From a virus, in the IMG/VR virus record IMGVR_UViG_3300027852_000007: a DNA stretch of 59,576 nt; one strand, given 5' to 3'. Under the pieces are notes generated by a model. It saw nothing but the letters and a program-made list of their open reading frames with translations. It did not search any database and was not told the DNA's origin. Below, in pieces: positions 1-59,576 of this stretch. The translations under genes were made by a program, and so were the position numbers. Each line of letters starts with the position of its first letter. Position 1 is the first letter of the stretch.

Positions 1-127
1 ACAGGCCTTACGACTTCAGTTTCAAAACCATTAACGCTTTCGTCAACAGGCCTGGGGTACAGTTCGAGGAGCTGGAGGCCTTGTGTCTGGCCATGGCGGA
101 TTCGATGGAAAAGTTGGGCAGAAACGA
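1..127. repeat. Terminal direct repeat, copy 1 (identical to 59450-59576); closure overlap of a circular or terminally redundant genome
   Basis: Read directly: acaggccttacgacttcag...gggcagaaacga occurs at both ends of the window, 127/127 identical. Confidence 0.95.
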
Positions 128-191
128 ATATATTTGCAAAAAGTGTTGTCTAAGGAAAGCCAGCAACCACCCGCATAGCCATGACTTTTGA
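3..191 (+). CDS. 3' part of a junction-spanning hypothetical ORF (82 aa once the circle is closed: 59392-59576, then 128-191)
   Basis: The frame is open from nt 3 and continuous with the ORF that runs off the 3' end of the window. Stop TGA at 189-191. Cys-rich tail (YICKKCCLRK). No family recognised. Confidence 0.45.
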   Translation, partial: RPYDFSFKTINAFVNRPGVQFEELEALCLAMADSMEKLGRNEYICKKCCLRKASNHPHSHDF

Positions 192-223
192 ACCAAAAAA
201 AAATAATAAAAAAGGAAAACACT

Positions 224-514
224 ATGGAATGGAGAACAGTACCGGACTACCCTGATTATGAGTGTTGTCAGAGTGTCACAGTGGGGACGCAAGTGCGTCG
301 TAAGCGTAAGCTGATGGGGACACGTATGGGTATGAACACCCGTGGTAGCATCGGTGGCAAGGTCTTGTGTAAGGACTCGTCGGGACGCATTGCACTCAAG
401 AAGTCGCCCCACCACGCACCTCGGTATTACAGCGCGTCGGACGTTTGGGCACATACATTCCTTGGTGCACCCTTGTACACTACCCTGGAGAAGCGACAGC
501 AGGTGCAGGGTTGA
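224..514 (+). CDS. NUMOD4-like small protein (N-terminal module of HNH homing endonucleases; no catalytic motif seen)
   Basis: ATG 224 is preceded by AAGGAAA. MEWRTVPDYPDYE... and ...DVWAHTFLG resemble the NUMOD4 module. The ORF is only 96 aa and has no HNH motif. Confidence 0.45.
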   Translation: MEWRTVPDYPDYECCQSVTVGTQVRRKRKLMGTRMGMNTRGSIGGKVLCKDSSGRIALKKSPHHAPRYYSASDVWAHTFLGAPLYTTLEKRQQVQG

Positions 515-522
515 ACCACATC

Positions 523-1044
523 ATGCTGGATTTAGAAACGATGGGGACAGGCCCAAACTCTGCAATAATTGCAATAGGGGCTGTTAGATTCGATGCGTAC
601 TCAGAGATTAGCGATGCGTGTGAGAGTGGTATACTTGACAGGTTTTATGAGGTTGTCAGTCTGGAAAGTTCGACTTCAGCGGGACTTGACATAGACCCGA
701 GCACCGTGATGTGGTGGTTGAGGCAAAGCGAGAAAGCCAGAGAGCAGTTTGAACGAAATGTAATCCCCCTGGAAAAGGCCTTGCGCTTGTTCGCTGATTG
801 GGTTGGTAAAGATCCTGTGATGTGGGGCAACGGTGCAGCATTCGATAATGTAATACTGGCAAATGCCTACGTCAAAACATCACTGTTGCAACCGTGGGCT
901 TTTTGGGCTGACCACTGCTACAGGACGGTCAAAAGTCTTTACCCTCAAGTAGAAATGGAGCGAGTAGGGACACACCACTGTGCCGTTGATGATGCGGAAA
1001 GTCAGGCTCGACACCTGATGAGAATTTTTGCTTCAAATGGGTAA
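523..1044 (+). CDS. DEDDh 3'-5' exonuclease (DnaQ-like; phage Rv2179c-like exoribonuclease type)
   Basis: MLDLETMG (Exo I, D-x-E), WGNGAAFDNVIL (Exo II) and HHCAVDDAES (Exo III, H-x4-D). I use the internal ATG at 523 rather than the track start at 445. Confidence 0.8.
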   Translation: MLDLETMGTGPNSAIIAIGAVRFDAYSEISDACESGILDRFYEVVSLESSTSAGLDIDPSTVMWWLRQSEKAREQFERNVIPLEKALRLFADWVGKDPVMWGNGAAFDNVILANAYVKTSLLQPWAFWADHCYRTVKSLYPQVEMERVGTHHCAVDDAESQARHLMRIFASNG

Positions 1045-1255
1045 ATGGTTTCACTATGTCGTATATGACAAACCGTTGGATTACCCCAACGATTACGTTT
1101 GCCGACGGTGGCGGGTCGGGCACCAGGTTGTTCCAGATTCTCATCCACTTGTGGTTGGTACACTAGAGGAATGTCGCTCAGTGATACCTGCATCCTGTGT
1201 ATGTTTGAAACGGACAACAGAGGATGATCCAGTAATATTGGAAACCTGGATCTGA
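1037..1255 (+). CDS. hypothetical protein
   Basis: ATG 1037 overlaps the exonuclease stop (ATGGGTAA). Same-strand operon context. No motif recognised. Confidence 0.5.
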   Translation: MGKWFHYVVYDKPLDYPNDYVCRRWRVGHQVVPDSHPLVVGTLEECRSVIPASCVCLKRTTEDDPVILETWI

Positions 1256-1288
1256 CCAAAAATTGAAAACCAACACAACAAGGAGGTT

Positions 1289-2797
1289 GTGGTGGCAGCA
1301 GAACAGGGAGCGTTCTACGCTAACCATTTGTCAGCCCGTGGGGGCAGTGGTGCGTCTGGTGAGGAGTTACTCGGTCAGACGATAGCGAGTTTTTACGATG
1401 ACCCGCTGGGGTTCGTGTTGTTTATCTTCCCCTGGGGGGAGGCAGGCACGGCGCTGGAGGATGAGGATGGGCCGGATGTCTGGCAGGCCCAGCAGATGCT
1501 GCGCGTGGCAGATGCCATCGCGGATGATCCACAGGGTTATCAGATACAGGAGGCCATCTCCTCGGGTCACGGTGTCGGTAAGTCGGCTGAGGTGGCGTGG
1601 ATGGTCTTGTGGGCCATGTCGACACGCCCGGATGCGGCGGTGGTGGTTACGGCCAACACGGACACGCAGTTACGCACCAAGACGTGGAAGGAGCTGGCCA
1701 AGTGGCACAACCTGTCACGTAACAAGCACTGGTTCACCTGGACGGCCACCCGGCTCAGTCATGTCGATTACCCCTCAACGTGGTTTGCCGCCGCCATACC
1801 CAACTCCGAACAGAATTCAGAGGCCTTCGCCGGTACCCACGCCAAGCATGTGGTGGTTATCTTCGATGAGGCCTCAAGCATACCTGACGCCCTCTGGGAG
1901 GTGACGGAAGGGGCCATGACCACGCCCATGTCGATGTGGTTTGTCTACGGCAACCCGACCCGTAACTCCGGGCGCTTCAGGCAGTGTTTTGGTGAGTTTA
2001 AGCACCGTTGGCAGCACAACCAGGTGGATGCCCGACGCTGTAGCAAGACGGATAAGAAGCGCATCGCTCAGTGGCAGGAGGACTGGGGTGAGGACAGCGA
2101 CTTCTTCCGGGTCAGGGTACGCGGCGAGTTCCCGCGCTCAGGATCATCACAGCTTATCAGTGCCGACGCCATCATGGATGCGCGCAAGGCTAACTTACAG
2201 CTCGCTGACTACATGTTCTTCCCGGTTATCATCTCGGTCGATGTGGCGCGCTTCGGTGCCGATGAGACTGTGGTCACGACACGTCAGGGCCGTAAGGTGC
2301 ACAGTCAGGTACCGTACCGGGGCTTGCGCAACACGCAGGTCGGGGCGAGGGCAGCCGAACGCTGGCGCGAGTACAAGGCCACGGGTGCGCAGATGTCGGC
2401 CATCATGGTCGATGGTATCGGTCTGGGTTCCGGCGTGGTCGACTACCTGCACGACGCAGGCTACCCAGTGCTTGATGTTAACGTTGGTGCCGCCGCTGAC
2501 AGCATGGACTTGTATTACAACAAGCGCGCTGAGTGTTACATGCGCATGAAGGACTGGTTTGACAGCGGTGGGGACATCCCCGATGACCCCGACCTGGCCG
2601 GTCAGCTCAACGCGCTGGAGTACATGTACGACACGCGGGAGCGGGTACGCATGGAGAAGAAGGCCGACATGAAGGCGCGGGGGCTCAGTAGCCCGGACAG
2701 GGCCGACTCGTTAGCCCTGAGCTTCGCCGAGCATGTTATGGTGGAGGATGGCGGCAGTGGTAGTGGCGCATCATCGTTCGAACCGGGCTATGGGTGA
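1289..2797 (+). CDS. terL: terminase large subunit
   Basis: AGGAGG lies 2 nt upstream of GTG 1289. Walker A-like SSGHGVGKS and Walker B VVVIFDEAS. C-terminal RNaseH-like nuclease acidic motifs (ISVDVARFGADETV, MVDGIGLG, SPDRADSLAL). Confidence 0.9.
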   Translation: MVAAEQGAFYANHLSARGGSGASGEELLGQTIASFYDDPLGFVLFIFPWGEAGTALEDEDGPDVWQAQQMLRVADAIADDPQGYQIQEAISSGHGVGKSAEVAWMVLWAMSTRPDAAVVVTANTDTQLRTKTWKELAKWHNLSRNKHWFTWTATRLSHVDYPSTWFAAAIPNSEQNSEAFAGTHAKHVVVIFDEASSIPDALWEVTEGAMTTPMSMWFVYGNPTRNSGRFRQCFGEFKHRWQHNQVDARRCSKTDKKRIAQWQEDWGEDSDFFRVRVRGEFPRSGSSQLISADAIMDARKANLQLADYMFFPVIISVDVARFGADETVVTTRQGRKVHSQVPYRGLRNTQVGARAAERWREYKATGAQMSAIMVDGIGLGSGVVDYLHDAGYPVLDVNVGAAADSMDLYYNKRAECYMRMKDWFDSGGDIPDDPDLAGQLNALEYMYDTRERVRMEKKADMKARGLSSPDRADSLALSFAEHVMVEDGGSGSGASSFEPGYG

Positions 2798-2968
2798 GGG
2801 CCTTGTGAACTGCATCACAGTTTCTGCGTAAGCGGTTTGCGCTTACCGGATGACCCCGAGTACATTGGCTTTGCTGTTTTGCAGTTGATGCTCAACCGAT
2901 GACACCTTGGGGTTTATAACGTAAAAGATAATCAGTTAACCAGTTAAACACTCAAACGAGGGAACGGT

Positions 2969-3334
2969 ATGAGTAAGCAGGACGAGGAGATGGGTGAGAA
3001 GAACATAGTGTTACTCGAAAGGGTGCGTGAGTTTTTCGCAGACGAAGAGGATTCCGGTGAGATAGATGAGCTCGTTGTTTTTGCGGTTGACCGCAAAGGT
3101 GTTATCAGCATGTTGTCGAATGTGAAGGATGTTTTGCACATGTTAAACGTCGTTGACGCGGGCCATGACATGATTCTCGAACTTCGTCGACAGAACTTAT
3201 TATCAAAAAACAGCATCAAGGATGAGGATTTTGCCAAGGATGGCGAATTTAATTCAAACGGCGACCCCAGCATTGGTGTCGCAGGTAGCGAGGGAATCGC
3301 ACCTGGAAGCGGAGGTCGGTCGCGCCTTAATTAA
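2969..3334 (+). CDS. hypothetical acidic protein
   Basis: 121-aa ORF after terL with GAGGGAA upstream. Its 3' end overlaps the next ORF in another frame, so the true end is uncertain. Confidence 0.5.
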   Translation: MSKQDEEMGEKNIVLLERVREFFADEEDSGEIDELVVFAVDRKGVISMLSNVKDVLHMLNVVDAGHDMILELRRQNLLSKNSIKDEDFAKDGEFNSNGDPSIGVAGSEGIAPGSGGRSRLN

Positions 3335-3608
3335 GGCCTACCCCGCCCGCAACTGGCTGGTTGATTCGGATGTTCCCAACCGCGTACTGACTGTCCACTG
3401 TACGGACATTTCAGCGCGCTGGGGCATGGTTGTGCACCTGACCCGCTCCAACCGGGAGACGGTGCGTCGTAGTGTCCGTGCCGGTGGCGAGATACTGGAG
3501 CGTTATCGCCTCAGTCGTCAGCGTCAGGCCAGTAACGACGACGCCCTGAGTTTGCCCCACCAGATCAACGGTGAGGTGCGTCATGCACCACGGGGAGAAC
3601 GGCAGTGA
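3240..3608 (+). CDS. hypothetical protein upstream of portal
   Basis: ORF 3222-3608 with alternative ATG at 3240. The stop overlaps the portal start (GTGA). Start uncertain. Confidence 0.5.
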   Translation: MANLIQTATPALVSQVARESHLEAEVGRALIKAYPARNWLVDSDVPNRVLTVHCTDISARWGMVVHLTRSNRETVRRSVRAGGEILERYRLSRQRQASNDDALSLPHQINGEVRHAPRGERQ

Positions 3609-5818
3609 GCGTTGAACAGGATGCCTACGAGTACGGGGCAGGCCCCTACGTCGAACCGCCTAACAACCCACCACCGCCGGAGATTGACGACCGTGACGAG
3701 TCGCTGAGGTCGGCGGATGATGATGCCTCGACAACCATAGGCGAGGGCGATGCCGAGCATGACAGTGAGGCGTTGTGGTTACAGCGTGCGCGCACGACCT
3801 ACGCCAACTCTACCGATTACATTACCAACTCCCTACGCCACACATGGGAGCGTAACTGGCGCTTGTTCCGCAACCAGCACCCTAACGATAGCAAGTATTT
3901 TTCAGACACCTACCGGGGGCGCTCACGCACCTTCCGCCCCAAACTTCGATCAGCTTCGACACAGCGCATCGCCGCCCTGTCAGCCGCGCTGCACTCCAAC
4001 GATGACATCCTGGATGTTAGCGCACGCGACTCGACCAGTAATGAGGCTAAGGCGAATGCCGATGTCATGAAAATTCTCATGCAGTATCGCCTTGAGAATG
4101 ATCTCGACTGGTTTATGTTGTCGCTGGGAGCCTTCCAGTCCTGTGACATTTACAATGTCTGTATCTCCCGTCAGGAGTGGCGCTATGAGGTGCTGGACAC
4201 CTCGACCTACGAACAGGCGCGAGACGAACAGGGTGAACCGCTGTACGACGACGATGGTACACCACTGGGCTACCGCGAGGCGTCGAGCGAGTTGCTGGAG
4301 GATCGTCCGGTCAGTCAGTTGGTGAGACCCGAGAACTTCCGTTTCGACCCCAACGCAGACTGGATCAACCCGCTAAAAGATAGCCCCTATTTGATTGAGA
4401 ACATGCCCATGTTTGCCGGGGATGTGCTCACACGCATGGAAACGATCAACCCCTTAACGGGGGCACCACCCTGGCGCAAACTCACCCTGTCGCAGATTAT
4501 TGCCGCAGGCCGTGAGGATCAGACCGATACCGAGACGGTACGGCTGGCACGGGAGGGTGATGAGCGACGTGATCCGGCGGATGTGCAGAGTGATCGCGAG
4601 GATACGCTGGTCTGGGTGCGGCGTTATATTATTCGCGAGGGTTACAAGGACTGGACGTTTTATACGCTGGGCGGCACCTACCTGCTGACCGAGCCGACAC
4701 CACTGGATAAGGTGTCGAAGATTGGCCGTAACTATGTTATCGGCATGAACAGCCTTGAGGTGTTCCGCAACTACCCTGGCTCTGCCATGGAGCTGGGTGC
4801 GGATTTACAGGAGGACATCAACGACCTGGCCAACCAGCGTTCAGATAACGTCAAGCTGGTACTCAACAAGCGCTACTTTATCAAACGTCAGCGTCAGGGT
4901 TCGCTGGACTTACAGGCATTAACCCGTAACACACCCGGTGGTGGCATCCTAATTGATGACCCCTCTAACGATGTCAAGGTGGTCGATACCCCCGACATCA
5001 CGGGTTCCAGTTACCGCGAGAACGACCAGATGGCCGTCGAGCTGGATGAGTTACTGGGTAACTTCTCACAGGCCTCTGTGCAGTCTAACCGTCAGCTCAA
5101 CGAGACGGTGGGCGGCATGAACATGATCTCTGAGTCGGCCAACGGGGTGCAGGAGCTGGCCTTCAAGGTGTTTGTTAGCACCTGGGCAGAACCCGTACTC
5201 AAGCAACTGGTGCAGCTCGAAGCGGCCTACGAGACCGATGAGGTCTTACTGGCACTGGCGGGTAACAAGTCTGAAATATTCCAACGCTACGGCATCGACC
5301 GCATTACCGACAACCTGCTGGATCAGGCGCTGTTGGTCAAGGTCAACGTCGGTATGGGGCATACCAACCCGGTGCAGAAGATGCAGAAGCTGTCGGCGGG
5401 CGTGGAGACCATGCTGAAAGTACCTGAAGGCGTGCAGCGGCTTAATTTTGATGAGATTAACAAGGAGATATGGGGTTACCTGGGCTTCGCCGATGGTCAG
5501 CGCTTTACCCTGACAGAGGATCAGGTTAAGCAGCCCGACCCCATGGCCGACCCGGAAATACAGATCAAGATGCAGGATTTGCAGCGCAAGGCAGCGGCAG
5601 ATAAGGCCTTGCAGGAGTACCGTGCAGCAGATATGGCCTCGAAAGAGCGCATTCGCATGGCTGAGATTGAGTCGAAGGAACGCACGGATATGGCCCGACT
5701 GGAAGAGTCGCGGCGTAAGGATGAGTCGAAGGACGACACCGTGCGCACCATGGCCGCAGTACGTGAGGCTAACAAGTCTCGCGAGTTAACCATCAAGGCC
5801 GGGGAGAAGAGCGCGTGA
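3605..5818 (+). CDS. portal protein
   Basis: 737 aa, positioned just after terL. Long C-terminal charged coiled-coil tail (IQIKMQDLQRKAAADKALQEYRAADMASKERIRMAEIESKE...), like P22-type portal barrels. Called from size and position. Confidence 0.75.
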   Translation: MSVEQDAYEYGAGPYVEPPNNPPPPEIDDRDESLRSADDDASTTIGEGDAEHDSEALWLQRARTTYANSTDYITNSLRHTWERNWRLFRNQHPNDSKYFSDTYRGRSRTFRPKLRSASTQRIAALSAALHSNDDILDVSARDSTSNEAKANADVMKILMQYRLENDLDWFMLSLGAFQSCDIYNVCISRQEWRYEVLDTSTYEQARDEQGEPLYDDDGTPLGYREASSELLEDRPVSQLVRPENFRFDPNADWINPLKDSPYLIENMPMFAGDVLTRMETINPLTGAPPWRKLTLSQIIAAGREDQTDTETVRLAREGDERRDPADVQSDREDTLVWVRRYIIREGYKDWTFYTLGGTYLLTEPTPLDKVSKIGRNYVIGMNSLEVFRNYPGSAMELGADLQEDINDLANQRSDNVKLVLNKRYFIKRQRQGSLDLQALTRNTPGGGILIDDPSNDVKVVDTPDITGSSYRENDQMAVELDELLGNFSQASVQSNRQLNETVGGMNMISESANGVQELAFKVFVSTWAEPVLKQLVQLEAAYETDEVLLALAGNKSEIFQRYGIDRITDNLLDQALLVKVNVGMGHTNPVQKMQKLSAGVETMLKVPEGVQRLNFDEINKEIWGYLGFADGQRFTLTEDQVKQPDPMADPEIQIKMQDLQRKAAADKALQEYRAADMASKERIRMAEIESKERTDMARLEESRRKDESKDDTVRTMAAVREANKSRELTIKAGEKSA

Positions 5819-6192
5819 GTGCACCTGCATCGGCTTTTGAGCCACAGATTACCGGCGATAACCTGTTTGAGGCCTTGTCGCCACAGACCGACGATGTGCA
5901 GTTTATCGACGACAGCGAACGGGCACTGTTTGCCGAAGCACGCATGGGTGAGGATGTTATCAGCTTCCTCAACGGTGATGCGGGTCGCATGATCCGCACC
6001 CTGGTTAAGGAGGATGTGCGTGAAGCGATTGGCCTGCTCAAGACAACATCGAGCTGGCGACGGCGGCGCATTCAACAGTTACAGACCCGTATTCAGCAGG
6101 GCGAGACCCTGATTTATTATCTGGCCGATGTGATTCAGCGAGGTGAACAGGCCTATTTACAGTTAAACAACACTCAAAGGGATTTTGATTGA
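5815..6192 (+). CDS. hypothetical head-module protein
   Basis: 125-aa ORF translationally coupled between portal and scaffold (overlapping stop and start at both ends). Confidence 0.6.
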   Translation: MSAPASAFEPQITGDNLFEALSPQTDDVQFIDDSERALFAEARMGEDVISFLNGDAGRMIRTLVKEDVREAIGLLKTTSSWRRRRIQQLQTRIQQGETLIYYLADVIQRGEQAYLQLNNTQRDFD

Positions 6193-7355
6193 TGGACGAA
6201 GAGACAACAGCGCAGGTGCAGGGCGCACCTGTGGTTGAAGAGACCGCCACACAGGACGCAGTGGATGACAACGCACCGCTGCTTGCGCAGAGTCGTGAAG
6301 ATAAGATGCGCAAGGTGATTGACCGCTACAACGATACCAGCCCTTCCGATGAAGGGGCGGAGACCGATGGTGAGGCGCTGCTCAGTTATGAGTACGGGGA
6401 GCTTGAACCGGGTGAGGAGGCTGAGCCTGCACCGGAGCCTGTCGCCGCAGCGGATGTTGCACTGCCCGAAGGTTTACGCCGCAACGATGCGGGCGACTGG
6501 GTACAGGTTTTACGCATTGATGGCGTCGATGTCGAGCGCCCCTATGATGACTACCGAGCACAGGCACAAAGTTACGTTGCGGGTAGTAATCGCTTGCGTG
6601 AAGGTGTAGAGTTGCAGAAGACCATGCGTGCTCAACAGGAAAAGTTGAGCGCATGGGAACAGTCATTGCGTGAAAAAGAAGCGCAGATGACGCAGAAATT
6701 TGTCGATGACAAGGCATCGCTGCCACCCGCAACGGGCGCAGTATCGGATGCCACCGTTAGCGATGAATCCATCACAGAAGAGGCTCGCGCTATCGTTGGG
6801 CCTCTGTTCGCAGGTGATGAAAATCAGGCCATTGAGTCAGTGGCCGGATTGATTCGTGCGACCCGCCAGCCGACAGCACCACCCGTGGATACGGACGTGT
6901 TGACGCAGGAAGCGGCGCGCATTGCCTTGCAGAGTGTCGAACAGCGAGAACAAGCCCAACTGGAAAGCCAGCGCACGCAGGAAGCGGCGACGGCCTATCG
7001 ACAATTTCAGCAGGATTATCCTGAACTGGTTGCCGATGCCAATTTGTTCAAACTCGCTGATGCAGAGACCGAAATCATTGCCGCGTTACACCCTGAATGG
7101 GGCGTGGGGCAGGTGATGAGCGAAGCTGGCAAGAAGATTACCGAGCGTCTTGATGCACACCGTCAACCGACGATTGAAACATCTCAACCTGCCAGTCAGC
7201 GGTCTCAAAACAAAGCCAACCTACAACCCATCCCTTCCGTGCGCAGTGGTGCTACTCAGGCCGCCCCACAGACGAAGGCAGATGTTGTGATGACACCACA
7301 AAGCGTGATTGCCGGTATGCGTAGTCAGCGGGGAGGTCTTCGCAACGAAATTTAG
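6189..7355 (+). CDS. scaffolding protein (candidate)
   Basis: 388 aa, acidic, Q/E/A-rich and predicted helical. Lies between the portal and the major capsid gene. Confidence 0.55.
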   Translation: MMDEETTAQVQGAPVVEETATQDAVDDNAPLLAQSREDKMRKVIDRYNDTSPSDEGAETDGEALLSYEYGELEPGEEAEPAPEPVAAADVALPEGLRRNDAGDWVQVLRIDGVDVERPYDDYRAQAQSYVAGSNRLREGVELQKTMRAQQEKLSAWEQSLREKEAQMTQKFVDDKASLPPATGAVSDATVSDESITEEARAIVGPLFAGDENQAIESVAGLIRATRQPTAPPVDTDVLTQEAARIALQSVEQREQAQLESQRTQEAATAYRQFQQDYPELVADANLFKLADAETEIIAALHPEWGVGQVMSEAGKKITERLDAHRQPTIETSQPASQRSQNKANLQPIPSVRSGATQAAPQTKADVVMTPQSVIAGMRSQRGGLRNEI

Positions 7356-7405
7356 CTGACGCGGCCAAGCGCGTTGGCCCCACCAATGTTTCAAGGAGTG
7401 AAACA

Positions 7406-8338
7406 ATGGCCCAGTTATGGTCTCAAGCCAATGGATATATGGCGACATCAAAATTATCAAGTGCCCTTCGGCACGCTGTTCAGCCCATGTGCCGCTATCG
7501 CCAGTTTTGCGATGTAGAAGAGGCTATTGGTAAGAACCGGGGTGAAACCTACACCTGGAATGTCTACGGTGATACCACCACACAAGGTACCGACCTGGCG
7601 GAAAACGCGCCCATGCCTGAAACGGATTTTCCGATCAGTCAGGGTTCTGTGACCATCGGTGAAAAAGGCATTGCCGTACCTTATTCTGGCAAATTTAATG
7701 ATTTAAGTGAGCACCCTGTGCTCGAAATCATTAACAAGACCCTCAAAAATGACTGTCGTCGTGCCCTCGACGCAGCGGCGAATGAGCAGTTTGCCGCGAC
7801 TATTTTGGTGGCTACAAGCACCAGTTCGACGGCATTCGACCTCACTGATAACGGTACCGCTTCTGGCGTGGCGACGGACGACCTGAGTTTTGTACATATC
7901 AAAACTCTGGCCGACACCATGGCGGAGCGGGAGATTCCCACCTTTGATGGTGAGAATTATGTCGGTATTGCCCGACCCACCACGCTGCGTAGTGTTACGG
8001 ACGACCTTGAGTCGATCCAGCAGTACGTGTCTGAGGGTTGGAACCGCATCATGGCCGGTGAAAAGGGTCGAGCCGACGCTGTGCGCATGGTCAGTCAGAC
8101 CAATATCGCCAGTAAAGGCTGGACGAATACCGACGAAGCGTTCTTCCTGGGCGCAGATACCGTCACTGAAGCGGTTGCTTGCCCAGAAGAGGTACGCGGC
8201 AAGATTCCTGATGATTATGGTCGGGGTCGCGGCATCGCCTGGTACTACCTGGGAGCCTTCGGCATTGTTCATGCGGATACTACGTCTGCTGCGACCAAGG
8301 CACAGGCGCGCATCATCCGTTGGGGCTCAACATCGTAA
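7406..8338 (+). CDS. major capsid protein (HK97 fold type)
   Basis: 310 aa after the scaffold. The N-terminal pattern (SKLSSALRHAVQPMCRYRQFCDV...GKNRGETYTW...GSVTIGEKGIAVPYSGKFNDLSE) is typical of HK97-like capsid proteins. Confidence 0.8.
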   Translation: MAQLWSQANGYMATSKLSSALRHAVQPMCRYRQFCDVEEAIGKNRGETYTWNVYGDTTTQGTDLAENAPMPETDFPISQGSVTIGEKGIAVPYSGKFNDLSEHPVLEIINKTLKNDCRRALDAAANEQFAATILVATSTSSTAFDLTDNGTASGVATDDLSFVHIKTLADTMAEREIPTFDGENYVGIARPTTLRSVTDDLESIQQYVSEGWNRIMAGEKGRADAVRMVSQTNIASKGWTNTDEAFFLGADTVTEAVACPEEVRGKIPDDYGRGRGIAWYYLGAFGIVHADTTSAATKAQARIIRWGSTS

Positions 8339-8345
8339 TTTATGC

Positions 8346-8361
8346 GGGGGCTGATGCCCCC
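8346..8361 (+). other. GC hairpin directly after the capsid stop (gggggc-tgat-gccccc)
   Basis: 6-bp all-GC stem with a 4-nt loop and no T-run. Possibly an RNA stability or attenuation hairpin. Confidence 0.3.
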
Positions 8362-8374
8362 AAAGGAGCAAATC

Positions 8375-8743
8375 ATGGCGTATGAAAACGCAATCTACAT
8401 TACCTACCAACTGTCAGCAGCCGCTACCAGTACGGCCGGCACTCTGTTGAGTGTTAAGGGGCCAGCGGGTAAAACCGGGCGGCTTCACGCAATGGGTGCT
8501 GTAAGCACAACCGCTGTCACCGTGGCGACGGCTAACATTACCGTGGGTGTCACTGGCACCCTGGATAAGTTTGGCAGTCTGGCCTTACCTGTCGCAACCG
8601 TGGGCAGTGGTTATAACGCCCCGACCGTTGTGGATACCGATACCGTATCGGTTGACGCCGACTCTGAGGTTTTACTGATCAGTACGGATGGCGGATCTAC
8701 AGCGGGTGCGGCGGATATTGCCGTCACCATGGCCTGGTATTAA
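8375..8743 (+). CDS. hypothetical head protein (possible decoration or minor capsid protein)
   Basis: AAGGAG lies 7 nt upstream of ATG 8375. The 122-aa protein is Ala/Thr/Gly/Val-rich and looks beta-rich. Sits directly after the capsid gene. Confidence 0.6.
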   Translation: MAYENAIYITYQLSAAATSTAGTLLSVKGPAGKTGRLHAMGAVSTTAVTVATANITVGVTGTLDKFGSLALPVATVGSGYNAPTVVDTDTVSVDADSEVLLISTDGGSTAGAADIAVTMAWY

Positions 8744-8764
8744 TCGACTAATACGTGTTTTTTT

Positions 8765-8808
8765 AATACAAGTATTAGTCAATAGAAGTATTGACCTATA
8801 CAAGTATT
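8765..8808. promoter_or_regulatory. Cluster of three AATAC-WW-GTATT-type sites (one perfect, two 11/12)
   Basis: AATACAAGTATT at 8765-8776, AATAGAAGTATT at 8781-8792 and TATACAAGTATT at 8797-8808. The same 12-mer occurs at 37810, 40701 and 57181. Confidence 0.6.
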
Positions 8809-8824
8809 TATCAAGGAGAAAGTG

Positions 8825-8998
8825 ATGAAAAAGACGGGAGGGTTTACCAATTCGACCCACGGTACAAAAGGCGGTGCGAAAGCGGGACTTGACACTGGTC
8901 TGTCATCCGCTGGTGCCATCGACGTGAAGGCCTGTTCCCCCGGTGGGGAAAACAGCAAAACCCAGCGACCCAATGAAGTAAAGCCGGGTAAAGCCTGA
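8825..8998 (+). CDS. small Gly/Lys-rich hypothetical protein (57 aa, below the ORF-track cutoff)
   Basis: AAGGAG lies 8 nt upstream of ATG 8825. My translation is MKKTGGFTNSTHGTKGGAKAGLDTGLSSAGAIDVKACSPGGENSKTQRPNEVKPGKA, ending at TGA 8996-8998. Confidence 0.45.
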   Translation: MKKTGGFTNSTHGTKGGAKAGLDTGLSSAGAIDVKACSPGGENSKTQRPNEVKPGKA

Positions 8999-9012
8999 TA
9001 TTGGCGAAAATT

Positions 9013-9071
9013 TGTCACAGGGAGGCGAGGGGAGGTGTCCCTTTGCACTTCAGAGTGCTTCCCCTGTGACA
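9013..9071 (+). other. Branched hairpin (10-bp outer stem enclosing two small hairpins), possible terminator or attenuator
   Basis: tgtcacaggg (9013-9022) pairs with ccctgtgaca (9062-9071). The inner hairpins are ggga-ggtg-tccc and gcact-tcag-agtgc. attttacattt follows. Confidence 0.4.
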
Positions 9072-9098
9072 TTTTACATTTGAAAAGGGAGAAAGGCT

Positions 9099-9323
9099 GT
9101 GAGCGCTGATAGTGATATGCCCTATTTTGGTCTACATGTTGGTCAGATGCAGGCCGGCCCAATGGATTACATTACGCGCCCTTTGAGGCCAACGTATTTT
9201 GATCCGCCCGCAGGTTCTCGACAGCAGGCGGGTAGCACGGCGGAGGGTTTGAGTTTTAGCAGCCGCTTTGACAACGAAGATCCCCGTTACTCACGAAAAT
9301 TACGCTGGAGCGAAAGCGATTGA
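9099..9323 (+). CDS. hypothetical protein
   Basis: GTG start with GGGAGAAAGG upstream. 74 aa. The stop overlaps the next start. Confidence 0.5.
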   Translation: MSADSDMPYFGLHVGQMQAGPMDYITRPLRPTYFDPPAGSRQQAGSTAEGLSFSSRFDNEDPRYSRKLRWSESD

Positions 9324-9814
9324 AAACTGACGATGACCTGCTGTGCGATAAGTTTGATGCGTCCTTACCCTTCTGGCATGTCAGAGAAAAAAGTGATAAC
9401 AACAGCAATAGCGTTGCCAAGGTGCAGAAGGGTGTTGCCTACAACCGTAAGGATGTGCCGGTAAGAAGTGTGGTGGTGAGCATACGCATGGGTAAAGACC
9501 CTGATGGCGTGCGCTTTACGCTTAACGGTGTACCTTACGGCGCGCTTGGTTGTGTTATTCACCCCAGGGATACAGGGCCGGAAATATACCAACGGGCATT
9601 ACCCAAGGTAGACGGGGAGGAAGCTGATGCTACTGATGCCCTTGCCGCAGCGGATAAATTTTTTTCCTCGGGTGACGGCAAAACGCCAACGGTCTCAGAC
9701 CCCCTGCTGGATGACCCAGCGGAGATGGCACAAGCGCCCGCTCCGATAAAGCCCCGAGCGGCTGCCCGCAAAAGAGCAGCGGCGAAGAGTCGCGTTAGAG
9801 CGACTAAACGCTAA
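9320..9814 (+). CDS. hypothetical virion-module protein with basic C-terminal tail
   Basis: 164 aa, coupled to both neighbours. C-terminus KPRAAARKRAAAKSRVRATKR. Confidence 0.55.
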   Translation: MKTDDDLLCDKFDASLPFWHVREKSDNNSNSVAKVQKGVAYNRKDVPVRSVVVSIRMGKDPDGVRFTLNGVPYGALGCVIHPRDTGPEIYQRALPKVDGEEADATDALAAADKFFSSGDGKTPTVSDPLLDDPAEMAQAPAPIKPRAAARKRAAAKSRVRATKR

Positions 9815-10491
9815 TGACTTTCCTTGAGCTGGTACAGCGTCTGCGTGACCGCAGCAGTGTAGCGGGTACAGGCCCGTCAACCGTGCTGGGCCAGACGGGT
9901 GAGTTGAACCGCCTGGTGGGGTGGATTGTCGAGGCTGACAACGAGATACAGAATAAGTGGTTCGACTGGAAGTTCCTGTGGGACGAGAGCAGTTTTGACA
10001 GCATTGATACGGTGGCGGATTACTCGCTGCCCTTGTTAGCGCACTTCGCCAAGTTTGACCCCGGTTCCGGCAGACACGGGCCGAAGGTGTGGATTGGCGA
10101 CGATCAGCTTAATTTTGTCCCCTGGTCACAGTTTGACAAGGTGCAATATGCGGCGACGGGTCAGCCCTATGACTTCACGGTTAAACCGAACGGCAAGATC
10201 AAGCTGGCACCGACCCCGGATGCGGTCTACACGATAGATTATGAGTATTACAAAAAGCCGGTTTTGCTGACGAATAACGGGGATGTTTCGTTAATCCCTG
10301 AGCGTTTTCACAATGCCATTATTGCCCGCGCATTGATTTTCTACGCCAACTACGACGCGGCGGGTGAGTTGAAAGAGGAGGGTGGCGAGTGGTTATCCTC
10401 TCTGATGATGCAACTGGAAGCGGATCAGTTGCCCAACGCTGACCACTTCCGTTACAGCTCGAACAACGATATTCAGATTGAAGTTCATTGA
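9814..10491 (+). CDS. head-tail adaptor / tail tubular protein A-like (T7 gp11-type position)
   Basis: 225 aa directly before a roughly 680-aa protein, which is the T7-like gp11/gp12 order. The N-terminal pattern ...LNRLVGWIVEADNEIQNKWFDWKFLW resembles gp11-type adaptors. Confidence 0.5.
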   Translation: MTFLELVQRLRDRSSVAGTGPSTVLGQTGELNRLVGWIVEADNEIQNKWFDWKFLWDESSFDSIDTVADYSLPLLAHFAKFDPGSGRHGPKVWIGDDQLNFVPWSQFDKVQYAATGQPYDFTVKPNGKIKLAPTPDAVYTIDYEYYKKPVLLTNNGDVSLIPERFHNAIIARALIFYANYDAAGELKEEGGEWLSSLMMQLEADQLPNADHFRYSSNNDIQIEVH

Positions 10492-10546
10492 GATTGAGTA
10501 AAGCGCAGCCTTAAGGGAAAAAAGGCTGTAGAGACCGCGAGGGAAT

Positions 10547-12598
10547 GTGGTGCGAAAACAGCCAGCGACGGCGAAATACTACCCACTGAAAGGTGGGCTT
10601 GATGTGACCAGCCCTGCTTTGTCGGTAAAGGCGGGTACCCTGCTGGAATGTGTCAATTTTGCCCCCGATTTGACCGGCGGTTATCGCATGACCGGGGTTT
10701 ATGAGCGGCTTGATGGCCAGCCTCGCCCCAGTGATGCCGCCTACACACTGATGGCTGTTGCCGATACCAGCACCTTTACCGTAGGCGGTACCATTACCGG
10801 CGGTACCAGTGGTGCGACCGCTGTGGTTGCGGCGATCAACGCCACCGATAGTCAGTTAATTTACACCAAACTTGCGGTCTCGACCTTTGTTAACGGTGAG
10901 ACGGTGGGCGCAAGTACCATCACCAGTATTGAACAATCCCCCGACACGCCGACGGAAAGCGCAACCTACTTGTTGGCCGCAGGGGATCAGTATCGCAGTG
11001 ATATTGCGGCGGTACCCGGTTCCGGCCCCATTCGGGGCATCTGGCAGCACGAAGCTGCGACCTATGCCTTTCGGGATAACGCCGGTGGTACGGCGGTCGA
11101 TGTGTACAAGGCCTCTGCTGCTGGCTGGGCACAAATCACCCTTAGCACTCACACGGTTCGCTATGATGCAGGCAGCATTGCCTTTGCCGAAGGCGATACT
11201 GTCACGGGCCTGAGCAGTAGTGCCACGGGCACGGTGCACCGCGTGGTTATCCACGGTGGCTCAACGGTGGGCACAGACGAGTACGGCTACCTGGTTTTGA
11301 CCAGTGTCACGGGCACCTTTACCGATAACGAAGCCTTGCAGGTTAGCGCTGTGACCAACGCGACAGCGGATGGTGCGAGTGTGGCCTTCAGTTTTCTACC
11401 CGGTGGTCGTTTTGATTTTCGTTCGTATAACTTCCTCGCCACCGCAACGACCTATTATTTTTACGGCTGCGATGGGGTCAATCCGGCCTTTGAAGTCGAT
11501 AACAACGATGTTTTCAGCCCGGTGCTCATGTCCACGTTGGCAGGGGCACCAACAGGCAACACGCCCCACTTGATTGAGATTCACCGAGGCCACCTCTTCC
11601 TGGCTTTCCCCAACGGTATTATTCAACACTCGACACCGGGTGATGCCCTGTCTTTTTCAGGGGTGCTGGGGGCGGCAGAGTTCGGCATGGGAGCCGAGAT
11701 TACGGGCATGTTCAGTGTCGCGGGCGGTGTGTTGATGCTCTGGACGCGACGTAACACCAAAGGTTTATACGGCACCAATGTCACCGACTGGTCACTGCGC
11801 CCTGTTTCGGATGATACCGGCGCGGTGCTTTGGGGTGCGGTGCCGATTGGTCGCATTTATGCCTGGGATGATCAGGGTATCGTGCGCCTTGACCGGGTGC
11901 AGGCCTTTGGTGATTTTCAGGGGGCGACGATCTCCACGGCGATACAGTCCAAACTTGCGCCAAATATTAACAGTCTGGTCGCCAGTGTGCTCTACCGGGA
12001 GAAAAACCAGTTTTGGTATGTGCTCGATACCGGCGATGTTCTGTTTGTGCACATTAACCAGCAAGGTAACGCCGAGTTCGGCTGGGGCTTACTGCCTTTC
12101 AAACCTAACGTAGCTTATAACGCACCGGATGAAACGGGCACAGAACGCCTGCTTATCGGCGGTGACGATGGTTTCGTTTATGAAATGAACAAGGGCACGT
12201 CACACGATGGCGAACCGATGTTGTGGGCTTTTCGCACCACCTACAACCACTTTGGTTCACCACGGATGCGCAAGGCCTTCCGTTACATGGGCGTGGAGAT
12301 AGATTGTGACGCCCTGGCGGAGTTCTTTATCGCCCTCAATTACGATTATTCCAACAGTTACGCACCCGGTACGCAGGATCAGGATGTCGCCGTTATCGGC
12401 GGTGAAGGCCTGTGGAACACGGTGCTGTGGAACCAGTTTTTATGGTCAGCCCAGTCGGTACCCGACGCGGATATTGCCATTGAGGGTACCGGGGTGAATA
12501 TGGAAATAATCGTCCATAACACCACCAACCTGGTCGCTCCCTTCACTGTGCAGGGTTTTATGGTACATTTTATTAATCGGCGATTGCATAGGACTTAA
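10547..12598 (+). CDS. tail nozzle / tail tubular protein B-like
   Basis: 683 aa and beta-rich, following the adaptor-like gene. Called from size and position only. Confidence 0.5.
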   Translation: MVRKQPATAKYYPLKGGLDVTSPALSVKAGTLLECVNFAPDLTGGYRMTGVYERLDGQPRPSDAAYTLMAVADTSTFTVGGTITGGTSGATAVVAAINATDSQLIYTKLAVSTFVNGETVGASTITSIEQSPDTPTESATYLLAAGDQYRSDIAAVPGSGPIRGIWQHEAATYAFRDNAGGTAVDVYKASAAGWAQITLSTHTVRYDAGSIAFAEGDTVTGLSSSATGTVHRVVIHGGSTVGTDEYGYLVLTSVTGTFTDNEALQVSAVTNATADGASVAFSFLPGGRFDFRSYNFLATATTYYFYGCDGVNPAFEVDNNDVFSPVLMSTLAGAPTGNTPHLIEIHRGHLFLAFPNGIIQHSTPGDALSFSGVLGAAEFGMGAEITGMFSVAGGVLMLWTRRNTKGLYGTNVTDWSLRPVSDDTGAVLWGAVPIGRIYAWDDQGIVRLDRVQAFGDFQGATISTAIQSKLAPNINSLVASVLYREKNQFWYVLDTGDVLFVHINQQGNAEFGWGLLPFKPNVAYNAPDETGTERLLIGGDDGFVYEMNKGTSHDGEPMLWAFRTTYNHFGSPRMRKAFRYMGVEIDCDALAEFFIALNYDYSNSYAPGTQDQDVAVIGGEGLWNTVLWNQFLWSAQSVPDADIAIEGTGVNMEIIVHNTTNLVAPFTVQGFMVHFINRRLHRT

Positions 12599-12615
12599 TT
12601 GATGACGGGGAAAAA

Positions 12616-12840
12616 ATGGGTAGTGATATTTGTTTTTTAATAACTGTTTTATACGGAGATACATTAATCCGGTGTGCCCTAAAAGTGAACCGCGACAAAA
12701 TCGGTGGCGATGTTGCAGACTTTCCGATGGAGCCAGAGAACCGAGAAAAGTTGCATGCGCTACTACCATTGCATGTACAGAATTGTGGGCCGATTGTTGA
12801 TGTAGACCGTTCATTGTTTGAGATTCACTCGTACACATAA
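12616..12840 (+). CDS. hypothetical small protein in a lower-GC intergenic island
   Basis: 74-aa ORF in the 300-bp gap between the nozzle and fibre genes. Overlapped by an antisense ORF. Coding status uncertain. Confidence 0.3.
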   Translation: MGSDICFLITVLYGDTLIRCALKVNRDKIGGDVADFPMEPENREKLHALLPLHVQNCGPIVDVDRSLFEIHSYT

Positions 12841-12898
12841 CAGCACGCTTTAAGGGAACAATTCCCATATAACAGCATACCCAAGGAAGGGTTTTCGG

Positions 12899-13681
12899 AT
12901 GGCCAACGATTATTACACACGAAGTAAAAGCTTCTCACAGGGCACCACCGCCAAAGGTGAGGACGTTCGCGCCGAATTAGATGCTGTTGTGACCGGGCTT
13001 GACAAGATGCCCGACGAAGATCAGATGGTCAGCGGTAACCTGAACTTTGTCGTTGCTGCGGGTACAGGCAATGCACTGGTTGTGACCTCACCGACTAAGG
13101 CACTGACAAGCTACACCGGGGCCGATGGCTACAAGCTGTCGGTGAAGATTACTGCGGCCAACACCGGGGCGGTAACGCTCGACCTTGACAGCCTGGGCGC
13201 GAAATCGGTGGTTGGTGTCGATGGTTCGGCGATGATTACTGGCTCACTGGTGCTCAGTGGTATTTACGACCTGTTCTACAGTGAAACGCTGGATAAGTGG
13301 CTGGCCTCCGGTACGACCTCGACCTTGCGCGTCATACAAATGGCTTGCTCGGATGAGACCAGCGACCTGACCATAGGGGAGGGTAAAGTGACCTTCCGTA
13401 TGCCCCATGCCATGACCTTGATAACAGCGCGATGCTCAGTGACAACGGCACCGACAGGTTCGACGATTGAAGTCGATGTCAACGAGTCGGGCGTTTCCGT
13501 TTTTTCTACGGTGATGAGTATCGACGCGACGGAGAAGACCTCAACCACAGCGACGACACCAGCGGTATTCAGCGATTTGGCACTGGCCAATGATGCGGAG
13601 ATGCGGGTTGATATAGATCAAGTGGGATCGACGGTGGCCGGGGCTGGGCTGAAAGTTACCTTATTGGGCTATATCGCGTGA
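12899..13681 (+). CDS. tail fibre-like protein
   Basis: N-terminus MANDYYTRSKSFSQGTTAKGEDVRAELDAVVTGLDKMPDED is the usual phage fibre N-terminal pattern. The C-terminal half is beta-rich. Confidence 0.6.
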   Translation: MANDYYTRSKSFSQGTTAKGEDVRAELDAVVTGLDKMPDEDQMVSGNLNFVVAAGTGNALVVTSPTKALTSYTGADGYKLSVKITAANTGAVTLDLDSLGAKSVVGVDGSAMITGSLVLSGIYDLFYSETLDKWLASGTTSTLRVIQMACSDETSDLTIGEGKVTFRMPHAMTLITARCSVTTAPTGSTIEVDVNESGVSVFSTVMSIDATEKTSTTATTPAVFSDLALANDAEMRVDIDQVGSTVAGAGLKVTLLGYIA

Positions 13682-13691
13682 GGAGAACAGC

Positions 13692-14792
13692 GTGACTTTC
13701 ACTATCGACCCCTACCGTTTTACCCCGCCATCAGAGGGTAAGCGTCTGTTTATGTGGGGCTATAACGACGATGGTGGAATAGGCGACGGTACGATAATAC
13801 AAAAGGACTCGCCGGTACAAATAGGCACGGCGGAATGGACACACCTCTCCGTAGGTGTTTCCACCACAATGGCACGCAAAACTGATGGCACACTCTGGAT
13901 GTGGGGTTATGGTGAGTCTGGTGAGTTGGGCCAGGGTAATTATGATTCATCTTTAATTCCTTTGCAGGTCGGTACGGATACCGACTGGTCAGGCAGCTTT
14001 TCAGCAGGAATTGCCCATTCACTCGCAATTAAAACTGATGGCACACTTTGGGCCTGGGGGTACGGCGCTGAGGGGGCTTTGGGTACAGGGGGTATTGGTG
14101 ACGAACTTAGCCCGGTACAGGTGGGGGTCTGGACGGACTGGACAGCGGTATCAGCGGGGGATTTTTACTCGCTGGGCGTTCGTAGTACCAGCACCCTGTG
14201 GAGCTGGGGGACGAATTATCAGGGGGCATTAGGACAGGGAGCAACCGATGTTTTGCTGTCACCGACACAGGTGGGCGTCAGCACCGGCTGGTCAAACGCC
14301 ATCTATGCGGGGGAGAGCGCCGCAGCGGGCATACGCAACACGGGTCACGCTTACCTTTGGGGGAGCGCGGTACAGTATGAAACCTTCTATTGGCAAACCA
14401 CAGTGCCGACACTATTAGACGCCGACAATGACCATGTGTTTGTCTGTGCCGGTAGCAAGAATTTTCACATTGTCAGAACCGTCGGCTCACTGTGGGCCTT
14501 TGGTTATAACCATGTCGGGCAGCTTGGCAATGGTTCAACGACGCATAAAGAAGTTCCCCCGGAGCGAATCGGTTTTGATTTTGACTGGACGGGGACATTT
14601 TCAGGCAAGGCGGAATCCACCCTCGCACTGCGCGACGATGGCACGATATGGGGCTGGGGCAGCGGCACATTAGGGCAGATAGGCGACGGGGCGGCAACAG
14701 ATCGACTGTCTCCCGTGCAGGTCGGCAGCGCGACGGACTGGACGTATGTTACCTGTGGTTTTTACACCAGTGGAGGCTTGCGACTGGCTTAG
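13692..14792 (+). CDS. RCC1-repeat beta-propeller protein
   Basis: About seven repeats of roughly 50 aa with the RCC1 signature (DGTLWMWGYGESGELGQGN, DGTLWAWGYGAEGALGTGG, STLWSWGTNYQGALGQG, GSLWAFGYNHVGQLGNGS, DGTIWGWGSGTLGQIGDG). Confidence 0.8.
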   Translation: MTFTIDPYRFTPPSEGKRLFMWGYNDDGGIGDGTIIQKDSPVQIGTAEWTHLSVGVSTTMARKTDGTLWMWGYGESGELGQGNYDSSLIPLQVGTDTDWSGSFSAGIAHSLAIKTDGTLWAWGYGAEGALGTGGIGDELSPVQVGVWTDWTAVSAGDFYSLGVRSTSTLWSWGTNYQGALGQGATDVLLSPTQVGVSTGWSNAIYAGESAAAGIRNTGHAYLWGSAVQYETFYWQTTVPTLLDADNDHVFVCAGSKNFHIVRTVGSLWAFGYNHVGQLGNGSTTHKEVPPERIGFDFDWTGTFSGKAESTLALRDDGTIWGWGSGTLGQIGDGAATDRLSPVQVGSATDWTYVTCGFYTSGGLRLA

Positions 14793-14836
14793 CTATTCAT
14801 TGCAGGAACGATTGAAGGAACAATTGAGGAATAAAA

Positions 14837-16117
14837 GTGGGAGCACTACAGAACGCATACAGCGACATCACTCAGAAGAGCGCATACAACCCGCCCACTG
14901 AGTATCAGCCGCCCGCGCCAGTGGCAACGGGTGGTACCAACCCTTACGGGGTGCCTGACGATTATCAGTCGGCTGAGTCACAGGCGGAGCGCTATGATTA
15001 CGGTTTGAACACAGCGGGGGATACCGGCGGTGGCATGACGGGTACACCGTACAGCACGACAAGCAGCGATAGCGACTTCCTCAACAATGTTTACCTCAAT
15101 GAGACGGGGCGAACGGCGGATACGGCGGGGCAGCAATACTGGTCGGATCAGATGGCCGCTGGTATGAGCCGAGATGATGTGATTGCCGGTTTTAATGCGT
15201 CAGCAGAGGGAAAGGGTTATGACGCTTATCAGGCTTCGCAGCCGCCCCCGGAAACACCAACGGCACCAACGCGGGATGTCGCCCTTACTGGGGCGTCAGC
15301 AACGGGTTATGAGCCTGTAGCGGCGACACCAGCGGCAACGGCTCCGGTGACGGCGGCGACCGCACCAGGACAGGCAGCGACGACGGGGTATCAGGCCACA
15401 GGTCAGCAAATTGGCCCTGACTCTCTGTCGGTAAACCAGCTTAACAAGATGACGGCGACGGATTCTGACTACATGCAGCAGGCGCGGTTGGCCGGTATGC
15501 AGTATGCCAATTCGCGGGGTCTGAAGAATTCCAGCATCGGTGCGGGTGCAGCACAGGCGGAGGCGATTAAGGCCGCCGCGCCCTTTGCCTTACAGGATGC
15601 AGCGGGGTACCTGACGGCGGGACGGGATCTGGCCAATGCGGAAAACCGGGCCTCAGAGTTCGGTGCTTCGGCAGAGAATGTGGCGGCTTTGCAGGATGCG
15701 GGGCAGCAGGCCGATATTAGCAAGTTCAACGCCAGTGCACAGAACCTGGTGGAGAACCAGCAGACAGCGGCAAGCAATCAGATGGCGCTGGCTAATGCTA
15801 CGGCGATCAATAATGCCGGACAGTTTTATGCTGGTGCGCAGAACACCGCGTCGATACAAAATGCTAACAATGAGCTGTCGGTGGCCCTGAAGCAGATGGG
15901 CGATGACCTGGCCACTTACCAAACGGATCAGCAGCGAGCGGCGGCTATGGATAACATCGCCTACAACCTGACCAACATGGCCATGACTAACGGGGTGTTT
16001 AACAATCCTGACACTATGGTGGGCTTCTTTAACACCGTTTCAGGTATCTTTCCTGAGCTGGGTATACAGGTGGTTACGGACATGGCTGATACCATCCCCG
16101 CGAGTGAGATTATCTGA
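14837..16117 (+). CDS. DUF4214 domain-containing virion protein
   Basis: FLNNVYLNETGRTADTAGQQYWSDQMAAGMSRDDVIAGFNASAEG matches the DUF4214 pattern. The rest is A/Q/N/T-rich and low-complexity. Confidence 0.6.
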   Translation: MGALQNAYSDITQKSAYNPPTEYQPPAPVATGGTNPYGVPDDYQSAESQAERYDYGLNTAGDTGGGMTGTPYSTTSSDSDFLNNVYLNETGRTADTAGQQYWSDQMAAGMSRDDVIAGFNASAEGKGYDAYQASQPPPETPTAPTRDVALTGASATGYEPVAATPAATAPVTAATAPGQAATTGYQATGQQIGPDSLSVNQLNKMTATDSDYMQQARLAGMQYANSRGLKNSSIGAGAAQAEAIKAAAPFALQDAAGYLTAGRDLANAENRASEFGASAENVAALQDAGQQADISKFNASAQNLVENQQTAASNQMALANATAINNAGQFYAGAQNTASIQNANNELSVALKQMGDDLATYQTDQQRAAAMDNIAYNLTNMAMTNGVFNNPDTMVGFFNTVSGIFPELGIQVVTDMADTIPASEII

Positions 16118-17634
16118 TGGTCACGCGAGTGATTGACCCGAATACGGCTTTTCCCACCATACAGCCTTCGGCGCAGCCAGCACCGGGGATGCTCACGCAG
16201 GGTGCGGATATTCAGGCTTCACAACAGACCTCGCAGCACCCTTCACAGCAGCAGTCTGTGAGTGGGCCGAGTGCGATGGACGACCTGAAATACGTTACCT
16301 ACAAGTCGGGTACAGCGCAGGGTGGGTTTACCGGCACAGGCATCGCTGAGGGTTATAACAAGATTTATGATTTTGCTACCGGCTGGGACGCGACGGCTGT
16401 ACCGGGCACTAACCTGGCCACGGGCACAACATCGTCGGGCACCTTCGGCGGTAGCAATGTCGGTAATGTCGCCTATGGTTACGCGGGTGGCAAGCTGGCC
16501 AACGAGCTGTTTGACAACAAGGGTTACTCCGACATTGGTGGGACGCTAGGTGCCAGCCTGGGTGCTTCGGCAGCCGTAGGCGGCAGTGCTGCGGGTGCGG
16601 CTATGTCTACCCTGGGTTGGGCAGCGGGGCCGGTGGGCGCAATAGCAGGGGCCGTATTAGGTGCAGCACTGGGTTCGATGATGGGCGGGGCTGAAGAGGA
16701 TTTTCGCTTTCGCACCTACTCTGGTGAACTGGGTGACTATTCGGATTTGAATAAGAACCAGATGGCGGAACAGGCAAGTGACTGGGCGTCTATTGGTTCA
16801 AGGCAGGGTGAGGCTTACGACCGCTGGATGGGTGGCGACTACAGCACCAACACCAGTTCCGCTTACAAGTGGCTGAAAGAGGGTAACACCTTCGCTATTG
16901 GCGATGCCGTACAGCTTCACAGTGAGGGTAATCTGGTCGATACCTCGGGCAACCTCGGCAAGCTGCTGAAAAAAACCGACCTCTACAAAAGCCTTGATCC
17001 ACAGCGTTCAATTCTTGAAAAAGATTACGCCAGTTTCGATGGCCCCTTTGGCAAGTACACGGTGGGGCATGTCGATGATATACCCGGTCGCACTAAGTTC
17101 GCTCAGTCCTGGGTGGATGCCATCGGTCAGCTCGATGCGGCGGCAGCCAGTGTACTGACACCTGAGCAGATTGCTCTAAGCAAGGAAGGGCTGAAGGGCT
17201 CGATACAGGGTACGCCTGATTTCAAAGGCACGTCAGGTCAGAATTACGCCACGGACGCCATGATTATTGACCGTTACGCGGTTATTTTCGAGCTGGCGGG
17301 ACGCGACGACCTGGCTCAACAACTGACTACCGGCATGGATCGGTCGATAAGCGCTATGGCGGAGCGAGAGGGCGAAATGCCCCGCGCCATTGAGGTCTTG
17401 AGCGATGTGCTGAAAGCAGAGACAGGTGTGGGATCAAGTCCGACCCCTGTGGTGACCAAGCCCAGTGTGCAGAGGCCAGCAGGTGGGTCTTTACAGCGTG
17501 GACAGCAGGCCGTCTCTCAAGCGAGACCGCAAACTAATTACACCCTATCCCGTCCAGAATCGACCGTTAACCCGGCGATGACGGCAACAACACAGCCTGT
17601 TACAGAGGCGCAGCAACTGAGGGAGAATACATAA
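16117..17634 (+). CDS. internal virion protein candidate (Gly/Ala-rich hydrophobic segment)
   Basis: 505 aa with GGTLGASLGASAAVGGSAAGAAMSTLGWAAGPVGAIAGAVLGAALGSMMGG. Lies in the T7 gp14-16-like position. Confidence 0.45.
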   Translation: MVTRVIDPNTAFPTIQPSAQPAPGMLTQGADIQASQQTSQHPSQQQSVSGPSAMDDLKYVTYKSGTAQGGFTGTGIAEGYNKIYDFATGWDATAVPGTNLATGTTSSGTFGGSNVGNVAYGYAGGKLANELFDNKGYSDIGGTLGASLGASAAVGGSAAGAAMSTLGWAAGPVGAIAGAVLGAALGSMMGGAEEDFRFRTYSGELGDYSDLNKNQMAEQASDWASIGSRQGEAYDRWMGGDYSTNTSSAYKWLKEGNTFAIGDAVQLHSEGNLVDTSGNLGKLLKKTDLYKSLDPQRSILEKDYASFDGPFGKYTVGHVDDIPGRTKFAQSWVDAIGQLDAAAASVLTPEQIALSKEGLKGSIQGTPDFKGTSGQNYATDAMIIDRYAVIFELAGRDDLAQQLTTGMDRSISAMAEREGEMPRAIEVLSDVLKAETGVGSSPTPVVTKPSVQRPAGGSLQRGQQAVSQARPQTNYTLSRPESTVNPAMTATTQPVTEAQQLRENT

Positions 17635-18336
17635 ATGGCGTGGTACACAGGCATTACAAATTTTGTCGCACAGGACTTGCCCACCATGATGGACGCCAGT
17701 TACGCGGGCATTAAGTTGGGCGATATTGTCAACGGCGCGTTGGTGGGTGGTTTGAGCACTAAGCTGGCCGGTGGTGATGTGCTCAAGGGGGCAGCTTTTG
17801 GTGCCGTCGGCGGCGCAGTGGCGAACCAGGATGAAAGTATTTTTGGTAGTTATGCCAATGAACTCGGTGGCGCGGTTACCGGCTACGGGGTGGCGGATGC
17901 CAGCGACCTTAATGGTTTGCTAGGTGCCGGGGCAGGAGCCTTGACCGCCCGACTAGGTGAGGCTTACGGAGAAGGCGATGAAGTGGTCAAAGCGGCAGAG
18001 GGTGGTACTAATGGTGCAGATAAAGGTGCTGGTGGCGATTCTGGTGACATGGATATGTCTGGTGCTGGTGTGTCGGGGGATAAAGGCGTGGGCGGCTGGT
18101 TATCGCAATATGGCCTGCAAACCGAAGACGGCGATGGCACCCTACTGGGCAAGGCGCTGGTGGGTGGGGTCGCACAGTACGCCGCCAGTAAAGAGGCGGA
18201 AGAGTCTGAAGAGCGACAGGCAAAAATAATAGAGCACGCCGCCAGAAATAAGGCAGAGCTGGATGAGGAATTTGATCAGCGCAACCTGGGCGCGTTTACT
18301 GCTAAAAATATACCGATGATTGTGCGGAATCAGTGA
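17635..18336 (+). CDS. Gly-rich (glycine-zipper-like) virion or membrane protein
   Basis: 233 aa with GALVGGLSTKLAGGDVLKGAAFGAVGGAVA. ATG immediately follows the previous stop. Confidence 0.45.
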   Translation: MAWYTGITNFVAQDLPTMMDASYAGIKLGDIVNGALVGGLSTKLAGGDVLKGAAFGAVGGAVANQDESIFGSYANELGGAVTGYGVADASDLNGLLGAGAGALTARLGEAYGEGDEVVKAAEGGTNGADKGAGGDSGDMDMSGAGVSGDKGVGGWLSQYGLQTEDGDGTLLGKALVGGVAQYAASKEAEESEERQAKIIEHAARNKAELDEEFDQRNLGAFTAKNIPMIVRNQ

Positions 18337-18959
18337 CGGAGCAGCCAATGGAAGGCACGGAAGAGGCGACAAACAAGGCACCGCAAACGGTGGAAACCGA
18401 AGAGGCTGGGCCTGAAATTAACGATTTAATGGATCGTATTGTGACCAACGCGATGAACATTATCGGCGGTAGTCAGGGGGCCAGTCTGCGTAAGCTGATG
18501 GCGGAATCGAAGAGTGCGGGTGAGGGTCTGGCGAATGGTTTGACCTTCCTCTTACAGGCGGTGCTGGGTGGTTTACAGAAAAAGGGTATAACCATCCCCC
18601 CTGAGCTAGTTGTCAGTGAGAATGGCGTGGCATCGCAGTTAACCCAATTGCTGATGGTGGTGATGGCGTCCATGAACAAGGACATTACCCCTCGGGAAGT
18701 GGAACAGGCAATGATGGTGGGGATTGAGAATTTCGCCACTAAACAGCGACGAGATGCCCAAGGCCCACAGCAACAGGGAGGCCCACCACAGGGTATGCCG
18801 CCGCAGGGAGGCCAACCTCAAGGGGCACCACCGCCGCAGGGTATGCCACCACAGGGTGCACCGCCGCAGGGAGCGCCGCCACCACAGGGCGGTATGTTGG
18901 CACAGGGTGCAGGCGCGCAGGGAATGCCGCCTCAACCGCCTCAACCGCAGAGGGTTTGA
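18333..18959 (+). CDS. hypothetical protein with C-terminal PQG-repeat tail
   Basis: 208 aa. The C-terminus is QGGPPQGMPPQGGQPQGAPPPQGMPPQGAPPQGAPPPQGG (imperfect DNA repeats at about 18775-18950). Confidence 0.55.
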   Translation: MTEQPMEGTEEATNKAPQTVETEEAGPEINDLMDRIVTNAMNIIGGSQGASLRKLMAESKSAGEGLANGLTFLLQAVLGGLQKKGITIPPELVVSENGVASQLTQLLMVVMASMNKDITPREVEQAMMVGIENFATKQRRDAQGPQQQGGPPQGMPPQGGQPQGAPPPQGMPPQGAPPQGAPPPQGGMLAQGAGAQGMPPQPPQPQRV

Positions 18960-19429
18960 TAGTGAAAAATTTTATTGGAACAAAGATGGTTTCTTCAACA
19001 CCTATGAGCCGGGGAGAATACAACGACTATAGATGCTGGGATCTCCCTGAGAACGAGGATGGCAGTGATGATGGTTATCTTGTTGAGTATCTCGACGGCG
19101 GCAAACCAAATCACGAATGTCACGAGGGTTATATAAGCTGGTCACCTAAGGAACAGTTTGAAAATGCGTACCGAACCAGCGGTGAGCTGACTTTTGGTGA
19201 TGCTATTTTTCTGATGAAAAAGGGCTCGAAAGTCAGACGCAAGGGTTGGAATGGGAAAGGCATTTTTATCGCCATTCAAACACCTGACGCACACAGTAAT
19301 ATGACCAGCCCTTATATTTATATTGACACAACAGGTCTACAGACGGACAACCTCGATGCACCGAAAACCCGTGTCCCATGGCTGGCGTCTCAAACCGATA
19401 TGATGGCAGAAGATTACGTCGTCATCTAA
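18956..19429 (+). CDS. DUF2829 (Tad2-family) domain protein with an N-terminal phage-specific domain
   Basis: The C-terminal half is LTFGDAIFLMKKGSKVRRKGWNGKGIFIAIQ...PYIYIDT...VPWLASQTDMMAEDYVVI, which matches the DUF2829 pattern. Start is TTG 18956 or GTG 18962. Confidence 0.7.
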   Translation: MIVKNFIGTKMVSSTPMSRGEYNDYRCWDLPENEDGSDDGYLVEYLDGGKPNHECHEGYISWSPKEQFENAYRTSGELTFGDAIFLMKKGSKVRRKGWNGKGIFIAIQTPDAHSNMTSPYIYIDTTGLQTDNLDAPKTRVPWLASQTDMMAEDYVVI

Positions 19430-19441
19430 AAGGAGTAAATC

Positions 19442-20470
19442 ATGGGTTTTGCAGCATTTGCACAGGGCGCAGCCGGCGGTTTAATGCAGGGTTGGGAGGA
19501 TAACCGGGAGGCGGCGAAAGCGAAGGCGAAGGAGGCTTTTGCCCTTAGTCTCGAACAGTCCAAACAGGATGCCCAACGGGATCAAACGACACGGGAGATT
19601 GCCGCCCGTTCGGATCAGCAGATTATGGAAGGTGAGGCGCAGATGGAGTTGCAGCGTGCTAAAGACGCGGCGCAGATGGGGCGCGAGCGGGAAGGCAATG
19701 CGTCAGCAGAGCGGGTGGCGAGCATTAAGGCAGGGGCGGTAAAACCGGGCGACTACAAGTCTGAGCACCCGATTTACTGGAAGCATTACGATGACATTGC
19801 CGACGCCAGCAGCGCCCTGGACACCTGGTACAGTGAGCAGGTGCCCCTGGGCGGCGAGCCAAGCAAGGCTGTGGTCAATCAGTATAAAGATCAGCGCAAG
19901 CGTCTGATGGATCGGCGTGTTGCACTGGAGAAAGCCTTTGTGAATGAAAACCCCAGCGGAATATGGGATCAGAGCGCTTATGACGCAGCCGAAGCGGCGG
20001 GTCTTCCAACGGATGCGCCAGCAGGTGCCGACACCGATAAGGGTGGTGTGGACGCCGAACAAGAAGCGTTGAATAAGGCATCGCCGGAGCATCGAACCTC
20101 ATTAATAAAAGCACGAAAAGATGTTGAGGCAACCGAAGCGAAGTACACGGCAGACACCGACCGCATTATGGATGAAGCGGAGAATGAAAGCTGGAAGGGC
20201 TTGCAGGCCGGAGGTGCGGGGCAGTTTGGCCGTGTTGAGCGGGGCGGCGGTGAGGCGCGATTCAAGATGCGTAAGTCGCGACAATTGCAACAGGCCGATA
20301 CAGAACAGCGTGGTGACGGTAAGGCGTTTTTGGTGGATGAGTACAAGAGGTACAAGCTACAACAGTTACAGCGGATTACTACTGACAAGCGTAGCTCACC
20401 CGAACAACGGGCACGGGCATTCGCTCTGTACCAACAGCTTACGGGCGTAACTCTGGACGACAACCCTTGA
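19442..20470 (+). CDS. hypothetical charged coiled-coil virion protein
   Basis: 342 aa, highly charged (K/E/R/Q/A) with AGGAG upstream. Lies in the internal-protein block. Confidence 0.55.
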   Translation: MGFAAFAQGAAGGLMQGWEDNREAAKAKAKEAFALSLEQSKQDAQRDQTTREIAARSDQQIMEGEAQMELQRAKDAAQMGREREGNASAERVASIKAGAVKPGDYKSEHPIYWKHYDDIADASSALDTWYSEQVPLGGEPSKAVVNQYKDQRKRLMDRRVALEKAFVNENPSGIWDQSAYDAAEAAGLPTDAPAGADTDKGGVDAEQEALNKASPEHRTSLIKARKDVEATEAKYTADTDRIMDEAENESWKGLQAGGAGQFGRVERGGGEARFKMRKSRQLQQADTEQRGDGKAFLVDEYKRYKLQQLQRITTDKRSSPEQRARAFALYQQLTGVTLDDNP

Positions 20471-23400
20471 ATTCGTACCTCGAACAGTTCTATCCCTCCC
20501 GACTGGGGCCGACGCTCCCCGATGGGGCTGCGCCTCATGCTGATGCAGAGGACGAGGATGACTGGCAGATTACCAAGGGCTTTAAGTCGGGCGTTGATCA
20601 GGTTCAGGCCATGCTCTATGGGGCGATGGCGCTGGGCAGTGAGGCGCTGGGTGCGGAGGGTAGCCGGGACAGGGCACTTGAAGGCTATCATCGCAATATC
20701 GCTGAGGCGGGGCAGCACGCGGGCAATGTCACTACCTATGATGACATTGATTTCGACGAAGGGGTGCTGAGCGGTCTTAACGATGTTGCCGACTACGTGC
20801 TCTACGGTACGGGCAGTATCGCGCCCACTATTCTGTCAGCAGTGGCCGGCGGTGGTATCGGCGGTGTTGCCGGTAAGGTTGCCTTAAAGAAAGCGGTCGG
20901 CAAGATGCTCGGTGGCGCGGTGAAGAAGCGCAGCGCCGCACTGACGGCGAAACACGGTTTGAAGGTTCCGGTGGCGCAGCAGCGCGCACTGAGTGAGCTG
21001 GCCGGCAAGATTGGTCAGTCCACAGGCTTATTGGGTACAACGGTACCTATGGCGGCGGGCAGTATCTTCGGTGAGATTGTCGATGAGACGGGCGAATACG
21101 CCTGGGACAAGGCTTTAATTGGCGGCCTGGTTTCGGGCGGTTTCGAAGCCTTACCCATTGGTGGGGTGCTGAATAAGCTGGGCGTTGGGCAACTCGCTAA
21201 AGAGGGTATAAAAAAACTTTTCCGTACCAATGATGTGCTCAAATCGGCCTTGACCACAGCGCTGGCAGAGAGTGGCACTGAGGCTGCCCAGACGGTGGTT
21301 GAGAAGGCCACCGTTAAGTGGGTGGATGACAATTATGAGGTGTTTTCTGACCGTAATCGTCGCGAGATTATAGATTCCGCCCTGCTGGGTGGTATCGGCG
21401 GCGGCCTGATGGGTGCGGTAAGTGGGGCGGCACAGGGGCAGTTAAGCACTGACCCTGGTGACTTGCCACCAGCGCCCGCAATTAGCCCTGAAGCGGCGGG
21501 TGAGGCGGCGAGAACGCAGGCACAGGCACAAGGTGGCGACCCCCTTATACAGGTGGAGGCACAGGTAAATGCGGAGGATCAGCAACAGAAGATCAGCACA
21601 CCGGAACAGACGGCGGGCCTGGATGAGATCAACCAGCCTGACGAGGCGGCCACACCGGGTGAGGGAACCGAGCAGGAGTGGCAGGACTTTGCTGAACAGG
21701 TGGGTCTGAATGAGATCAACCAGCCGGAAGAGAATGCACAGCGGGTGGCACAGCTTGAGAGTGCTCAGGTACTCGACCCCGCTACCGGGGAATACACTGA
21801 CACCGCAACGGGTGAAATGCTCACCAATGAGCAGGCCGCCGAGAAGCGGGTAGCTGCGCTGCGCGCTAAAATTGAGAGTGCGCCTGAGCCTGAACAGGCG
21901 ATTGAATCAATTGATTATAAAGCGCCTGAGAAAGCGATTGAAACCGTTGATTATAAAGCGCCTGTAAGCGAAGCGCCTGATACTCGTAAGCCTGCGGAAG
22001 AGACGAATACACCAGCGGATAAGGTGGACACCCTGGCGAATGAGGCCCAACCATCGCCGGTCAACGACTTACCGGAACCGTCACGGGCGCAGATTGACGC
22101 GGGCAATTACCGTAAAGGGCATGTTCGGGTTCAGGGTCACGATATTAGCATTGAGAACCCCGCAGGGTCGGTGCGTGAGGGTGTGGATGCAGGCGGTAAA
22201 CCCTGGCGGCAAACCCTTAAAAATCACTACGGCTACATTAAGCGCACAAAGGGCGCGGATGGCGAGCAGGTCGATGTGTTGTTGGGTAATAACCTCAACA
22301 GCGACCGGGTGTTTGTTGTTAATCAAATTGAGCAGGAAACGGGAGCCTTCGACGAACACAAGGTGCTGATGGGCTTTAATAACCGGATGCAGGCGGTGCG
22401 AGCCTACCGGGATAACTACCAGAACGGCTGGAAGGTCGGTGAGGTCGAACAGTTCACTGGCACTGAGTTTAAGCGCTGGTTGAAGGAGGACGGCAATACT
22501 GCACCCGTGGACGAACAGCTTGAGGTCGAGGCTGAGCCAGCCCCTGTTGACAGCCCCAGTGATTTTCAGGCACTGGTCGAGAGGCAGGGCCGCAAGACAC
22601 GTAAAAAACCCCGTGTTCGCTATGCCAAAGGTAGCGGGGCGGCCATCCCCTTCGACGCTACAACAGAGGGTCGGGTCAAGGATTTGAAGCAGGCCCGCAA
22701 GACCTTGCGTGAAGATTTTAACGATGCCAAAAAACTGGTGGATGCAGTCGCAGAGCGGGCGGATAAGGCTGATGCGCCTGTGGTGAAAGATGCCTTTATG
22801 GGCACACATTACGATGCCGCCACCCTGAAACGCATGATCAACCGCGCAGCGCTCCGGGGTGAGGCGATGCCTGATAGTGTCAGGGTGGCGGCTGCTTATC
22901 AGCAGGCCAAAACGGTGACGCGCCAGTTTAACCAGCGGGATCAGGCGCTGGTAACAGCACTGGATCGTCAGACCGAGCGCCTGCACCGTGAGCAGCGTGA
23001 GATTGCCGACAGGCCAGCAGCGCAGCAACGCCATTATGATGCGGTGGCCGCTGCGGTGAAGTCGCTACAAACGCAGTTACCGGGTGCGCGTCTACAGGTG
23101 GTTAAGGATGTTGATGCCTTGCTGGACACCGTTGATGCAACGATGGGTCGCCAGATTAAGGCGGAACCGGGGTATCAGGGTTTGCGTGGTGTTTATGTCG
23201 GTGATACGGGCACCAGTTATGTCGTCGCGGGCAATGTTTCCGACATAAGGGAGGCGACGCAGGTGGCTCTCCATGAGTCTGTCGCCCACCACGGTTTATC
23301 GGTCTTGTTGGGTGATAAGCTGGATGCCACGCTGGACGATGTTTACCGCAGTGTCGGGGATACGGAGGGTTTCATCGCACTGGCCGGACAGTATCGAGCA

Positions 23401-23757
23401 GACCTGGACACGGTGCAGGGTCAGCGCATGGTGGCGGATGAGTACATTGCGCAACTGGCGGAGGATATTACCCTGGCACCCGGACTGATACGGCGTATCA
23501 TCACAGCGGTGCGCGAGGCCTTACGCAAGCTGACGGGCACCACTACGTGGTCGGATCAGGCGATTAAGGATCTGCTCATGCGCTCGGCACAGAATCTTCA
23601 GCAGCGCCCATTACAGGCGGTGGAAATTAGCGAGGATATGCGCATCAGCGAGACGGGGGAAACGGTTAAGGTGACGGTCAACGCACAGGTGGCGCTACGG
23701 CGTACCGATAAGCGCATGGCCGTATTAAACCGCCTGAAAGCGTGTGTTGCTGCCTGA
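20467..23757 (+). CDS. large internal virion / ejection-type multidomain protein with an inorganic-pyrophosphatase-like domain
   Basis: 1096 aa. The Gly-rich N-terminal part looks membrane-associated. The segment at about 22105-22490 resembles family-I PPase (ISIENPAGS..., [30 protein letters not shown]). The C-terminal part carries [11 protein letters not shown]. Confidence 0.6.
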   Translation: [1096 protein letters not shown]

Positions 23758-23777
23758 TAGCGTGAGCGAGGGAAGAG

Positions 23778-24176
23778 ATGCAGGAAATTAGCGAGACTGA
23801 ACTGAGTGCTTTGCGCAAGGCCGGGGCCAAGGTGGTAAAACCGCTGCGTAAGGTCGAGCCTACGGATCAACAGCAGCAGGAAAAAAAAGCGCTACTGATC
23901 CGTGAGAATCAGCAGCGTAATCACGAGCAAATGCTGGAGACATTGAAGGACATGGTAGTGCAGCAGCAGACCTTTGCAAAGGTTCTCGCGGATTTAATCG
24001 CTACCCTGGGTCAGGAAGTTACGGTCAATGTGCCAGAAATTAAAATACCCGAAATTGTTTTACCGGGGATCTCATCACAACCTGAGCCTGCGAGGGCGTT
24101 TCGCTCGGAAGTACATCGTGACGCACGGGGCTTTATTGAGTATATTGATAATGTACCGTTGCCGTTCAAGGATTGA
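23778..24176 (+). CDS. hypothetical protein
   Basis: 132 aa with GAGGGAAGAG upstream of the ATG. Confidence 0.55.
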   Translation: MQEISETELSALRKAGAKVVKPLRKVEPTDQQQQEKKALLIRENQQRNHEQMLETLKDMVVQQQTFAKVLADLIATLGQEVTVNVPEIKIPEIVLPGISSQPEPARAFRSEVHRDARGFIEYIDNVPLPFKD

Positions 24177-24242
24177 ATGCTTCGACATCTTTTGAGAAAA
24201 AAGAGCGAAACCAGAAAACAAAAATAAAACCAACGCACAAGG

Positions 24243-24590
24243 ATGTTGCGCATGGAAAAACCTCTGACAGCCCGTCTGTTTACCGTAGAAATGATAATTT
24301 GGCTCTGCACCACGATATTTCTATTTGGTGTCGGTTATGCAGTATTGGCAACGGAAAGCGATTCTCACAATAAGGCTATAAGCGACCTGGAAATTGCGGA
24401 AAAAGAAGTTGTCAGCAGCATTTCAGACATCAAAATCAGCGTTGGCTCTATCCATGCCCAACAAAAAGCCATGTCTGATCACTTCAAGTCGCAGAAAATC
24501 AACATCGACAAGCGCATGGACAGGCAGGAGTCGGATATACGCGACATCCTCAATATCCTTCGAACCAACCATGAACAGGTGCATCCCTGA
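24243..24590 (+). CDS. membrane-anchored coiled-coil protein (holin- or i-spanin-like candidate)
   Basis: One N-terminal transmembrane segment (MIIWLCTTIFLFGVGYAVLA) followed by a charged helical region. Alternative start at ATG 24252. Confidence 0.4.
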   Translation: MLRMEKPLTARLFTVEMIIWLCTTIFLFGVGYAVLATESDSHNKAISDLEIAEKEVVSSISDIKISVGSIHAQQKAMSDHFKSQKINIDKRMDRQESDIRDILNILRTNHEQVHP

Positions 24591-24952
24591 TGTTACTCAT
24601 CAGTGAGGAACACGAGCGGATACTGATGGCACTCGCGGCGGGTTGTGCCGCCAGTTACCCTGTCCATGCTGTACCGGAGTCCTTACGGGTGCTTGCCGGC
24701 TGGTATTACTGTGTATTGCGCATGGCATTGCACCGCGCCATGGGGGATGACGACGAGACGCTGAAGGCGGTGGAGGCCACTTGTAGAAACCTTGATGTGT
24801 CAAGCACGGCGATGTCGCGTGCGGGCAGTCTGTCAACAGAACAACGGAAGGCCGTGGCGGATGAGTTTGTTGCCCTGTGTGTTATGTCACCAACATGGTG
24901 CGACAGCGTGGCACAGCGCATGGTGACCCGTTATCTTGAAGGAAGGGCTTGA
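24590..24952 (+). CDS. hypothetical protein
   Basis: 120 aa with ATGA overlap to the previous gene. Confidence 0.5.
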   Translation: MLLISEEHERILMALAAGCAASYPVHAVPESLRVLAGWYYCVLRMALHRAMGDDDETLKAVEATCRNLDVSSTAMSRAGSLSTEQRKAVADEFVALCVMSPTWCDSVAQRMVTRYLEGRA

Positions 24953-25233
24953 AATTGGCGAAGCAGGGAAGCGGGGCTGGTATAGAAGCAACATTAAAAG
25001 AGCGCGAAAGCCGCTATGGTGACTTTGCCGAACATGCGCGAATCACGCAAAGCATTAAAAGGGCTATGATGAACAGCCCTAACTGGGCGCGTCTTACGGA
25101 TGACAAGCGTGAATCCCTTGAAATGATTGCCCACAAAATTGGACGAATTTTAAACGGAGACCCTGAATACAGGGACTCATGGCACGACATTATTGGCTAT
25201 ACAAAGCTGGTGGATGATGTTTTAAAACCCTAA
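24949..25233 (+). CDS. small conserved phage protein (RxxYGDF ... DSWHDIIGY pattern)
   Basis: KERESRYGDFAEHARI...MIAHKIGRILNGDPEYRDSWHDIIGYTKLV resembles a recurrent small phage family (I recall it as DUF6378-like, but am not certain). TTG start. Confidence 0.45.
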   Translation: MKLAKQGSGAGIEATLKERESRYGDFAEHARITQSIKRAMMNSPNWARLTDDKRESLEMIAHKIGRILNGDPEYRDSWHDIIGYTKLVDDVLKP

Positions 25234-25251
25234 TTTCTAGCGCAAGGATGC

Positions 25252-26607
25252 GTGATGACTGATATTTACGTTAAATCCAGTGGCTCCAATACCTCGCCCT
25301 ACGATACCTGGGCAAAAGCATCGAACAATATTGCCACGGCCATTTTAGCCGGAGCAGAAGGGGATCACGTCTATGTTGATTATCAGTATGTCGAAACGAT
25401 AACAGCAGACACCGTACTGGATTTCTTCACAGGCCTGACAAATCAGCCAATGCGCCTGATCTCGGTTGACCCTACGGGCAGTCCAGAGCCGCCGTTGGCA
25501 TCCGATATGTTAGCGGGTGCAAAGATGAACATTACGGGTGCAAATACGGATCTAATAGTCAGGGGGTCTTGCTACATCTATGGAATGATCTTCGAGGCCA
25601 CGGCAGAGTTGCAAAATAAAGATATTAAGATTCAGGGAGCAACATCTAGCTCAGGCTCCGTTTTTCAGGTGTTTGATAACTGCGAAATCAAGAACCTGGC
25701 GACAGGCGCAGGGGCAGAAGTTGATATAGGCTACAGAGATAACGCCAATTTTAAGCATGTAGTTGTCCTTCGAGATACGGACATACACCTCACTCAAAAC
25801 GCGATAATAATGACTTCCTGTGAAGTGTACTGGCTGGGCGGAACAGTCGGACGGATGCCAACCGCCAACACTTTGATTGCGGTGCGGGATAACAATGGGC
25901 GCGGCGGGTATCTTGAAGTGCGCAATGTTGATTGCTCTGTTGTTACTACAGGGGATACCCTGTTTGATTGCACCAAACGCGATCAATGGAATGTGCTGGC
26001 GACTAATTGCCGCGTCGGTAGTGGTGCTGCGTTGCTTTCAGTAAGCGCATTAGAGTCGTTCTGGTCGAATGCCAAATTCTATAATGTGAATAATAACGAT
26101 TCGACGATGGTGCAGTTTCTGGAAAAAAACGGCTTTGGCTCCGCTGAATCTGAAACGTCAATCTATCTCGATGCCAGTGACGGCACCACCAATTACAGCG
26201 CAAAAGTCATTACAACAGACAGGGTGCATGAGGCGACGATCCCCTATCGTTTTCAAATCGGCGTGGCGTGGGTAGATGGCACTGGTGATAAGACTGTGAC
26301 GGTCGAGATTGCCAGAGACGGTACGAGCACGGCTTTACAGGACGATGAAATCTGGATTGAGGCGGAATGGGCTGATAGTACGGCGGCCATTGGCAATACT
26401 GCCAACAATAGAGCCGCAACGGTAATGACGACTCCCGCGAATCAGGCCAGCTCAACTGCTGCCTGGACGGGACTGGGTGGCACCAATAGCAAGCAAAAGC
26501 TGGAAGTGACCATCACAGACCGTCGCCCCGGCCCTGTCACGGTATGGTTGTATGTCGCCAAACCTACGACGACAGTTTATGTTGACCCGAAAATAGGGGT
26601 GAGCTGA
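25252..26607 (+). CDS. right-handed beta-helix-like tailspike or depolymerase candidate
   Basis: N-terminus IYVKSSGSNTSPYDTWAKASNNIATAILAGAEGDHVYVDYQY is the typical opening of pectate-lyase-fold proteins. 451 aa. Confidence 0.45.
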   Translation: MMTDIYVKSSGSNTSPYDTWAKASNNIATAILAGAEGDHVYVDYQYVETITADTVLDFFTGLTNQPMRLISVDPTGSPEPPLASDMLAGAKMNITGANTDLIVRGSCYIYGMIFEATAELQNKDIKIQGATSSSGSVFQVFDNCEIKNLATGAGAEVDIGYRDNANFKHVVVLRDTDIHLTQNAIIMTSCEVYWLGGTVGRMPTANTLIAVRDNNGRGGYLEVRNVDCSVVTTGDTLFDCTKRDQWNVLATNCRVGSGAALLSVSALESFWSNAKFYNVNNNDSTMVQFLEKNGFGSAESETSIYLDASDGTTNYSAKVITTDRVHEATIPYRFQIGVAWVDGTGDKTVTVEIARDGTSTALQDDEIWIEAEWADSTAAIGNTANNRAATVMTTPANQASSTAAWTGLGGTNSKQKLEVTITDRRPGPVTVWLYVAKPTTTVYVDPKIGVS

Positions 26608-27620
26608 TGGCTGCACGGCAATACCCTCACCCAGACGCAGGCACTATCAATGATGGCTCAACGGGTATCGAATACCCCATTGGCCCAATTGGGGTGCTCA
26701 ATGAGGCGGATTCGACCACGATTGCCACCACCTGGAGCACAGCCACAGGGTTGAGCACCGCGCGGTATTTTCTTGGCGGCTGTGGAACACAAACAGCGGC
26801 CCTTGCGAGCGGTGGGTTTGTTGCGGGTGCGGTAACATCAACTGAAGAATATAACGGCACAAGCTGGTCAGCCGGTGGCGCGTTGACAACGGCGCGCTAC
26901 ATTCATGGTGCCTGCGGCACACAAAGCGCTGCACTGGCGATTGGCGGATTTAGCACTGTACTACTAGACAGCACTGAGGAATACAACGGCACAAGTTGGT
27001 CAGCCGGTGGTACATTAGCGACTGCCCGCTACACCACGGCTTGCGGCACCCAAAGCGCAGGGCTGGCGATTGGCGGGTCTGGTGCAAGCATGCTTGCCTC
27101 ATCGGAAGAATATAACGGTACAAGCTGGTCAGCCGGTGGCACATTAGCGACGGCGGTAGCACTGCATTCAGCCGCCGGCACCCAAAGTGCGGGTCTGAGT
27201 TTTGGCGGCGATGATGGCCTTGCGACGGATGCCTGCGAAGAATATAACGGCACGGCATGGTCAGCCGGCGGTGATTTGCTTGCGCCACGAAGCGGCGGTG
27301 GCGATGGCGGCACTCAAAGCGCGGGGCTTGGTTTCGGCGGGAATGATGCAGCGGAAACACAGGTTGCTACGACGGAACGCTATGACGGCAGCACCTGGAC
27401 GCGGGGCGATAGCATGATAACTGCAAGGGGATACATAGCTGGCGCTGGCACACAAGACCTTGCACTGAGTTTTGGCGGCGCGATCGGTGAAGTTCCACAG
27501 ACAAACACGGAAGAATATGGACAGCCGGTGGTATCCAGCGATATTTTCCGCGCTATGCAGCGCATGGATAGAGGGTTTGGTGCAGCGCGGTCGTCCGGGC
27601 TGGGGGGCGTACTTCAATGA
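26607..27620 (+). CDS. Kelch-type repeat beta-propeller protein
   Basis: Six repeats of about 45 aa: EEYNGTSWSAGG-L-TARY--ACGTQSA-LAIGG. The repeats are also visible in the DNA (gaagaatataacggcacaagctggtcagccggtgg at about 132-135-nt spacing). Confidence 0.7.
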   Translation: MAARQYPHPDAGTINDGSTGIEYPIGPIGVLNEADSTTIATTWSTATGLSTARYFLGGCGTQTAALASGGFVAGAVTSTEEYNGTSWSAGGALTTARYIHGACGTQSAALAIGGFSTVLLDSTEEYNGTSWSAGGTLATARYTTACGTQSAGLAIGGSGASMLASSEEYNGTSWSAGGTLATAVALHSAAGTQSAGLSFGGDDGLATDACEEYNGTAWSAGGDLLAPRSGGGDGGTQSAGLGFGGNDAAETQVATTERYDGSTWTRGDSMITARGYIAGAGTQDLALSFGGAIGEVPQTNTEEYGQPVVSSDIFRAMQRMDRGFGAARSSGLGGVLQ

Positions 27621-28258
27621 GTGAAGCAATGAGTGTTGCAACCACATTACCCGACCAAAGCGCGATAGTTGCCCTCCTTGATACCGATGATGCGGCTTAT
27701 ATCGACGCGCATATCCATGAAATTCAGGCGGTATGGTCGAAGCGGCAGATATTCCGCACCGAGACGGAAATGCGTATTTCTGTGCTCAACGATACGAAAT
27801 TCCCCACGCAGGCCGCGAAGTATTGGCAGGCGGTGCGGGAGTTATCGGTTTTTTATCAGAATTTAATTACCTTGTCGTTTGACTACCGACGCAACGGTGT
27901 GCAGCAGCAGAAAAAAGCGCAGGACATTGACGACGAACCCAATGAATTAGACCGCGAGCTGTTGGACATTGACCTGGAAGAACTTAAATTCGCGCAATTG
28001 AATATGCAGATGACAGCCCGTGACCGTATGCGGGAAATTAAATTGTGGTTACAGATGATGGCGGAATGTGTGGAAGCTGACCCGGATTTTGATACCGAGA
28101 ATGTCGACACGCATCAACTGGAATCCTATGTGATGCGCTTTAAAAACGAAGCAAAGCATGTCACAGCGCAGACGGCAAAATCCGAGCGGGTTAACCTGGA
28201 CGGACAGTTTAAAACGGCCATGCGACATTTGAATGGGGCGGGGTTGCCGGAGCGTTAA
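27617..28258 (+). CDS. hypothetical protein
   Basis: 213 aa, helical and charged, with ATGA overlap to the Kelch-like gene. Confidence 0.55.
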   Translation: MSEAMSVATTLPDQSAIVALLDTDDAAYIDAHIHEIQAVWSKRQIFRTETEMRISVLNDTKFPTQAAKYWQAVRELSVFYQNLITLSFDYRRNGVQQQKKAQDIDDEPNELDRELLDIDLEELKFAQLNMQMTARDRMREIKLWLQMMAECVEADPDFDTENVDTHQLESYVMRFKNEAKHVTAQTAKSERVNLDGQFKTAMRHLNGAGLPER

Positions 28259-28306
28259 AGTGCGTGGAAAGGATTTCCACAAAAGCAAAAAAAAGGATTT
28301 TACATT

Positions 28307-30778
28307 ATGCGAATACCCAGCGGTGATACAACAAAGTATATGAACTTTGTTGCCGTCGATGCCACGGACTTGAAAACCCGTGAGACGGGTTTAACCACGT
28401 TTACGGTGTATCGCTCACGCAATGGTGCAACACCTGTGGCGATGACCACACCGACAGTTAGCGAACTTAATGCGACAAATACCCCAGGGGTTTATGCATT
28501 ATTGGTGGATGAAGATACGACCATCGGCGTCGGCAACGACTCCGAAGAAATGGTCTTCCATATCACTCATGCTGGCATGGAGCCCGTTACGCGCACGATT
28601 GAAATTTATCGTCGGGCAGTGACCAGTGGTAATACCCTGGATGTAACGGCAACCGGGGCGGGGGGTATTGACTGGGGCAATATCGAAAACAAAACCACGG
28701 CAAATGATTTATCCGGTACGGATATTCAGCTTGTGGACACCACCACAACAAATACCGATATGCGCGGCACGGATAGTGCGGCAACGGCGGCGAGTGTCGC
28801 CGCATTAAATGACTTCGACCCAGCGGCGGATACGGTGGCCACGGTTACGACGGTGACTAACCAGGTCAGTGCGGATATGACGGCAATCAGTGGTGATGCA
28901 ACAGCAGCGGATAACATAGAAGCTATGTATGACGGCACGGGTTACACCAACGATGTTGCACCCGCCACGCAGGTGCAGGTGGGCAGCCTGTCAACGGGCA
29001 GCGCGTCAATTTCAGTCGCTGCAACGGGTGCAACCGTCGATGTGGGAACACAAACACTGACGTACACGGCGACACAGCAGCTTGATGGTTCGTTTCACGA
29101 AATTGATGACGTTATTGGTCAAATTGACGTGACCTATGCCTTTAATGTTGGCGGTGCTGGTGTGGGTTCTGAGATTACAGTTGCGGGTCGGATGTTCGGG
29201 AATGGCGACGATCTGGGTGTGTTCGTCTATAACTGGTTGACCTCCCAGTGGGATCAAATCGGAATGTTTGAGGGCAAAACGTCTTCAGCGGTCGAAACTA
29301 ACACGTATAACCTTCTGGTTGCACACACAGGCACTGGGGCCTCTGCTGGACAGGTTGATCTTCGTTTCTATACTGCCAGTGGGTTAAATAGCGCCACACT
29401 GTTCATAGACCAGTTGTACCTCAGTTATGCGGTGGTTTCACAAACGGTGGGTTATGCCCTGGGGCAGGTGTGGATTAATACCGACGCGGCCAATACCGGC
29501 ACCGAACTCTATGTGGACGGTGTGGCGGATCACCCGGTGAGTACGCTGGCTGCGGCGAAGACGATTGCCGACAACCTGGGCATGAAGGATTTTCACGTCA
29601 CTTCGAATTCAACCATTACCCTCATGGCCAATCTTGTCGGCTATAACCTGTACGGCATCGGTTTTACCCTTAACACGGCGGGCTATGACTGTAGTTATAC
29701 GCACTTCTCCAATGCTGCTCCGGTGAACGGTGTGGTGCTGTCCACCACGGGGCATGTCGATATTCTCGATTCGGTTGTTGAAACGATAACGGTGAACGAG
29801 TCGTATTTTGAGAATTGTTCCTTTACCAACAACACGGTAACACTGGGCGCGGTGGCCAGTGATGTGAAGTTTATCAATTGTCGCTCGGTGGTGGCGGGGT
29901 CGGGAACGCCGGTCATAGACTTTGGTACTTCGGCGGGTATTGACCACAACGTAACCTTTTCTGACTGGCAAAACGGTTTGGAGATTGCCAATTTTAACGC
30001 CAACGTGACGACCGCCGATTTAATGAGTTTGTCGGGTACCGGGCAATTGATCATTGGTGCTACGTGCGCGGGTGGCACGATAAATCTGCGGGGGCAGTGG
30101 CGCATAACGGATAACGCAGGCGGAGCGGTGGCAATTGTCTACGATGGTGTTGCGCAAAATATTATTGATATTGAAACGGATGTGGCGACCGCACAGGCTG
30201 ATCTTGACCTGATGGTAGGGGCGGATGGCACAACACTGGCCACTTTGCAGCCGAACTACGCACCGGCCAAAGCAACGGATATTGTCAGCGGTGGGGCCAT
30301 TGATACCACGGGTGGTGCGGTGGACACGGTGACAAGCAACACCGACATGCGGGGCACTGATAACGCAGCAACAGGCGCAGCACTGGCCACAGCGCAGGCC
30401 GACCTGGACATTATTACCGGCAGTGACGGCACAACACTGGCCACTTTGCAGCCGAACTACGCACCGGCCAAAGCAACGGATATTGTCAGCGGTGGGGCCA
30501 TTGATACCACGGGTGGTGCGGTGGACACGGTGACAACGGTGACTGACCAGCTATCGGCAACAACCATTGCTGATAGTATATTGAACCGGGATATGTCAGC
30601 GGTATCGGATACCAATAGTCGCTCCCCACTCAACGCCCTGCGTTTTATTCGCAACAAGTGGCAGGTGGTGGGCACTACGCTGACCGTCAACAAGGAAGAT
30701 GACACCACCTCGGCCTGGACAGCAACGATTACCACGGACGCCTCTGCCGACCCGATTACCGGCAATGATCCGGCTTAA
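28307..30778 (+). CDS. tail fibre protein with an internal 67-aa duplication
   Basis: 823 aa, T/A/G/V/D-rich. The segment AQADLD...GTTLATLQPNYAPAKATDIVSGGAIDTTGGAVDTVT occurs twice. Confidence 0.6.
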   Translation: MRIPSGDTTKYMNFVAVDATDLKTRETGLTTFTVYRSRNGATPVAMTTPTVSELNATNTPGVYALLVDEDTTIGVGNDSEEMVFHITHAGMEPVTRTIEIYRRAVTSGNTLDVTATGAGGIDWGNIENKTTANDLSGTDIQLVDTTTTNTDMRGTDSAATAASVAALNDFDPAADTVATVTTVTNQVSADMTAISGDATAADNIEAMYDGTGYTNDVAPATQVQVGSLSTGSASISVAATGATVDVGTQTLTYTATQQLDGSFHEIDDVIGQIDVTYAFNVGGAGVGSEITVAGRMFGNGDDLGVFVYNWLTSQWDQIGMFEGKTSSAVETNTYNLLVAHTGTGASAGQVDLRFYTASGLNSATLFIDQLYLSYAVVSQTVGYALGQVWINTDAANTGTELYVDGVADHPVSTLAAAKTIADNLGMKDFHVTSNSTITLMANLVGYNLYGIGFTLNTAGYDCSYTHFSNAAPVNGVVLSTTGHVDILDSVVETITVNESYFENCSFTNNTVTLGAVASDVKFINCRSVVAGSGTPVIDFGTSAGIDHNVTFSDWQNGLEIANFNANVTTADLMSLSGTGQLIIGATCAGGTINLRGQWRITDNAGGAVAIVYDGVAQNIIDIETDVATAQADLDLMVGADGTTLATLQPNYAPAKATDIVSGGAIDTTGGAVDTVTSNTDMRGTDNAATGAALATAQADLDIITGSDGTTLATLQPNYAPAKATDIVSGGAIDTTGGAVDTVTTVTDQLSATTIADSILNRDMSAVSDTNSRSPLNALRFIRNKWQVVGTTLTVNKEDDTTSAWTATITTDASADPITGNDPA
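30227..30335 (+). repeat. 109-bp perfect direct repeat, copy 1 (inside the fibre gene)
   Basis: ggcacaacactggccactttgcagccgaactacgcaccggccaaagc...gtggacacggtgacaa is identical to 30428-30536 (offset 201 nt, in frame). Confidence 0.9.
30428..30536 (+). repeat. 109-bp perfect direct repeat, copy 2 (inside the fibre gene)
   Basis: Identical to 30227-30335. Confidence 0.9.
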
Positions 30779-30781
30779 GAC

Positions 30782-31114
30782 ATGGCGGGTGGTACACGAT
30801 CACTGCTGGCCCCCTGGATTGGTGGCGCGAGTGGCCCGCAGGCAGCGGAGGGCAACGCGGGGTTCACCTCACTGCTGGCCCCCTGGATTGGTGGCGCGAG
30901 TGGCCCACAACAAGCGGGGGACAACGCGGGGTTCACCTCACTGCTGGCCCCCTGGATTGGTGGCGCGAGTGCGCTGGCCGGTGGGCCTGAGCCAGAACCG
31001 CCAAGGGGTGGCAGAAAGGATTATGTAGACCGTCATCGTCGCCAGTTATTGCGCGAAGATCAGGAATTAATTGAGATTACCACCGCGCTAGGCTCCCACT
31101 GGGGGCGTTATTGA
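30782..31114 (+). CDS. hypothetical protein with three SLLAPWIGGAS repeats
   Basis: 110 aa directly after the fibre gene. A 23-aa unit repeats three times, then a charged C-terminal helix. Confidence 0.55.
   Translation: MAGGTRSLLAPWIGGASGPQAAEGNAGFTSLLAPWIGGASGPQQAGDNAGFTSLLAPWIGGASALAGGPEPEPPRGGRKDYVDRHRRQLLREDQELIEITTALGSHWGRY
30801..30971 (+). repeat. 69-bp tandem repeat, about 2.5 copies (coding)
   Basis: cactgctggccccctggattggtggcgcgagtg occurs at 30801, 30870 and 30939. Confidence 0.85.
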
Positions 31115-31345
31115 TTTTATTGACATCCTCCCCTACCTGAAGGAAGGGGATTCCAGGAACTGAGTCCTGGGCAGGGTCAATCGCTTGACTCCACAGGTTC
31201 CTGCTGCTGACCGCTAACGCGATTCACTCGACAGGCGCAACGGGCATATCCTGCCCTGATATTGACAAAAACTGAAACTCGCTCCCCCACCACAGGTGAT
31301 GGGGCTAGACGCTCGCAGACAATTTCTGCGTAAGTAGTTTAACAT

Positions 31346-32995
31346 ATGACCTTACCGATGTTGATGTCCGTTGGTCGGTCGGATGAAAATCACGGTTTAA
31401 AACGGGGGCCAAGGATGGCAGAGACAAAGCAACGACGAAGTTCAATCATTGTTACGCGCCATATGCGCATAACGGATCATTTATCAAATGCCTCGGGGTG
31501 GTCAGCACTCCGTTCATTTTTTCAGGGCTGCGGTAACTCGGGGTATTTGGCGGTACGCCAGTATCGTGCGGGTGGTGATACCGTCCTGGATAATCCTTTT
31601 ACATCAACGTACCGACCGCTGAATGTGCACGACCATAGCAATTATAAAGGTCTGTGCGGCATGGCTGAGCGCCAGGGTATAGCCAACGGTTATATTTTTA
31701 AATCGCGCCACACCGATTACAACATGAGAAAGCCGAAAGTCGGTGGCTATCTGGCCACGGAGGGTATTAGCTTTCCCGAAGTACCGGGGAATATTGTCGG
31801 TACGGTCGCTGAGCAGATTGCGATTATGCAAGGCTATTTCCAGGCGATGATCAATAAAGATCACGGCACCTATGATTATCGACCACATTTTAAGTGGGCC
31901 TTAGCTGTAGAGGAAGTGTGGCCGGAGCTGTATTCAAGCGAAATAACCGACACTTTTGAGTCTGACCGCCACACCGTCGATGCAAAAAAACTACAGGAAC
32001 AAATGTGGAAGCATGGGCGTGATGGATACGGCGGTATCATGGGCCGTGGAGAAAATATCAATGACTGGTCGCTGACACCCTTTATTACCAGTGAGCTTGG
32101 TGAGCCACAATATGCTGTGATTAAAAACAGGGTAACGGCCCAGGTAGTCGGTGATTTTGGTCAGTATCACCCGAGTGATATTTTTGAAAAACGCCCCGAT
32201 ACCTACGGCGAGCGCAGATCAGGTACGAATAATCTACCGATACATTACCGTTATTTGCGTCACCGGGTGGTACACAACGCGGGCAGCAAAGATGCAAAAT
32301 ACCGCAATACACCGGGCATTCTCGATGAGATGATGGGCCAGTGCTACGGCATACAGGGCGGTGGAACCCTGGAAGAAACCTACTGGGATAAAGCGACAAA
32401 CAGCGATTTTACGATTAACCAGTTCGGCACCACGGCGCCCTTGAATGCAGCAAAATTCAGCCGGTTTGTCGGTATCGCCTTACCCAATGCGTCGGGCAGA
32501 AGAGACCGGCGACGAGGGTTTAACGACTCGAACTTTTTTGCTGCGTTGACGGATAACGAGCGTGTGATTGGCGTGTCGGATGGCGTGCATACCCACCGTT
32601 ATAGTTGGGGTTTACCACTTGAGTTGGTTATGTTGAACCCATTAATGAGCTGGAATCCTTACGGTATCCCGCGCAAAGGCGACCCTACTGAGGGGCGAAC
32701 ACGCGACGGACGGACGCCAGAAACGGCCTATTCAGGGTACAACGAACGCAGATTTCACTACCTGACGCCCGATGCGTTTTACAACGGCAGCGACCCGGTA
32801 GACCCGGCGGATACACGCACGGCGCGGTGGATGCTGGACTCGATGGGGGTACCGCAGTTATGTCGATCCTCTGGCCCCTGGGTTGTTTTGCCGCCGATTG
32901 CTAATGTTAGCGAGCGGGTGCGTGGGCGCTTCATTATTCACGAAGACGCGATACAGTCACCGGCGATGGCGCAGGCTTTGGATTTAAGGGATTGA
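31346..32995 (+). CDS. large hypothetical protein
   Basis: 549-aa ORF (alternative start ATG 31415) after a 230-bp structured gap. No motif recognised. Confidence 0.6.
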   Translation: MTLPMLMSVGRSDENHGLKRGPRMAETKQRRSSIIVTRHMRITDHLSNASGWSALRSFFQGCGNSGYLAVRQYRAGGDTVLDNPFTSTYRPLNVHDHSNYKGLCGMAERQGIANGYIFKSRHTDYNMRKPKVGGYLATEGISFPEVPGNIVGTVAEQIAIMQGYFQAMINKDHGTYDYRPHFKWALAVEEVWPELYSSEITDTFESDRHTVDAKKLQEQMWKHGRDGYGGIMGRGENINDWSLTPFITSELGEPQYAVIKNRVTAQVVGDFGQYHPSDIFEKRPDTYGERRSGTNNLPIHYRYLRHRVVHNAGSKDAKYRNTPGILDEMMGQCYGIQGGGTLEETYWDKATNSDFTINQFGTTAPLNAAKFSRFVGIALPNASGRRDRRRGFNDSNFFAALTDNERVIGVSDGVHTHRYSWGLPLELVMLNPLMSWNPYGIPRKGDPTEGRTRDGRTPETAYSGYNERRFHYLTPDAFYNGSDPVDPADTRTARWMLDSMGVPQLCRSSGPWVVLPPIANVSERVRGRFIIHEDAIQSPAMAQALDLRD

Positions 32996-33007
32996 GGAAA
33001 AAAATTG
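32988..33007 (+). repeat. 20-bp direct repeat, copy 1 (gggattgaggaaaaaaattg)
   Basis: Identical to 33215-33234. The two copies flank the 55-aa ORF 33025-33192. Confidence 0.9.
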
Positions 33008-33024
33008 ATAGCCGGAGTAATAAC

Positions 33025-33192
33025 ATGACTAAAGCAGACTTGTTAAAACGACTTGAGCCAATGGGTGACGACAAGGTAATTGTATTTGTAGATAGACACG
33101 GTGGGTGGGCAAATCTTGAAGATATTATAGAAAAGCAATGCCAAATAGAGCTGACAATTGAAGAAGCCCCCCTTTTTTCAGATGGGCATTAA
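33025..33192 (+). CDS. small hypothetical protein (55 aa) in a cassette flanked by direct repeats
   Basis: GGAG lies 9 nt upstream of ATG 33025. Protein begins MTKADLLKRLEPMGDDKVIVFVDRHGGWANLEDI... Confidence 0.5.
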   Translation: MTKADLLKRLEPMGDDKVIVFVDRHGGWANLEDIIEKQCQIELTIEEAPLFSDGH

Positions 33193-33214
33193 GTAATTTG
33201 ACAGCCTGCTTTAC

Positions 33215-33234
33215 GGGATTGAGGAAAAAAATTG
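33215..33234 (+). repeat. 20-bp direct repeat, copy 2
   Basis: Identical to 32988-33007. It supplies the RBS and TTG start of the next ORF. Confidence 0.9.
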
Positions 33235-33510
33235 GTAGATAAGGAGCGACTGCTCAACATGGAGCGTACCATTGGTCACGGCTGCACGCTGACTGTTTCA
33301 CCAGCGGAAATACCGGGGCTGAATTTGACGGTATTGGTCAAAGATGCTGACACTGGGGAGCGGCACCATTGGAGCCGCACAATCGACGCTACACTGTGGT
33401 TTGAGTATAGGGTACCTTCGGCTATTTTCGATCAATTTGTTGCAGAGGCAAAAGCCCGGTTTGATGCGGTTTTTGGACAGGCAAGGACGCCAAAGAGGAG
33501 GTTAGTGTGA
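33232..33510 (+). CDS. hypothetical protein
   Basis: 92 aa. Start is TTG 33232 or ATG 33259. The stop overlaps the next gene. Confidence 0.5.
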   Translation: MVDKERLLNMERTIGHGCTLTVSPAEIPGLNLTVLVKDADTGERHHWSRTIDATLWFEYRVPSAIFDQFVAEAKARFDAVFGQARTPKRRLV

Positions 33511-36500
33511 GCACACTGGCGACATGCATTAAGCGCGCAGGCAAGGCTTTAAACCCCGCTGATGCGGAGGAAGTACGAACGCTGCGAGCTAACTATATCG
33601 AAGACGGTATGGACGGGCAGGCGGCTTCACAGGCAGCGATAGACGATGTGCTGTCGATGCTCAGTGATGAGCGTGAGGTGCTGGCTAAGCAGGTGGTTAA
33701 GCAGGGTGGGCGTATGCCGGATCAGTACCGGGTGTACCCTGCGCTGCCCACACAGGGCGACAAGGCTAAGGCGGAGGTGTCTCGCTTACTGTTCTCAAAG
33801 CCGACACCTGAGCAGGACGAGGTGTTGAAGAGTATGCCGCTGTCGGGTCTGGCGAAGGCGATCCGTGCTGACGATGTGGTGGAGGAGGTCAGGCACAAGT
33901 CGAAGCGGATGATCCACACTGTGACCACGGATGCGATGTATCGCAAGCATTTCGATAAGGTCGCTGCTATGGTGCCGACCCGCTTTCTCAAGGACTTTGC
34001 CCGCGACGAGATGGTTGCACCGATGGATCGGCTGAGCAATCTGTTCGTCGAGGTGGATGCGATGGCGAACAGTATCCGCGAGACTTTCGCTGAGCGCATG
34101 GAAAAGGTGGTGGCCTTTGTCGGTAAGCACGATGAAGCGCGAGCGACACAGGATTTGATACATGACAGCACACTGGCGGGGGTTGACCCTTCGGTCGGAT
34201 ACAAGCCTGTCACTTTTGTCGGTAAAACAACGAAGCATGTCAACGTTACCGTGCCTATCAGCGTGGCGCGTGCCCGCAAAGCCCTGAAAGAAGCCATAGC
34301 CTTCAACGTCCGCAAGCAGCGGCGCACGGGCCGGCAGGGTGGCAACGTGGAGGCGATGGCGGAAGGTGCTGAGCTGCGTGATGAGCTGGCAGCACTTGAG
34401 GCAAAGGTGAAGCAGGAGAAGGCCCGCAGCGAGGCGAAGGATGAGCTGTCGCAACGCTGGCAGAGCCTGTCACCGGAGGCTCAGGAGATTTACACCACCG
34501 TAAGGGATATGTACAAAGATGTGCGCGCTATTGAGGATAAGGCCTTCGAGCAGCGCATGGATGATCTGGCGGCGGGTAAGAACCCGGCGGAGGTGAAGGC
34601 GATAGACAGTGTGCGCATGGCCTACCGAAACCAGCAGCTTGATGAGCCTTACTTTCGTTTGTACCGCACCGGGGATTTCTGGGTCGCGGCTTATGCGAAT
34701 GAGGAGCGCAAGCAGGTGCTGGGTTACTGGCGGTTTAGCTCACTTGCGGATTACGATGCCAAGCTGGACGAGTTGGAGGCGGCGGGTGTTGTCACGTCGT
34801 CGGGTAAGCGTCAGGATGATGCGACACCACAGGTGATTGACCCGACCTTCGCCGCTGAGGTGGTGGATAAAATACGCAAAATGGGTGGCGGTGCGGCTAA
34901 GCAACTGGCGGATCAGGTTTGGCAGCAGCACCTGGAGCGACTGCCCGATTTATCCTTGCGTAAAACACAGATGCATCGTCGCAAGCGAGCGGGGTTCGAG
35001 CAGGATATTACCATGGGGCTGGCGCACACCGTGTATCACGGTGCCAGTCAAATCGCCAAGCTGTCGTTCAGCGGTGCGATGGACAGGGGTCTGAACGAGT
35101 TACAGGTGGCCGCTAAAGAGGGTAGCAAAACCCGCAAAGGGGCGGAGGTGGCACCTGTGCTACACGAGGAGATGGTTAAGCGTGTCGATATGTTCCGCAC
35201 TCATACGACCAGCACTCTGGCGAACAAGGCCACGCAGTTGGGCTTCTTCATGTACCTGGGCCTAACGCCAGCGGCGGCCATAGTTAACATGTCACAGACG
35301 GCGATCCTCGGTTTACCGATTATGGCGGCTAAATTCGGCTGGGCGAAGTCGATGCGGGCGCTACTGCGGGCGAGTGCTCAGGCATTTCGTCCGGCAGGTA
35401 TTAAAGATCAGCTCACAGGGGATGAAAAACTGGCTTTTGAGGCCTTCCATGCGCGGGGCTTGATGGAGAAAACCGGCGCGCACTCGATGGCAGGCGTGGC
35501 GACGGAAGGAGCGGAGTACACGGGTGCCCAGTCACGCATCATGCAGGTGGTGTCCTACCCTTTCCACCGGGCGGAGGTGTGGAACCGCGAGGCGACGGCG
35601 ATGGCCGCTTATCGTCTTGCACGGACAAAAGTTGACCATGATTCAGCTATGAAGATGGCCTCGGATTTAACCTGGGATGCTCACTTCGACTACGGTACGG
35701 CGAACCGCCCCCGTATTATGCAGCGGGACTTCCCCAAGGTGGTTTTCCTCTTCAAACAATACAGCCTCAACATGAGCTACCGGCTGATGCGCGATGCCAA
35801 CGACGCGATGCGGGGGCTTTCTCAACAGGATCGTAAGGAAGCCAGGACAAGGCTGGCCGGTGTGCTGGGCATGACGGGCATTTTTGCCGGGGCAGCGGGT
35901 ATGCCACTGTACTCGATGATCAGCGCTATGGCGGGTATTCTGCTGGGCGATGAGGATGAACCCTTCGACATGGACACGGAGCTGCGTGTCGCTCTCTCAC
36001 GGCTGCTAGGAGCGACGGGATCACAGGTGGTGATGGATGGCCCTACTAACGTGCTAACAGGGCTGGACGTGGGCTCACGGGTGAGTTTGAACAACCTGTG
36101 GCTGCGCGACCCGACCTATGCACTGGAAGGTAAAGACCTGTGGCACCACTACGCATCGGAGGCCATGGGGCCAGTCTTTAAGCTGGGCGATTCTACTTTC
36201 GAGGGGCTTTCCCGTATCAGCCAGGGTACCACGGAGCGCGGGGTGGAAATGCTTATGCCTAAAGCCGGCCGTGATGCGATGAAGGCACTACGCTTTTTGA
36301 ACGAGGGTGTGTTGAACCTTCAGGGGGAGGATATTCTACCCCGTGAGGATGTGTCGATGTGGAATGCGCTGTCGCAGGGTATCGGTTTTACACCCGCTAA
36401 ACTGGCTTTGCAGTACAAGCAGAATACGGCGATTAAAGGCGCGGAAGTGCAGATTAACCAACGCAGGCAGTTGCTGCTCAACCGTCGAGCGCTGGCAACG

Positions 36501-36704
36501 ATGGCGAAGGATGGTGCAGAGATAAAGACGATTGATAAGGCCATCATGCGTTATAACAAAGCCCACCCGCAGTATGCGATCACCCGCGCCACCTTGAAAC
36601 AATCCTTAAAGCGGCGCGCTAAGCTGGCGCAGGAGAGCCGGGGTGGGGTTAATCTGAACAAGCGGCTGGCTTACCTTTACGATGAGTTGCAGTTTTTGGA
36701 TTGA
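33507..36704 (+). CDS. very large virion-associated hypothetical protein (last gene of the + strand block)
   Basis: 1065 aa with a helical, charged N-terminal half and several hydrophobic segments in the C-terminal half (LGFFMYLGLTPAAAIVNMSQTAILGLPIMAA, GVLGMTGIFAGAAGMPLYSMISAMAGILLG). Function not recognised. Confidence 0.6.
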   Translation: MSTLATCIKRAGKALNPADAEEVRTLRANYIEDGMDGQAASQAAIDDVLSMLSDEREVLAKQVVKQGGRMPDQYRVYPALPTQGDKAKAEVSRLLFSKPTPEQDEVLKSMPLSGLAKAIRADDVVEEVRHKSKRMIHTVTTDAMYRKHFDKVAAMVPTRFLKDFARDEMVAPMDRLSNLFVEVDAMANSIRETFAERMEKVVAFVGKHDEARATQDLIHDSTLAGVDPSVGYKPVTFVGKTTKHVNVTVPISVARARKALKEAIAFNVRKQRRTGRQGGNVEAMAEGAELRDELAALEAKVKQEKARSEAKDELSQRWQSLSPEAQEIYTTVRDMYKDVRAIEDKAFEQRMDDLAAGKNPAEVKAIDSVRMAYRNQQLDEPYFRLYRTGDFWVAAYANEERKQVLGYWRFSSLADYDAKLDELEAAGVVTSSGKRQDDATPQVIDPTFAAEVVDKIRKMGGGAAKQLADQVWQQHLERLPDLSLRKTQMHRRKRAGFEQDITMGLAHTVYHGASQIAKLSFSGAMDRGLNELQVAAKEGSKTRKGAEVAPVLHEEMVKRVDMFRTHTTSTLANKATQLGFFMYLGLTPAAAIVNMSQTAILGLPIMAAKFGWAKSMRALLRASAQAFRPAGIKDQLTGDEKLAFEAFHARGLMEKTGAHSMAGVATEGAEYTGAQSRIMQVVSYPFHRAEVWNREATAMAAYRLARTKVDHDSAMKMASDLTWDAHFDYGTANRPRIMQRDFPKVVFLFKQYSLNMSYRLMRDANDAMRGLSQQDRKEARTRLAGVLGMTGIFAGAAGMPLYSMISAMAGILLGDEDEPFDMDTELRVALSRLLGATGSQVVMDGPTNVLTGLDVGSRVSLNNLWLRDPTYALEGKDLWHHYASEAMGPVFKLGDSTFEGLSRISQGTTERGVEMLMPKAGRDAMKALRFLNEGVLNLQGEDILPREDVSMWNALSQGIGFTPAKLALQYKQNTAIKGAEVQINQRRQLLLNRRALATMAKDGAEIKTIDKAIMRYNKAHPQYAITRATLKQSLKRRAKLAQESRGGVNLNKRLAYLYDELQFLD

Positions 36705-36736
36705 GGGGCAATTTTATTAGCTTTCATCATAGGCCT

Positions 36737-37414
36737 TCAGCCCTCAGCGAGCGGCAAAAGCTCCTGCTGCAAATGCGCATCACCGCTCCTTCTTTCGATT
36801 TCTACGTGCGACTCACGGGGAGCCTTTCTTTCATCCTCGCGCTCAATGACAGCCGAAAATGCAATACGATTGCCATTGTACATAACGTCCGGATTTATGT
36901 AGTACGCCCCTTTGCGTATGGTTTTCGCAATTATTTTTGCCTTTTCCAATTCTGACAAGCCTCGAAAAAATGTTGATATATGCATTACTGGCTGCGGATC
37001 TAAATGACCGTGACCTTCCAGAAAGTTTGACAGGGTGAAGCTGTCAAGAATAACAATGTCTTTAGCTTGAGCGTGTTCCTTTATTGCCCACATTACAACG
37101 CGCAACGCTTTGTTTCCGGCCTTTGTCAAATCAAAAGTGAACGCCATGTAGTCGGCAAATGTTTTGACAAACCTCTCCCTGTCAACCTTCTTGTAAGCGA
37201 CTACATGGGTTGATGTTATTTCCCCGGTTGTCTTGTTGATTAGTACGTTGTTCTCCTTGCCATATGTCGATATTTGTACTTGTTTTGACCCAACTGGGAT
37301 CACCATGTTTTGAATAAAAGGATTCTTGTCATATCGTATTATTTTAGTCACATTTATCCTTACACGTATTGTTATAAGATGGTGAATCTTAACGGTATGC
37401 ATTGCTAAATACAA
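36737..37414 (-). CDS. RepL-like winged-helix protein, copy A (replication initiator or regulator candidate)
   Basis: FVKTFADYMAFTFDLTKAGNKALRVVMWAIKEH...ISTFFRGLSELEKAKIIAKTIRKGAYYINPDVMYNGNRI fits the RepL pattern (wHTH followed by y.iNP...kG). AT-rich gene. True start uncertain (ATG 37402 or 37306). Confidence 0.5.
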   Translation of the reverse strand: MYLAMHTVKIHHLITIRVRINVTKIIRYDKNPFIQNMVIPVGSKQVQISTYGKENNVLINKTTGEITSTHVVAYKKVDRERFVKTFADYMAFTFDLTKAGNKALRVVMWAIKEHAQAKDIVILDSFTLSNFLEGHGHLDPQPVMHISTFFRGLSELEKAKIIAKTIRKGAYYINPDVMYNGNRIAFSAVIEREDERKAPRESHVEIERRSGDAHLQQELLPLAEG

Positions 37415-37513
37415 CTGCGTGAGGCGGCAACTCTCGGTAAAACAATAGGTGTAGATCGGTTTTTGTTATTTCTAATCTTATTCTATTGAGACCTAACATA
37501 TTATCAACATAAT

Positions 37514-37543
37514 ATTTGTAATGGCTGTGTAGCCATTACAAAT
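37514..37543. promoter_or_regulatory. Perfect palindrome upstream of RepL-like A (13-bp arms, 4-nt spacer) plus an adjacent third half-site
   Basis: atttgtaatggct-gtgt-agccattacaaat, followed by another aaatggct at 37540-37547. Confidence 0.7.
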
Positions 37544-37644
37544 GGCTAGATCGTGAAACAGAGGCTAGCATTTCCGGGGCCTGTAGAGGTTTCCCTTCTT
37601 ATATCTTGTAGTTTGCAGTTTCCATGCCAGAATTTGACCTCTTT

Positions 37645-37783
37645 TGCCCTCGACTACCGCCCTCCGCTTCGCTCGGTTGCTAGGCACTTGGAAAAAGTAA
37701 AATTGTGGACAGCGCTCCGCGTGGTCGCTGCGCTCCCGACTGACCACCGAATTTTCCTTTTCCCAAGCACCGATGCTCAAACA
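37645..37783 (-). ncRNA. Conserved 139-nt GC-rich element, copy A (candidate structured RNA or origin element; sense orientation matches RepL-like A)
   Basis: The reverse complement aligns without gaps to 58301-58439 (120/139 identical, with a 55-nt core carrying 1 mismatch). It is embedded in unrelated AT-rich sequence. Confidence 0.5.
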
Positions 37784-37809
37784 ATAGTTATTACATACTA
37801 ATATTGGCA

Positions 37810-37821
37810 AATACTTGTATT
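37810..37821. promoter_or_regulatory. AATACTTGTATT palindromic site, preceded by TTGGCA
   Basis: Perfect 12-mer of the AATAC-WW-GTATT family, 70 nt upstream of the AP2-like gene. Confidence 0.55.
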
Positions 37822-37891
37822 GGTTTAAACCAGTATTTGCTACATAAGCCGTGGGCATGTAGGCTATTCCCTTTTGGGGAGTTGACCGAAC

Positions 37892-38338
37892 TTGGCGACT
37901 GAAAATATTAGCAAGGGTATTACCAAATTTACCGATACCTGTTATCGCGCCGTTATATTTCTTCTCGGTAAGGAAGTGACGCGCTACTTCAAGACGCTGG
38001 AAGAGGCGAACGAGTGGTATGCCGAACATGCGCCGATTCGAGAAGATTTGCTCTCACCGGGTGGGAATGTCACGATGAAACAGACCCGCGCCAGAACTCA
38101 GGATTTACCTATCGGCACGTATGAGAGCTTTGAACAGTGTCGCCGCAAGTCCGTAGATTCCTACGTGGTGCCGATTATTCGCACGACGATATGCCTGAAA
38201 GACGGAGGGCTAAAGCATTTCCAACGCTCGTTTGACACGGGTGGGCCGAGGGATAGAACCCGTGAGGAAGCCGTTAAGCAGATAGCGGAAGCACGAGCAA
38301 AGTTTGTAGAAGAGAACCCGCACTTGGTGCGATACTAA
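37892..38338 (+). CDS. AP2-like DNA-binding protein (paralog of 50655-51092)
   Basis: CYRAVIFLLGKEVTRYFKTLEEANEWY is AP2-like (strand-strand-strand-helix). The C-terminal ...RTREEAVKQIAEARAKFVEENPHLV parallels ...RTLEEALAIVMEKRAAFVRANPDLF in the paralog. TTG start, uncertain. Confidence 0.5.
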   Translation: MATENISKGITKFTDTCYRAVIFLLGKEVTRYFKTLEEANEWYAEHAPIREDLLSPGGNVTMKQTRARTQDLPIGTYESFEQCRRKSVDSYVVPIIRTTICLKDGGLKHFQRSFDTGGPRDRTREEAVKQIAEARAKFVEENPHLVRY

Positions 38339-38357
38339 AAAAAAATAGGAAAAAACA

Positions 38358-38786
38358 ATGGCACGAGCACCAACAAAAGCACCAACAAAAGCACCAACAA
38401 AATCAGCCAAAGCAAAGGCGGAAGCGTTTGCGAAGAACTCGCCTGCAAAAAATCGCAGACCAACACCAGTCAAGGCCGCAACAAACAGGCGGTCTAATAT
38501 AGCGGTGCCGAGTAAAAATGGGTCGATACCACCTTTGAGCGTGTTGCTTGAGAAGGCGAACAACGAAGAAATGCTGCGCCGACCGTTGGCGCATTACAAG
38601 CCGGTGCTCAGGGTATTAATATCGAAAGGCATGATAGCACTTGAGATTATAGACTGGCTGGAGGCGCACAACGTTGGCACGTACCCGCGCACGACAATAG
38701 CCAAGATGGTCAAGACCATTAAGGATGAGAATAAGGCGAACGGTTGTGTGGGTTTGCCTGACCAGGAGGGCGACGGTCAGGGCTGA
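38358..38786 (+). CDS. Lys/Ala/Pro-rich (histone-H1-like tail) protein with C-terminal HTH-like domain
   Basis: N-terminus MARAPTKAPTKAPTKSAKAKAEAFAKNSPAKNRRPTPVKAA. C-terminus ...IIDWLEAHNVGTYPRTTIAKMVKTIKDEN. Confidence 0.55.
   Translation: MARAPTKAPTKAPTKSAKAKAEAFAKNSPAKNRRPTPVKAATNRRSNIAVPSKNGSIPPLSVLLEKANNEEMLRRPLAHYKPVLRVLISKGMIALEIIDWLEAHNVGTYPRTTIAKMVKTIKDENKANGCVGLPDQEGDGQG
38367..38402 (+). repeat. 12-bp x3 coding tandem repeat (gcaccaacaaaa = APTK)
   Basis: Three perfect units read directly. Confidence 0.9.
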
Positions 38787-40234
38787 GTAGTCTGCAAGCC
38801 TTCAATGTAGTCCACAAAAGCGGCCTTGATGGACAGTTGTGTTGCGTCCTTATCTTTGAGTGATGCCCACACCAGTTCGTCAACGGTGCGTCGGGCGATC
38901 AGCAGGTAGTTGCTGGTGATGTGTCGCTGACCCGTGCGGTTGAGGCGGCCATTAAGTTGTTCGAACAGTTCAAGGTCGGGTGTCAGGCTGAACCAGACGA
39001 TGCCGTGGGCGTGACCTTTTTGCAGGTTGAGACCGTGGCCACCGGACTGGGGCTGGACGCCCAGCAGGGGGATTTCATCATTGTTCCAACGCTCGATTAG
39101 TCTGTCACCACGTTTGGAGTCACCCAAAAACACCATCGAGGGGAAGCGCTCTTTGAGCCGGGCTTTGTCTGACCGATAGATGTAGGCGACGATCAGCGGG
39201 CGCTGGTCACATTCGTCAACAATCTGTGCCAGGGCGTCGAGCTTGGCGTTGTGAAAGCTGTTCCAGGTGCCTTTGTCATCGGTGTAGTAGGCACCGTTGG
39301 CGAGCTGTATAAGTTTACCGTAGAGTACCGCAGCGCTGACGGCGATCAGATCCTCACCAGCGATGGTGAGGATGCTCTCATGCTCCATGGTTTTGTACTG
39401 GTCAAAGGCCGCTGAGGGCAGGTCGCAGTAGACGGGGCGGGTCAGCACCTCGGGCAAGGACTGGTAATCTTCCGGTAGCAGGGTGGTGGCCAGTGACCCT
39501 ATGGCGTTGATGATAAGCCCCTGGGAACCCGGCCTTGGCATGTAGCCGAAGCCGCTGTACTGGCGCTCGAAGTAGCGGTTTCGGTAGGCGGTGATGTTAT
39601 GCCCCAGTCGTTTGCCACCATCCAGTAGATAGATTTGTGACCACAGGTTGATCAGCCCTTTCGGTGCTGGTGAGGCGGAGAGCTGTACCATGCGGTGAAT
39701 CCACGGGCGCATACGGCGCAGGGCTTTGAAGCGCTGTGAGGCGGGGTTACGAAACAGGCCGGACTCATCCATGATGACCATATCGAAGGGCCATGCGCAG
39801 TTCAGTACGCCGCTTTTAGGCGACTTTTTCACCGGGTATAAGCTGGTCAGCCATTTAACGTTTTCAACATTGATGGCGTGGTAGTGGTTGCCGTTGTTGA
39901 GTGCGCTGAGGCGCTGTTTAAGGCTGCCGCGGACTGGGGTGATGTTGATGTGCTCCAGGTGTGACCACTCGCAGGGTTCGTTGGGCCAGGTGTCTTCGAC
40001 GTTGCGCACGGTGGAGATGATGAGTACGCGGTTGATACTCAGGTCGTGGTAGAGCGCGTCGGCGATCATCAGGGCGATGAGGGTTTTGCCCGCACCAAGG
40101 AAGAGCCAGAAGGCGTGGAAGGGGTCGTCTATGCCGATGGCCACCATGCGTTGCTGGTAGTCGCGCACGTCGGCGAGACCTCTGGCTGCGGTGACGGTGG
40201 GCAGGTTTTCGGTTTGAGCGAGGGCTTGTTGCAT
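38777..40234 (-). CDS. SNF2/DEAD-like superfamily-2 helicase
   Basis: Motif I LFLGAGKT, motif II MVIMDESG, C-terminal helicase motifs GGHGLNLQ and QLNGRLNRTGQ. 485 aa. Confidence 0.85.
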   Translation of the reverse strand: MQQALAQTENLPTVTAARGLADVRDYQQRMVAIGIDDPFHAFWLFLGAGKTLIALMIADALYHDLSINRVLIISTVRNVEDTWPNEPCEWSHLEHINITPVRGSLKQRLSALNNGNHYHAINVENVKWLTSLYPVKKSPKSGVLNCAWPFDMVIMDESGLFRNPASQRFKALRRMRPWIHRMVQLSASPAPKGLINLWSQIYLLDGGKRLGHNITAYRNRYFERQYSGFGYMPRPGSQGLIINAIGSLATTLLPEDYQSLPEVLTRPVYCDLPSAAFDQYKTMEHESILTIAGEDLIAVSAAVLYGKLIQLANGAYYTDDKGTWNSFHNAKLDALAQIVDECDQRPLIVAYIYRSDKARLKERFPSMVFLGDSKRGDRLIERWNNDEIPLLGVQPQSGGHGLNLQKGHAHGIVWFSLTPDLELFEQLNGRLNRTGQRHITSNYLLIARRTVDELVWASLKDKDATQLSIKAAFVDYIEGLQTTQP

Positions 40235-40307
40235 GGTTGACAGTCCTTGTCATGGTTGAGTTTTGGGACGTCCTTGTCCCTTCTGTTATTCTGTCGAAAA
40301 TAGCGCG

Positions 40308-40532
40308 TCAAATCTTTCTGCCAGTTTCGGGAAAACTGTATTCAAGGTAATCGTTTGTCCCTGCGGCTTTGAGCACTTCGAACGTCACCCTGTTGATTTG
40401 GGCCGTTTTTGGCCTTTGGAACAGCCCCCAACTTTTAGCGCAGTCGGCAATGTCGTTAAACGTGATGCCGCCACCGTGAGAGTCTCCTTCCCAACGCTTT
40501 TTAAATTCTGCCCTGGTCATCGTCATCGTCAT
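40308..40532 (-). CDS. hypothetical small protein
   Basis: 74 aa starting in an ATGACG x3 run (MTMTMT), so any of three ATGs could be the start. Confidence 0.5.
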   Translation of the reverse strand: MTMTMTRAEFKKRWEGDSHGGGITFNDIADCAKSWGLFQRPKTAQINRVTFEVLKAAGTNDYLEYSFPETGRKI

Positions 40533-40665
40533 CGTCGTCGCTTGTCAAAGTTACAGGGAAGCCAGGAGCGATGGTGCCGTATTTCTTCAGGTTGTGGTCG
40601 CCAAGGTACTCTCCCGTAACTTCGTCGAGTATGCCCTCTAGTACCCTATCTGCAATTTCACCCAT
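40501..40665 (-). CDS. small hypothetical protein with poly-Asp tail (54 aa, below the track cutoff)
   Basis: GGAGA lies 7 nt upstream of the ATG at 40665. My translation is MGEIADRVLEGILDEVTGEYLGDHNLKKYGTIAPGFPVTLTSDDDDDDDDQGRI. It overlaps the next ORF's start in another frame. Confidence 0.4.
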   Translation of the reverse strand: MGEIADRVLEGILDEVTGEYLGDHNLKKYGTIAPGFPVTLTSDDDDDDDDQGRI

Positions 40666-40700
40666 AGTGCTTCTCCGTTGTTATATTACTTTTATTGATC

Positions 40701-40712
40701 AATACTTGTATT
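40701..40712. promoter_or_regulatory. AATACTTGTATT palindromic site, preceded by TTGATC, in the divergent region upstream of the parA-like gene
   Basis: Perfect 12-mer of the same family as 8765, 37810 and 57181. Confidence 0.55.
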
Positions 40713-40821
40713 TAAAGCATGTGTTGTGTGTAAAATATATGTTGTATTTGTGATGGGTAGTATTGGTTCACATACTTTTTGCTGCTATTGTTCTCCCACG
40801 CTTCAAAAGGGGGAGCCGATT

Positions 40822-41463
40822 TTGATCATTTCATTACTGGGGCAAAAGGGCGGTACAGGTAAGTCAGCCCTTGCCCGAACACTGGCGGTTGAGTTTATCC
40901 GCAACGGCTGGAAGGCGCATATCGCTGATATGGATCAGGGGCAACAGACAGCCTTGCGCTGGGGCGAGCGACGACGCGCTAATGGTATCAGCCCAGCGGT
41001 AACGGTGACAGCTTACCAGCGTGTTAGCAAGGCTTTGAGCGGTGCAGGGGCGAGCGATGTGATGATCATGGACGGTAAGGGTTTCGTCGATGCCCACGCG
41101 CTGCGTATCGCCCTCGCCAGTACGTTGGTGGTTATCCCGGTGGGTATGTCTGTTGACGATCTGGAGGCTAATTTAACACTGGCGACAGGGCTGGTAGCAC
41201 GGGGTGTGTCGCGCCAGGCCATGGTGTTTGTGGTATGCCGGGTGGCGGAGCGCGGTGAGAAGGAGGCGATGCACACACGGGCGAGCATTAAGGACTGGGG
41301 TTTTAACCCGGTGCAGGGCTGGCTACCCTTCAAGACAGCTTACTCAAAGGCGCTGGATAAGGGTCTGGCGCTAACGGAAACACGCTTTCAAACACTGAAC
41401 ACCAGGGCTGACCATGTGGTTGAGCAATTGGTGGATCAGGCGATTAAGAACGATCAAAAATAG
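40822..41463 (+). CDS. parA: ParA/ParF-type partition ATPase (small type Ib)
   Basis: Deviant Walker A LLGQKGGTGKSALA, then ADMDQGQQTAL, MIMDGKG and VVIPVGMSVDD, which follows the ParF layout. AAGGGGGAG lies 7 nt upstream of TTG 40822. The track's earlier ATG at 40726 adds an implausible Cys-rich leader. Confidence 0.8.
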   Translation: MIISLLGQKGGTGKSALARTLAVEFIRNGWKAHIADMDQGQQTALRWGERRRANGISPAVTVTAYQRVSKALSGAGASDVMIMDGKGFVDAHALRIALASTLVVIPVGMSVDDLEANLTLATGLVARGVSRQAMVFVVCRVAERGEKEAMHTRASIKDWGFNPVQGWLPFKTAYSKALDKGLALTETRFQTLNTRADHVVEQLVDQAIKNDQK

Positions 41464-41473
41464 GAGTCAACAA

Positions 41474-41737
41474 GTGGACACAATTTGGAAATTTGAATTA
41501 AAGGTGGCAGACGAACAACTGCTGGAAATGCCCGTTGGATCACTTCTACTGGATGTGCAGCTACAAAATAACTCACTCCAACTGTGGGCCAGAGTTGATC
41601 CTGAGCAGCCGAAGATAAAGCGCAAGATAATTATCCACGGGACTGGCCACCCTGTGAAAGAAACAACAGGCAACCATCTTGGTACTTTTCAGTCGCCAGA
41701 TGGTGCTTTGGTATTTCACGTATTCGAAGGAGTTTAA
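41474..41737 (+). CDS. small conserved beta-rich protein between parA-like and the RHH gene
   Basis: AGGAG lies upstream of GTG 41474. Protein VDTIWKFELKV...LWARVDP...IIIHGTGHPV...FHVFEGV. No function recognised. Confidence 0.55.
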   Translation: MDTIWKFELKVADEQLLEMPVGSLLLDVQLQNNSLQLWARVDPEQPKIKRKIIIHGTGHPVKETTGNHLGTFQSPDGALVFHVFEGV

Positions 41738-41741
41738 CAGT

Positions 41742-42020
41742 ATGGCAAGATTTCGGGCACCACCGCGACAAAGCACTGATGGTATGTACGAGTGGGAGGA
41801 GAAAGAGGAAAGGGAGGAGAGGAAGGAGAGGAAGGAGAGGAAGGAGAGGAAGGAGAGGAAGGAGAGCATCGAAGAGCTGCTGGGCGAGCCGGAGGAAATG
41901 AAGCTGGTTCAGATCCGAATACCGGCGTCGGAGCGAGATCGTTTCAAGATGATTGCCGCCAGTGAGAACCTGACTATGGGTCGCTTGCTGTTGAGGATGA
42001 TTCAGGAGTACGAGGACTAA
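41742..42020 (+). CDS. ribbon-helix-helix protein (ParG-like centromere-binding candidate) with an ERK-repeat linker
   Basis: GAAGGAG lies upstream of ATG 41742. C-terminal KLVQIRIPASERDRFKMIAASENLTMGRLLLRMIQEY follows the RHH pattern. Sits downstream of the ParF-like ATPase. Confidence 0.55.
   Translation: MARFRAPPRQSTDGMYEWEEKEEREERKERKERKERKERKESIEELLGEPEEMKLVQIRIPASERDRFKMIAASENLTMGRLLLRMIQEYED
41814..41867 (+). repeat. 9-bp x6 coding tandem repeat (aaggagagg) within a roughly 75-nt all-purine tract
   Basis: Read directly. Encodes (ERK)n in the RHH protein. Confidence 0.9.
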
Positions 42021-42022
42021 CG

Positions 42023-42340
42023 TTGAAATGGAACTACAGGGTAATTGAGTTTGTTGAGGCTACCGGCGATCCGTTCCGACAGGTGCATGAGGTGTATTAC
42101 AATGAGGAAGGTGAGCCAGAAAGTTATGGCGAAAGCCCCGCCGCAGTTGTGTGGGGTGTTGAGGAAGAGGGTGCGGGGCACGATGTTTTGCAGATGATGG
42201 CACAGGCGCTGGATAAGCCTGTGCTTGTGGAGGCTGATTTTTCAGTAAATACCACTATCGAGAACATCGCGCTCGAGGATGGCGATCTCTTCGGGGATGC
42301 TGTCGAAGGGGATGCCGGGGCCGGTGACGAGGGTCAGTGA
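42023..42340 (+). CDS. hypothetical acidic protein
   Basis: MKWNYRVIEFVEATGDPFRQVHEVYYNEEGEPESYG... TTG start. The 3' end overlaps the convergent ORF 42242-42982 by about 100 nt, so one of the two ends is probably wrong. Confidence 0.45.
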   Translation: MKWNYRVIEFVEATGDPFRQVHEVYYNEEGEPESYGESPAAVVWGVEEEGAGHDVLQMMAQALDKPVLVEADFSVNTTIENIALEDGDLFGDAVEGDAGAGDEGQ

Positions 42341-42982
42341 GCCTTCTAGCAGGCGTTCTTCCGTCATAACTTCTACTTCGGCGTCGGGGTAGCGTGTCTG
42401 GATGAGTTCGGCCATGGTGATGGCGTAATCTTCTATTTCGTCATCGTCTTTATCACTGACCGGGGTGGTGTCGAGGGTGTGGCGGATGAAGTAGTTGCCA
42501 CCGTCGGTGAAGGTGGAAGCGCGGGGTGTGCCTTTGGCTTTGTTGCGGTTGCTTTTGGCGATGTCGCACTTTCGTTTCTGGCCTCGCCTTCTTAGAGTTT
42601 GCAGATCCAGGCTCCCTCTGTTTCGGATGTCGCTAGGACGGTCGTGACTGCGCGGCATGGTCAGGGCGCTAACCAGGTATCTGGGGTAGTAACGCAGGGC
42701 GAAGGGGATGGCGGCGACGAGTATGAGCATACAGATTGAGGTTTTAGGCAGGCGAGCACCGGAGCGCCACTCAGTGATTTTGCTGCGCTGATAACGGGTG
42801 CCAGCGACTTTGTTAAGGCGTTCCAGTGCCTGGGTGTAGTTGTAGCCTTCCATTGCTTCAGCACTCAACCACATGTTGATGAGGTGTACGTCGCCGTAGT
42901 CCTGGATGATTCCCGAGCGGGGCAGTTTGTCGGGGAGGTTGATAGTTTTGACGCCACCCTTGTTTGAGTTCGGGCCTGACAA
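42242..42982 (-). CDS. HTH-containing protein with a central hydrophobic segment (regulator candidate)
   Basis: YTQALERLNKVAGTRYQRSKITEWRSGARLP resembles an XRE-type HTH. A hydrophobic segment ICMLILVAAIPFAL follows, then a basic and then an acidic region. Confidence 0.45.
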   Translation of the reverse strand: MSGPNSNKGGVKTINLPDKLPRSGIIQDYGDVHLINMWLSAEAMEGYNYTQALERLNKVAGTRYQRSKITEWRSGARLPKTSICMLILVAAIPFALRYYPRYLVSALTMPRSHDRPSDIRNRGSLDLQTLRRRGQKRKCDIAKSNRNKAKGTPRASTFTDGGNYFIRHTLDTTPVSDKDDDEIEDYAITMAELIQTRYPDAEVEVMTEERLLEGSLTLVTGPGIPFDSIPEEIAILERDVLDSGIY

Positions 42983-42986
42983 GCCT

Positions 42987-43268
42987 TCAGCCCTCTAGTA
43001 TTTTGTCAATAAACAGTTCACCACCCTCGATGCTGTCCTCGTAGGTAACGAAAAAGCCCATTCTCTGTAGCTTGTTGATCCAGTAGTATTGTAGGGGACG
43101 GGGGGTTTCACCGGGACGCTTGACTTCGATGAAGCCTGCACGTCCACCGGGAAAGAGTACGAGCCTGTCGGGGATGCCCGCAGGGTTGGTGAGTTTGAGG
43201 TAGAGGCCGTCCAGCTGCTTTACGCGGTGGCGCAGTGCCTGGTCGATGTATCGCTCACGCTTGCGCAT
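42987..43268 (-). CDS. VRR-NUC domain nuclease
   Basis: GIPDRLVLFPGGRAGFIEVKRPGETPRPLQYYWINKLQRMGFFV carries the PD...E-x-K core and the conserved Q of VRR-NUC. Confidence 0.85.
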   Translation of the reverse strand: MRKRERYIDQALRHRVKQLDGLYLKLTNPAGIPDRLVLFPGGRAGFIEVKRPGETPRPLQYYWINKLQRMGFFVTYEDSIEGGELFIDKILEG

Positions 43269-45205
43269 TCGAAAATCTCCGTGATTTCACGCACTCGCTG
43301 GGCGTAGTAGCGTGTGTTGAGGGTGGCTCTGTCGATAACGGTGCTGTCGTTGGACACGGTGACGGCCTGGTGTTTGTTGATGCCGATTTCCCGCTCTTTG
43401 TCGGGCGCTTTGGCCAGCGGTGGCATGATTTTAATGAGGCTGACACCATCGGTGCTGACGTAGTACCGCGTAAGGTTCTGTAGGGACTGTTCGTCGTCTT
43501 CGGTGAGTACGTCGCGACAAACCAGACGGCTATCCCGTGGCACTTTGGCGCGCAGGAAGAAGTCGTAATCATCGGGGTGGTGTTCGATGAAGCTGTCAAT
43601 GTCTTCCCCCCTTACCAGACAGGCTTCTGCTGCTCTGGCAACAACCCGCGCTGAGAAGTTTTTGTGCCAGTCGTCGTTGGTTTCATAGTCGTATTCGTAG
43701 ACGCCTTTGTGAGTGATGGAGCCATCGGTCTTGACCGCCAGGTAGTTATTAACGTCGCGCATCCACACGCTGGCGTAGGTGTCGGTCTCAAGGACAAGCC
43801 GGGTGTGTTTCTCCCATTCTGCGCAGACCTTACACACTGTGTCGAGCTGTACTTTGGGCACGCTGTAGGCGATGCCATCGGTATTGACGTTGATCAAGCG
43901 CAGGCCGGGTACTGACATTAGCGCTTCGGCCAGCATACAGAGTAATAACTGCCCGTTGATGGTGATGGAGAGGGTGTACTGGGGATCGTAAAACGGGCTG
44001 TAAACACTGTTCGAATCACCATAGACGCCGTTTAAGGCGAGCTTGAGCATGGCGTTTTCTGCGCTACCTTTGGCGAAGGTTGAGCGCATTTTGTAAACAT
44101 CGGCATAAACCTCACAGAAGCGCTTACCCAGGTGTTCGGGGTGCAGGTTGTTGACGATGGCGAGGTTGGGGTAGTAGGACTTAACGTCGCGTTGTTCGAT
44201 AACGGTTTCATCGTCGGCATGGAAGGCGGTATTGGGTGTGGCCCCATGGAGGCCTCCCACACCGAAGTCGAATTGAAAGCCGTCGATGATGACGTTGAGG
44301 TTTTTAATCTTGCCTTTGACTTTATCGAGGTTAGCGAACGCGGCAACGTCACCCAGGGCGTCTTCTGGTATGCCTGTGAAGGTACCTTTTGTGTTGCTGA
44401 CCACTTGGCGGCGCAACCACTGTTCGATGGCCCTAAACGCAGGGTGACGGAGTTTAACGCTGTCGAGTATGAGGCTGTCGAGTACGATGTGCCCCCGGTG
44501 GGAGGTGGTAATTTTACCGGGGATACCGAGCCGGCGGGACATGTAGTCTTTACCAATTTTGGTGTCGTTGTGGTTGGTGAAGTCGATGCCTTCGGTGCTG
44601 CTCAGTGCGCGCCTGAACGCCACCTTATCACTGCTGATGTGGAAGAAGCGGCGGGTCTGTTCGACATCGTGAGCGTTGTAGCGGATCAGGGTGTCGATCT
44701 CTGAGGGCGTGAGGCGCTTACCCGGCGGGAAGGGCAGGTCTTTAATGGACGTGGCGCGCATGTTGAACTCCAGCTCTTTGAGGCTGGTACTGCGCGCCAC
44801 GTTGTCGAAGTGGTGGATGGCGTAGAGGTCGAGCTGTGTGACAAACTGTTGGTTAGGGTAGATGCGGTGCTTAAAGCGCTCGTTCCACGGGGTGCTGATG
44901 ATAGCCTGACACTTGAGCCAGGCGCGCCCCACGATGGTTTTAGCGGGTGCATCGGAGGGACAGGCCTGTATCAGGGTGTGCAGGATGGGGTAGTCAAAGC
45001 CCAGGTTGTTGAAGCCCACCATGGTAAAACGGTGGCTTGTTTTATCCAGCAGCAGCTTACGCAGGCGGGGCCAGTCGTTGCGACGTTGACTGACCTCTAC
45101 CACTGCGCGCTTGTTGTTCTGTTCGTTAATCAGCACGCAGGTGAAGACGTTGGGGTAGGTCTCAATGTCGTAGGTCAGGTAATGGGGCGTAAGCGGGCTG
45201 GACAT
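43220..45205 (-). CDS. family-B DNA polymerase with 3'-5' exonuclease domain
   Basis: Exo I YDIETYPN, Exo II GFNNLGFDYPIL, Exo III YNAHDV. Polymerase motif A DVKSYYPNL, motif B KLALNGVYG, motif C NVNTDGI. Confidence 0.8.
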   Translation of the reverse strand: MSSPLTPHYLTYDIETYPNVFTCVLINEQNNKRAVVEVSQRRNDWPRLRKLLLDKTSHRFTMVGFNNLGFDYPILHTLIQACPSDAPAKTIVGRAWLKCQAIISTPWNERFKHRIYPNQQFVTQLDLYAIHHFDNVARSTSLKELEFNMRATSIKDLPFPPGKRLTPSEIDTLIRYNAHDVEQTRRFFHISSDKVAFRRALSSTEGIDFTNHNDTKIGKDYMSRRLGIPGKITTSHRGHIVLDSLILDSVKLRHPAFRAIEQWLRRQVVSNTKGTFTGIPEDALGDVAAFANLDKVKGKIKNLNVIIDGFQFDFGVGGLHGATPNTAFHADDETVIEQRDVKSYYPNLAIVNNLHPEHLGKRFCEVYADVYKMRSTFAKGSAENAMLKLALNGVYGDSNSVYSPFYDPQYTLSITINGQLLLCMLAEALMSVPGLRLINVNTDGIAYSVPKVQLDTVCKVCAEWEKHTRLVLETDTYASVWMRDVNNYLAVKTDGSITHKGVYEYDYETNDDWHKNFSARVVARAAEACLVRGEDIDSFIEHHPDDYDFFLRAKVPRDSRLVCRDVLTEDDEQSLQNLTRYYVSTDGVSLIKIMPPLAKAPDKEREIGINKHQAVTVSNDSTVIDRATLNTRYYAQRVREITEIFECASVSDTSTRHCATA

Positions 45206-45789
45206 TAATCTTCGTCGAAGAAGTCGGACTGCTCTTCTGCTTCAGCCTCTTCCAGTTCGTCGAAGTCATCTTCAGGTCGGGTAGATCCGCCCAGGGGGTC
45301 GCCCTTGCGAACACGCTGGATGTTCATCAAGCCGCAGGAGACGCCGCTGTTACCTTTCTGTTGATAACCGAAGGCGTTAAGCGATGCCCGCACGTAGTCG
45401 CCACTGACGAACTCACCACTGTCGAGCATGGGTGTGACCTGTTCATCGACAACACCCACGGGGCGCTCGTTGGAGACGTTCATAAACCAGTGCCCGGCGT
45501 ACTCAGGTGGACGCTCTTCACCTTCGTCGGTAAGTTCGTCGCCATCGCGTAGCGGTGTTTTACGCGCTGACTTAGGCACCTTTTCACCAAATTTATTTTT
45601 AAGGGCGTTGGTGCTGGCCTGTTTAATTGCGGTGATGGTGTTCTTGGCTTTTTTAGGAATTAGCAGTTGTGCGGAATACTGCATCTTGCCGTTAAGGTCG
45701 TTTAACCGGGGCGTAAAAACGTGAAGAAAAGAACAGCGAATATTCTCACTTTTATCGGTGATTAATCGTGTACTCAGTTTTTTTGTCAT
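45205..45789 (-). CDS. phage ssDNA-binding protein (DUF2815 type)
   Basis: ...CSFLHVFTPRLNDLNGKMQYSAQLLIPK...GHWFMNVSNERPVGVVD...SLNAFGYQQKGNSGVSCGLMNIQ matches DUF2815. Acidic C-terminal tail DFDELEEAEAEEQSDFFDED. Confidence 0.75.
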   Translation of the reverse strand: MTKKLSTRLITDKSENIRCSFLHVFTPRLNDLNGKMQYSAQLLIPKKAKNTITAIKQASTNALKNKFGEKVPKSARKTPLRDGDELTDEGEERPPEYAGHWFMNVSNERPVGVVDEQVTPMLDSGEFVSGDYVRASLNAFGYQQKGNSGVSCGLMNIQRVRKGDPLGGSTRPEDDFDELEEAEAEEQSDFFDED

Positions 45790-45963
45790 CGTAACATTCC
45801 TTGTTTTGATGGTTTTAATTTTACTTTTTTACAGTAGTGATGGTGGTTTTACCCTATACCCATAGGTGTTTAAATACGATTGCTACTGACACAAAAGAGG
45901 CTATCAGCAGGATGATTAAAATAAAATCAAAATTTTTAATTTTTAAATCCTCAATTTTTTTAT

Positions 45964-46008
45964 AATTAAAAGTTTATTAATTAAAAGTTTATTAATTAAA
46001 AGTTTACG
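45964..46008. repeat. 15-bp x3 AT-rich tandem repeat (aattaaaagtttatt)
   Basis: Read directly, in the AT-rich gap between the DUF2800 stop and the SSB start. The last unit overlaps the DUF2800 stop. Confidence 0.85.
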
Positions 46009-47224
46009 CAAAGTCTTTAGCAGCACTGGCGTTTAACGCTTCGCCCAAAACGATACCCTCACGCTTATCGCTGTCGGCGACCATGGTGATATTACCTTGT
46101 GGTTTTTCCCATAGCTGTGCAAAAGCGCCGAGCATGGTGGGATCTTTTTCGGCCTTTACGATTTTTTCCAGTTTGGCCAATGAGAGCATTTTGTTTTCAA
46201 AGGTTTTATTTTTATCAAGGTTTGCTTCGACCCATGTCTGAGCCCTTTCGTCGCTTACCCAGCGTCGGTTGGCGGAGCCATAAACCAGTTTGGCACCGGG
46301 TATCTGTTCGCCCTGTTGCAGCAGTGTCATGGCGTGGGCTTTAACACCTTTGACCCAGTTTGTTATGACATCGAGCAAGGGTAGGAGGCTGCCGATCTCA
46401 TCGTGACTCATGTTAAGAGGGTCGCTGCCTGTCAGGGGCTGCTCACCACTTAGCACAGGGTCAATGCTGTCGAACTCTGTGTGCATCAGGCGGATGTTGT
46501 ACTCTGCCAGCGCTTTGCAGGAGCCACGCAGTTTACACCACTGGCATTGCTTCTCGCCGGGTGTGCGTGGAGCATCGGCGGGAAGTGTGGCTTGAGCGGC
46601 TGGCCGCACTACGGTTTCGCCCCACTCCAGCACGTCGGCGATGGGCTGTGTCCAGGTGCCATCGTCACCACTGTGGTGAACCTGTACCCGTGGCGCGTAG
46701 ATATGGATTACCACGGTGGTCAGTTCAGAATAAACCCAACCCAGTTCGTTCCAGGTGCCGAGTGCGTACAGACGGGCTTGTGTGTTGCCTACCGCAGCAA
46801 CGCCGTTGCGCCCGGTCTTGAGGTCGATGACGTGGAGGGTGTCGCCGATAATAACGATGGCGTCGGCGGTGCCGAACTGACCGGGCAGTGTCCAGGGTGA
46901 GAAGTCCACCCGTTGTTCGACAAACAGGGCGCTACCGGGTGTGGCGATACCATAGACGTAGGTCAGATAGCCTTCGACCAGGCTTATCATTTCTTCGTCT
47001 ACAGCGATGTCGGTGATGTCGTCTTCTTCCGCAGCGACGTAGTGCCCATTGTAGGACGCCGTTGTGTTGCCTGTTTCAAGGCATAACTGAGCCAGTTTGT
47101 GTGCAACGGTACCCCAGCGTGCAGCGTGGCCCGCTGTGTCGGGCAGGCCTTCTTCGCCGTTGATGCTACCAGGGCAGTTTAGCCACCGGGCGCTGCCCGA
47201 TGCTGATAGTTTTGCGTGTTCCAT
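46004..47224 (-). CDS. DUF2800 PD-(D/E)xK (Cas4-like) nuclease
   Basis: N-terminus MEHAKLSASGSARWLNCPGS is the DUF2800 signature. A Cys cluster CQWCKLRGSC lies downstream. Occupies the usual DUF2800-DUF2815-polymerase position. Confidence 0.75.
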   Translation of the reverse strand: MEHAKLSASGSARWLNCPGSINGEEGLPDTAGHAARWGTVAHKLAQLCLETGNTTASYNGHYVAAEEDDITDIAVDEEMISLVEGYLTYVYGIATPGSALFVEQRVDFSPWTLPGQFGTADAIVIIGDTLHVIDLKTGRNGVAAVGNTQARLYALGTWNELGWVYSELTTVVIHIYAPRVQVHHSGDDGTWTQPIADVLEWGETVVRPAAQATLPADAPRTPGEKQCQWCKLRGSCKALAEYNIRLMHTEFDSIDPVLSGEQPLTGSDPLNMSHDEIGSLLPLLDVITNWVKGVKAHAMTLLQQGEQIPGAKLVYGSANRRWVSDERAQTWVEANLDKNKTFENKMLSLAKLEKIVKAEKDPTMLGAFAQLWEKPQGNITMVADSDKREGIVLGEALNASAAKDFA

Positions 47225-47263
47225 AACCGATCCCTTCCGCGGGCGTGGGTGGAGGGGTGGCGG

Positions 47264-47815
47264 TTAGATGTCGAGTTCTCGCGTCTTGTAGTTAATCCAT
47301 TCGATGATGGTGGGGTAGTCCCTTGCCTTCAGGTCTTCGGTGGTTTCAGCGCGGTACTCGGTGGTGATCAGGTTTTTCAGCTCCATGCGCATGTCGGGGT
47401 TATCGCGAACGAAGGTGCGCACGGCGTCTTTAAAGGTTTGTTTGCTGATACGCGGGGTGGCGGGCTTTGGCCCCTGTTTACCTTTGGCGGGAGGTCGGGT
47501 TTTGGGTCGTACTGGCTCTGGTTCAGGCTCTGGTTCAGGCTCTGGTTCAGGCTCTGGTTCAGGCTCTGGTTCAGGCTCAGGCTCAGGCTCAGGTTTTGGC
47601 TTGGGTTTTGGCTTGGGTTTTGGCTTGGGTTTTGGCTTGGGTTCTGGTGCCGGTACGATGTCTTCGGCAAGGGTTCTGACCTTTCTGAGTTCGATGTCCC
47701 ACCCCTTAGCAATCAGGCTAAGATCAAGAAAGGTGTCGTTGGGAATGTTGGCGGCGTTGAGTTCGTCGATAAAATTGAGGGCGAGCTGGTATATATCAGT
47801 CATTTTTTCATCCAT
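47264..47815 (-). CDS. hypothetical protein with a central (PK)n(PE)n low-complexity linker
   Basis: 183 aa containing [48 protein letters not shown]. The flanking parts look globular. Confidence 0.6.
47514..47645. repeat. Composite coding microsatellite: ggctctggttca x5, ggctca x3, ggttttggcttg x4
   Basis: Read directly. Open in several frames on both strands, which produces multiple shadow ORFs in the track. Confidence 0.9.
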
Positions 47816-48036
47816 GAATTAATGTTGTTTATTTTTTTACTTTTTATAGTGTTAGCAAACACTTACCGCCAATTCCTTTGACGGGCGGAAAATTATGCCT
47901 TGTGATCGGATCAACAACAAGTGCATTTCGAAAAAAATCCCCTTGTTGTACCAAAAAAAATAAAGCATGGTTTGCTTCCGCCTATGGATGGGCGGCTATT
48001 CTTTACCCTCTCAAGCCCGCAAAAGGATTTGCACCG

Positions 48037-50658
48037 ATGAGTAACCCTTCTACGCCCCCGTCTGCCCCACAAACACAGGATTTCCTTACCCGCGAGGGTG
48101 TCCAGATGCTTAGAGGGGGCTATGACATTGTGCCGATCCGCCCAGGACGGAAGCACCCAGGGATGGATGACTGGCCACAACTGGAGGCGACGGAAGAGGA
48201 TCTTAAACGGTGGAGCCGTAGCGGGTTTGTCGGCGGTGGGGTGGGTGTGAAGGGGGCGTGTTGCCCTGCTGTCGATGTGGATGTGACGGATAAGACGGTG
48301 GTACTGGAGGTGCTGACGCAGGTGGAGGCGACGGTGCTGGGTGACGATGATGCGCCGATGCTGACGCGGGTGGGGCAGGCTCCGAAGTGTCTGGTGCCGT
48401 TCCGCACGGATGCGTCGTTTACGAAGTGTAGTTCGAAGGCGTGGCAGGATATGGCCGGTGATACGCAGCGGCTGGAGATACTGGGCGATGGCCAGCAGTG
48501 GGTGGCGTTCGGTATCCACCCGGTGACACGTAAGCCTTACCGCTGGCGCGGTGGTGCGCGGTGCACGGTGGCGAGTGTGCCTTATGCTCAGTTGCCGGTG
48601 CTGACGGTGAACAAGGCCCAGGCGCTGGTGCGTTGGTTCGACAGGCAGGCGGAGGAGGTGTGGGGCTGGACGAAGCCGGCGGATTGTGAAACCCCCAACA
48701 CGCTACCTGGAGCGACAGGTGAAGGGGGCACACAAAACAGTAAAGCTGGTACGCCACCCGTGGAGTGGGAGGCGGTGTCAGATCTCGACATGGGTGTGAC
48801 GCTGAATCTGATAAAACCCAGTCTATCACACAGTGAGTGGTTAAAGGTAGGCATGGGCTGTTATGCGGCGTGTAAGGGCGACGAGTGGGGCTTTAAGCTG
48901 TGGAACGCATGGAGTGCGCGCTGCCCGGAGAAGTATAACAAGGGGGAGATGCGCAAGCGCTGGCGGTCGTTCGCATCGAACCGTGAGAACCCGGTGTCAT
49001 GGGGCACGGTGCTGCATGTCGCAGGGGTCAGTGCGACGGCGACGGTGAGTGCTGAGCCGGAGGCCGGGGATAACGTGCTGACGATCAGTGATGCGGATCG
49101 ACGCAGGAACCAGCAGAAGCTGAACGCGAGGGATATGGTGAGGCGTGTCGGTGAGTGCGGTGCGGTGGGTGAGCTGATCGACGCGGGGGGATTGTGTGAT
49201 GAGTTGGGTGCGCTGATCCGCGCCAAGGGGCTCAACGCGATGTCGGTACCTATCGTTAGCGATGCGATACGTGAGCAGTACCACAAGCTGTCGGGTTCTC
49301 GCTTGCCAGTGGCGGTGTTGCGCGATGCGATTACCCCTAAGCCAGGGCGGGGTGAGGATGAGCAGTATGAGGATGATGTTAAGCCGTGGCTGGATGCGCC
49401 TGACTGGTGCAAGCCGTGGATAATGTTGCACGACAGCATGGTGAATGTGAAGAGTCGGGAGCGTATGTCGCCAGGGGCGTTTAATGTCGCTCAGGGCTTC
49501 CGGGTGCCTGATCCGTCGGGTACGGGCAATAAGCAATCGGCGATGAAGTATGTTGCCAATGGGGGTTACATTCAGGTGGTGTCTGGTGAGGCGTATTTAC
49601 CCTGGTGTGAGGACAGGCTGACGGTACTCGATGGCATGTCTGTGCTGAACACGTACTGGCATGAGGGTGTGCCGGCGGCTAAACCGTGGGATGAGACGGA
49701 CACGGATGCGGCGGATGATATTGCGTTTGTGAAGCAACATTTCGTGCAGATGCTGGGCGAGGATGAAGCTAAGATTATGCTGTCGTGGATGGCGTGGCAG
49801 GTGCAGCGACCCGGTGAGCTGCTGAAGTGGGCACCGATCCTGTGCGGGGAGCAGGGCGTGGGTAAGTCGTATATCGAGGTGCTGATGACGGCGGTGATGG
49901 GCATCGGCAATGTGGGTGTGGTTACTTCCCGCGATGTGACGAGCACGTACACGGGGTGGTCAACCGGACGGGCCGTGAATGTAATACAGGAACTGCGAGT
50001 GTTGGGACATAACCGTTATGAGGCGATGGAGGCCTTGAAGTCGGTGATTACTGACCCGGCGGTGGTGGTGCGGCGGATGCGGGAGAATTCGTTTGTGACG
50101 CGCAATACCTGCAACTATATCGGCATGACTAACCACTTCGATACGCTGCCGATACCACGGGACGACCGGCGGTGGTGGGCGCTGCGGGCACAACGACCGT
50201 CGGCTGCGATGGGTGAGGCTGCCCCGGCGTATTATGATCGACTCTTTTCTATCATCGACAAGCGCACGGGTGAGCTGCGCCACTGGTTAGCTGAGCACGA
50301 TATACCAGCGGCGTTTGTGCAGCAGAAGACGGCGCCTTACTCTGAGCTGAAGGGGCAGATGATAGCGACGGAGGTGGCCAGCCATTACGGGATGGATGAG
50401 GCTATGGTGCTGCTGGCAGAGGGCGGCGAGGGTTACTGCACGGCGGCGTTCGATGCGCTGCGTTTGCGCATGGCTTTGAATGAAGCATTGGGTGAGGTTA
50501 ATGCGCTTACAGCCAGGGAGTGCACGACGCTGTTCAAGAAGCTGGGCTATATGCGTCATGCTAAGTCGGTGCGGGTGGACGGCATGGTGTGCAAGGTGTG
50601 GACGAAGGGTGTTATGTCGAACGCGGAGGTTAGGGCTTGTTTGCAGAGTGAGGATTAG
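48037..50658 (+). CDS. bifunctional primase-polymerase / PriCT-2 / SF3 (VirE/D5-type) helicase
   Basis: N-terminal prim-pol pattern GYDIVPIRPGRKHPGMDDWPQ...AVDVDV. PriCT-2-like SHSEWLKVGMGCYAACKGDEWGFKLWNAWSARCPEKYNKGEMRKRWRSF. Walker A CGEQGVGKS. I use ATG 48037 (AAAGGA upstream) rather than the track start at 47878. Confidence 0.85.
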   Translation: MSNPSTPPSAPQTQDFLTREGVQMLRGGYDIVPIRPGRKHPGMDDWPQLEATEEDLKRWSRSGFVGGGVGVKGACCPAVDVDVTDKTVVLEVLTQVEATVLGDDDAPMLTRVGQAPKCLVPFRTDASFTKCSSKAWQDMAGDTQRLEILGDGQQWVAFGIHPVTRKPYRWRGGARCTVASVPYAQLPVLTVNKAQALVRWFDRQAEEVWGWTKPADCETPNTLPGATGEGGTQNSKAGTPPVEWEAVSDLDMGVTLNLIKPSLSHSEWLKVGMGCYAACKGDEWGFKLWNAWSARCPEKYNKGEMRKRWRSFASNRENPVSWGTVLHVAGVSATATVSAEPEAGDNVLTISDADRRRNQQKLNARDMVRRVGECGAVGELIDAGGLCDELGALIRAKGLNAMSVPIVSDAIREQYHKLSGSRLPVAVLRDAITPKPGRGEDEQYEDDVKPWLDAPDWCKPWIMLHDSMVNVKSRERMSPGAFNVAQGFRVPDPSGTGNKQSAMKYVANGGYIQVVSGEAYLPWCEDRLTVLDGMSVLNTYWHEGVPAAKPWDETDTDAADDIAFVKQHFVQMLGEDEAKIMLSWMAWQVQRPGELLKWAPILCGEQGVGKSYIEVLMTAVMGIGNVGVVTSRDVTSTYTGWSTGRAVNVIQELRVLGHNRYEAMEALKSVITDPAVVVRRMRENSFVTRNTCNYIGMTNHFDTLPIPRDDRRWWALRAQRPSAAMGEAAPAYYDRLFSIIDKRTGELRHWLAEHDIPAAFVQQKTAPYSELKGQMIATEVASHYGMDEAMVLLAEGGEGYCTAAFDALRLRMALNEALGEVNALTARECTTLFKKLGYMRHAKSVRVDGMVCKVWTKGVMSNAEVRACLQSED

Positions 50659-51092
50659 GTGAACAGATCAGGGTTCGCACGCACGAAGGCGGCGCGTTTT
50701 TCCATGACGATTGCCAGGGCTTCTTCGAGTGTACGATTATCGCCATATTTGGCGTTGTGTGTTTTCCGCTTCCCGTTGTTGAGGTTGATGGTGCTACGCA
50801 CGAAGCGGTATGTGCGCGTGGTGCCGTCCTTGTTGGTGCGGGTATCGACACAGGGGCAGACGCCAACGGGAAAGCCCTGCACTGCATTTGCTGATTTTTG
50901 CAGCTTGTGTGCACCGGGTAGCAGGACGGCTTGACGCAGGCTTAGCATCGCATCGCGCCACGCTTGCGCAGCACTGAGCGTGTGGAAATATTGTTGTAGT
51001 TCTTCGCCTGTTTCTGGGTCGGCAACGGCAACGCGGAAATTGGTGTCGCTGTATTGACGAATGTTGTGTTCATTTTGTAAGCCGTTTAACAT
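50655..51092 (-). CDS. AP2-like DNA-binding protein (paralog of 37892-38338)
   Basis: NFRVAVADPETGEELQQYFHTLSAAQAWRDAM follows the AP2 pattern. A second half has a conserved C-terminal helix shared with the paralog. Confidence 0.5.
   Translation of the reverse strand: MLNGLQNEHNIRQYSDTNFRVAVADPETGEELQQYFHTLSAAQAWRDAMLSLRQAVLLPGAHKLQKSANAVQGFPVGVCPCVDTRTNKDGTTRTYRFVRSTINLNNGKRKTHNAKYGDNRTLEEALAIVMEKRAAFVRANPDLFT
51033..51074. repeat. 42-bp direct repeat, copy A (inside the 5' end of the AP2-like gene)
   Basis: gcggaaattggtgtcgctgtattgacgaatgttgtgttcatt matches 51556-51597 at 40/42 positions. Confidence 0.9.
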
Positions 51093-51247
51093 ATGACCTT
51101 TCGCATTCGTTTAAGTTCTTCGCGGATCATTGGTTTCAGTTTAAGTTCTTCTTGGCCTGTAACATAAATTCCGCGCATCTCTTTTTGCCCTAGTTCATCT
51201 CTTCGCTGCCTTAATTCTTTCTGCCTGTCGGCACCTGACTTAGCCAT
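51086..51247 (-). CDS. small basic protein (53 aa, below the track cutoff), possible Arc/RHH-like DNA binder
   Basis: The ATG shares its A with the upstream TGA (TGATG). My translation is MAKSGADRQKELRQRRDELGQKEMRGIYVTGQEELKLKPMIREELKRMRKVIC. The stop overlaps the AP2-like start. Confidence 0.4.
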   Translation of the reverse strand: MAKSGADRQKELRQRRDELGQKEMRGIYVTGQEELKLKPMIREELKRMRKVIC

Positions 51248-51549
51248 CAATCCCACCATTCACAATCATGGTTGCAGCGCTCTATACCTTCTTGCATTCT
51301 TTCTAGTGCTGACTTCCATAAACTTCTGGTATCAAACCCATTATATTGGCTTTCAACTAATTCATGCACACCCTCATCCCAATGATGATTTTTAGGGGCC
51401 ATAACCAGCACCTCAAATGAGGTGTAAGTTTTATTTATTTCAACCTCTGCTCCTAATGCTTTGGCTAGTTCTAAAACCTCTTGCTTTGCTGTGATAACTA
51501 TCACCTGTTCTGTTAATGTAAATACATTATAACGCGTTACGCGTAACAA
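51247..51549 (-). CDS. hypothetical protein in the repeat-flanked insert (start uncertain)
   Basis: 100-aa ORF in AT-rich sequence. The track's TTG start lies upstream of the predicted promoter, so a downstream start such as GTG 51504 is more likely. Confidence 0.45.
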   Translation of the reverse strand: MLRVTRYNVFTLTEQVIVITAKQEVLELAKALGAEVEINKTYTSFEVLVMAPKNHHWDEGVHELVESQYNGFDTRSLWKSALERMQEGIERCNHDCEWWD

Positions 51550-51554
51550 GTCAA
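51526..51554 (-). promoter_or_regulatory. Near-consensus sigma70-type promoter with a palindromic operator in the spacer
   Basis: The minus strand reads TTGACT-tgttacgcgtaacgcgt-TATAAT (17-nt spacer). The spacer contains the perfect palindrome GTTACGCGTAAC (51536-51547). Confidence 0.6.
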
Positions 51555-51555
51555 G

Positions 51556-51597
51556 GCGGAAATTGGTGTCGCTGTATCGGCGAATGTTGTGTTCATT
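51556..51597. repeat. 42-bp direct repeat, copy B (orphan fragment of the AP2-like 5' coding region)
   Basis: On the minus strand it encodes NEHNIRRYSDTNFR, which corresponds to codons 7-20 of the AP2-like gene, but has no start codon. Confidence 0.9.
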
Positions 51598-51790
51598 GTT
51601 CTGCCATCGACGCGAGAAGCATCATCATTTGCCCTTCGTCAGCAATGACCATTTCATCTTCACCATTGGGTGACTCATCGATTTTCTTTTGTATGAAGGC
51701 TTCGGCCTTATCGCCAAACACTGCGCTCAGTTTTTTGTAGGTGCCAAGCGTGGACGGATCGCCAGTTGATAGTAGTTTCAAGGGTGTCAT
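51593..51790 (-). CDS. hypothetical early protein
   Basis: 65 aa with ATGA overlap to the upstream gene. Confidence 0.5.
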   Translation of the reverse strand: MTPLKLLSTGDPSTLGTYKKLSAVFGDKAEAFIQKKIDESPNGEDEMVIADEGQMMMLLASMAEQ

Positions 51791-52233
51791 CCTTTTTTTG
51801 TGAAGTTCACGGGTTCGGTGAGGGTGCGACTGGCTGTCCAGCCCTTTTGATAATAGCGGGTGCGGATGACAGTTTCAGCAATGCCTGATTTTTCTGCCCA
51901 CTGCTTACAGGTCAGGGTTTCACCCTTGAACCGAATCGTTTTTAGCGGCGGTGATGCAACGTACGGTGTTTCGAGAGCACGCTTAACTGGCCAATTCTTT
52001 TCCAGGCGCGACAAAATGACTTTGTAAGGAATGCCGGTAATCTCTACCCACTCTGTCACGGTTTTTTTCTTGCGCTGGTAGGTGAGCTTTTTCATGCCGC
52101 CGCGCTCACGCATTGCGGTTTCAAGAATCTTGACTAACTCCAGGGCGCTGTCGCTGCAATCCGCGACCTTGCGCCATTGCCTGATCAACTTGAGTTCGTG
52201 CTTGAAGAGCTGCTTTTCTTTTGTTGCAGGCAT
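51787..52233 (-). CDS. DNA-binding protein with two tandem HTH-like repeats
   Basis: TVTEWVEITGIPYKVILSRLEKNWPVKRAL and LTCKQWAEKSGIAETVIRTRYYQKGWTASRTL are two copies of one HTH-like unit. Confidence 0.55.
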   Translation of the reverse strand: MPATKEKQLFKHELKLIRQWRKVADCSDSALELVKILETAMRERGGMKKLTYQRKKKTVTEWVEITGIPYKVILSRLEKNWPVKRALETPYVASPPLKTIRFKGETLTCKQWAEKSGIAETVIRTRYYQKGWTASRTLTEPVNFTKKG

Positions 52234-52235
52234 AG

Positions 52236-52580
52236 CTACGCCGCTGTGGTACCCGCAGGAAAAAGCCGATTAAATTCCTCAATGATCTGACAGGTGTCTT
52301 CGAACGATACGCGCCGCCATTCCATGTGGTTGCCATCGGTCACGGTGGGCCGACCTACGAGCTTTTTAATGGGCCGCCCCATATCTGCCGACAGTTCGCC
52401 AGTCGCTGAAACGGTGAAGGTTCCCGTGCTCACAGCAATGGACAGCCAGAGGCTTGAGGTGCTCCTGCCAGGCTTGTGCAGCCGGTACCGGATGGGAGTT
52501 TCGGGATAGTCGTTCCACTCGGCAGTTGTGCTGCTGAGGATATTTTCGATACGGGCTTTGTGCCAGGCTAAAGGTTGCAT
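52236..52580 (-). CDS. hypothetical early protein
   Basis: 114 aa, tightly packed in the leftward operon. Confidence 0.5.
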   Translation of the reverse strand: MQPLAWHKARIENILSSTTAEWNDYPETPIRYRLHKPGRSTSSLWLSIAVSTGTFTVSATGELSADMGRPIKKLVGRPTVTDGNHMEWRRVSFEDTCQIIEEFNRLFPAGTTAA

Positions 52581-52593
52581 GTGTTGGGCCTAT

Positions 52594-52881
52594 CTATTGG
52601 GTTTTGAGGTCAAACTTTATCAGCCACTGTCCTTCAGTCAAGCCGACTAAAGAACCACCATCGGCTGGTGAAGTTTGAATGTAGTGGTCGCTGGTTTTGA
52701 AACACTGATCATATGATAACGAGAATATAAAGCCTGATTGATATTCCAATAAAGCACACTCTTCTTCGGTCAGCATGTTTGCATTAATCAGCGTGATGAT
52801 TGTGTTGTCATCGCTGTGGACAACCGAGCCTGTCAGCATGATGCTTTTTTTTTCATCGTTGGTAATTAGTTGTAAACTCAT
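52594..52881 (-). CDS. hypothetical early protein
   Basis: I use the internal ATG 52881 (AAGGAA upstream, 1 nt after the upstream stop) rather than the track start at 52938. Confidence 0.5.
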   Translation of the reverse strand: MSLQLITNDEKKSIMLTGSVVHSDDNTIITLINANMLTEEECALLEYQSGFIFSLSYDQCFKTSDHYIQTSPADGGSLVGLTEGQWLIKFDLKTQ

Positions 52882-52882
52882 T

Positions 52883-53407
52883 TCAATGATTCCTTTGGTT
52901 AGTCCACTGCTGCGCCCAGGTCGTGTAACCGCCTGCATCGGTCACGCTCTTGAAACCGGGCAGCGGATCTTTAGCCCAGAATTGGCGCGTAGCCATGGCG
53001 AGGGTGAAGAGGTGGCAAGTGGACGCGCTGATAGCGTCGAGGGTTTGCAGCATAGAGAGCCTGTCAATACTCCACGTTTCCAGCTCTGCACAGCCTGTGC
53101 TGATTTCACCACGCAGGCCAAACACCATGGATTCGAAGGCACTGGCGATGTTGACGCTATCCGGCGTTTTGAATTCGGTCATTTGCGCCCCACCGTTGAG
53201 TATGTCGCAGCAAAATAGCAACTCGTTCGGCAACATATCTAGCTTGTTGTTCTGACAAACCAGCACGCAAAACTGAATAGCGAGGTTGGCAGAGGAGGAC
53301 AGGGTGAGGTCGATGTCTTCACCATGCTGGCCCCCGATGACGCCCAGGGTGTTGAGCGTTTCGGGAGCCAGGTAGAGTGAGAGTTTGCGGGGTTTTGGAT
53401 TAGTCAT
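52883..53407 (-). CDS. hypothetical early protein
   Basis: 174 aa. No motif recognised. Confidence 0.55.
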   Translation of the reverse strand: MTNPKPRKLSLYLAPETLNTLGVIGGQHGEDIDLTLSSSANLAIQFCVLVCQNNKLDMLPNELLFCCDILNGGAQMTEFKTPDSVNIASAFESMVFGLRGEISTGCAELETWSIDRLSMLQTLDAISASTCHLFTLAMATRQFWAKDPLPGFKSVTDAGGYTTWAQQWTNQRNH

Positions 53408-53413
53408 TCGGGG

Positions 53414-54391
53414 TTAGCTCCAGGTGGTGGTGTAGTTGTAGGCGTTGGCCAATACTTTCAGCTCTGCCAGATAAGGCGTGGCTCTACCGGGGTGATCGCG
53501 CACGATGGTTTCTAGTTCTTGTGGTGTCAGCTCTGCCTTGATGCTGATACCGAAACTGTCGCAAAACGCGGCGATGCCAGGCTTGCAAAACCCTAGCTTG
53601 CGACACTCTGCCCAGTCGATGAGCTGGCCAGTCAGCTTGAGATGCTGTTTACGCATCTTGTTATGCAGCTCATGCAGCAGTGAGTGCTTATCTGTGCTGT
53701 GGTACGTGGTACCCATGGGGGCCGTTATCACGTAGTCAATATGTGTGCCTAGCAGGGTGCGGGAGTAAATAGAGTAGCCCCGGCGCGTGCTGATCAGCTT
53801 AGCGTCGTAGGCGCTCTTGAGTCGTATGCTCAGAGGTAATTTCGACTTAACAGGCTTGATGATGCCAGCTTCGAGCGCCGCTGCGTACACGTAGTCACCA
53901 CGCCAGCCCGGTATCTGCTGATTAATGATTTTCGGTTTGCCGCGAAACATGCGGGCAAAGCGTACATAGCGTGTGGTTGTGATTTTCGGCCCGTATCTAT
54001 TGTGCCAGCCTTTTGAATAGACGCCCCACTGTTTTTCTTCATGCTCCACAGTGCAGTAGAACCACGGGCCTAGCCGTTTGAATGATGTTGAGTGGCTGGG
54101 CAGGCCTAACATGCTGCGGGGGCTGCCATCGCGCTGATCGTTTTCACTATGCGCAGCTTCGAGGCAACGCATCATGTAGTGATATTTGCGCTCCCACGCT
54201 GCCGGATAGTAGCGGAAAGGGGAGTTTTGACTGTTAATGTTGCCGATGACTTGCCGGTGGTAGGACTGCTTGCGACGCTGTAGCGCCTCCTGTAGTTCGC
54301 GCACGGCGACAACACCAGGGCGACCACTTGCGTCAAATTCGAGACGTTCTTTAATTGAGGTTAGTGCTTGGTATTCTGTTAGTGCTGACAT
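53414..54391 (-). CDS. hypothetical early protein
   Basis: 325 aa, preceded by the conserved GGAGCACTAGATATG initiation motif. No family recognised. Confidence 0.6.
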   Translation of the reverse strand: MSALTEYQALTSIKERLEFDASGRPGVVAVRELQEALQRRKQSYHRQVIGNINSQNSPFRYYPAAWERKYHYMMRCLEAAHSENDQRDGSPRSMLGLPSHSTSFKRLGPWFYCTVEHEEKQWGVYSKGWHNRYGPKITTTRYVRFARMFRGKPKIINQQIPGWRGDYVYAAALEAGIIKPVKSKLPLSIRLKSAYDAKLISTRRGYSIYSRTLLGTHIDYVITAPMGTTYHSTDKHSLLHELHNKMRKQHLKLTGQLIDWAECRKLGFCKPGIAAFCDSFGISIKAELTPQELETIVRDHPGRATPYLAELKVLANAYNYTTTWS

Positions 54392-54592
54392 ATCTAGTGC
54401 TCCGTGCGTCGTGCCGTCTGGCCGCGCTTGTGTGAGTGTGTTGTGCTGGCATTGCGCCAGGGTTTTTACTCTATCTAATTTCGCTCATTGGTTCAAGCGG
54501 GCAGCGATGACCGCTCATCGCCGCCTGCTCTGCTGCACAATATTATGGCCCTCCGATGGCTTTTAACGCTGCCTGCTTTTTTGATTCGTTCA

Positions 54593-54814
54593 TTATCTAG
54601 TGCTCCCAATCCCGACGCCGTAACGCTGCATCAGTGCGCTTGCCGCGCTGCGCATCGGTTCCACCATGTATTCGAGCAAATGCTCAGCATGTGTTGATGT
54701 CACCTCGTTGTAGATTGTTTCACGGTCAGTACCGTAGTGATCAGCTATTGAACCCAGGATCTCGCCTTTAGTTTTTGCATCCAATATATCTAAAAATGCT
54801 TTGTTGGTGTTCAT
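54593..54814 (-). CDS. hypothetical early protein
   Basis: 73 aa, preceded by TGGAGCACTAGATATG. Confidence 0.55.
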   Translation of the reverse strand: MNTNKAFLDILDAKTKGEILGSIADHYGTDRETIYNEVTSTHAEHLLEYMVEPMRSAASALMQRYGVGIGSTR

Positions 54815-54847
54815 ATCTAGTGCTCCAGGTGGTGGTGTTGGTGGCGA

Positions 54848-55261
54848 TTATTCGCCGAAGTAGTGTTGTTGTGCGTAAATTGTGAGTGCTGCCTTGTCAT
54901 CGCTAGTCAAGTCGACTAAATCAGTCCATGGTGTAAACCAGTCCTGATATTGTATGCGTGCGTCAGATGCTTGGTTGTGTTCGTCCAGGTCGCCAACGAT
55001 GCGAACTGCCGGGCCACCTGTACATAGCAGGATCTCGTACTCTGCTGCCTCGCTACTTCCGCCGGGCGGGTACCAGCCTGAGCGCACTTGAACTGATAAT
55101 GCGTTCTCGTTGATGCGCTGTAGTGCTGCGTCGTGCTCATCATCGCCGTGTGCGTTGTGCATGTCTTCCACCATCTCGACAATGCTGTCGAGTTGTGCGC
55201 GGGCTTGTTCGAGTGCTTGCTCGAGTGCTTGCTTGTTGTCGCTTTCGTTCGTTTTAGTCAT
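54848..55261 (-). CDS. acidic hypothetical early protein
   Basis: 137 aa, preceded by TGGAGCACTAGGCATG. Contains SGWYPPGG...EYEILLCTGGPAVRIVGDLDE...QDWFTPW. Confidence 0.55.
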   Translation of the reverse strand: MTKTNESDNKQALEQALEQARAQLDSIVEMVEDMHNAHGDDEHDAALQRINENALSVQVRSGWYPPGGSSEAAEYEILLCTGGPAVRIVGDLDEHNQASDARIQYQDWFTPWTDLVDLTSDDKAALTIYAQQHYFGE

Positions 55262-55305
55262 GCCTAGTGCTCCAGGGTTGCAACGTTTGAGTGGTCATTA
55301 TACAC

Positions 55306-55340
55306 CAATACTATCAATACTATCAATACTATCAATACTT
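55306..55340. repeat. 9-bp x4 tandem repeat (caatactat), each unit carrying an AATAC half-site
   Basis: Read directly. Immediately upstream (in the minus sense) of the gene starting at 55261. Confidence 0.85.
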
Positions 55341-55383
55341 TATTTTTAATAAATCGGGCACCAGGCCGGCCCTTTTCGACAGT

Positions 55384-55855
55384 TTGTAACTGAAAATGGC
55401 AATTTGTAACTAAACTCCACCAAGTTCAGTTACACTTAAGTTGTTGATTTATAAGGATAAAATAAATTATGTAACTGTTGTAACTGTCTTGTAACTGACT
55501 TTGGTTACACGCCAAGTCATTGATTTATAAGGATAAATTTGTAAATTTGGTTAGGTTTTTTACTGTAACTGACTTTATTCCACGGTGTACAGATTTATAT
55601 AATATATATAATAAGCACGTAATATATTATGTGTATAGCTGGCTGGTGGAAGAAAGTCAGTTACAACAGTTACAGCGCTATTTTTTGCTGATTTTCTTAA
55701 TAAAATCAATGACTTACGGTGTAACTAAACTTGGTTACACGTCAGTTACAACAGTTACAAAAAATAAAATATGTATATAAATCAGAGGGTTAAGTGTAAC
55801 TGAACTCAGTTACACTCAGTTACACTCAGTTACACTCAGTTACACTCAGTTACAC
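55384..55855. other. Iteron-dense, AT-rich origin-of-replication-like region
   Basis: About 20 copies of a GTTAC(A)/(T)GTAAC core in both orientations, including tcagttacac x5 in tandem (55806-55855), cagttacaacagttaca x2 and tgtaactg x3. There is also a roughly 50-bp AT-only stretch (55591-55640) and an 18-bp direct repeat ttgatttataaggataaa (55444-55461 and 55520-55537). Confidence 0.6.
55806..55855. repeat. 10-bp x5 perfect tandem iterons (tcagttacac)
   Basis: Read directly. Confidence 0.95.
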
Positions 55856-55924
55856 TCGAGGGAGAAAGGCGTGGGGACTGTGGGAGGTGGCCAGCCCTTG
55901 GAGAGCTGACCAGGCCAGGTGGTG

Positions 55925-56350
55925 TTAGTGACTGTCAAATACGTGGTACTTGCCGAGTTCCAGCTCTTCACTGTCGTAACTGTTGAAGTGATTCCCGTAT
56001 CCGTCTGAGCTGCTATAAATCTCTGCCAGCGTTTCTATGTGTTCTTTTGTCATCGCTTCGCCTATCTTCTCGTATGCTTCGCCTGCTTGCGCCGCTTCAA
56101 TGATTTCGAGCGGCCAGTCTGTTGCGTCAGCGATTGCCCAAGCAGTGAAGCAGCCCAGCGTGTAGGCATCGCTCCCGATCTCTTCAGCTAGTACGCTGTC
56201 GATTACGTCGGCGTGGATGAAGCGCACATTGTCGATGGTGAAGTCCTGCTCATCACCACTGACGGCCTCGTACACTTCCTCATAATCTGGTGTGCTAAAT
56301 AAATTGTTGCAAAATTCTTTTACTTGCGCGATAGTATGTGCTTTTGACAT
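55925..56350 (-). CDS. strongly acidic first gene of the leftward early operon (141 aa)
   Basis: ATG 56350 is preceded by TGGAGCAGCACATAATG. I count about 30 D/E against 6 K/R. The C-terminus ...GKYHVFDSH faintly recalls ArdA-type endings. Confidence 0.55.
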   Translation of the reverse strand: MSKAHTIAQVKEFCNNLFSTPDYEEVYEAVSGDEQDFTIDNVRFIHADVIDSVLAEEIGSDAYTLGCFTAWAIADATDWPLEIIEAAQAGEAYEKIGEAMTKEHIETLAEIYSSSDGYGNHFNSYDSEELELGKYHVFDSH

Positions 56351-56750
56351 TATGTGCTGCTCCAGGTTTTGTTCCGAGTGACCATTATCCCAAACCCCGG
56401 CGGAGAATTGAAGCAGATATGTGTTGTATGTATAGTATGTGTTGGAATTTAAGACCAACGGTGTACTGAGGGTATGTTGAAAGGTAGGGATACTCTACGT
56501 TTGAGGGGTTTTTATGGCCAGAGTGAGGTATCAGAATACAAGCGTTAAGGCGATAGTCCGGGCTGTTGATGGCGGAACTAGGGAATATACAAGCTACCCA
56601 TTCAGCGGTAGGCGCTTTACTGTAAGGGATAGGCCGGGCAGACCAGGCGGCGATGCTGGCAGGCAGTACAGCGGGCCGGGGAGTAAGCCTGAGCGGGGAT
56701 AGGCAAGGCTGGGGCTGCGTGTTCCCGAAAGCCAGAAGCAAAAGCAAGGT

Positions 56751-56858
56751 CAAGAGCAAGAGCATTTAATGCCTGACGGCTTGCGCCGTCTCTGTTCATA
56801 CAAGCAAGAGCAAGAGCATTTAATGCCTGACGGCTTGCGCCGTCTCTGTTCATACAAG
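56751..56858. repeat. 54-bp x2 perfect tandem repeat, each unit with a gacggc-ttgc-gccgtc hairpin and a gcatt-t-aatgc inverted repeat
   Basis: caagagcaagagcatttaatgcctgacggcttgcgccgtctctgttcatacaag occurs at 56751-56804 and 56805-56858. Confidence 0.9.
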
Positions 56859-56872
56859 CAAGGTCAAGAGCA

Positions 56873-56973
56873 AAGCCCCCGCCTTCTTTTTAGGTACCAT
56901 ATTTCAGTTTTCAAATGTAGTCACATGTTTTCTGGTCGGTTTTCACTTCGTCAGGTAAAGAAGGCGGGGGCTT
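56873..56973. repeat. 17-bp perfect inverted repeat separated by 67 nt
   Basis: aagcccccgccttcttt (56873-56889) and aaagaaggcgggggctt (56957-56973). Confidence 0.9.
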
Positions 56974-56993
56974 GGGTCTCTATATATACACCA

Positions 56994-57134
56994 CTTAATC
57001 GGTCACACTCCTTTGAACTGAGAAGTTATCCCCTTCAATACTTAATCAGTCACACTCCTTTGAACTGAGAAGTTATCCCCTTCAACACTTAATCAGTCAC
57101 GCTCCTTTGAACTGAGAAGTTATTCCCTTTCTGC
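56994..57134. repeat. 47-bp x3 tandem direct repeats about 140 nt upstream of the TerS-like gene
   Basis: cttaatc(g/a)gtcac(a/g)ctcctttgaactgagaagttat(c/t)ccc... starts at 56994, 57041 and 57088. Each unit has TCAGT-N13-ACTGA. Confidence 0.9.
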
Positions 57135-57180
57135 GCCATAACCATCAGTTATACCAAGAAACCGTATAGCGGTATTGATA

Positions 57181-57192
57181 AATACAAGTATT
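57181..57192. promoter_or_regulatory. AATACAAGTATT palindromic site, preceded by TTGATA, upstream of the TerS-like gene
   Basis: Perfect 12-mer. TTGATA, an 18-nt spacer and TACGAT would place the site inside a promoter spacer. Confidence 0.55.
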
Positions 57193-57274
57193 GACCAATA
57201 CGATGATTGGTGGCAGCCTTCGACGTAATCTGAAAAAAATTTGAAAAAAATTTCTGTCTGAGGAAACCCCTTCT

Positions 57275-58222
57275 ATGCCGCGCTCCAACCATCACGGGCC
57301 AAAAGCCTCTGACCCTATCGCCGATCTCTTTCTTGATGCCAACGCTCTGGTGGATGAGAACCATGAGGAAATTATCCGACAAAGGATGCCGGAGAAGGGC
57401 AACACGCTGAAGCCGATGGTGGTGGATACCAGCAATATGTCGCAGATCGAGTGGGTACCGGAGGAGGAGCTTGAGGCTATGGCGGCGGATTATGTCGAGC
57501 GAATCAATCAGTGCCATGCCCGTAAGCAGTATGACGAGGCCGTGGAACTAGTAATCAAGATGATGGGTGAAGGCATACATTTCGCAAAGATTAAGGCGCG
57601 CATCCCCGAAGTGGAGTTGATTATCAGACTGCGAAGAACCAGGGATGAGAACTTCGGTAGACGTATGAGCATGGTGCGCACCCGCTGTTCGGCCATCGTC
57701 TATCGTCGCAAGAACTTAGCCCAGTCGAGGACTGTCAAGAATGTCACAGGTCAGCATATCCATTATGGGATGGTCTTATATGATCAGACCATCGCCGATA
57801 TTATTTGCTACTCGGTGGTTGAGGGGGAGCTGGTGTCGAAGGTGATTGAGGGTCTGGGCATGAGTCGTAAGGCACTCGATAACTGGGTGACTCATGTCCC
57901 CGCTTTTGCCGACCAACTGGCCACCGCGAGGAAGACCGCAGCCGACGCTCATGTCGATCACGCTTTTGAGATTATTGACAACGCAGATGTGGATTCAAAA
58001 GCGGGTGTTTTGAAGGCCAAAATTCAGAGCGAATTACGCATGAAATATGCGGCCCTCGTTCACCGTGCAAGATACGGTGATAATCGCCACCTCACAGTCA
58101 GTGGAAAAGTCGATCACGTCGCTGTCCTCAATAATGCGAGGAAGAACGTGGAATCGAAGCGTGAGGCACTTATTAGCAAGATTGACGGCGAGGTGGTACC
58201 TATGCCGCCCCTTGGTGACTAA
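57275..58222 (+). CDS. terminase small subunit-like protein (HTH) with an N-terminal extension
   Basis: IADIICYSVVEGELVSKVIEGLGMSRKALDNWVTHVPAFADQLATARKTAADAHVDHAFEIIDN...SELRMKYAALVHRARYGD follows the common TerS layout: HTH, helical core, then the ...kYGD motif. Confidence 0.45.
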   Translation: MPRSNHHGPKASDPIADLFLDANALVDENHEEIIRQRMPEKGNTLKPMVVDTSNMSQIEWVPEEELEAMAADYVERINQCHARKQYDEAVELVIKMMGEGIHFAKIKARIPEVELIIRLRRTRDENFGRRMSMVRTRCSAIVYRRKNLAQSRTVKNVTGQHIHYGMVLYDQTIADIICYSVVEGELVSKVIEGLGMSRKALDNWVTHVPAFADQLATARKTAADAHVDHAFEIIDNADVDSKAGVLKAKIQSELRMKYAALVHRARYGDNRHLTVSGKVDHVAVLNNARKNVESKREALISKIDGEVVPMPPLGD

Positions 58223-58300
58223 CGTCCAGTCAGCAAGTCGCTCAGGCTGTTTAAACCCTATCTACAAGCACGCTTATTGCTCATATTAGTTAATTATTAC

Positions 58301-58439
58301 TGTTTGAGTAATGGTGCTCGGCAAAATACAAATTCGGTGGTCAGTCGGGAGCGCAGCGACCACGCGAAGCGCTGTCCACAATTTGTCTTTTGTCGAGTGC
58401 CTGACAACCGAGCGTAGCGGAGGGCGTCAGTCGAGGGCA
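58301..58439 (+). ncRNA. Conserved 139-nt GC-rich element, copy B (candidate structured RNA or origin element; sense orientation matches RepL-like B)
   Basis: Aligns without gaps to the reverse complement of 37645-37783 (120/139). A 10-bp stem, ggtgctcggc (58313-58322) with gtcgagtgcc (58392-58401), is kept in copy A through compensatory changes. Confidence 0.5.
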
Positions 58440-58541
58440 CTAGCCCCTGGAAAACACACAAAAAAGTAACACAAATAGAATCATAGAATAGGAACTTCAT
58501 AAAATCGCCGGTAGGTGTTTGATTCCTATTACTTTGTATGT

Positions 58542-58603
58542 TTTTTGTACATGCCATAGCTGGTGACACTATGGCATGACACCAGCTATGGCATGTACAA
58601 AAA
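58542..58603. promoter_or_regulatory. Perfect 24-bp-arm palindrome (14-nt spacer) upstream of RepL-like B, with extra CTATGGCAT-type sites nearby
   Basis: tttttgtacatgccatagctggtg-acactatggcatga-caccagctatggcatgtacaaaaa. Further atggcatag and gtgccat sites lie at 58651-58680. Confidence 0.75.
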
Positions 58604-58739
58604 GTAACCAGTTGTGAAATTTCAGTAAAATTTGCAACAGCATAATCCTCATGGCATAGTTCGTGCCATCCTGCTATGGTCATTCATCGCAATGTCGAGC
58701 AAAACGTTGTTAATTTGGGGTAAAATAGGGTTTTAGCGA

Positions 58740-59351
58740 ATGGAAAATAAAAATAAAAATAAAACGCATGAACTTGAACAGCAGGTCAATCATCTTAGGG
58801 AATTGCTGAATGATGAGAGAGAACAAAACAGAGCAACCAAAAACAAAGTAAACGGCGGATATTACATGACCAGTCGAAAGGCGGAAAAAAGCTTGAGGAT
58901 CTTACAGCAGGAAAGCCCTGTTGGAAGTCTTGTTTTCAGTGTGCTTCGAGAACATATGAAGATCGGTACCAACGCGGTGACAATATCAAGTCCTACACTG
59001 GCAAAAATATTGAACAAATCACTACGCACCATTGCTCGGGCCATCAAACACTTGCTCGACAATTGTTATGTTCAAATCATCAAAACCGGCAACACAAACA
59101 CTTACGTGATCAACGAACAAATTTCTTTTGCGGGTACAGCAGGACAGAGGAAGGCAGTTTTTTCTGCAACCATTGTTGCCCATGAAGATGAGCAGGAGGA
59201 GGGGTGGGAAAAGGTAAAAACACTAAAGACCACAACTTCACCGATTGACCGCAGAGCATCAGATAATCGTGCACAAGCGAGGAACATGAATCGAAAGCAC
59301 TCTGCTGATGACACAAAGCATGACACCCTGTGGCACGCTACCACGCCATGA
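58740..59351 (+). CDS. RepL-like winged-helix protein, copy B (replication initiator or regulator candidate)
   Basis: ...VGSLVFSVLREHMKIGTNAVTISSPTLAKILNKSLRTIARAIKHLLDNCYVQIIKTGNTNTYVINEQISFAG fits the RepL pattern. AT-rich gene. Confidence 0.5.
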   Translation: MENKNKNKTHELEQQVNHLRELLNDEREQNRATKNKVNGGYYMTSRKAEKSLRILQQESPVGSLVFSVLREHMKIGTNAVTISSPTLAKILNKSLRTIARAIKHLLDNCYVQIIKTGNTNTYVINEQISFAGTAGQRKAVFSATIVAHEDEQEEGWEKVKTLKTTTSPIDRRASDNRAQARNMNRKHSADDTKHDTLWHATTP

Positions 59352-59391
59352 GGACTAAATATCACCACCAAAGGCAGGAATGATACTTTCC

Positions 59392-59576
59392 ATGACCATC
59401 ACCTTTGACGAGCAGGGAACCCCTGTTGTCGTCACTGAGCGGGGCGTTGACAGGCCTTACGACTTCAGTTTCAAAACCATTAACGCTTTCGTCAACAGGC
59501 CTGGGGTACAGTTCGAGGAGCTGGAGGCCTTGTGTCTGGCCATGGCGGATTCGATGGAAAAGTTGGGCAGAAACGA
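59392..59576 (+). CDS. 5' part of the junction-spanning hypothetical ORF (continues at 128-191 after circular closure)
   Basis: ATG 59392, MTITFDEQGTPVVVTERGVDRPYDFSFKTINAFVNRPGVQFEELEALCLAMADSMEKLGRN... The frame is open to the window end and continuous with 3-191. Confidence 0.45.
   Translation, partial: MTITFDEQGTPVVVTERGVDRPYDFSFKTINAFVNRPGVQFEELEALCLAMADSMEKLGRN
59450..59576. repeat. Terminal direct repeat, copy 2 (identical to 1-127)
   Basis: Same 127-nt string as the window start. Unique genome length is therefore 59,449 bp. Confidence 0.95.

What the first reader, a model, noticed from the sequence alone, without database searches (positions are those of the whole stretch)
58542..58680. 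Each RepL-like gene has its own large perfect palindrome or iteron set at the same relative position
Upstream of RepL-like B lies a perfect inverted repeat with 24-bp arms (58542-58565 and 58580-58603, 14-nt spacer). It is built around ATGCCATAG/CTATGGCAT, and more copies of that motif lie at 58569, 58651 and 58672. At the equivalent position upstream of RepL-like A there is a perfect 13-bp-arm palindrome (37514-37526 and 37531-37543) built around a different motif, TTGTAATGGCT/AGCCATTACAA, plus a third half-site. The two modules therefore share one architecture: conserved element, roughly 100-nt spacer, palindrome, 115-170 nt, then the gene. The palindrome sequences differ, as expected for two initiator or repressor proteins with different DNA specificities. 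Two such modules in one 59-kb phage genome is unusual.
Basis: seen in the sequence. Interest (0 to 1): 0.65.

Follow-up and report, generated by a model that had tools for sequence, protein, structure and literature searches.

The report
Swappable plasmid replicon cassettes in phage
A marine phage carries two small plasmid-type replication units, each a RepL-like gene preceded by its own DNA repeats and by a shared 139-base folded element, and closely related phages swap these units like cassettes.

Summary
The 24-bp-arm palindrome (58542-58603) and the 13-bp-arm palindrome (37514-37543) are the two longest perfect inverted repeats in this circular ~59.4-kb genome. None of 40 random genomes reached 13-bp arms.

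Each palindrome lies upstream of a RepL-like winged-helix gene. A is on the minus strand and passes the Pfam RepL cut-off. B falls just below it. Both proteins are 55-70% identical to the Rep proteins of 1.2-6-kb cryptic plasmids of Gammaproteobacteria. Those plasmids carry their own repeats at the same positions, so the palindromes are the ordinary origin/operator repeats of two plasmid replicon families.

It is 139 nt, strand-specific and folds into a long hairpin with compensatory changes. It matches no Rfam family. It is the constant 5' part of about 1-kb [element + repeats + RepL] cassettes.

Near-identical phages hold different RepL types in the same slots. One relative has a whole cassette inserted at a third site. 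The 3' edge of the element is a recurrent junction.

No binding, replication or RNA evidence is available. Two divergent repL genes in one phage has a published precedent in crAssphage. I rate this a new variant of a known kind, of moderate interest.

The parts
58301..58439 (+). Shared 139-nt structured element, copy B. It forms a long hairpin with a small 3' hairpin, three GCG-N-AGCG motifs and an invariant CTGTCCACA in the stem.
   Evidence: Alignments. Consensus fold and covariation. Covariance model scores 161 bits on this strand and 21 bits on the other.
58440..58541 (+). A/T-rich spacer (65% A+T against 46% for the genome) with an AATAGAATCATAGAA...GGAAC block and a T-run. It is homologous to the stretch before the repeats in B-type plasmids and is a candidate unwinding region.
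   Evidence: Composition. Comparison with L006, L007, L019, L021 and pHW104.
58542..58603 (.). Palindrome B: 24-bp perfect arms plus a third motif copy in the spacer. That gives three copies of ATGCCATAG/CTATGGCAT around the family-wide linker CATAGCTGGTGA. Inferred RepL-B binding repeats (origin/operator).
   Evidence: About 30 of 32 nt are shared with the pHW104 repeat region (counted by eye).
58651..58680 (.). Degenerate motif copies forming a small inverted repeat (ATGGCAtagttcgTGCCAT, 58652-58670) plus CTATGG. Inferred second operator near the rep promoter, like the inverted repeat just before rep in plasmid L021.
58740..59351 (+). RepL-like B, 203 aa: an N-terminal long helix, a winged-helix core at residues 46-124 and a disordered tail. 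It belongs to the pHW104/pVCG1.2 Rep family. Backbone homology, and so the cassette's 3' boundary, resumes at 59393.
   Evidence: Boundary.
37645..37783 (-). Shared 139-nt structured element, copy A.
   Evidence: 160.5 bits on the minus strand, 20 bits on the plus strand.
37781..37810 (-). Promoter-like site (TTGCCA-18-TATTGT) whose predicted start falls at the 5' end of element copy A. It overlaps the recurring AATACAAGTATTG motif pair.
   Evidence: This is a consensus match only.
37514..37543 (.). Palindrome A: 13-bp perfect arms (ATTTGTAATGGCT/AGCCATTACAAAT) and an adjacent partial third half-site at 37541-37547. Inferred RepL-A operator/origin repeat.
   Evidence: A-type plasmids have palindromes at -135 to -98.
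37480..37507 (-). Promoter-like site (TTGATA-16-TAGAAT, 10 of 12) immediately downstream of palindrome A. Probable repL-A promoter.
36737..37414 (-). RepL-like A, a Pfam RepL protein. The likely start is the ATG at 37402 (221 aa, as in database cluster P0121). The longest ORF starts at the TTG at 37414 (225 aa). Its stop lies 32 nt from the stop of the convergent 1065-aa gene.
42016..42019 (.). Empty site in the window. In relative L009, a complete [element + 3 x 22-bp iterons + third-type RepL] cassette is inserted here, antisense to the flanking genes.

Best explanation
Each module is a complete plasmid-type mini-replicon of about 1.1 kb embedded in the phage genome. The palindrome and its extra motif copies are the binding repeats of the adjacent RepL-family winged-helix protein. 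By analogy with plasmid Rep proteins, the protein would bind them as a dimer or oligomer for two purposes: to open the neighbouring A/T-rich stretch and start replication, and to repress its own promoter, which abuts or overlaps the repeats. The two proteins are only about 22% identical and read different motifs, so the two replicons should not cross-react. The shared 139-nt element is the constant 5' part of such cassettes in this phage lineage. It most likely acts as a single strand, on the gene-sense strand. It could be a folded ssDNA signal for priming or lagging-strand synthesis on the displaced strand, or a structured RNA. Because it is the only sequence that unrelated cassettes share, it also serves as the crossover point where cassettes are exchanged. 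What is shown here: the repeats, the homology to plasmid replicons, the conserved layout, the strand-specific conserved hairpin, and cassette replacement and insertion among near-identical phages. What is inferred: binding, initiation, autoregulation, the role of the element, and the benefit to the phage (perhaps plasmid-like carriage, as proposed for P1 and crAssphage).
For: The repeats are far beyond chance. A is Pfam RepL. B has a confident winged-helix core and matches only winged-helix DNA binders, and 19 of 25 B relatives hit RepL. Hundreds of 55-70% identical relatives sit on 1-9-kb contigs and on named small plasmids. B-type plasmids share the T-run, the linker CATAGCTGGTGA, three motif copies at about -190 to -100 and extra copies next to the start codon, with plasmid-specific motifs. 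The only two replicons with the same motif (pVCG1.2 and L021) also share the same HTH sequence. A-type plasmids have palindromes at -135 to -98, and module A has its own at -129 to -100. A promoter-like site abuts palindrome A. For the element: seven copies on six distinct sequences, always 5' of and co-oriented with a RepL cassette. Its 48-pair consensus fold is 96.5% paired, against 40-49% when the partners are slid. Six pairs keep pairing through changes on both sides, and 0 of 500 shuffles reach the covariation score. By my count from the pair table, about 15% of cells are G.U pairs, which would be A.C mismatches on the other strand. The model scores 137-161 bits on the sense strand and 17-29 bits on the antisense strand. 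A plasmid analogue exists at the same relative position and strand in Aeromonas. The GCG-N-AGCG motifs are shared with a Halomonas plasmid. Cassette exchange: L006 carries a B-type gene in slot A while its flanking 1065-aa protein is 99% identical; L011 carries a third-type RepL in slot B; L009 has a whole cassette at a new site; L010 has tandem cassettes. Run X1 has a minor variant (24x against about 660x) with the A body replaced. Run X2 lacks the B body and shows at least three contexts diverging at 37641-37645.
Against: No binding, replication or transcript data exist, and no RNA run holds this sequence. RepL-B scores below the Pfam RepL cut-off (18.7 against 20.3), and the A-versus-B profile comparison is weak (probability 7%). 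The phage has its own full replisome: Prim-Pol/D5-type helicase, PolA, SSB, exonuclease and an SF2 helicase. It also has a separate iteron-like field at 55380-55860, so it may not need the RepL units for replication. In P1, the RepL origin lies inside repL, not upstream (PMC9948254). One A-type cassette (in L010) and all plasmids in PLSDB lack the 139-nt element, so the element is not essential for the replicon. The covariation rests on only six related sequences, and the tested structure was derived from them. With DNA energy parameters the hairpin forms on both strands with only a small sense-strand advantage.
Confidence: 0.7

Rival explanations
1. The RepL-like proteins have been domesticated as transcription regulators. 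The palindromes would then be plain operators that control phage or cassette genes, and no replication starts there.
For: The fold matches are all to winged-helix repressors of the ArsR, MarR and TubR types. Perfect palindromes are typical operators. A promoter-like site abuts palindrome A. The phage has its own replisome and another origin-like repeat field.
Against: The whole upstream region, not just the gene, is homologous to the basic replicons of plasmids as small as 1.2-2.4 kb, which carry little besides rep. Rapid replacement by other Rep types, each with its own iterons, fits replicon specificity better than regulation of fixed phage genes.
Confidence: 0.12
2. The 139-nt element is the attachment site of a site-specific recombination system, integron-like or Xer/IMEX-like, that captures and releases RepL cassettes as folded single strands. 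The palindromes would be incidental to that mobility.
For: There is a recurrent junction within about 10 nt of the element's 3' edge. A whole cassette starts exactly at the element's 5' end in L009. The hairpin is conserved and strand-specific.
Against: No integrase or recombinase was found among the ORFs tested, though not all ORFs were scanned. The 3' ends of the cassettes vary: one lies inside the RepL-A C-terminus, and L006 has a truncated relic gene. There are no terminal repeats or target duplication. One cassette moved without the element (L010). Ordinary homologous recombination in the shared 139 nt plus the backbone explains most replacements.
Confidence: 0.12
3. The palindromes are RNA hairpins, either transcription terminators or processing sites that insulate the cassettes, and not protein-binding sites.
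For: The simple scan lists palindrome A as terminator-like on the minus strand. The Rfam hits on palindrome B are all to generic hairpin precursors.
Against: Palindrome B has its T-run before the stem and its A-run after it on both strands, the reverse of a terminator. The same motif recurs outside the hairpin. In plasmid relatives the repeats are direct or mixed and could not form the same hairpin. The Rfam hits are far below their gathering scores.
Confidence: 0.04
4. Assembly artefact: reads from small plasmids were wrongly joined into the phage contig.
For: The sequence is a metagenome assembly. The cassettes resemble plasmids, and a repeated element could mislead an assembler.
Against: Depth is even across backbone and cassettes in run X1 (about 600-750x). 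The same junctions appear in independent contigs from other samples (L011, L013, L016, L017). Relatives show alternative cassettes at the same junctions.
Confidence: 0.02

Closest known systems
Basic replicons of small cryptic plasmids of the pHW104 / pVCG1.2 / pAM10.6 group (B-type) and of RepL plasmids such as pPS1M3, pBGR1 and 2-4-kb E. coli plasmids (A-type)
   Same: The Rep proteins are 47-66% identical. The upstream layout is the same: a T-run, motif copies around CATAGCTGGTGA at -190 to -100, and extra copies next to the start codon. About 30 of 32 nt are shared with pHW104 at the repeats.
   Different: Here the replicon sits inside a 59-kb phage genome and not on a free plasmid. The repeats have been reshaped into a perfect 24-bp-arm palindrome. 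The GC-rich region upstream is replaced by a specific 139-nt hairpin element that PLSDB lacks. The replication mode of these plasmids is itself unsettled: rolling-circle is suspected in PMC2831885 and theta in PMC3399079.
Phage P1 lytic replicon (repL / oriL)
   Same: A phage-borne RepL-family initiator that drives replication in addition to another replicon. An A/T-rich stretch is essential (PMC9948254).
   Different: The P1 origin lies inside repL and no upstream palindrome is described. The window's proteins have no detectable tblastn match in 50,697 phage records.
Prototypic crAssphage with two repL genes (PMC10983915)
   Same: Two genes annotated repL, only 24.6% identical to each other, lie at the two ends of a gene block, with a predicted origin directly upstream of one. 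The copy number differs among near-identical genomes. The authors read this as a phage-plasmid lifestyle. The window also has a ParA-like gene and no integrase among the ORFs tested.
   Different: That study searched with profile PF01719, not PF05732, so family equivalence is unverified. No shared structured element or cassette junctions are described there. The host and phage groups differ: gut Bacteroides crAss-like there, a marine relative of 9NA/Sasha-like siphoviruses here.
Single-strand origins (sso) of rolling-circle plasmids, and A-site/ABC-primosome type single-strand initiation signals
   Same: A non-coding, strongly folded, orientation-specific element of about 140 nt lies upstream of the Rep-specific origin and is shared between replicons with unrelated Rep proteins. 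The A-site is an ssDNA hairpin with a DnaA box in its stem (PMC6127211). The element's stem holds an invariant CTGTCCACA, a 7/9 match to TTATCCACA.
   Different: No ssDNA intermediate or priming is shown. A 7/9 match is at chance level. RepL has no nuclease domain. With DNA parameters the strand preference is small. The comparison with sso modules rests partly on my own recollection of the rolling-circle plasmid literature.

Membership tests
Pfam RepL (PF05732) | Score at or above the curated gathering cut-off (20.3 bits) | tested here: met
   RepL-like A scores 37.3 bits, E = 2.4e-9. All listed A-type relatives but one (P0240) carry PF05732. The third-type RepL of L011 scores 23.9 bits.
Pfam RepL (PF05732) | The same cut-off, applied to RepL-like B | tested here: not met
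   B scores 18.7 bits against 20.3, and HTH_36 scores 22 against 25. 19 of 25 close relatives hit RepL at E < 0.01, best 2.6e-6. The A-versus-B profile comparison gives probability 7% and E = 0.005. B is best called a divergent RepL-like winged-helix Rep.
Winged-helix DNA-binding proteins | Helix-turn-helix followed by a beta-hairpin wing | tested here: met
   The AlphaFold model of B has pLDDT 85-93 over residues 46-124, with H-H-E-H-H-E-E topology. Foldseek hits are ArsR, MarR, TubR and RbkR at probability 1.0. A was not modelled.
pHW104/pVCG1.2-type small-plasmid replicon (B-type) | A homologous Rep plus the conserved upstream repeat layout | tested here: met
   56-66% identity to the plasmid Rep proteins. 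Shared T-run, CATAGCTGGTGA linker, three motif copies and promoter-proximal copies.
pHW104/pVCG1.2-type small-plasmid replicon (B-type) | Autonomous replication that depends on Rep and the repeats | not testable with these tools
   It needs cloning in an origin-less vector. In the literature only the pAM10.6 Rep is shown to be required (cited in PMC2831885).
Classical iteron-type theta replicon | Three or more direct repeats of about 17-22 bp next to an A/T-rich region, plus DnaA boxes | tested here: inconclusive
   B has three exact and two degenerate copies in mixed orientation and a 65% A+T spacer. A has a palindrome plus a partial third site. True direct iterons (21-22 bp, three to five copies) occur only in the third-type cassettes of L011 and L009. 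B has no DnaA box within one mismatch, and A has one at chance level.
Rolling-circle replicon (pSN2 superfamily, as proposed for pHW104) | A Rep protein with a nicking (HUH-type) nuclease domain | tested here: not met
   Only winged-helix or HTH families are found by Pfam, and the model shows a coiled helix, a winged-helix core and a disordered tail.
Rolling-circle replicon (pSN2 superfamily, as proposed for pHW104) | A strand-specific, folded single-strand origin upstream of rep | tested here: inconclusive
   The 139-nt element has the right position, orientation and fold. No ssDNA intermediate or priming can be tested here.
Integron-type gene cassettes | An adjacent integrase and a recombination site at the end of each cassette | tested here: not met
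   No recombinase was found among the ORFs scanned, and the scan was not exhaustive. The element lies at the 5' end. One cassette lacks it, and the 3' ends vary.
Phage-plasmids (P1-like, crAss-like) | Phage structural genes together with plasmid replication and partition genes, and episomal carriage | tested here: inconclusive
   Structural genes and two plasmid-type rep genes are present. The ParA-like protein scores 88 bits against a cut-off of 180 and matches a PHROG ParA-like family. No ParB, repressor or integrase was identified. Episomal state is not testable here.
Any Rfam RNA family | A match at the gathering score | tested here: not met
   No matches in the whole window. There are only sub-threshold miRNA-type hits on palindrome B and nothing on the element.

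The most novel reading that the evidence does not exclude
The 139-nt hairpin element marks a previously undescribed class of mobile mini-replicon cassettes. These would be integrated RepL plasmids of about 1 kb that move between phage genomes, and perhaps excise as tiny plasmids. The element would work as a folded single strand, both as the cassette's priming or lagging-strand origin and as its recombination site. The phages would then be vehicles for, and hosts of, a pool of competing plasmid replicons.
Probability: 0.2. Interest if true: 0.8.

Novelty: new variant of a known kind. Interest (0 to 1): 0.55.

Why it matters
A Rep gene preceded by its own binding repeats is textbook plasmid biology, so the palindromes themselves are ordinary.

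What is less expected is where they occur. The phage has a full replisome of its own, yet it carries two unrelated plasmid mini-replicons. Genomes that are otherwise 97-99% identical hold different replicon types in the same slots.

This suggests a rapid traffic of replication modules between small plasmids and phages in the sea. It may relate to plasmid-like carriage of phages, to incompatibility between co-infecting relatives, or to plasmids hitchhiking in capsids.

The shared 139-nt element is a compact, conserved, strand-specific structure with no Rfam family. It offers a direct experimental handle on how RepL replicons work, which is still unclear even for phage P1. It could also serve as a marker for finding such cassettes in metagenomes.

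Tried and rejected
- **Rfam:** nothing at gathering thresholds in the whole window. At permissive thresholds there were only spurious miRNA and snoRNA hits on palindrome B.
- **Coding potential of the element:** the differences between the two copies show no three-base periodicity, and the possible ORF in copy B has no start and an early stop in copy A. This is my own reading of the alignment.
- **Terminator reading of the palindromes:** rejected for B because the T-run and A-run are in the wrong order.
- **DnaA boxes:** no enrichment, and the 7/9 match in the stem is at chance level.
- **More copies of the element:** none from two exact-pattern scans each of IMG/VR and GTDB genomes, plus one exact 25-mer scan of IMG/VR. 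None in PLSDB by blastn. The single metagenome scan gave three contigs.
- **Close relatives in phage collections:** none in INPHARED or IMG/VR for either RepL protein. No megablast hit for the region in phages or plasmids.
- **terS as an anchor for more slot-B variants:** only one relative cluster.
- **PDB by sequence:** nothing meaningful.
- **NCBIfam:** no model hits A, B or the third type.
- **A versus B profile comparison:** weak.
- **Covariance model on Halomonas and Vreelandella plasmids:** no hit, although short motifs are shared.
- **First literature search:** useless, because "RepL" also matched "replication".
- **Assembly artefact:** rejected on depth and on independent contigs.

Full report
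**Observation.** The window is a circular assembly of about 59,449 bp, because bases 1-127 repeat at 59450-59576. The inverted repeat at 58542-58565 / 58580-58603 is perfect over 24 bp, or 27 bp at 96%. A third copy of the core motif, CTATGGCATG, sits in its 14-nt spacer. ATGCCATAG or its complement occurs only at 58551, 58569 and 58586 in the whole genome. The copies reported at 58651 and 58672 are degenerate and together form a second small inverted repeat, ATGGCAtagttcgTGCCAT. The 13-bp-arm palindrome at 37514-37543 is also perfect. These are the two longest perfect inverted repeats in the genome. None of 40 composition-matched random genomes reached 13-bp arms. RepL-like A lies on the minus strand, so the two modules are inverted relative to each other. 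With that correction the shared order holds: element, about 100 nt, palindrome, 100-136 nt, gene.

**The proteins.** A (36737-37402/37414, minus strand) is a Pfam RepL protein, with 37.3 bits against a cut-off of 20.3. B (58740-59351) falls just short, with RepL at 18.7 bits and HTH_36 at 22. An AlphaFold model of B has a confident winged-helix core, a long N-terminal helix and a disordered tail. It matches only winged-helix DNA binders in the PDB. 19 of 25 close relatives of B hit RepL on their own. A and B are about 22% identical, and their family profiles align only over the recognition helix and wing. Neither has a relative in 50,697 phage records. The window contains no other RepL-like ORF.

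**Plasmid origin of the modules.** Both proteins have hundreds of relatives at 55-70% identity, nearly all on contigs of 1-9 kb. In PLSDB these are the Rep genes of small cryptic plasmids. The B-type group includes pVCG1.2 (Vibrio, 2.4 kb), pHW104 (Rahnella, 5.1 kb) and Aeromonas 3.7-kb plasmids. The A-type group includes E. coli 2-4-kb plasmids, pPS1M3 and Bartonella pBGR1/2. I also retrieved Halomonas and Vreelandella B-type plasmids.

The non-coding DNA upstream is homologous too. B-type plasmids have a T-run, then copies of a plasmid-specific motif joined by the linker CATAGCTGGTGA at about -190 to -100, and further copies next to the start codon. The phage and pHW104 share about 30 of 32 nt here. 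The only two replicons with the same motif, pVCG1.2 and L021, are also the only two with the same helix-turn-helix sequence. They are close relatives overall, so this is weak support. A-type plasmids have palindromes at -135 to -98, against -129 to -100 in the phage. The palindromes are therefore the ordinary Rep-binding repeats of two plasmid replicon families. The literature calls the B family "poorly studied", with rolling-circle replication suspected in one paper and theta replication in another (PMC2831885, PMC3399079).

**The shared element.** I found further copies on five more contigs, which add four distinct sequences. Every copy lies 5' of a RepL cassette and points the same way. The consensus fold is a long hairpin plus a small 3' hairpin:
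- 48 pairs are 96.5% paired, against 40-49% when the partners are slid.
- Six pairs keep pairing through changes on both sides.
- No shuffle out of 500 reaches the covariation score.
- By my count from the pair table, about 15% of cells are G.U pairs, which would be mismatches on the other strand.
- A covariance model scores 137-161 bits on the sense strand and 17-29 bits on the antisense strand.

The element has no Rfam family and shows no sign of coding. It is absent from PLSDB, IMG/VR and GTDB genomes at the sensitivity used. It may still be a diverged form of a normal plasmid part. An Aeromonas B-type plasmid has a very stable hairpin on the same strand at the same distance from rep, sharing the GTGGTCAG and GTCCAC arm motifs. 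A Halomonas plasmid shares the GCG-N-AGCG motifs. With DNA energy parameters the hairpin forms on both strands with a small sense-strand advantage, so RNA and ssDNA both remain possible. No RNA run holds this sequence.

**Cassette behaviour.**
- L006 is the same phage: its 1065-aa protein is 99% identical. In slot A it holds a B-type RepL with its own palindrome and a truncated relic of another winged-helix gene.
- L011 shares the slot-B backbone but holds a third RepL type with four or five 21-bp direct iterons.
- L009 has a complete unit, made of the element, three 22-bp iterons and a third-type RepL. It is inserted between window positions 42016 and 42019, starts exactly at the element's 5' end, and its stop codon overlaps that of the neighbouring gene.
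- L010/L007, a mosaic relative, has a B-type cassette followed by an A-type cassette 96% identical to the window's. That A-type cassette lacks the element, and its homology begins within a few bases of the element's 3' edge.
- In the source run, a 24x variant (against about 660x) replaces the A body between 36704 and 37645.
- In a second marine run, the B body is missing while the backbone is present, and at least three contexts diverge at 37641-37645.
- The 3' ends of the cassettes are not fixed.

**Mechanism.** I think each unit is a plasmid-type mini-replicon. RepL would bind its repeats to open the adjacent A/T-rich stretch (65% A+T in B) and to repress its own promoter. A good promoter-like site abuts palindrome A. 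The element is most likely a single-stranded accessory signal, either for priming or lagging-strand synthesis, or a structured RNA. As the only homology between unrelated cassettes, it is also the place where they recombine. The A-site hairpin of the ABC primosome is a functional precedent (PMC6127211), but the DnaA-box match here is at chance level.

The benefit to the phage is unknown. It has its own replisome and another origin-like repeat field. It also has a ParA-like gene, and no integrase among the ORFs I tested. That leaves plasmid-like carriage, as proposed for P1 and crAssphage (PMC9948254, PMC10983915), as a reasonable guess.

**Novelty and limits.** Rep genes with upstream repeats, RepL in phages, and two divergent repL genes in one phage are all known. 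What I did not find described is the 139-nt element and the cassette-like exchange at fixed slots in near-identical genomes of a phage distantly related to the 9NA/Sasha group (46% polymerase identity). Everything functional here is inferred. The covariation rests on six related sequences, and the lineage is rare in public data.

Noticed in passing
window 55380-55860: A dense field of 16 GTAACTG/CAGTTAC copies in both orientations, ending in a run of 10-bp ACTCAGTTAC tandem repeats at 55804-55857, around a very A/T-rich core at about 55580-55640. It looks like the phage's own origin or a partition site for the ParA-like protein.
   Followed up: partly
window 8765-8810, 37794-37838, 40687-40712, 57165-57209: A recurring AATACAAGTATTGAC-like motif, in pairs 16 nt apart, at four intergenic boundaries. 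One pair lies right next to element copy A. These are probably operators or promoters of a phage regulator.
   Followed up: no
window 47878-50658 (+): A 926-aa primase-polymerase fused to a PriCT-2 domain and a D5/VapE-type helicase. It is on the plus strand within a block of mostly minus-strand replication genes, and many spurious minus-strand ORFs overlap it.
   Followed up: partly
window 56751-56858 and 56993-57133: Two tandem repeat arrays, 54 nt x 2 (identical) and 47 nt x 3 (85-96%), lie just upstream of the small terminase gene. They could be a packaging or regulatory region. Run X2 skips 102 nt here.
   Followed up: no
window 37843-38800: About 1 kb holding two ORFs of unknown function (37892-38338 and 38358-38786, no family hits) is absent from the near-identical phage L006. 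This is a further indel polymorphism right beside slot A.
   Followed up: partly
L006 1273-1515: A truncated winged-helix (HTH_36, 30 bits) gene relic lies between the B-type RepL and the 1065-aa gene. It suggests earlier cassettes were overwritten at this slot.
   Followed up: partly
window 47497-47664 and 41790-41870: 12-nt and 9-nt in-frame tandem repeats inside ORFs, which would encode low-complexity, acidic repeat proteins.
   Followed up: no
window 51029-51074 and 51552-51597; 51787-52233: A 46-nt direct repeat (93%) spaced 523 nt apart, with an HNH endonuclease gene nearby (PHROG hit, E = 5.5e-16).
   Followed up: no
window 33507-36704: A 1065-aa protein at the end of the structural block. 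Its 99%-identical copy in L006 carries a precomputed Pfam LPD39 (large polyvalent protein) hit. It is convergent with RepL-A and forms the fixed 3' border of slot A.
   Followed up: partly
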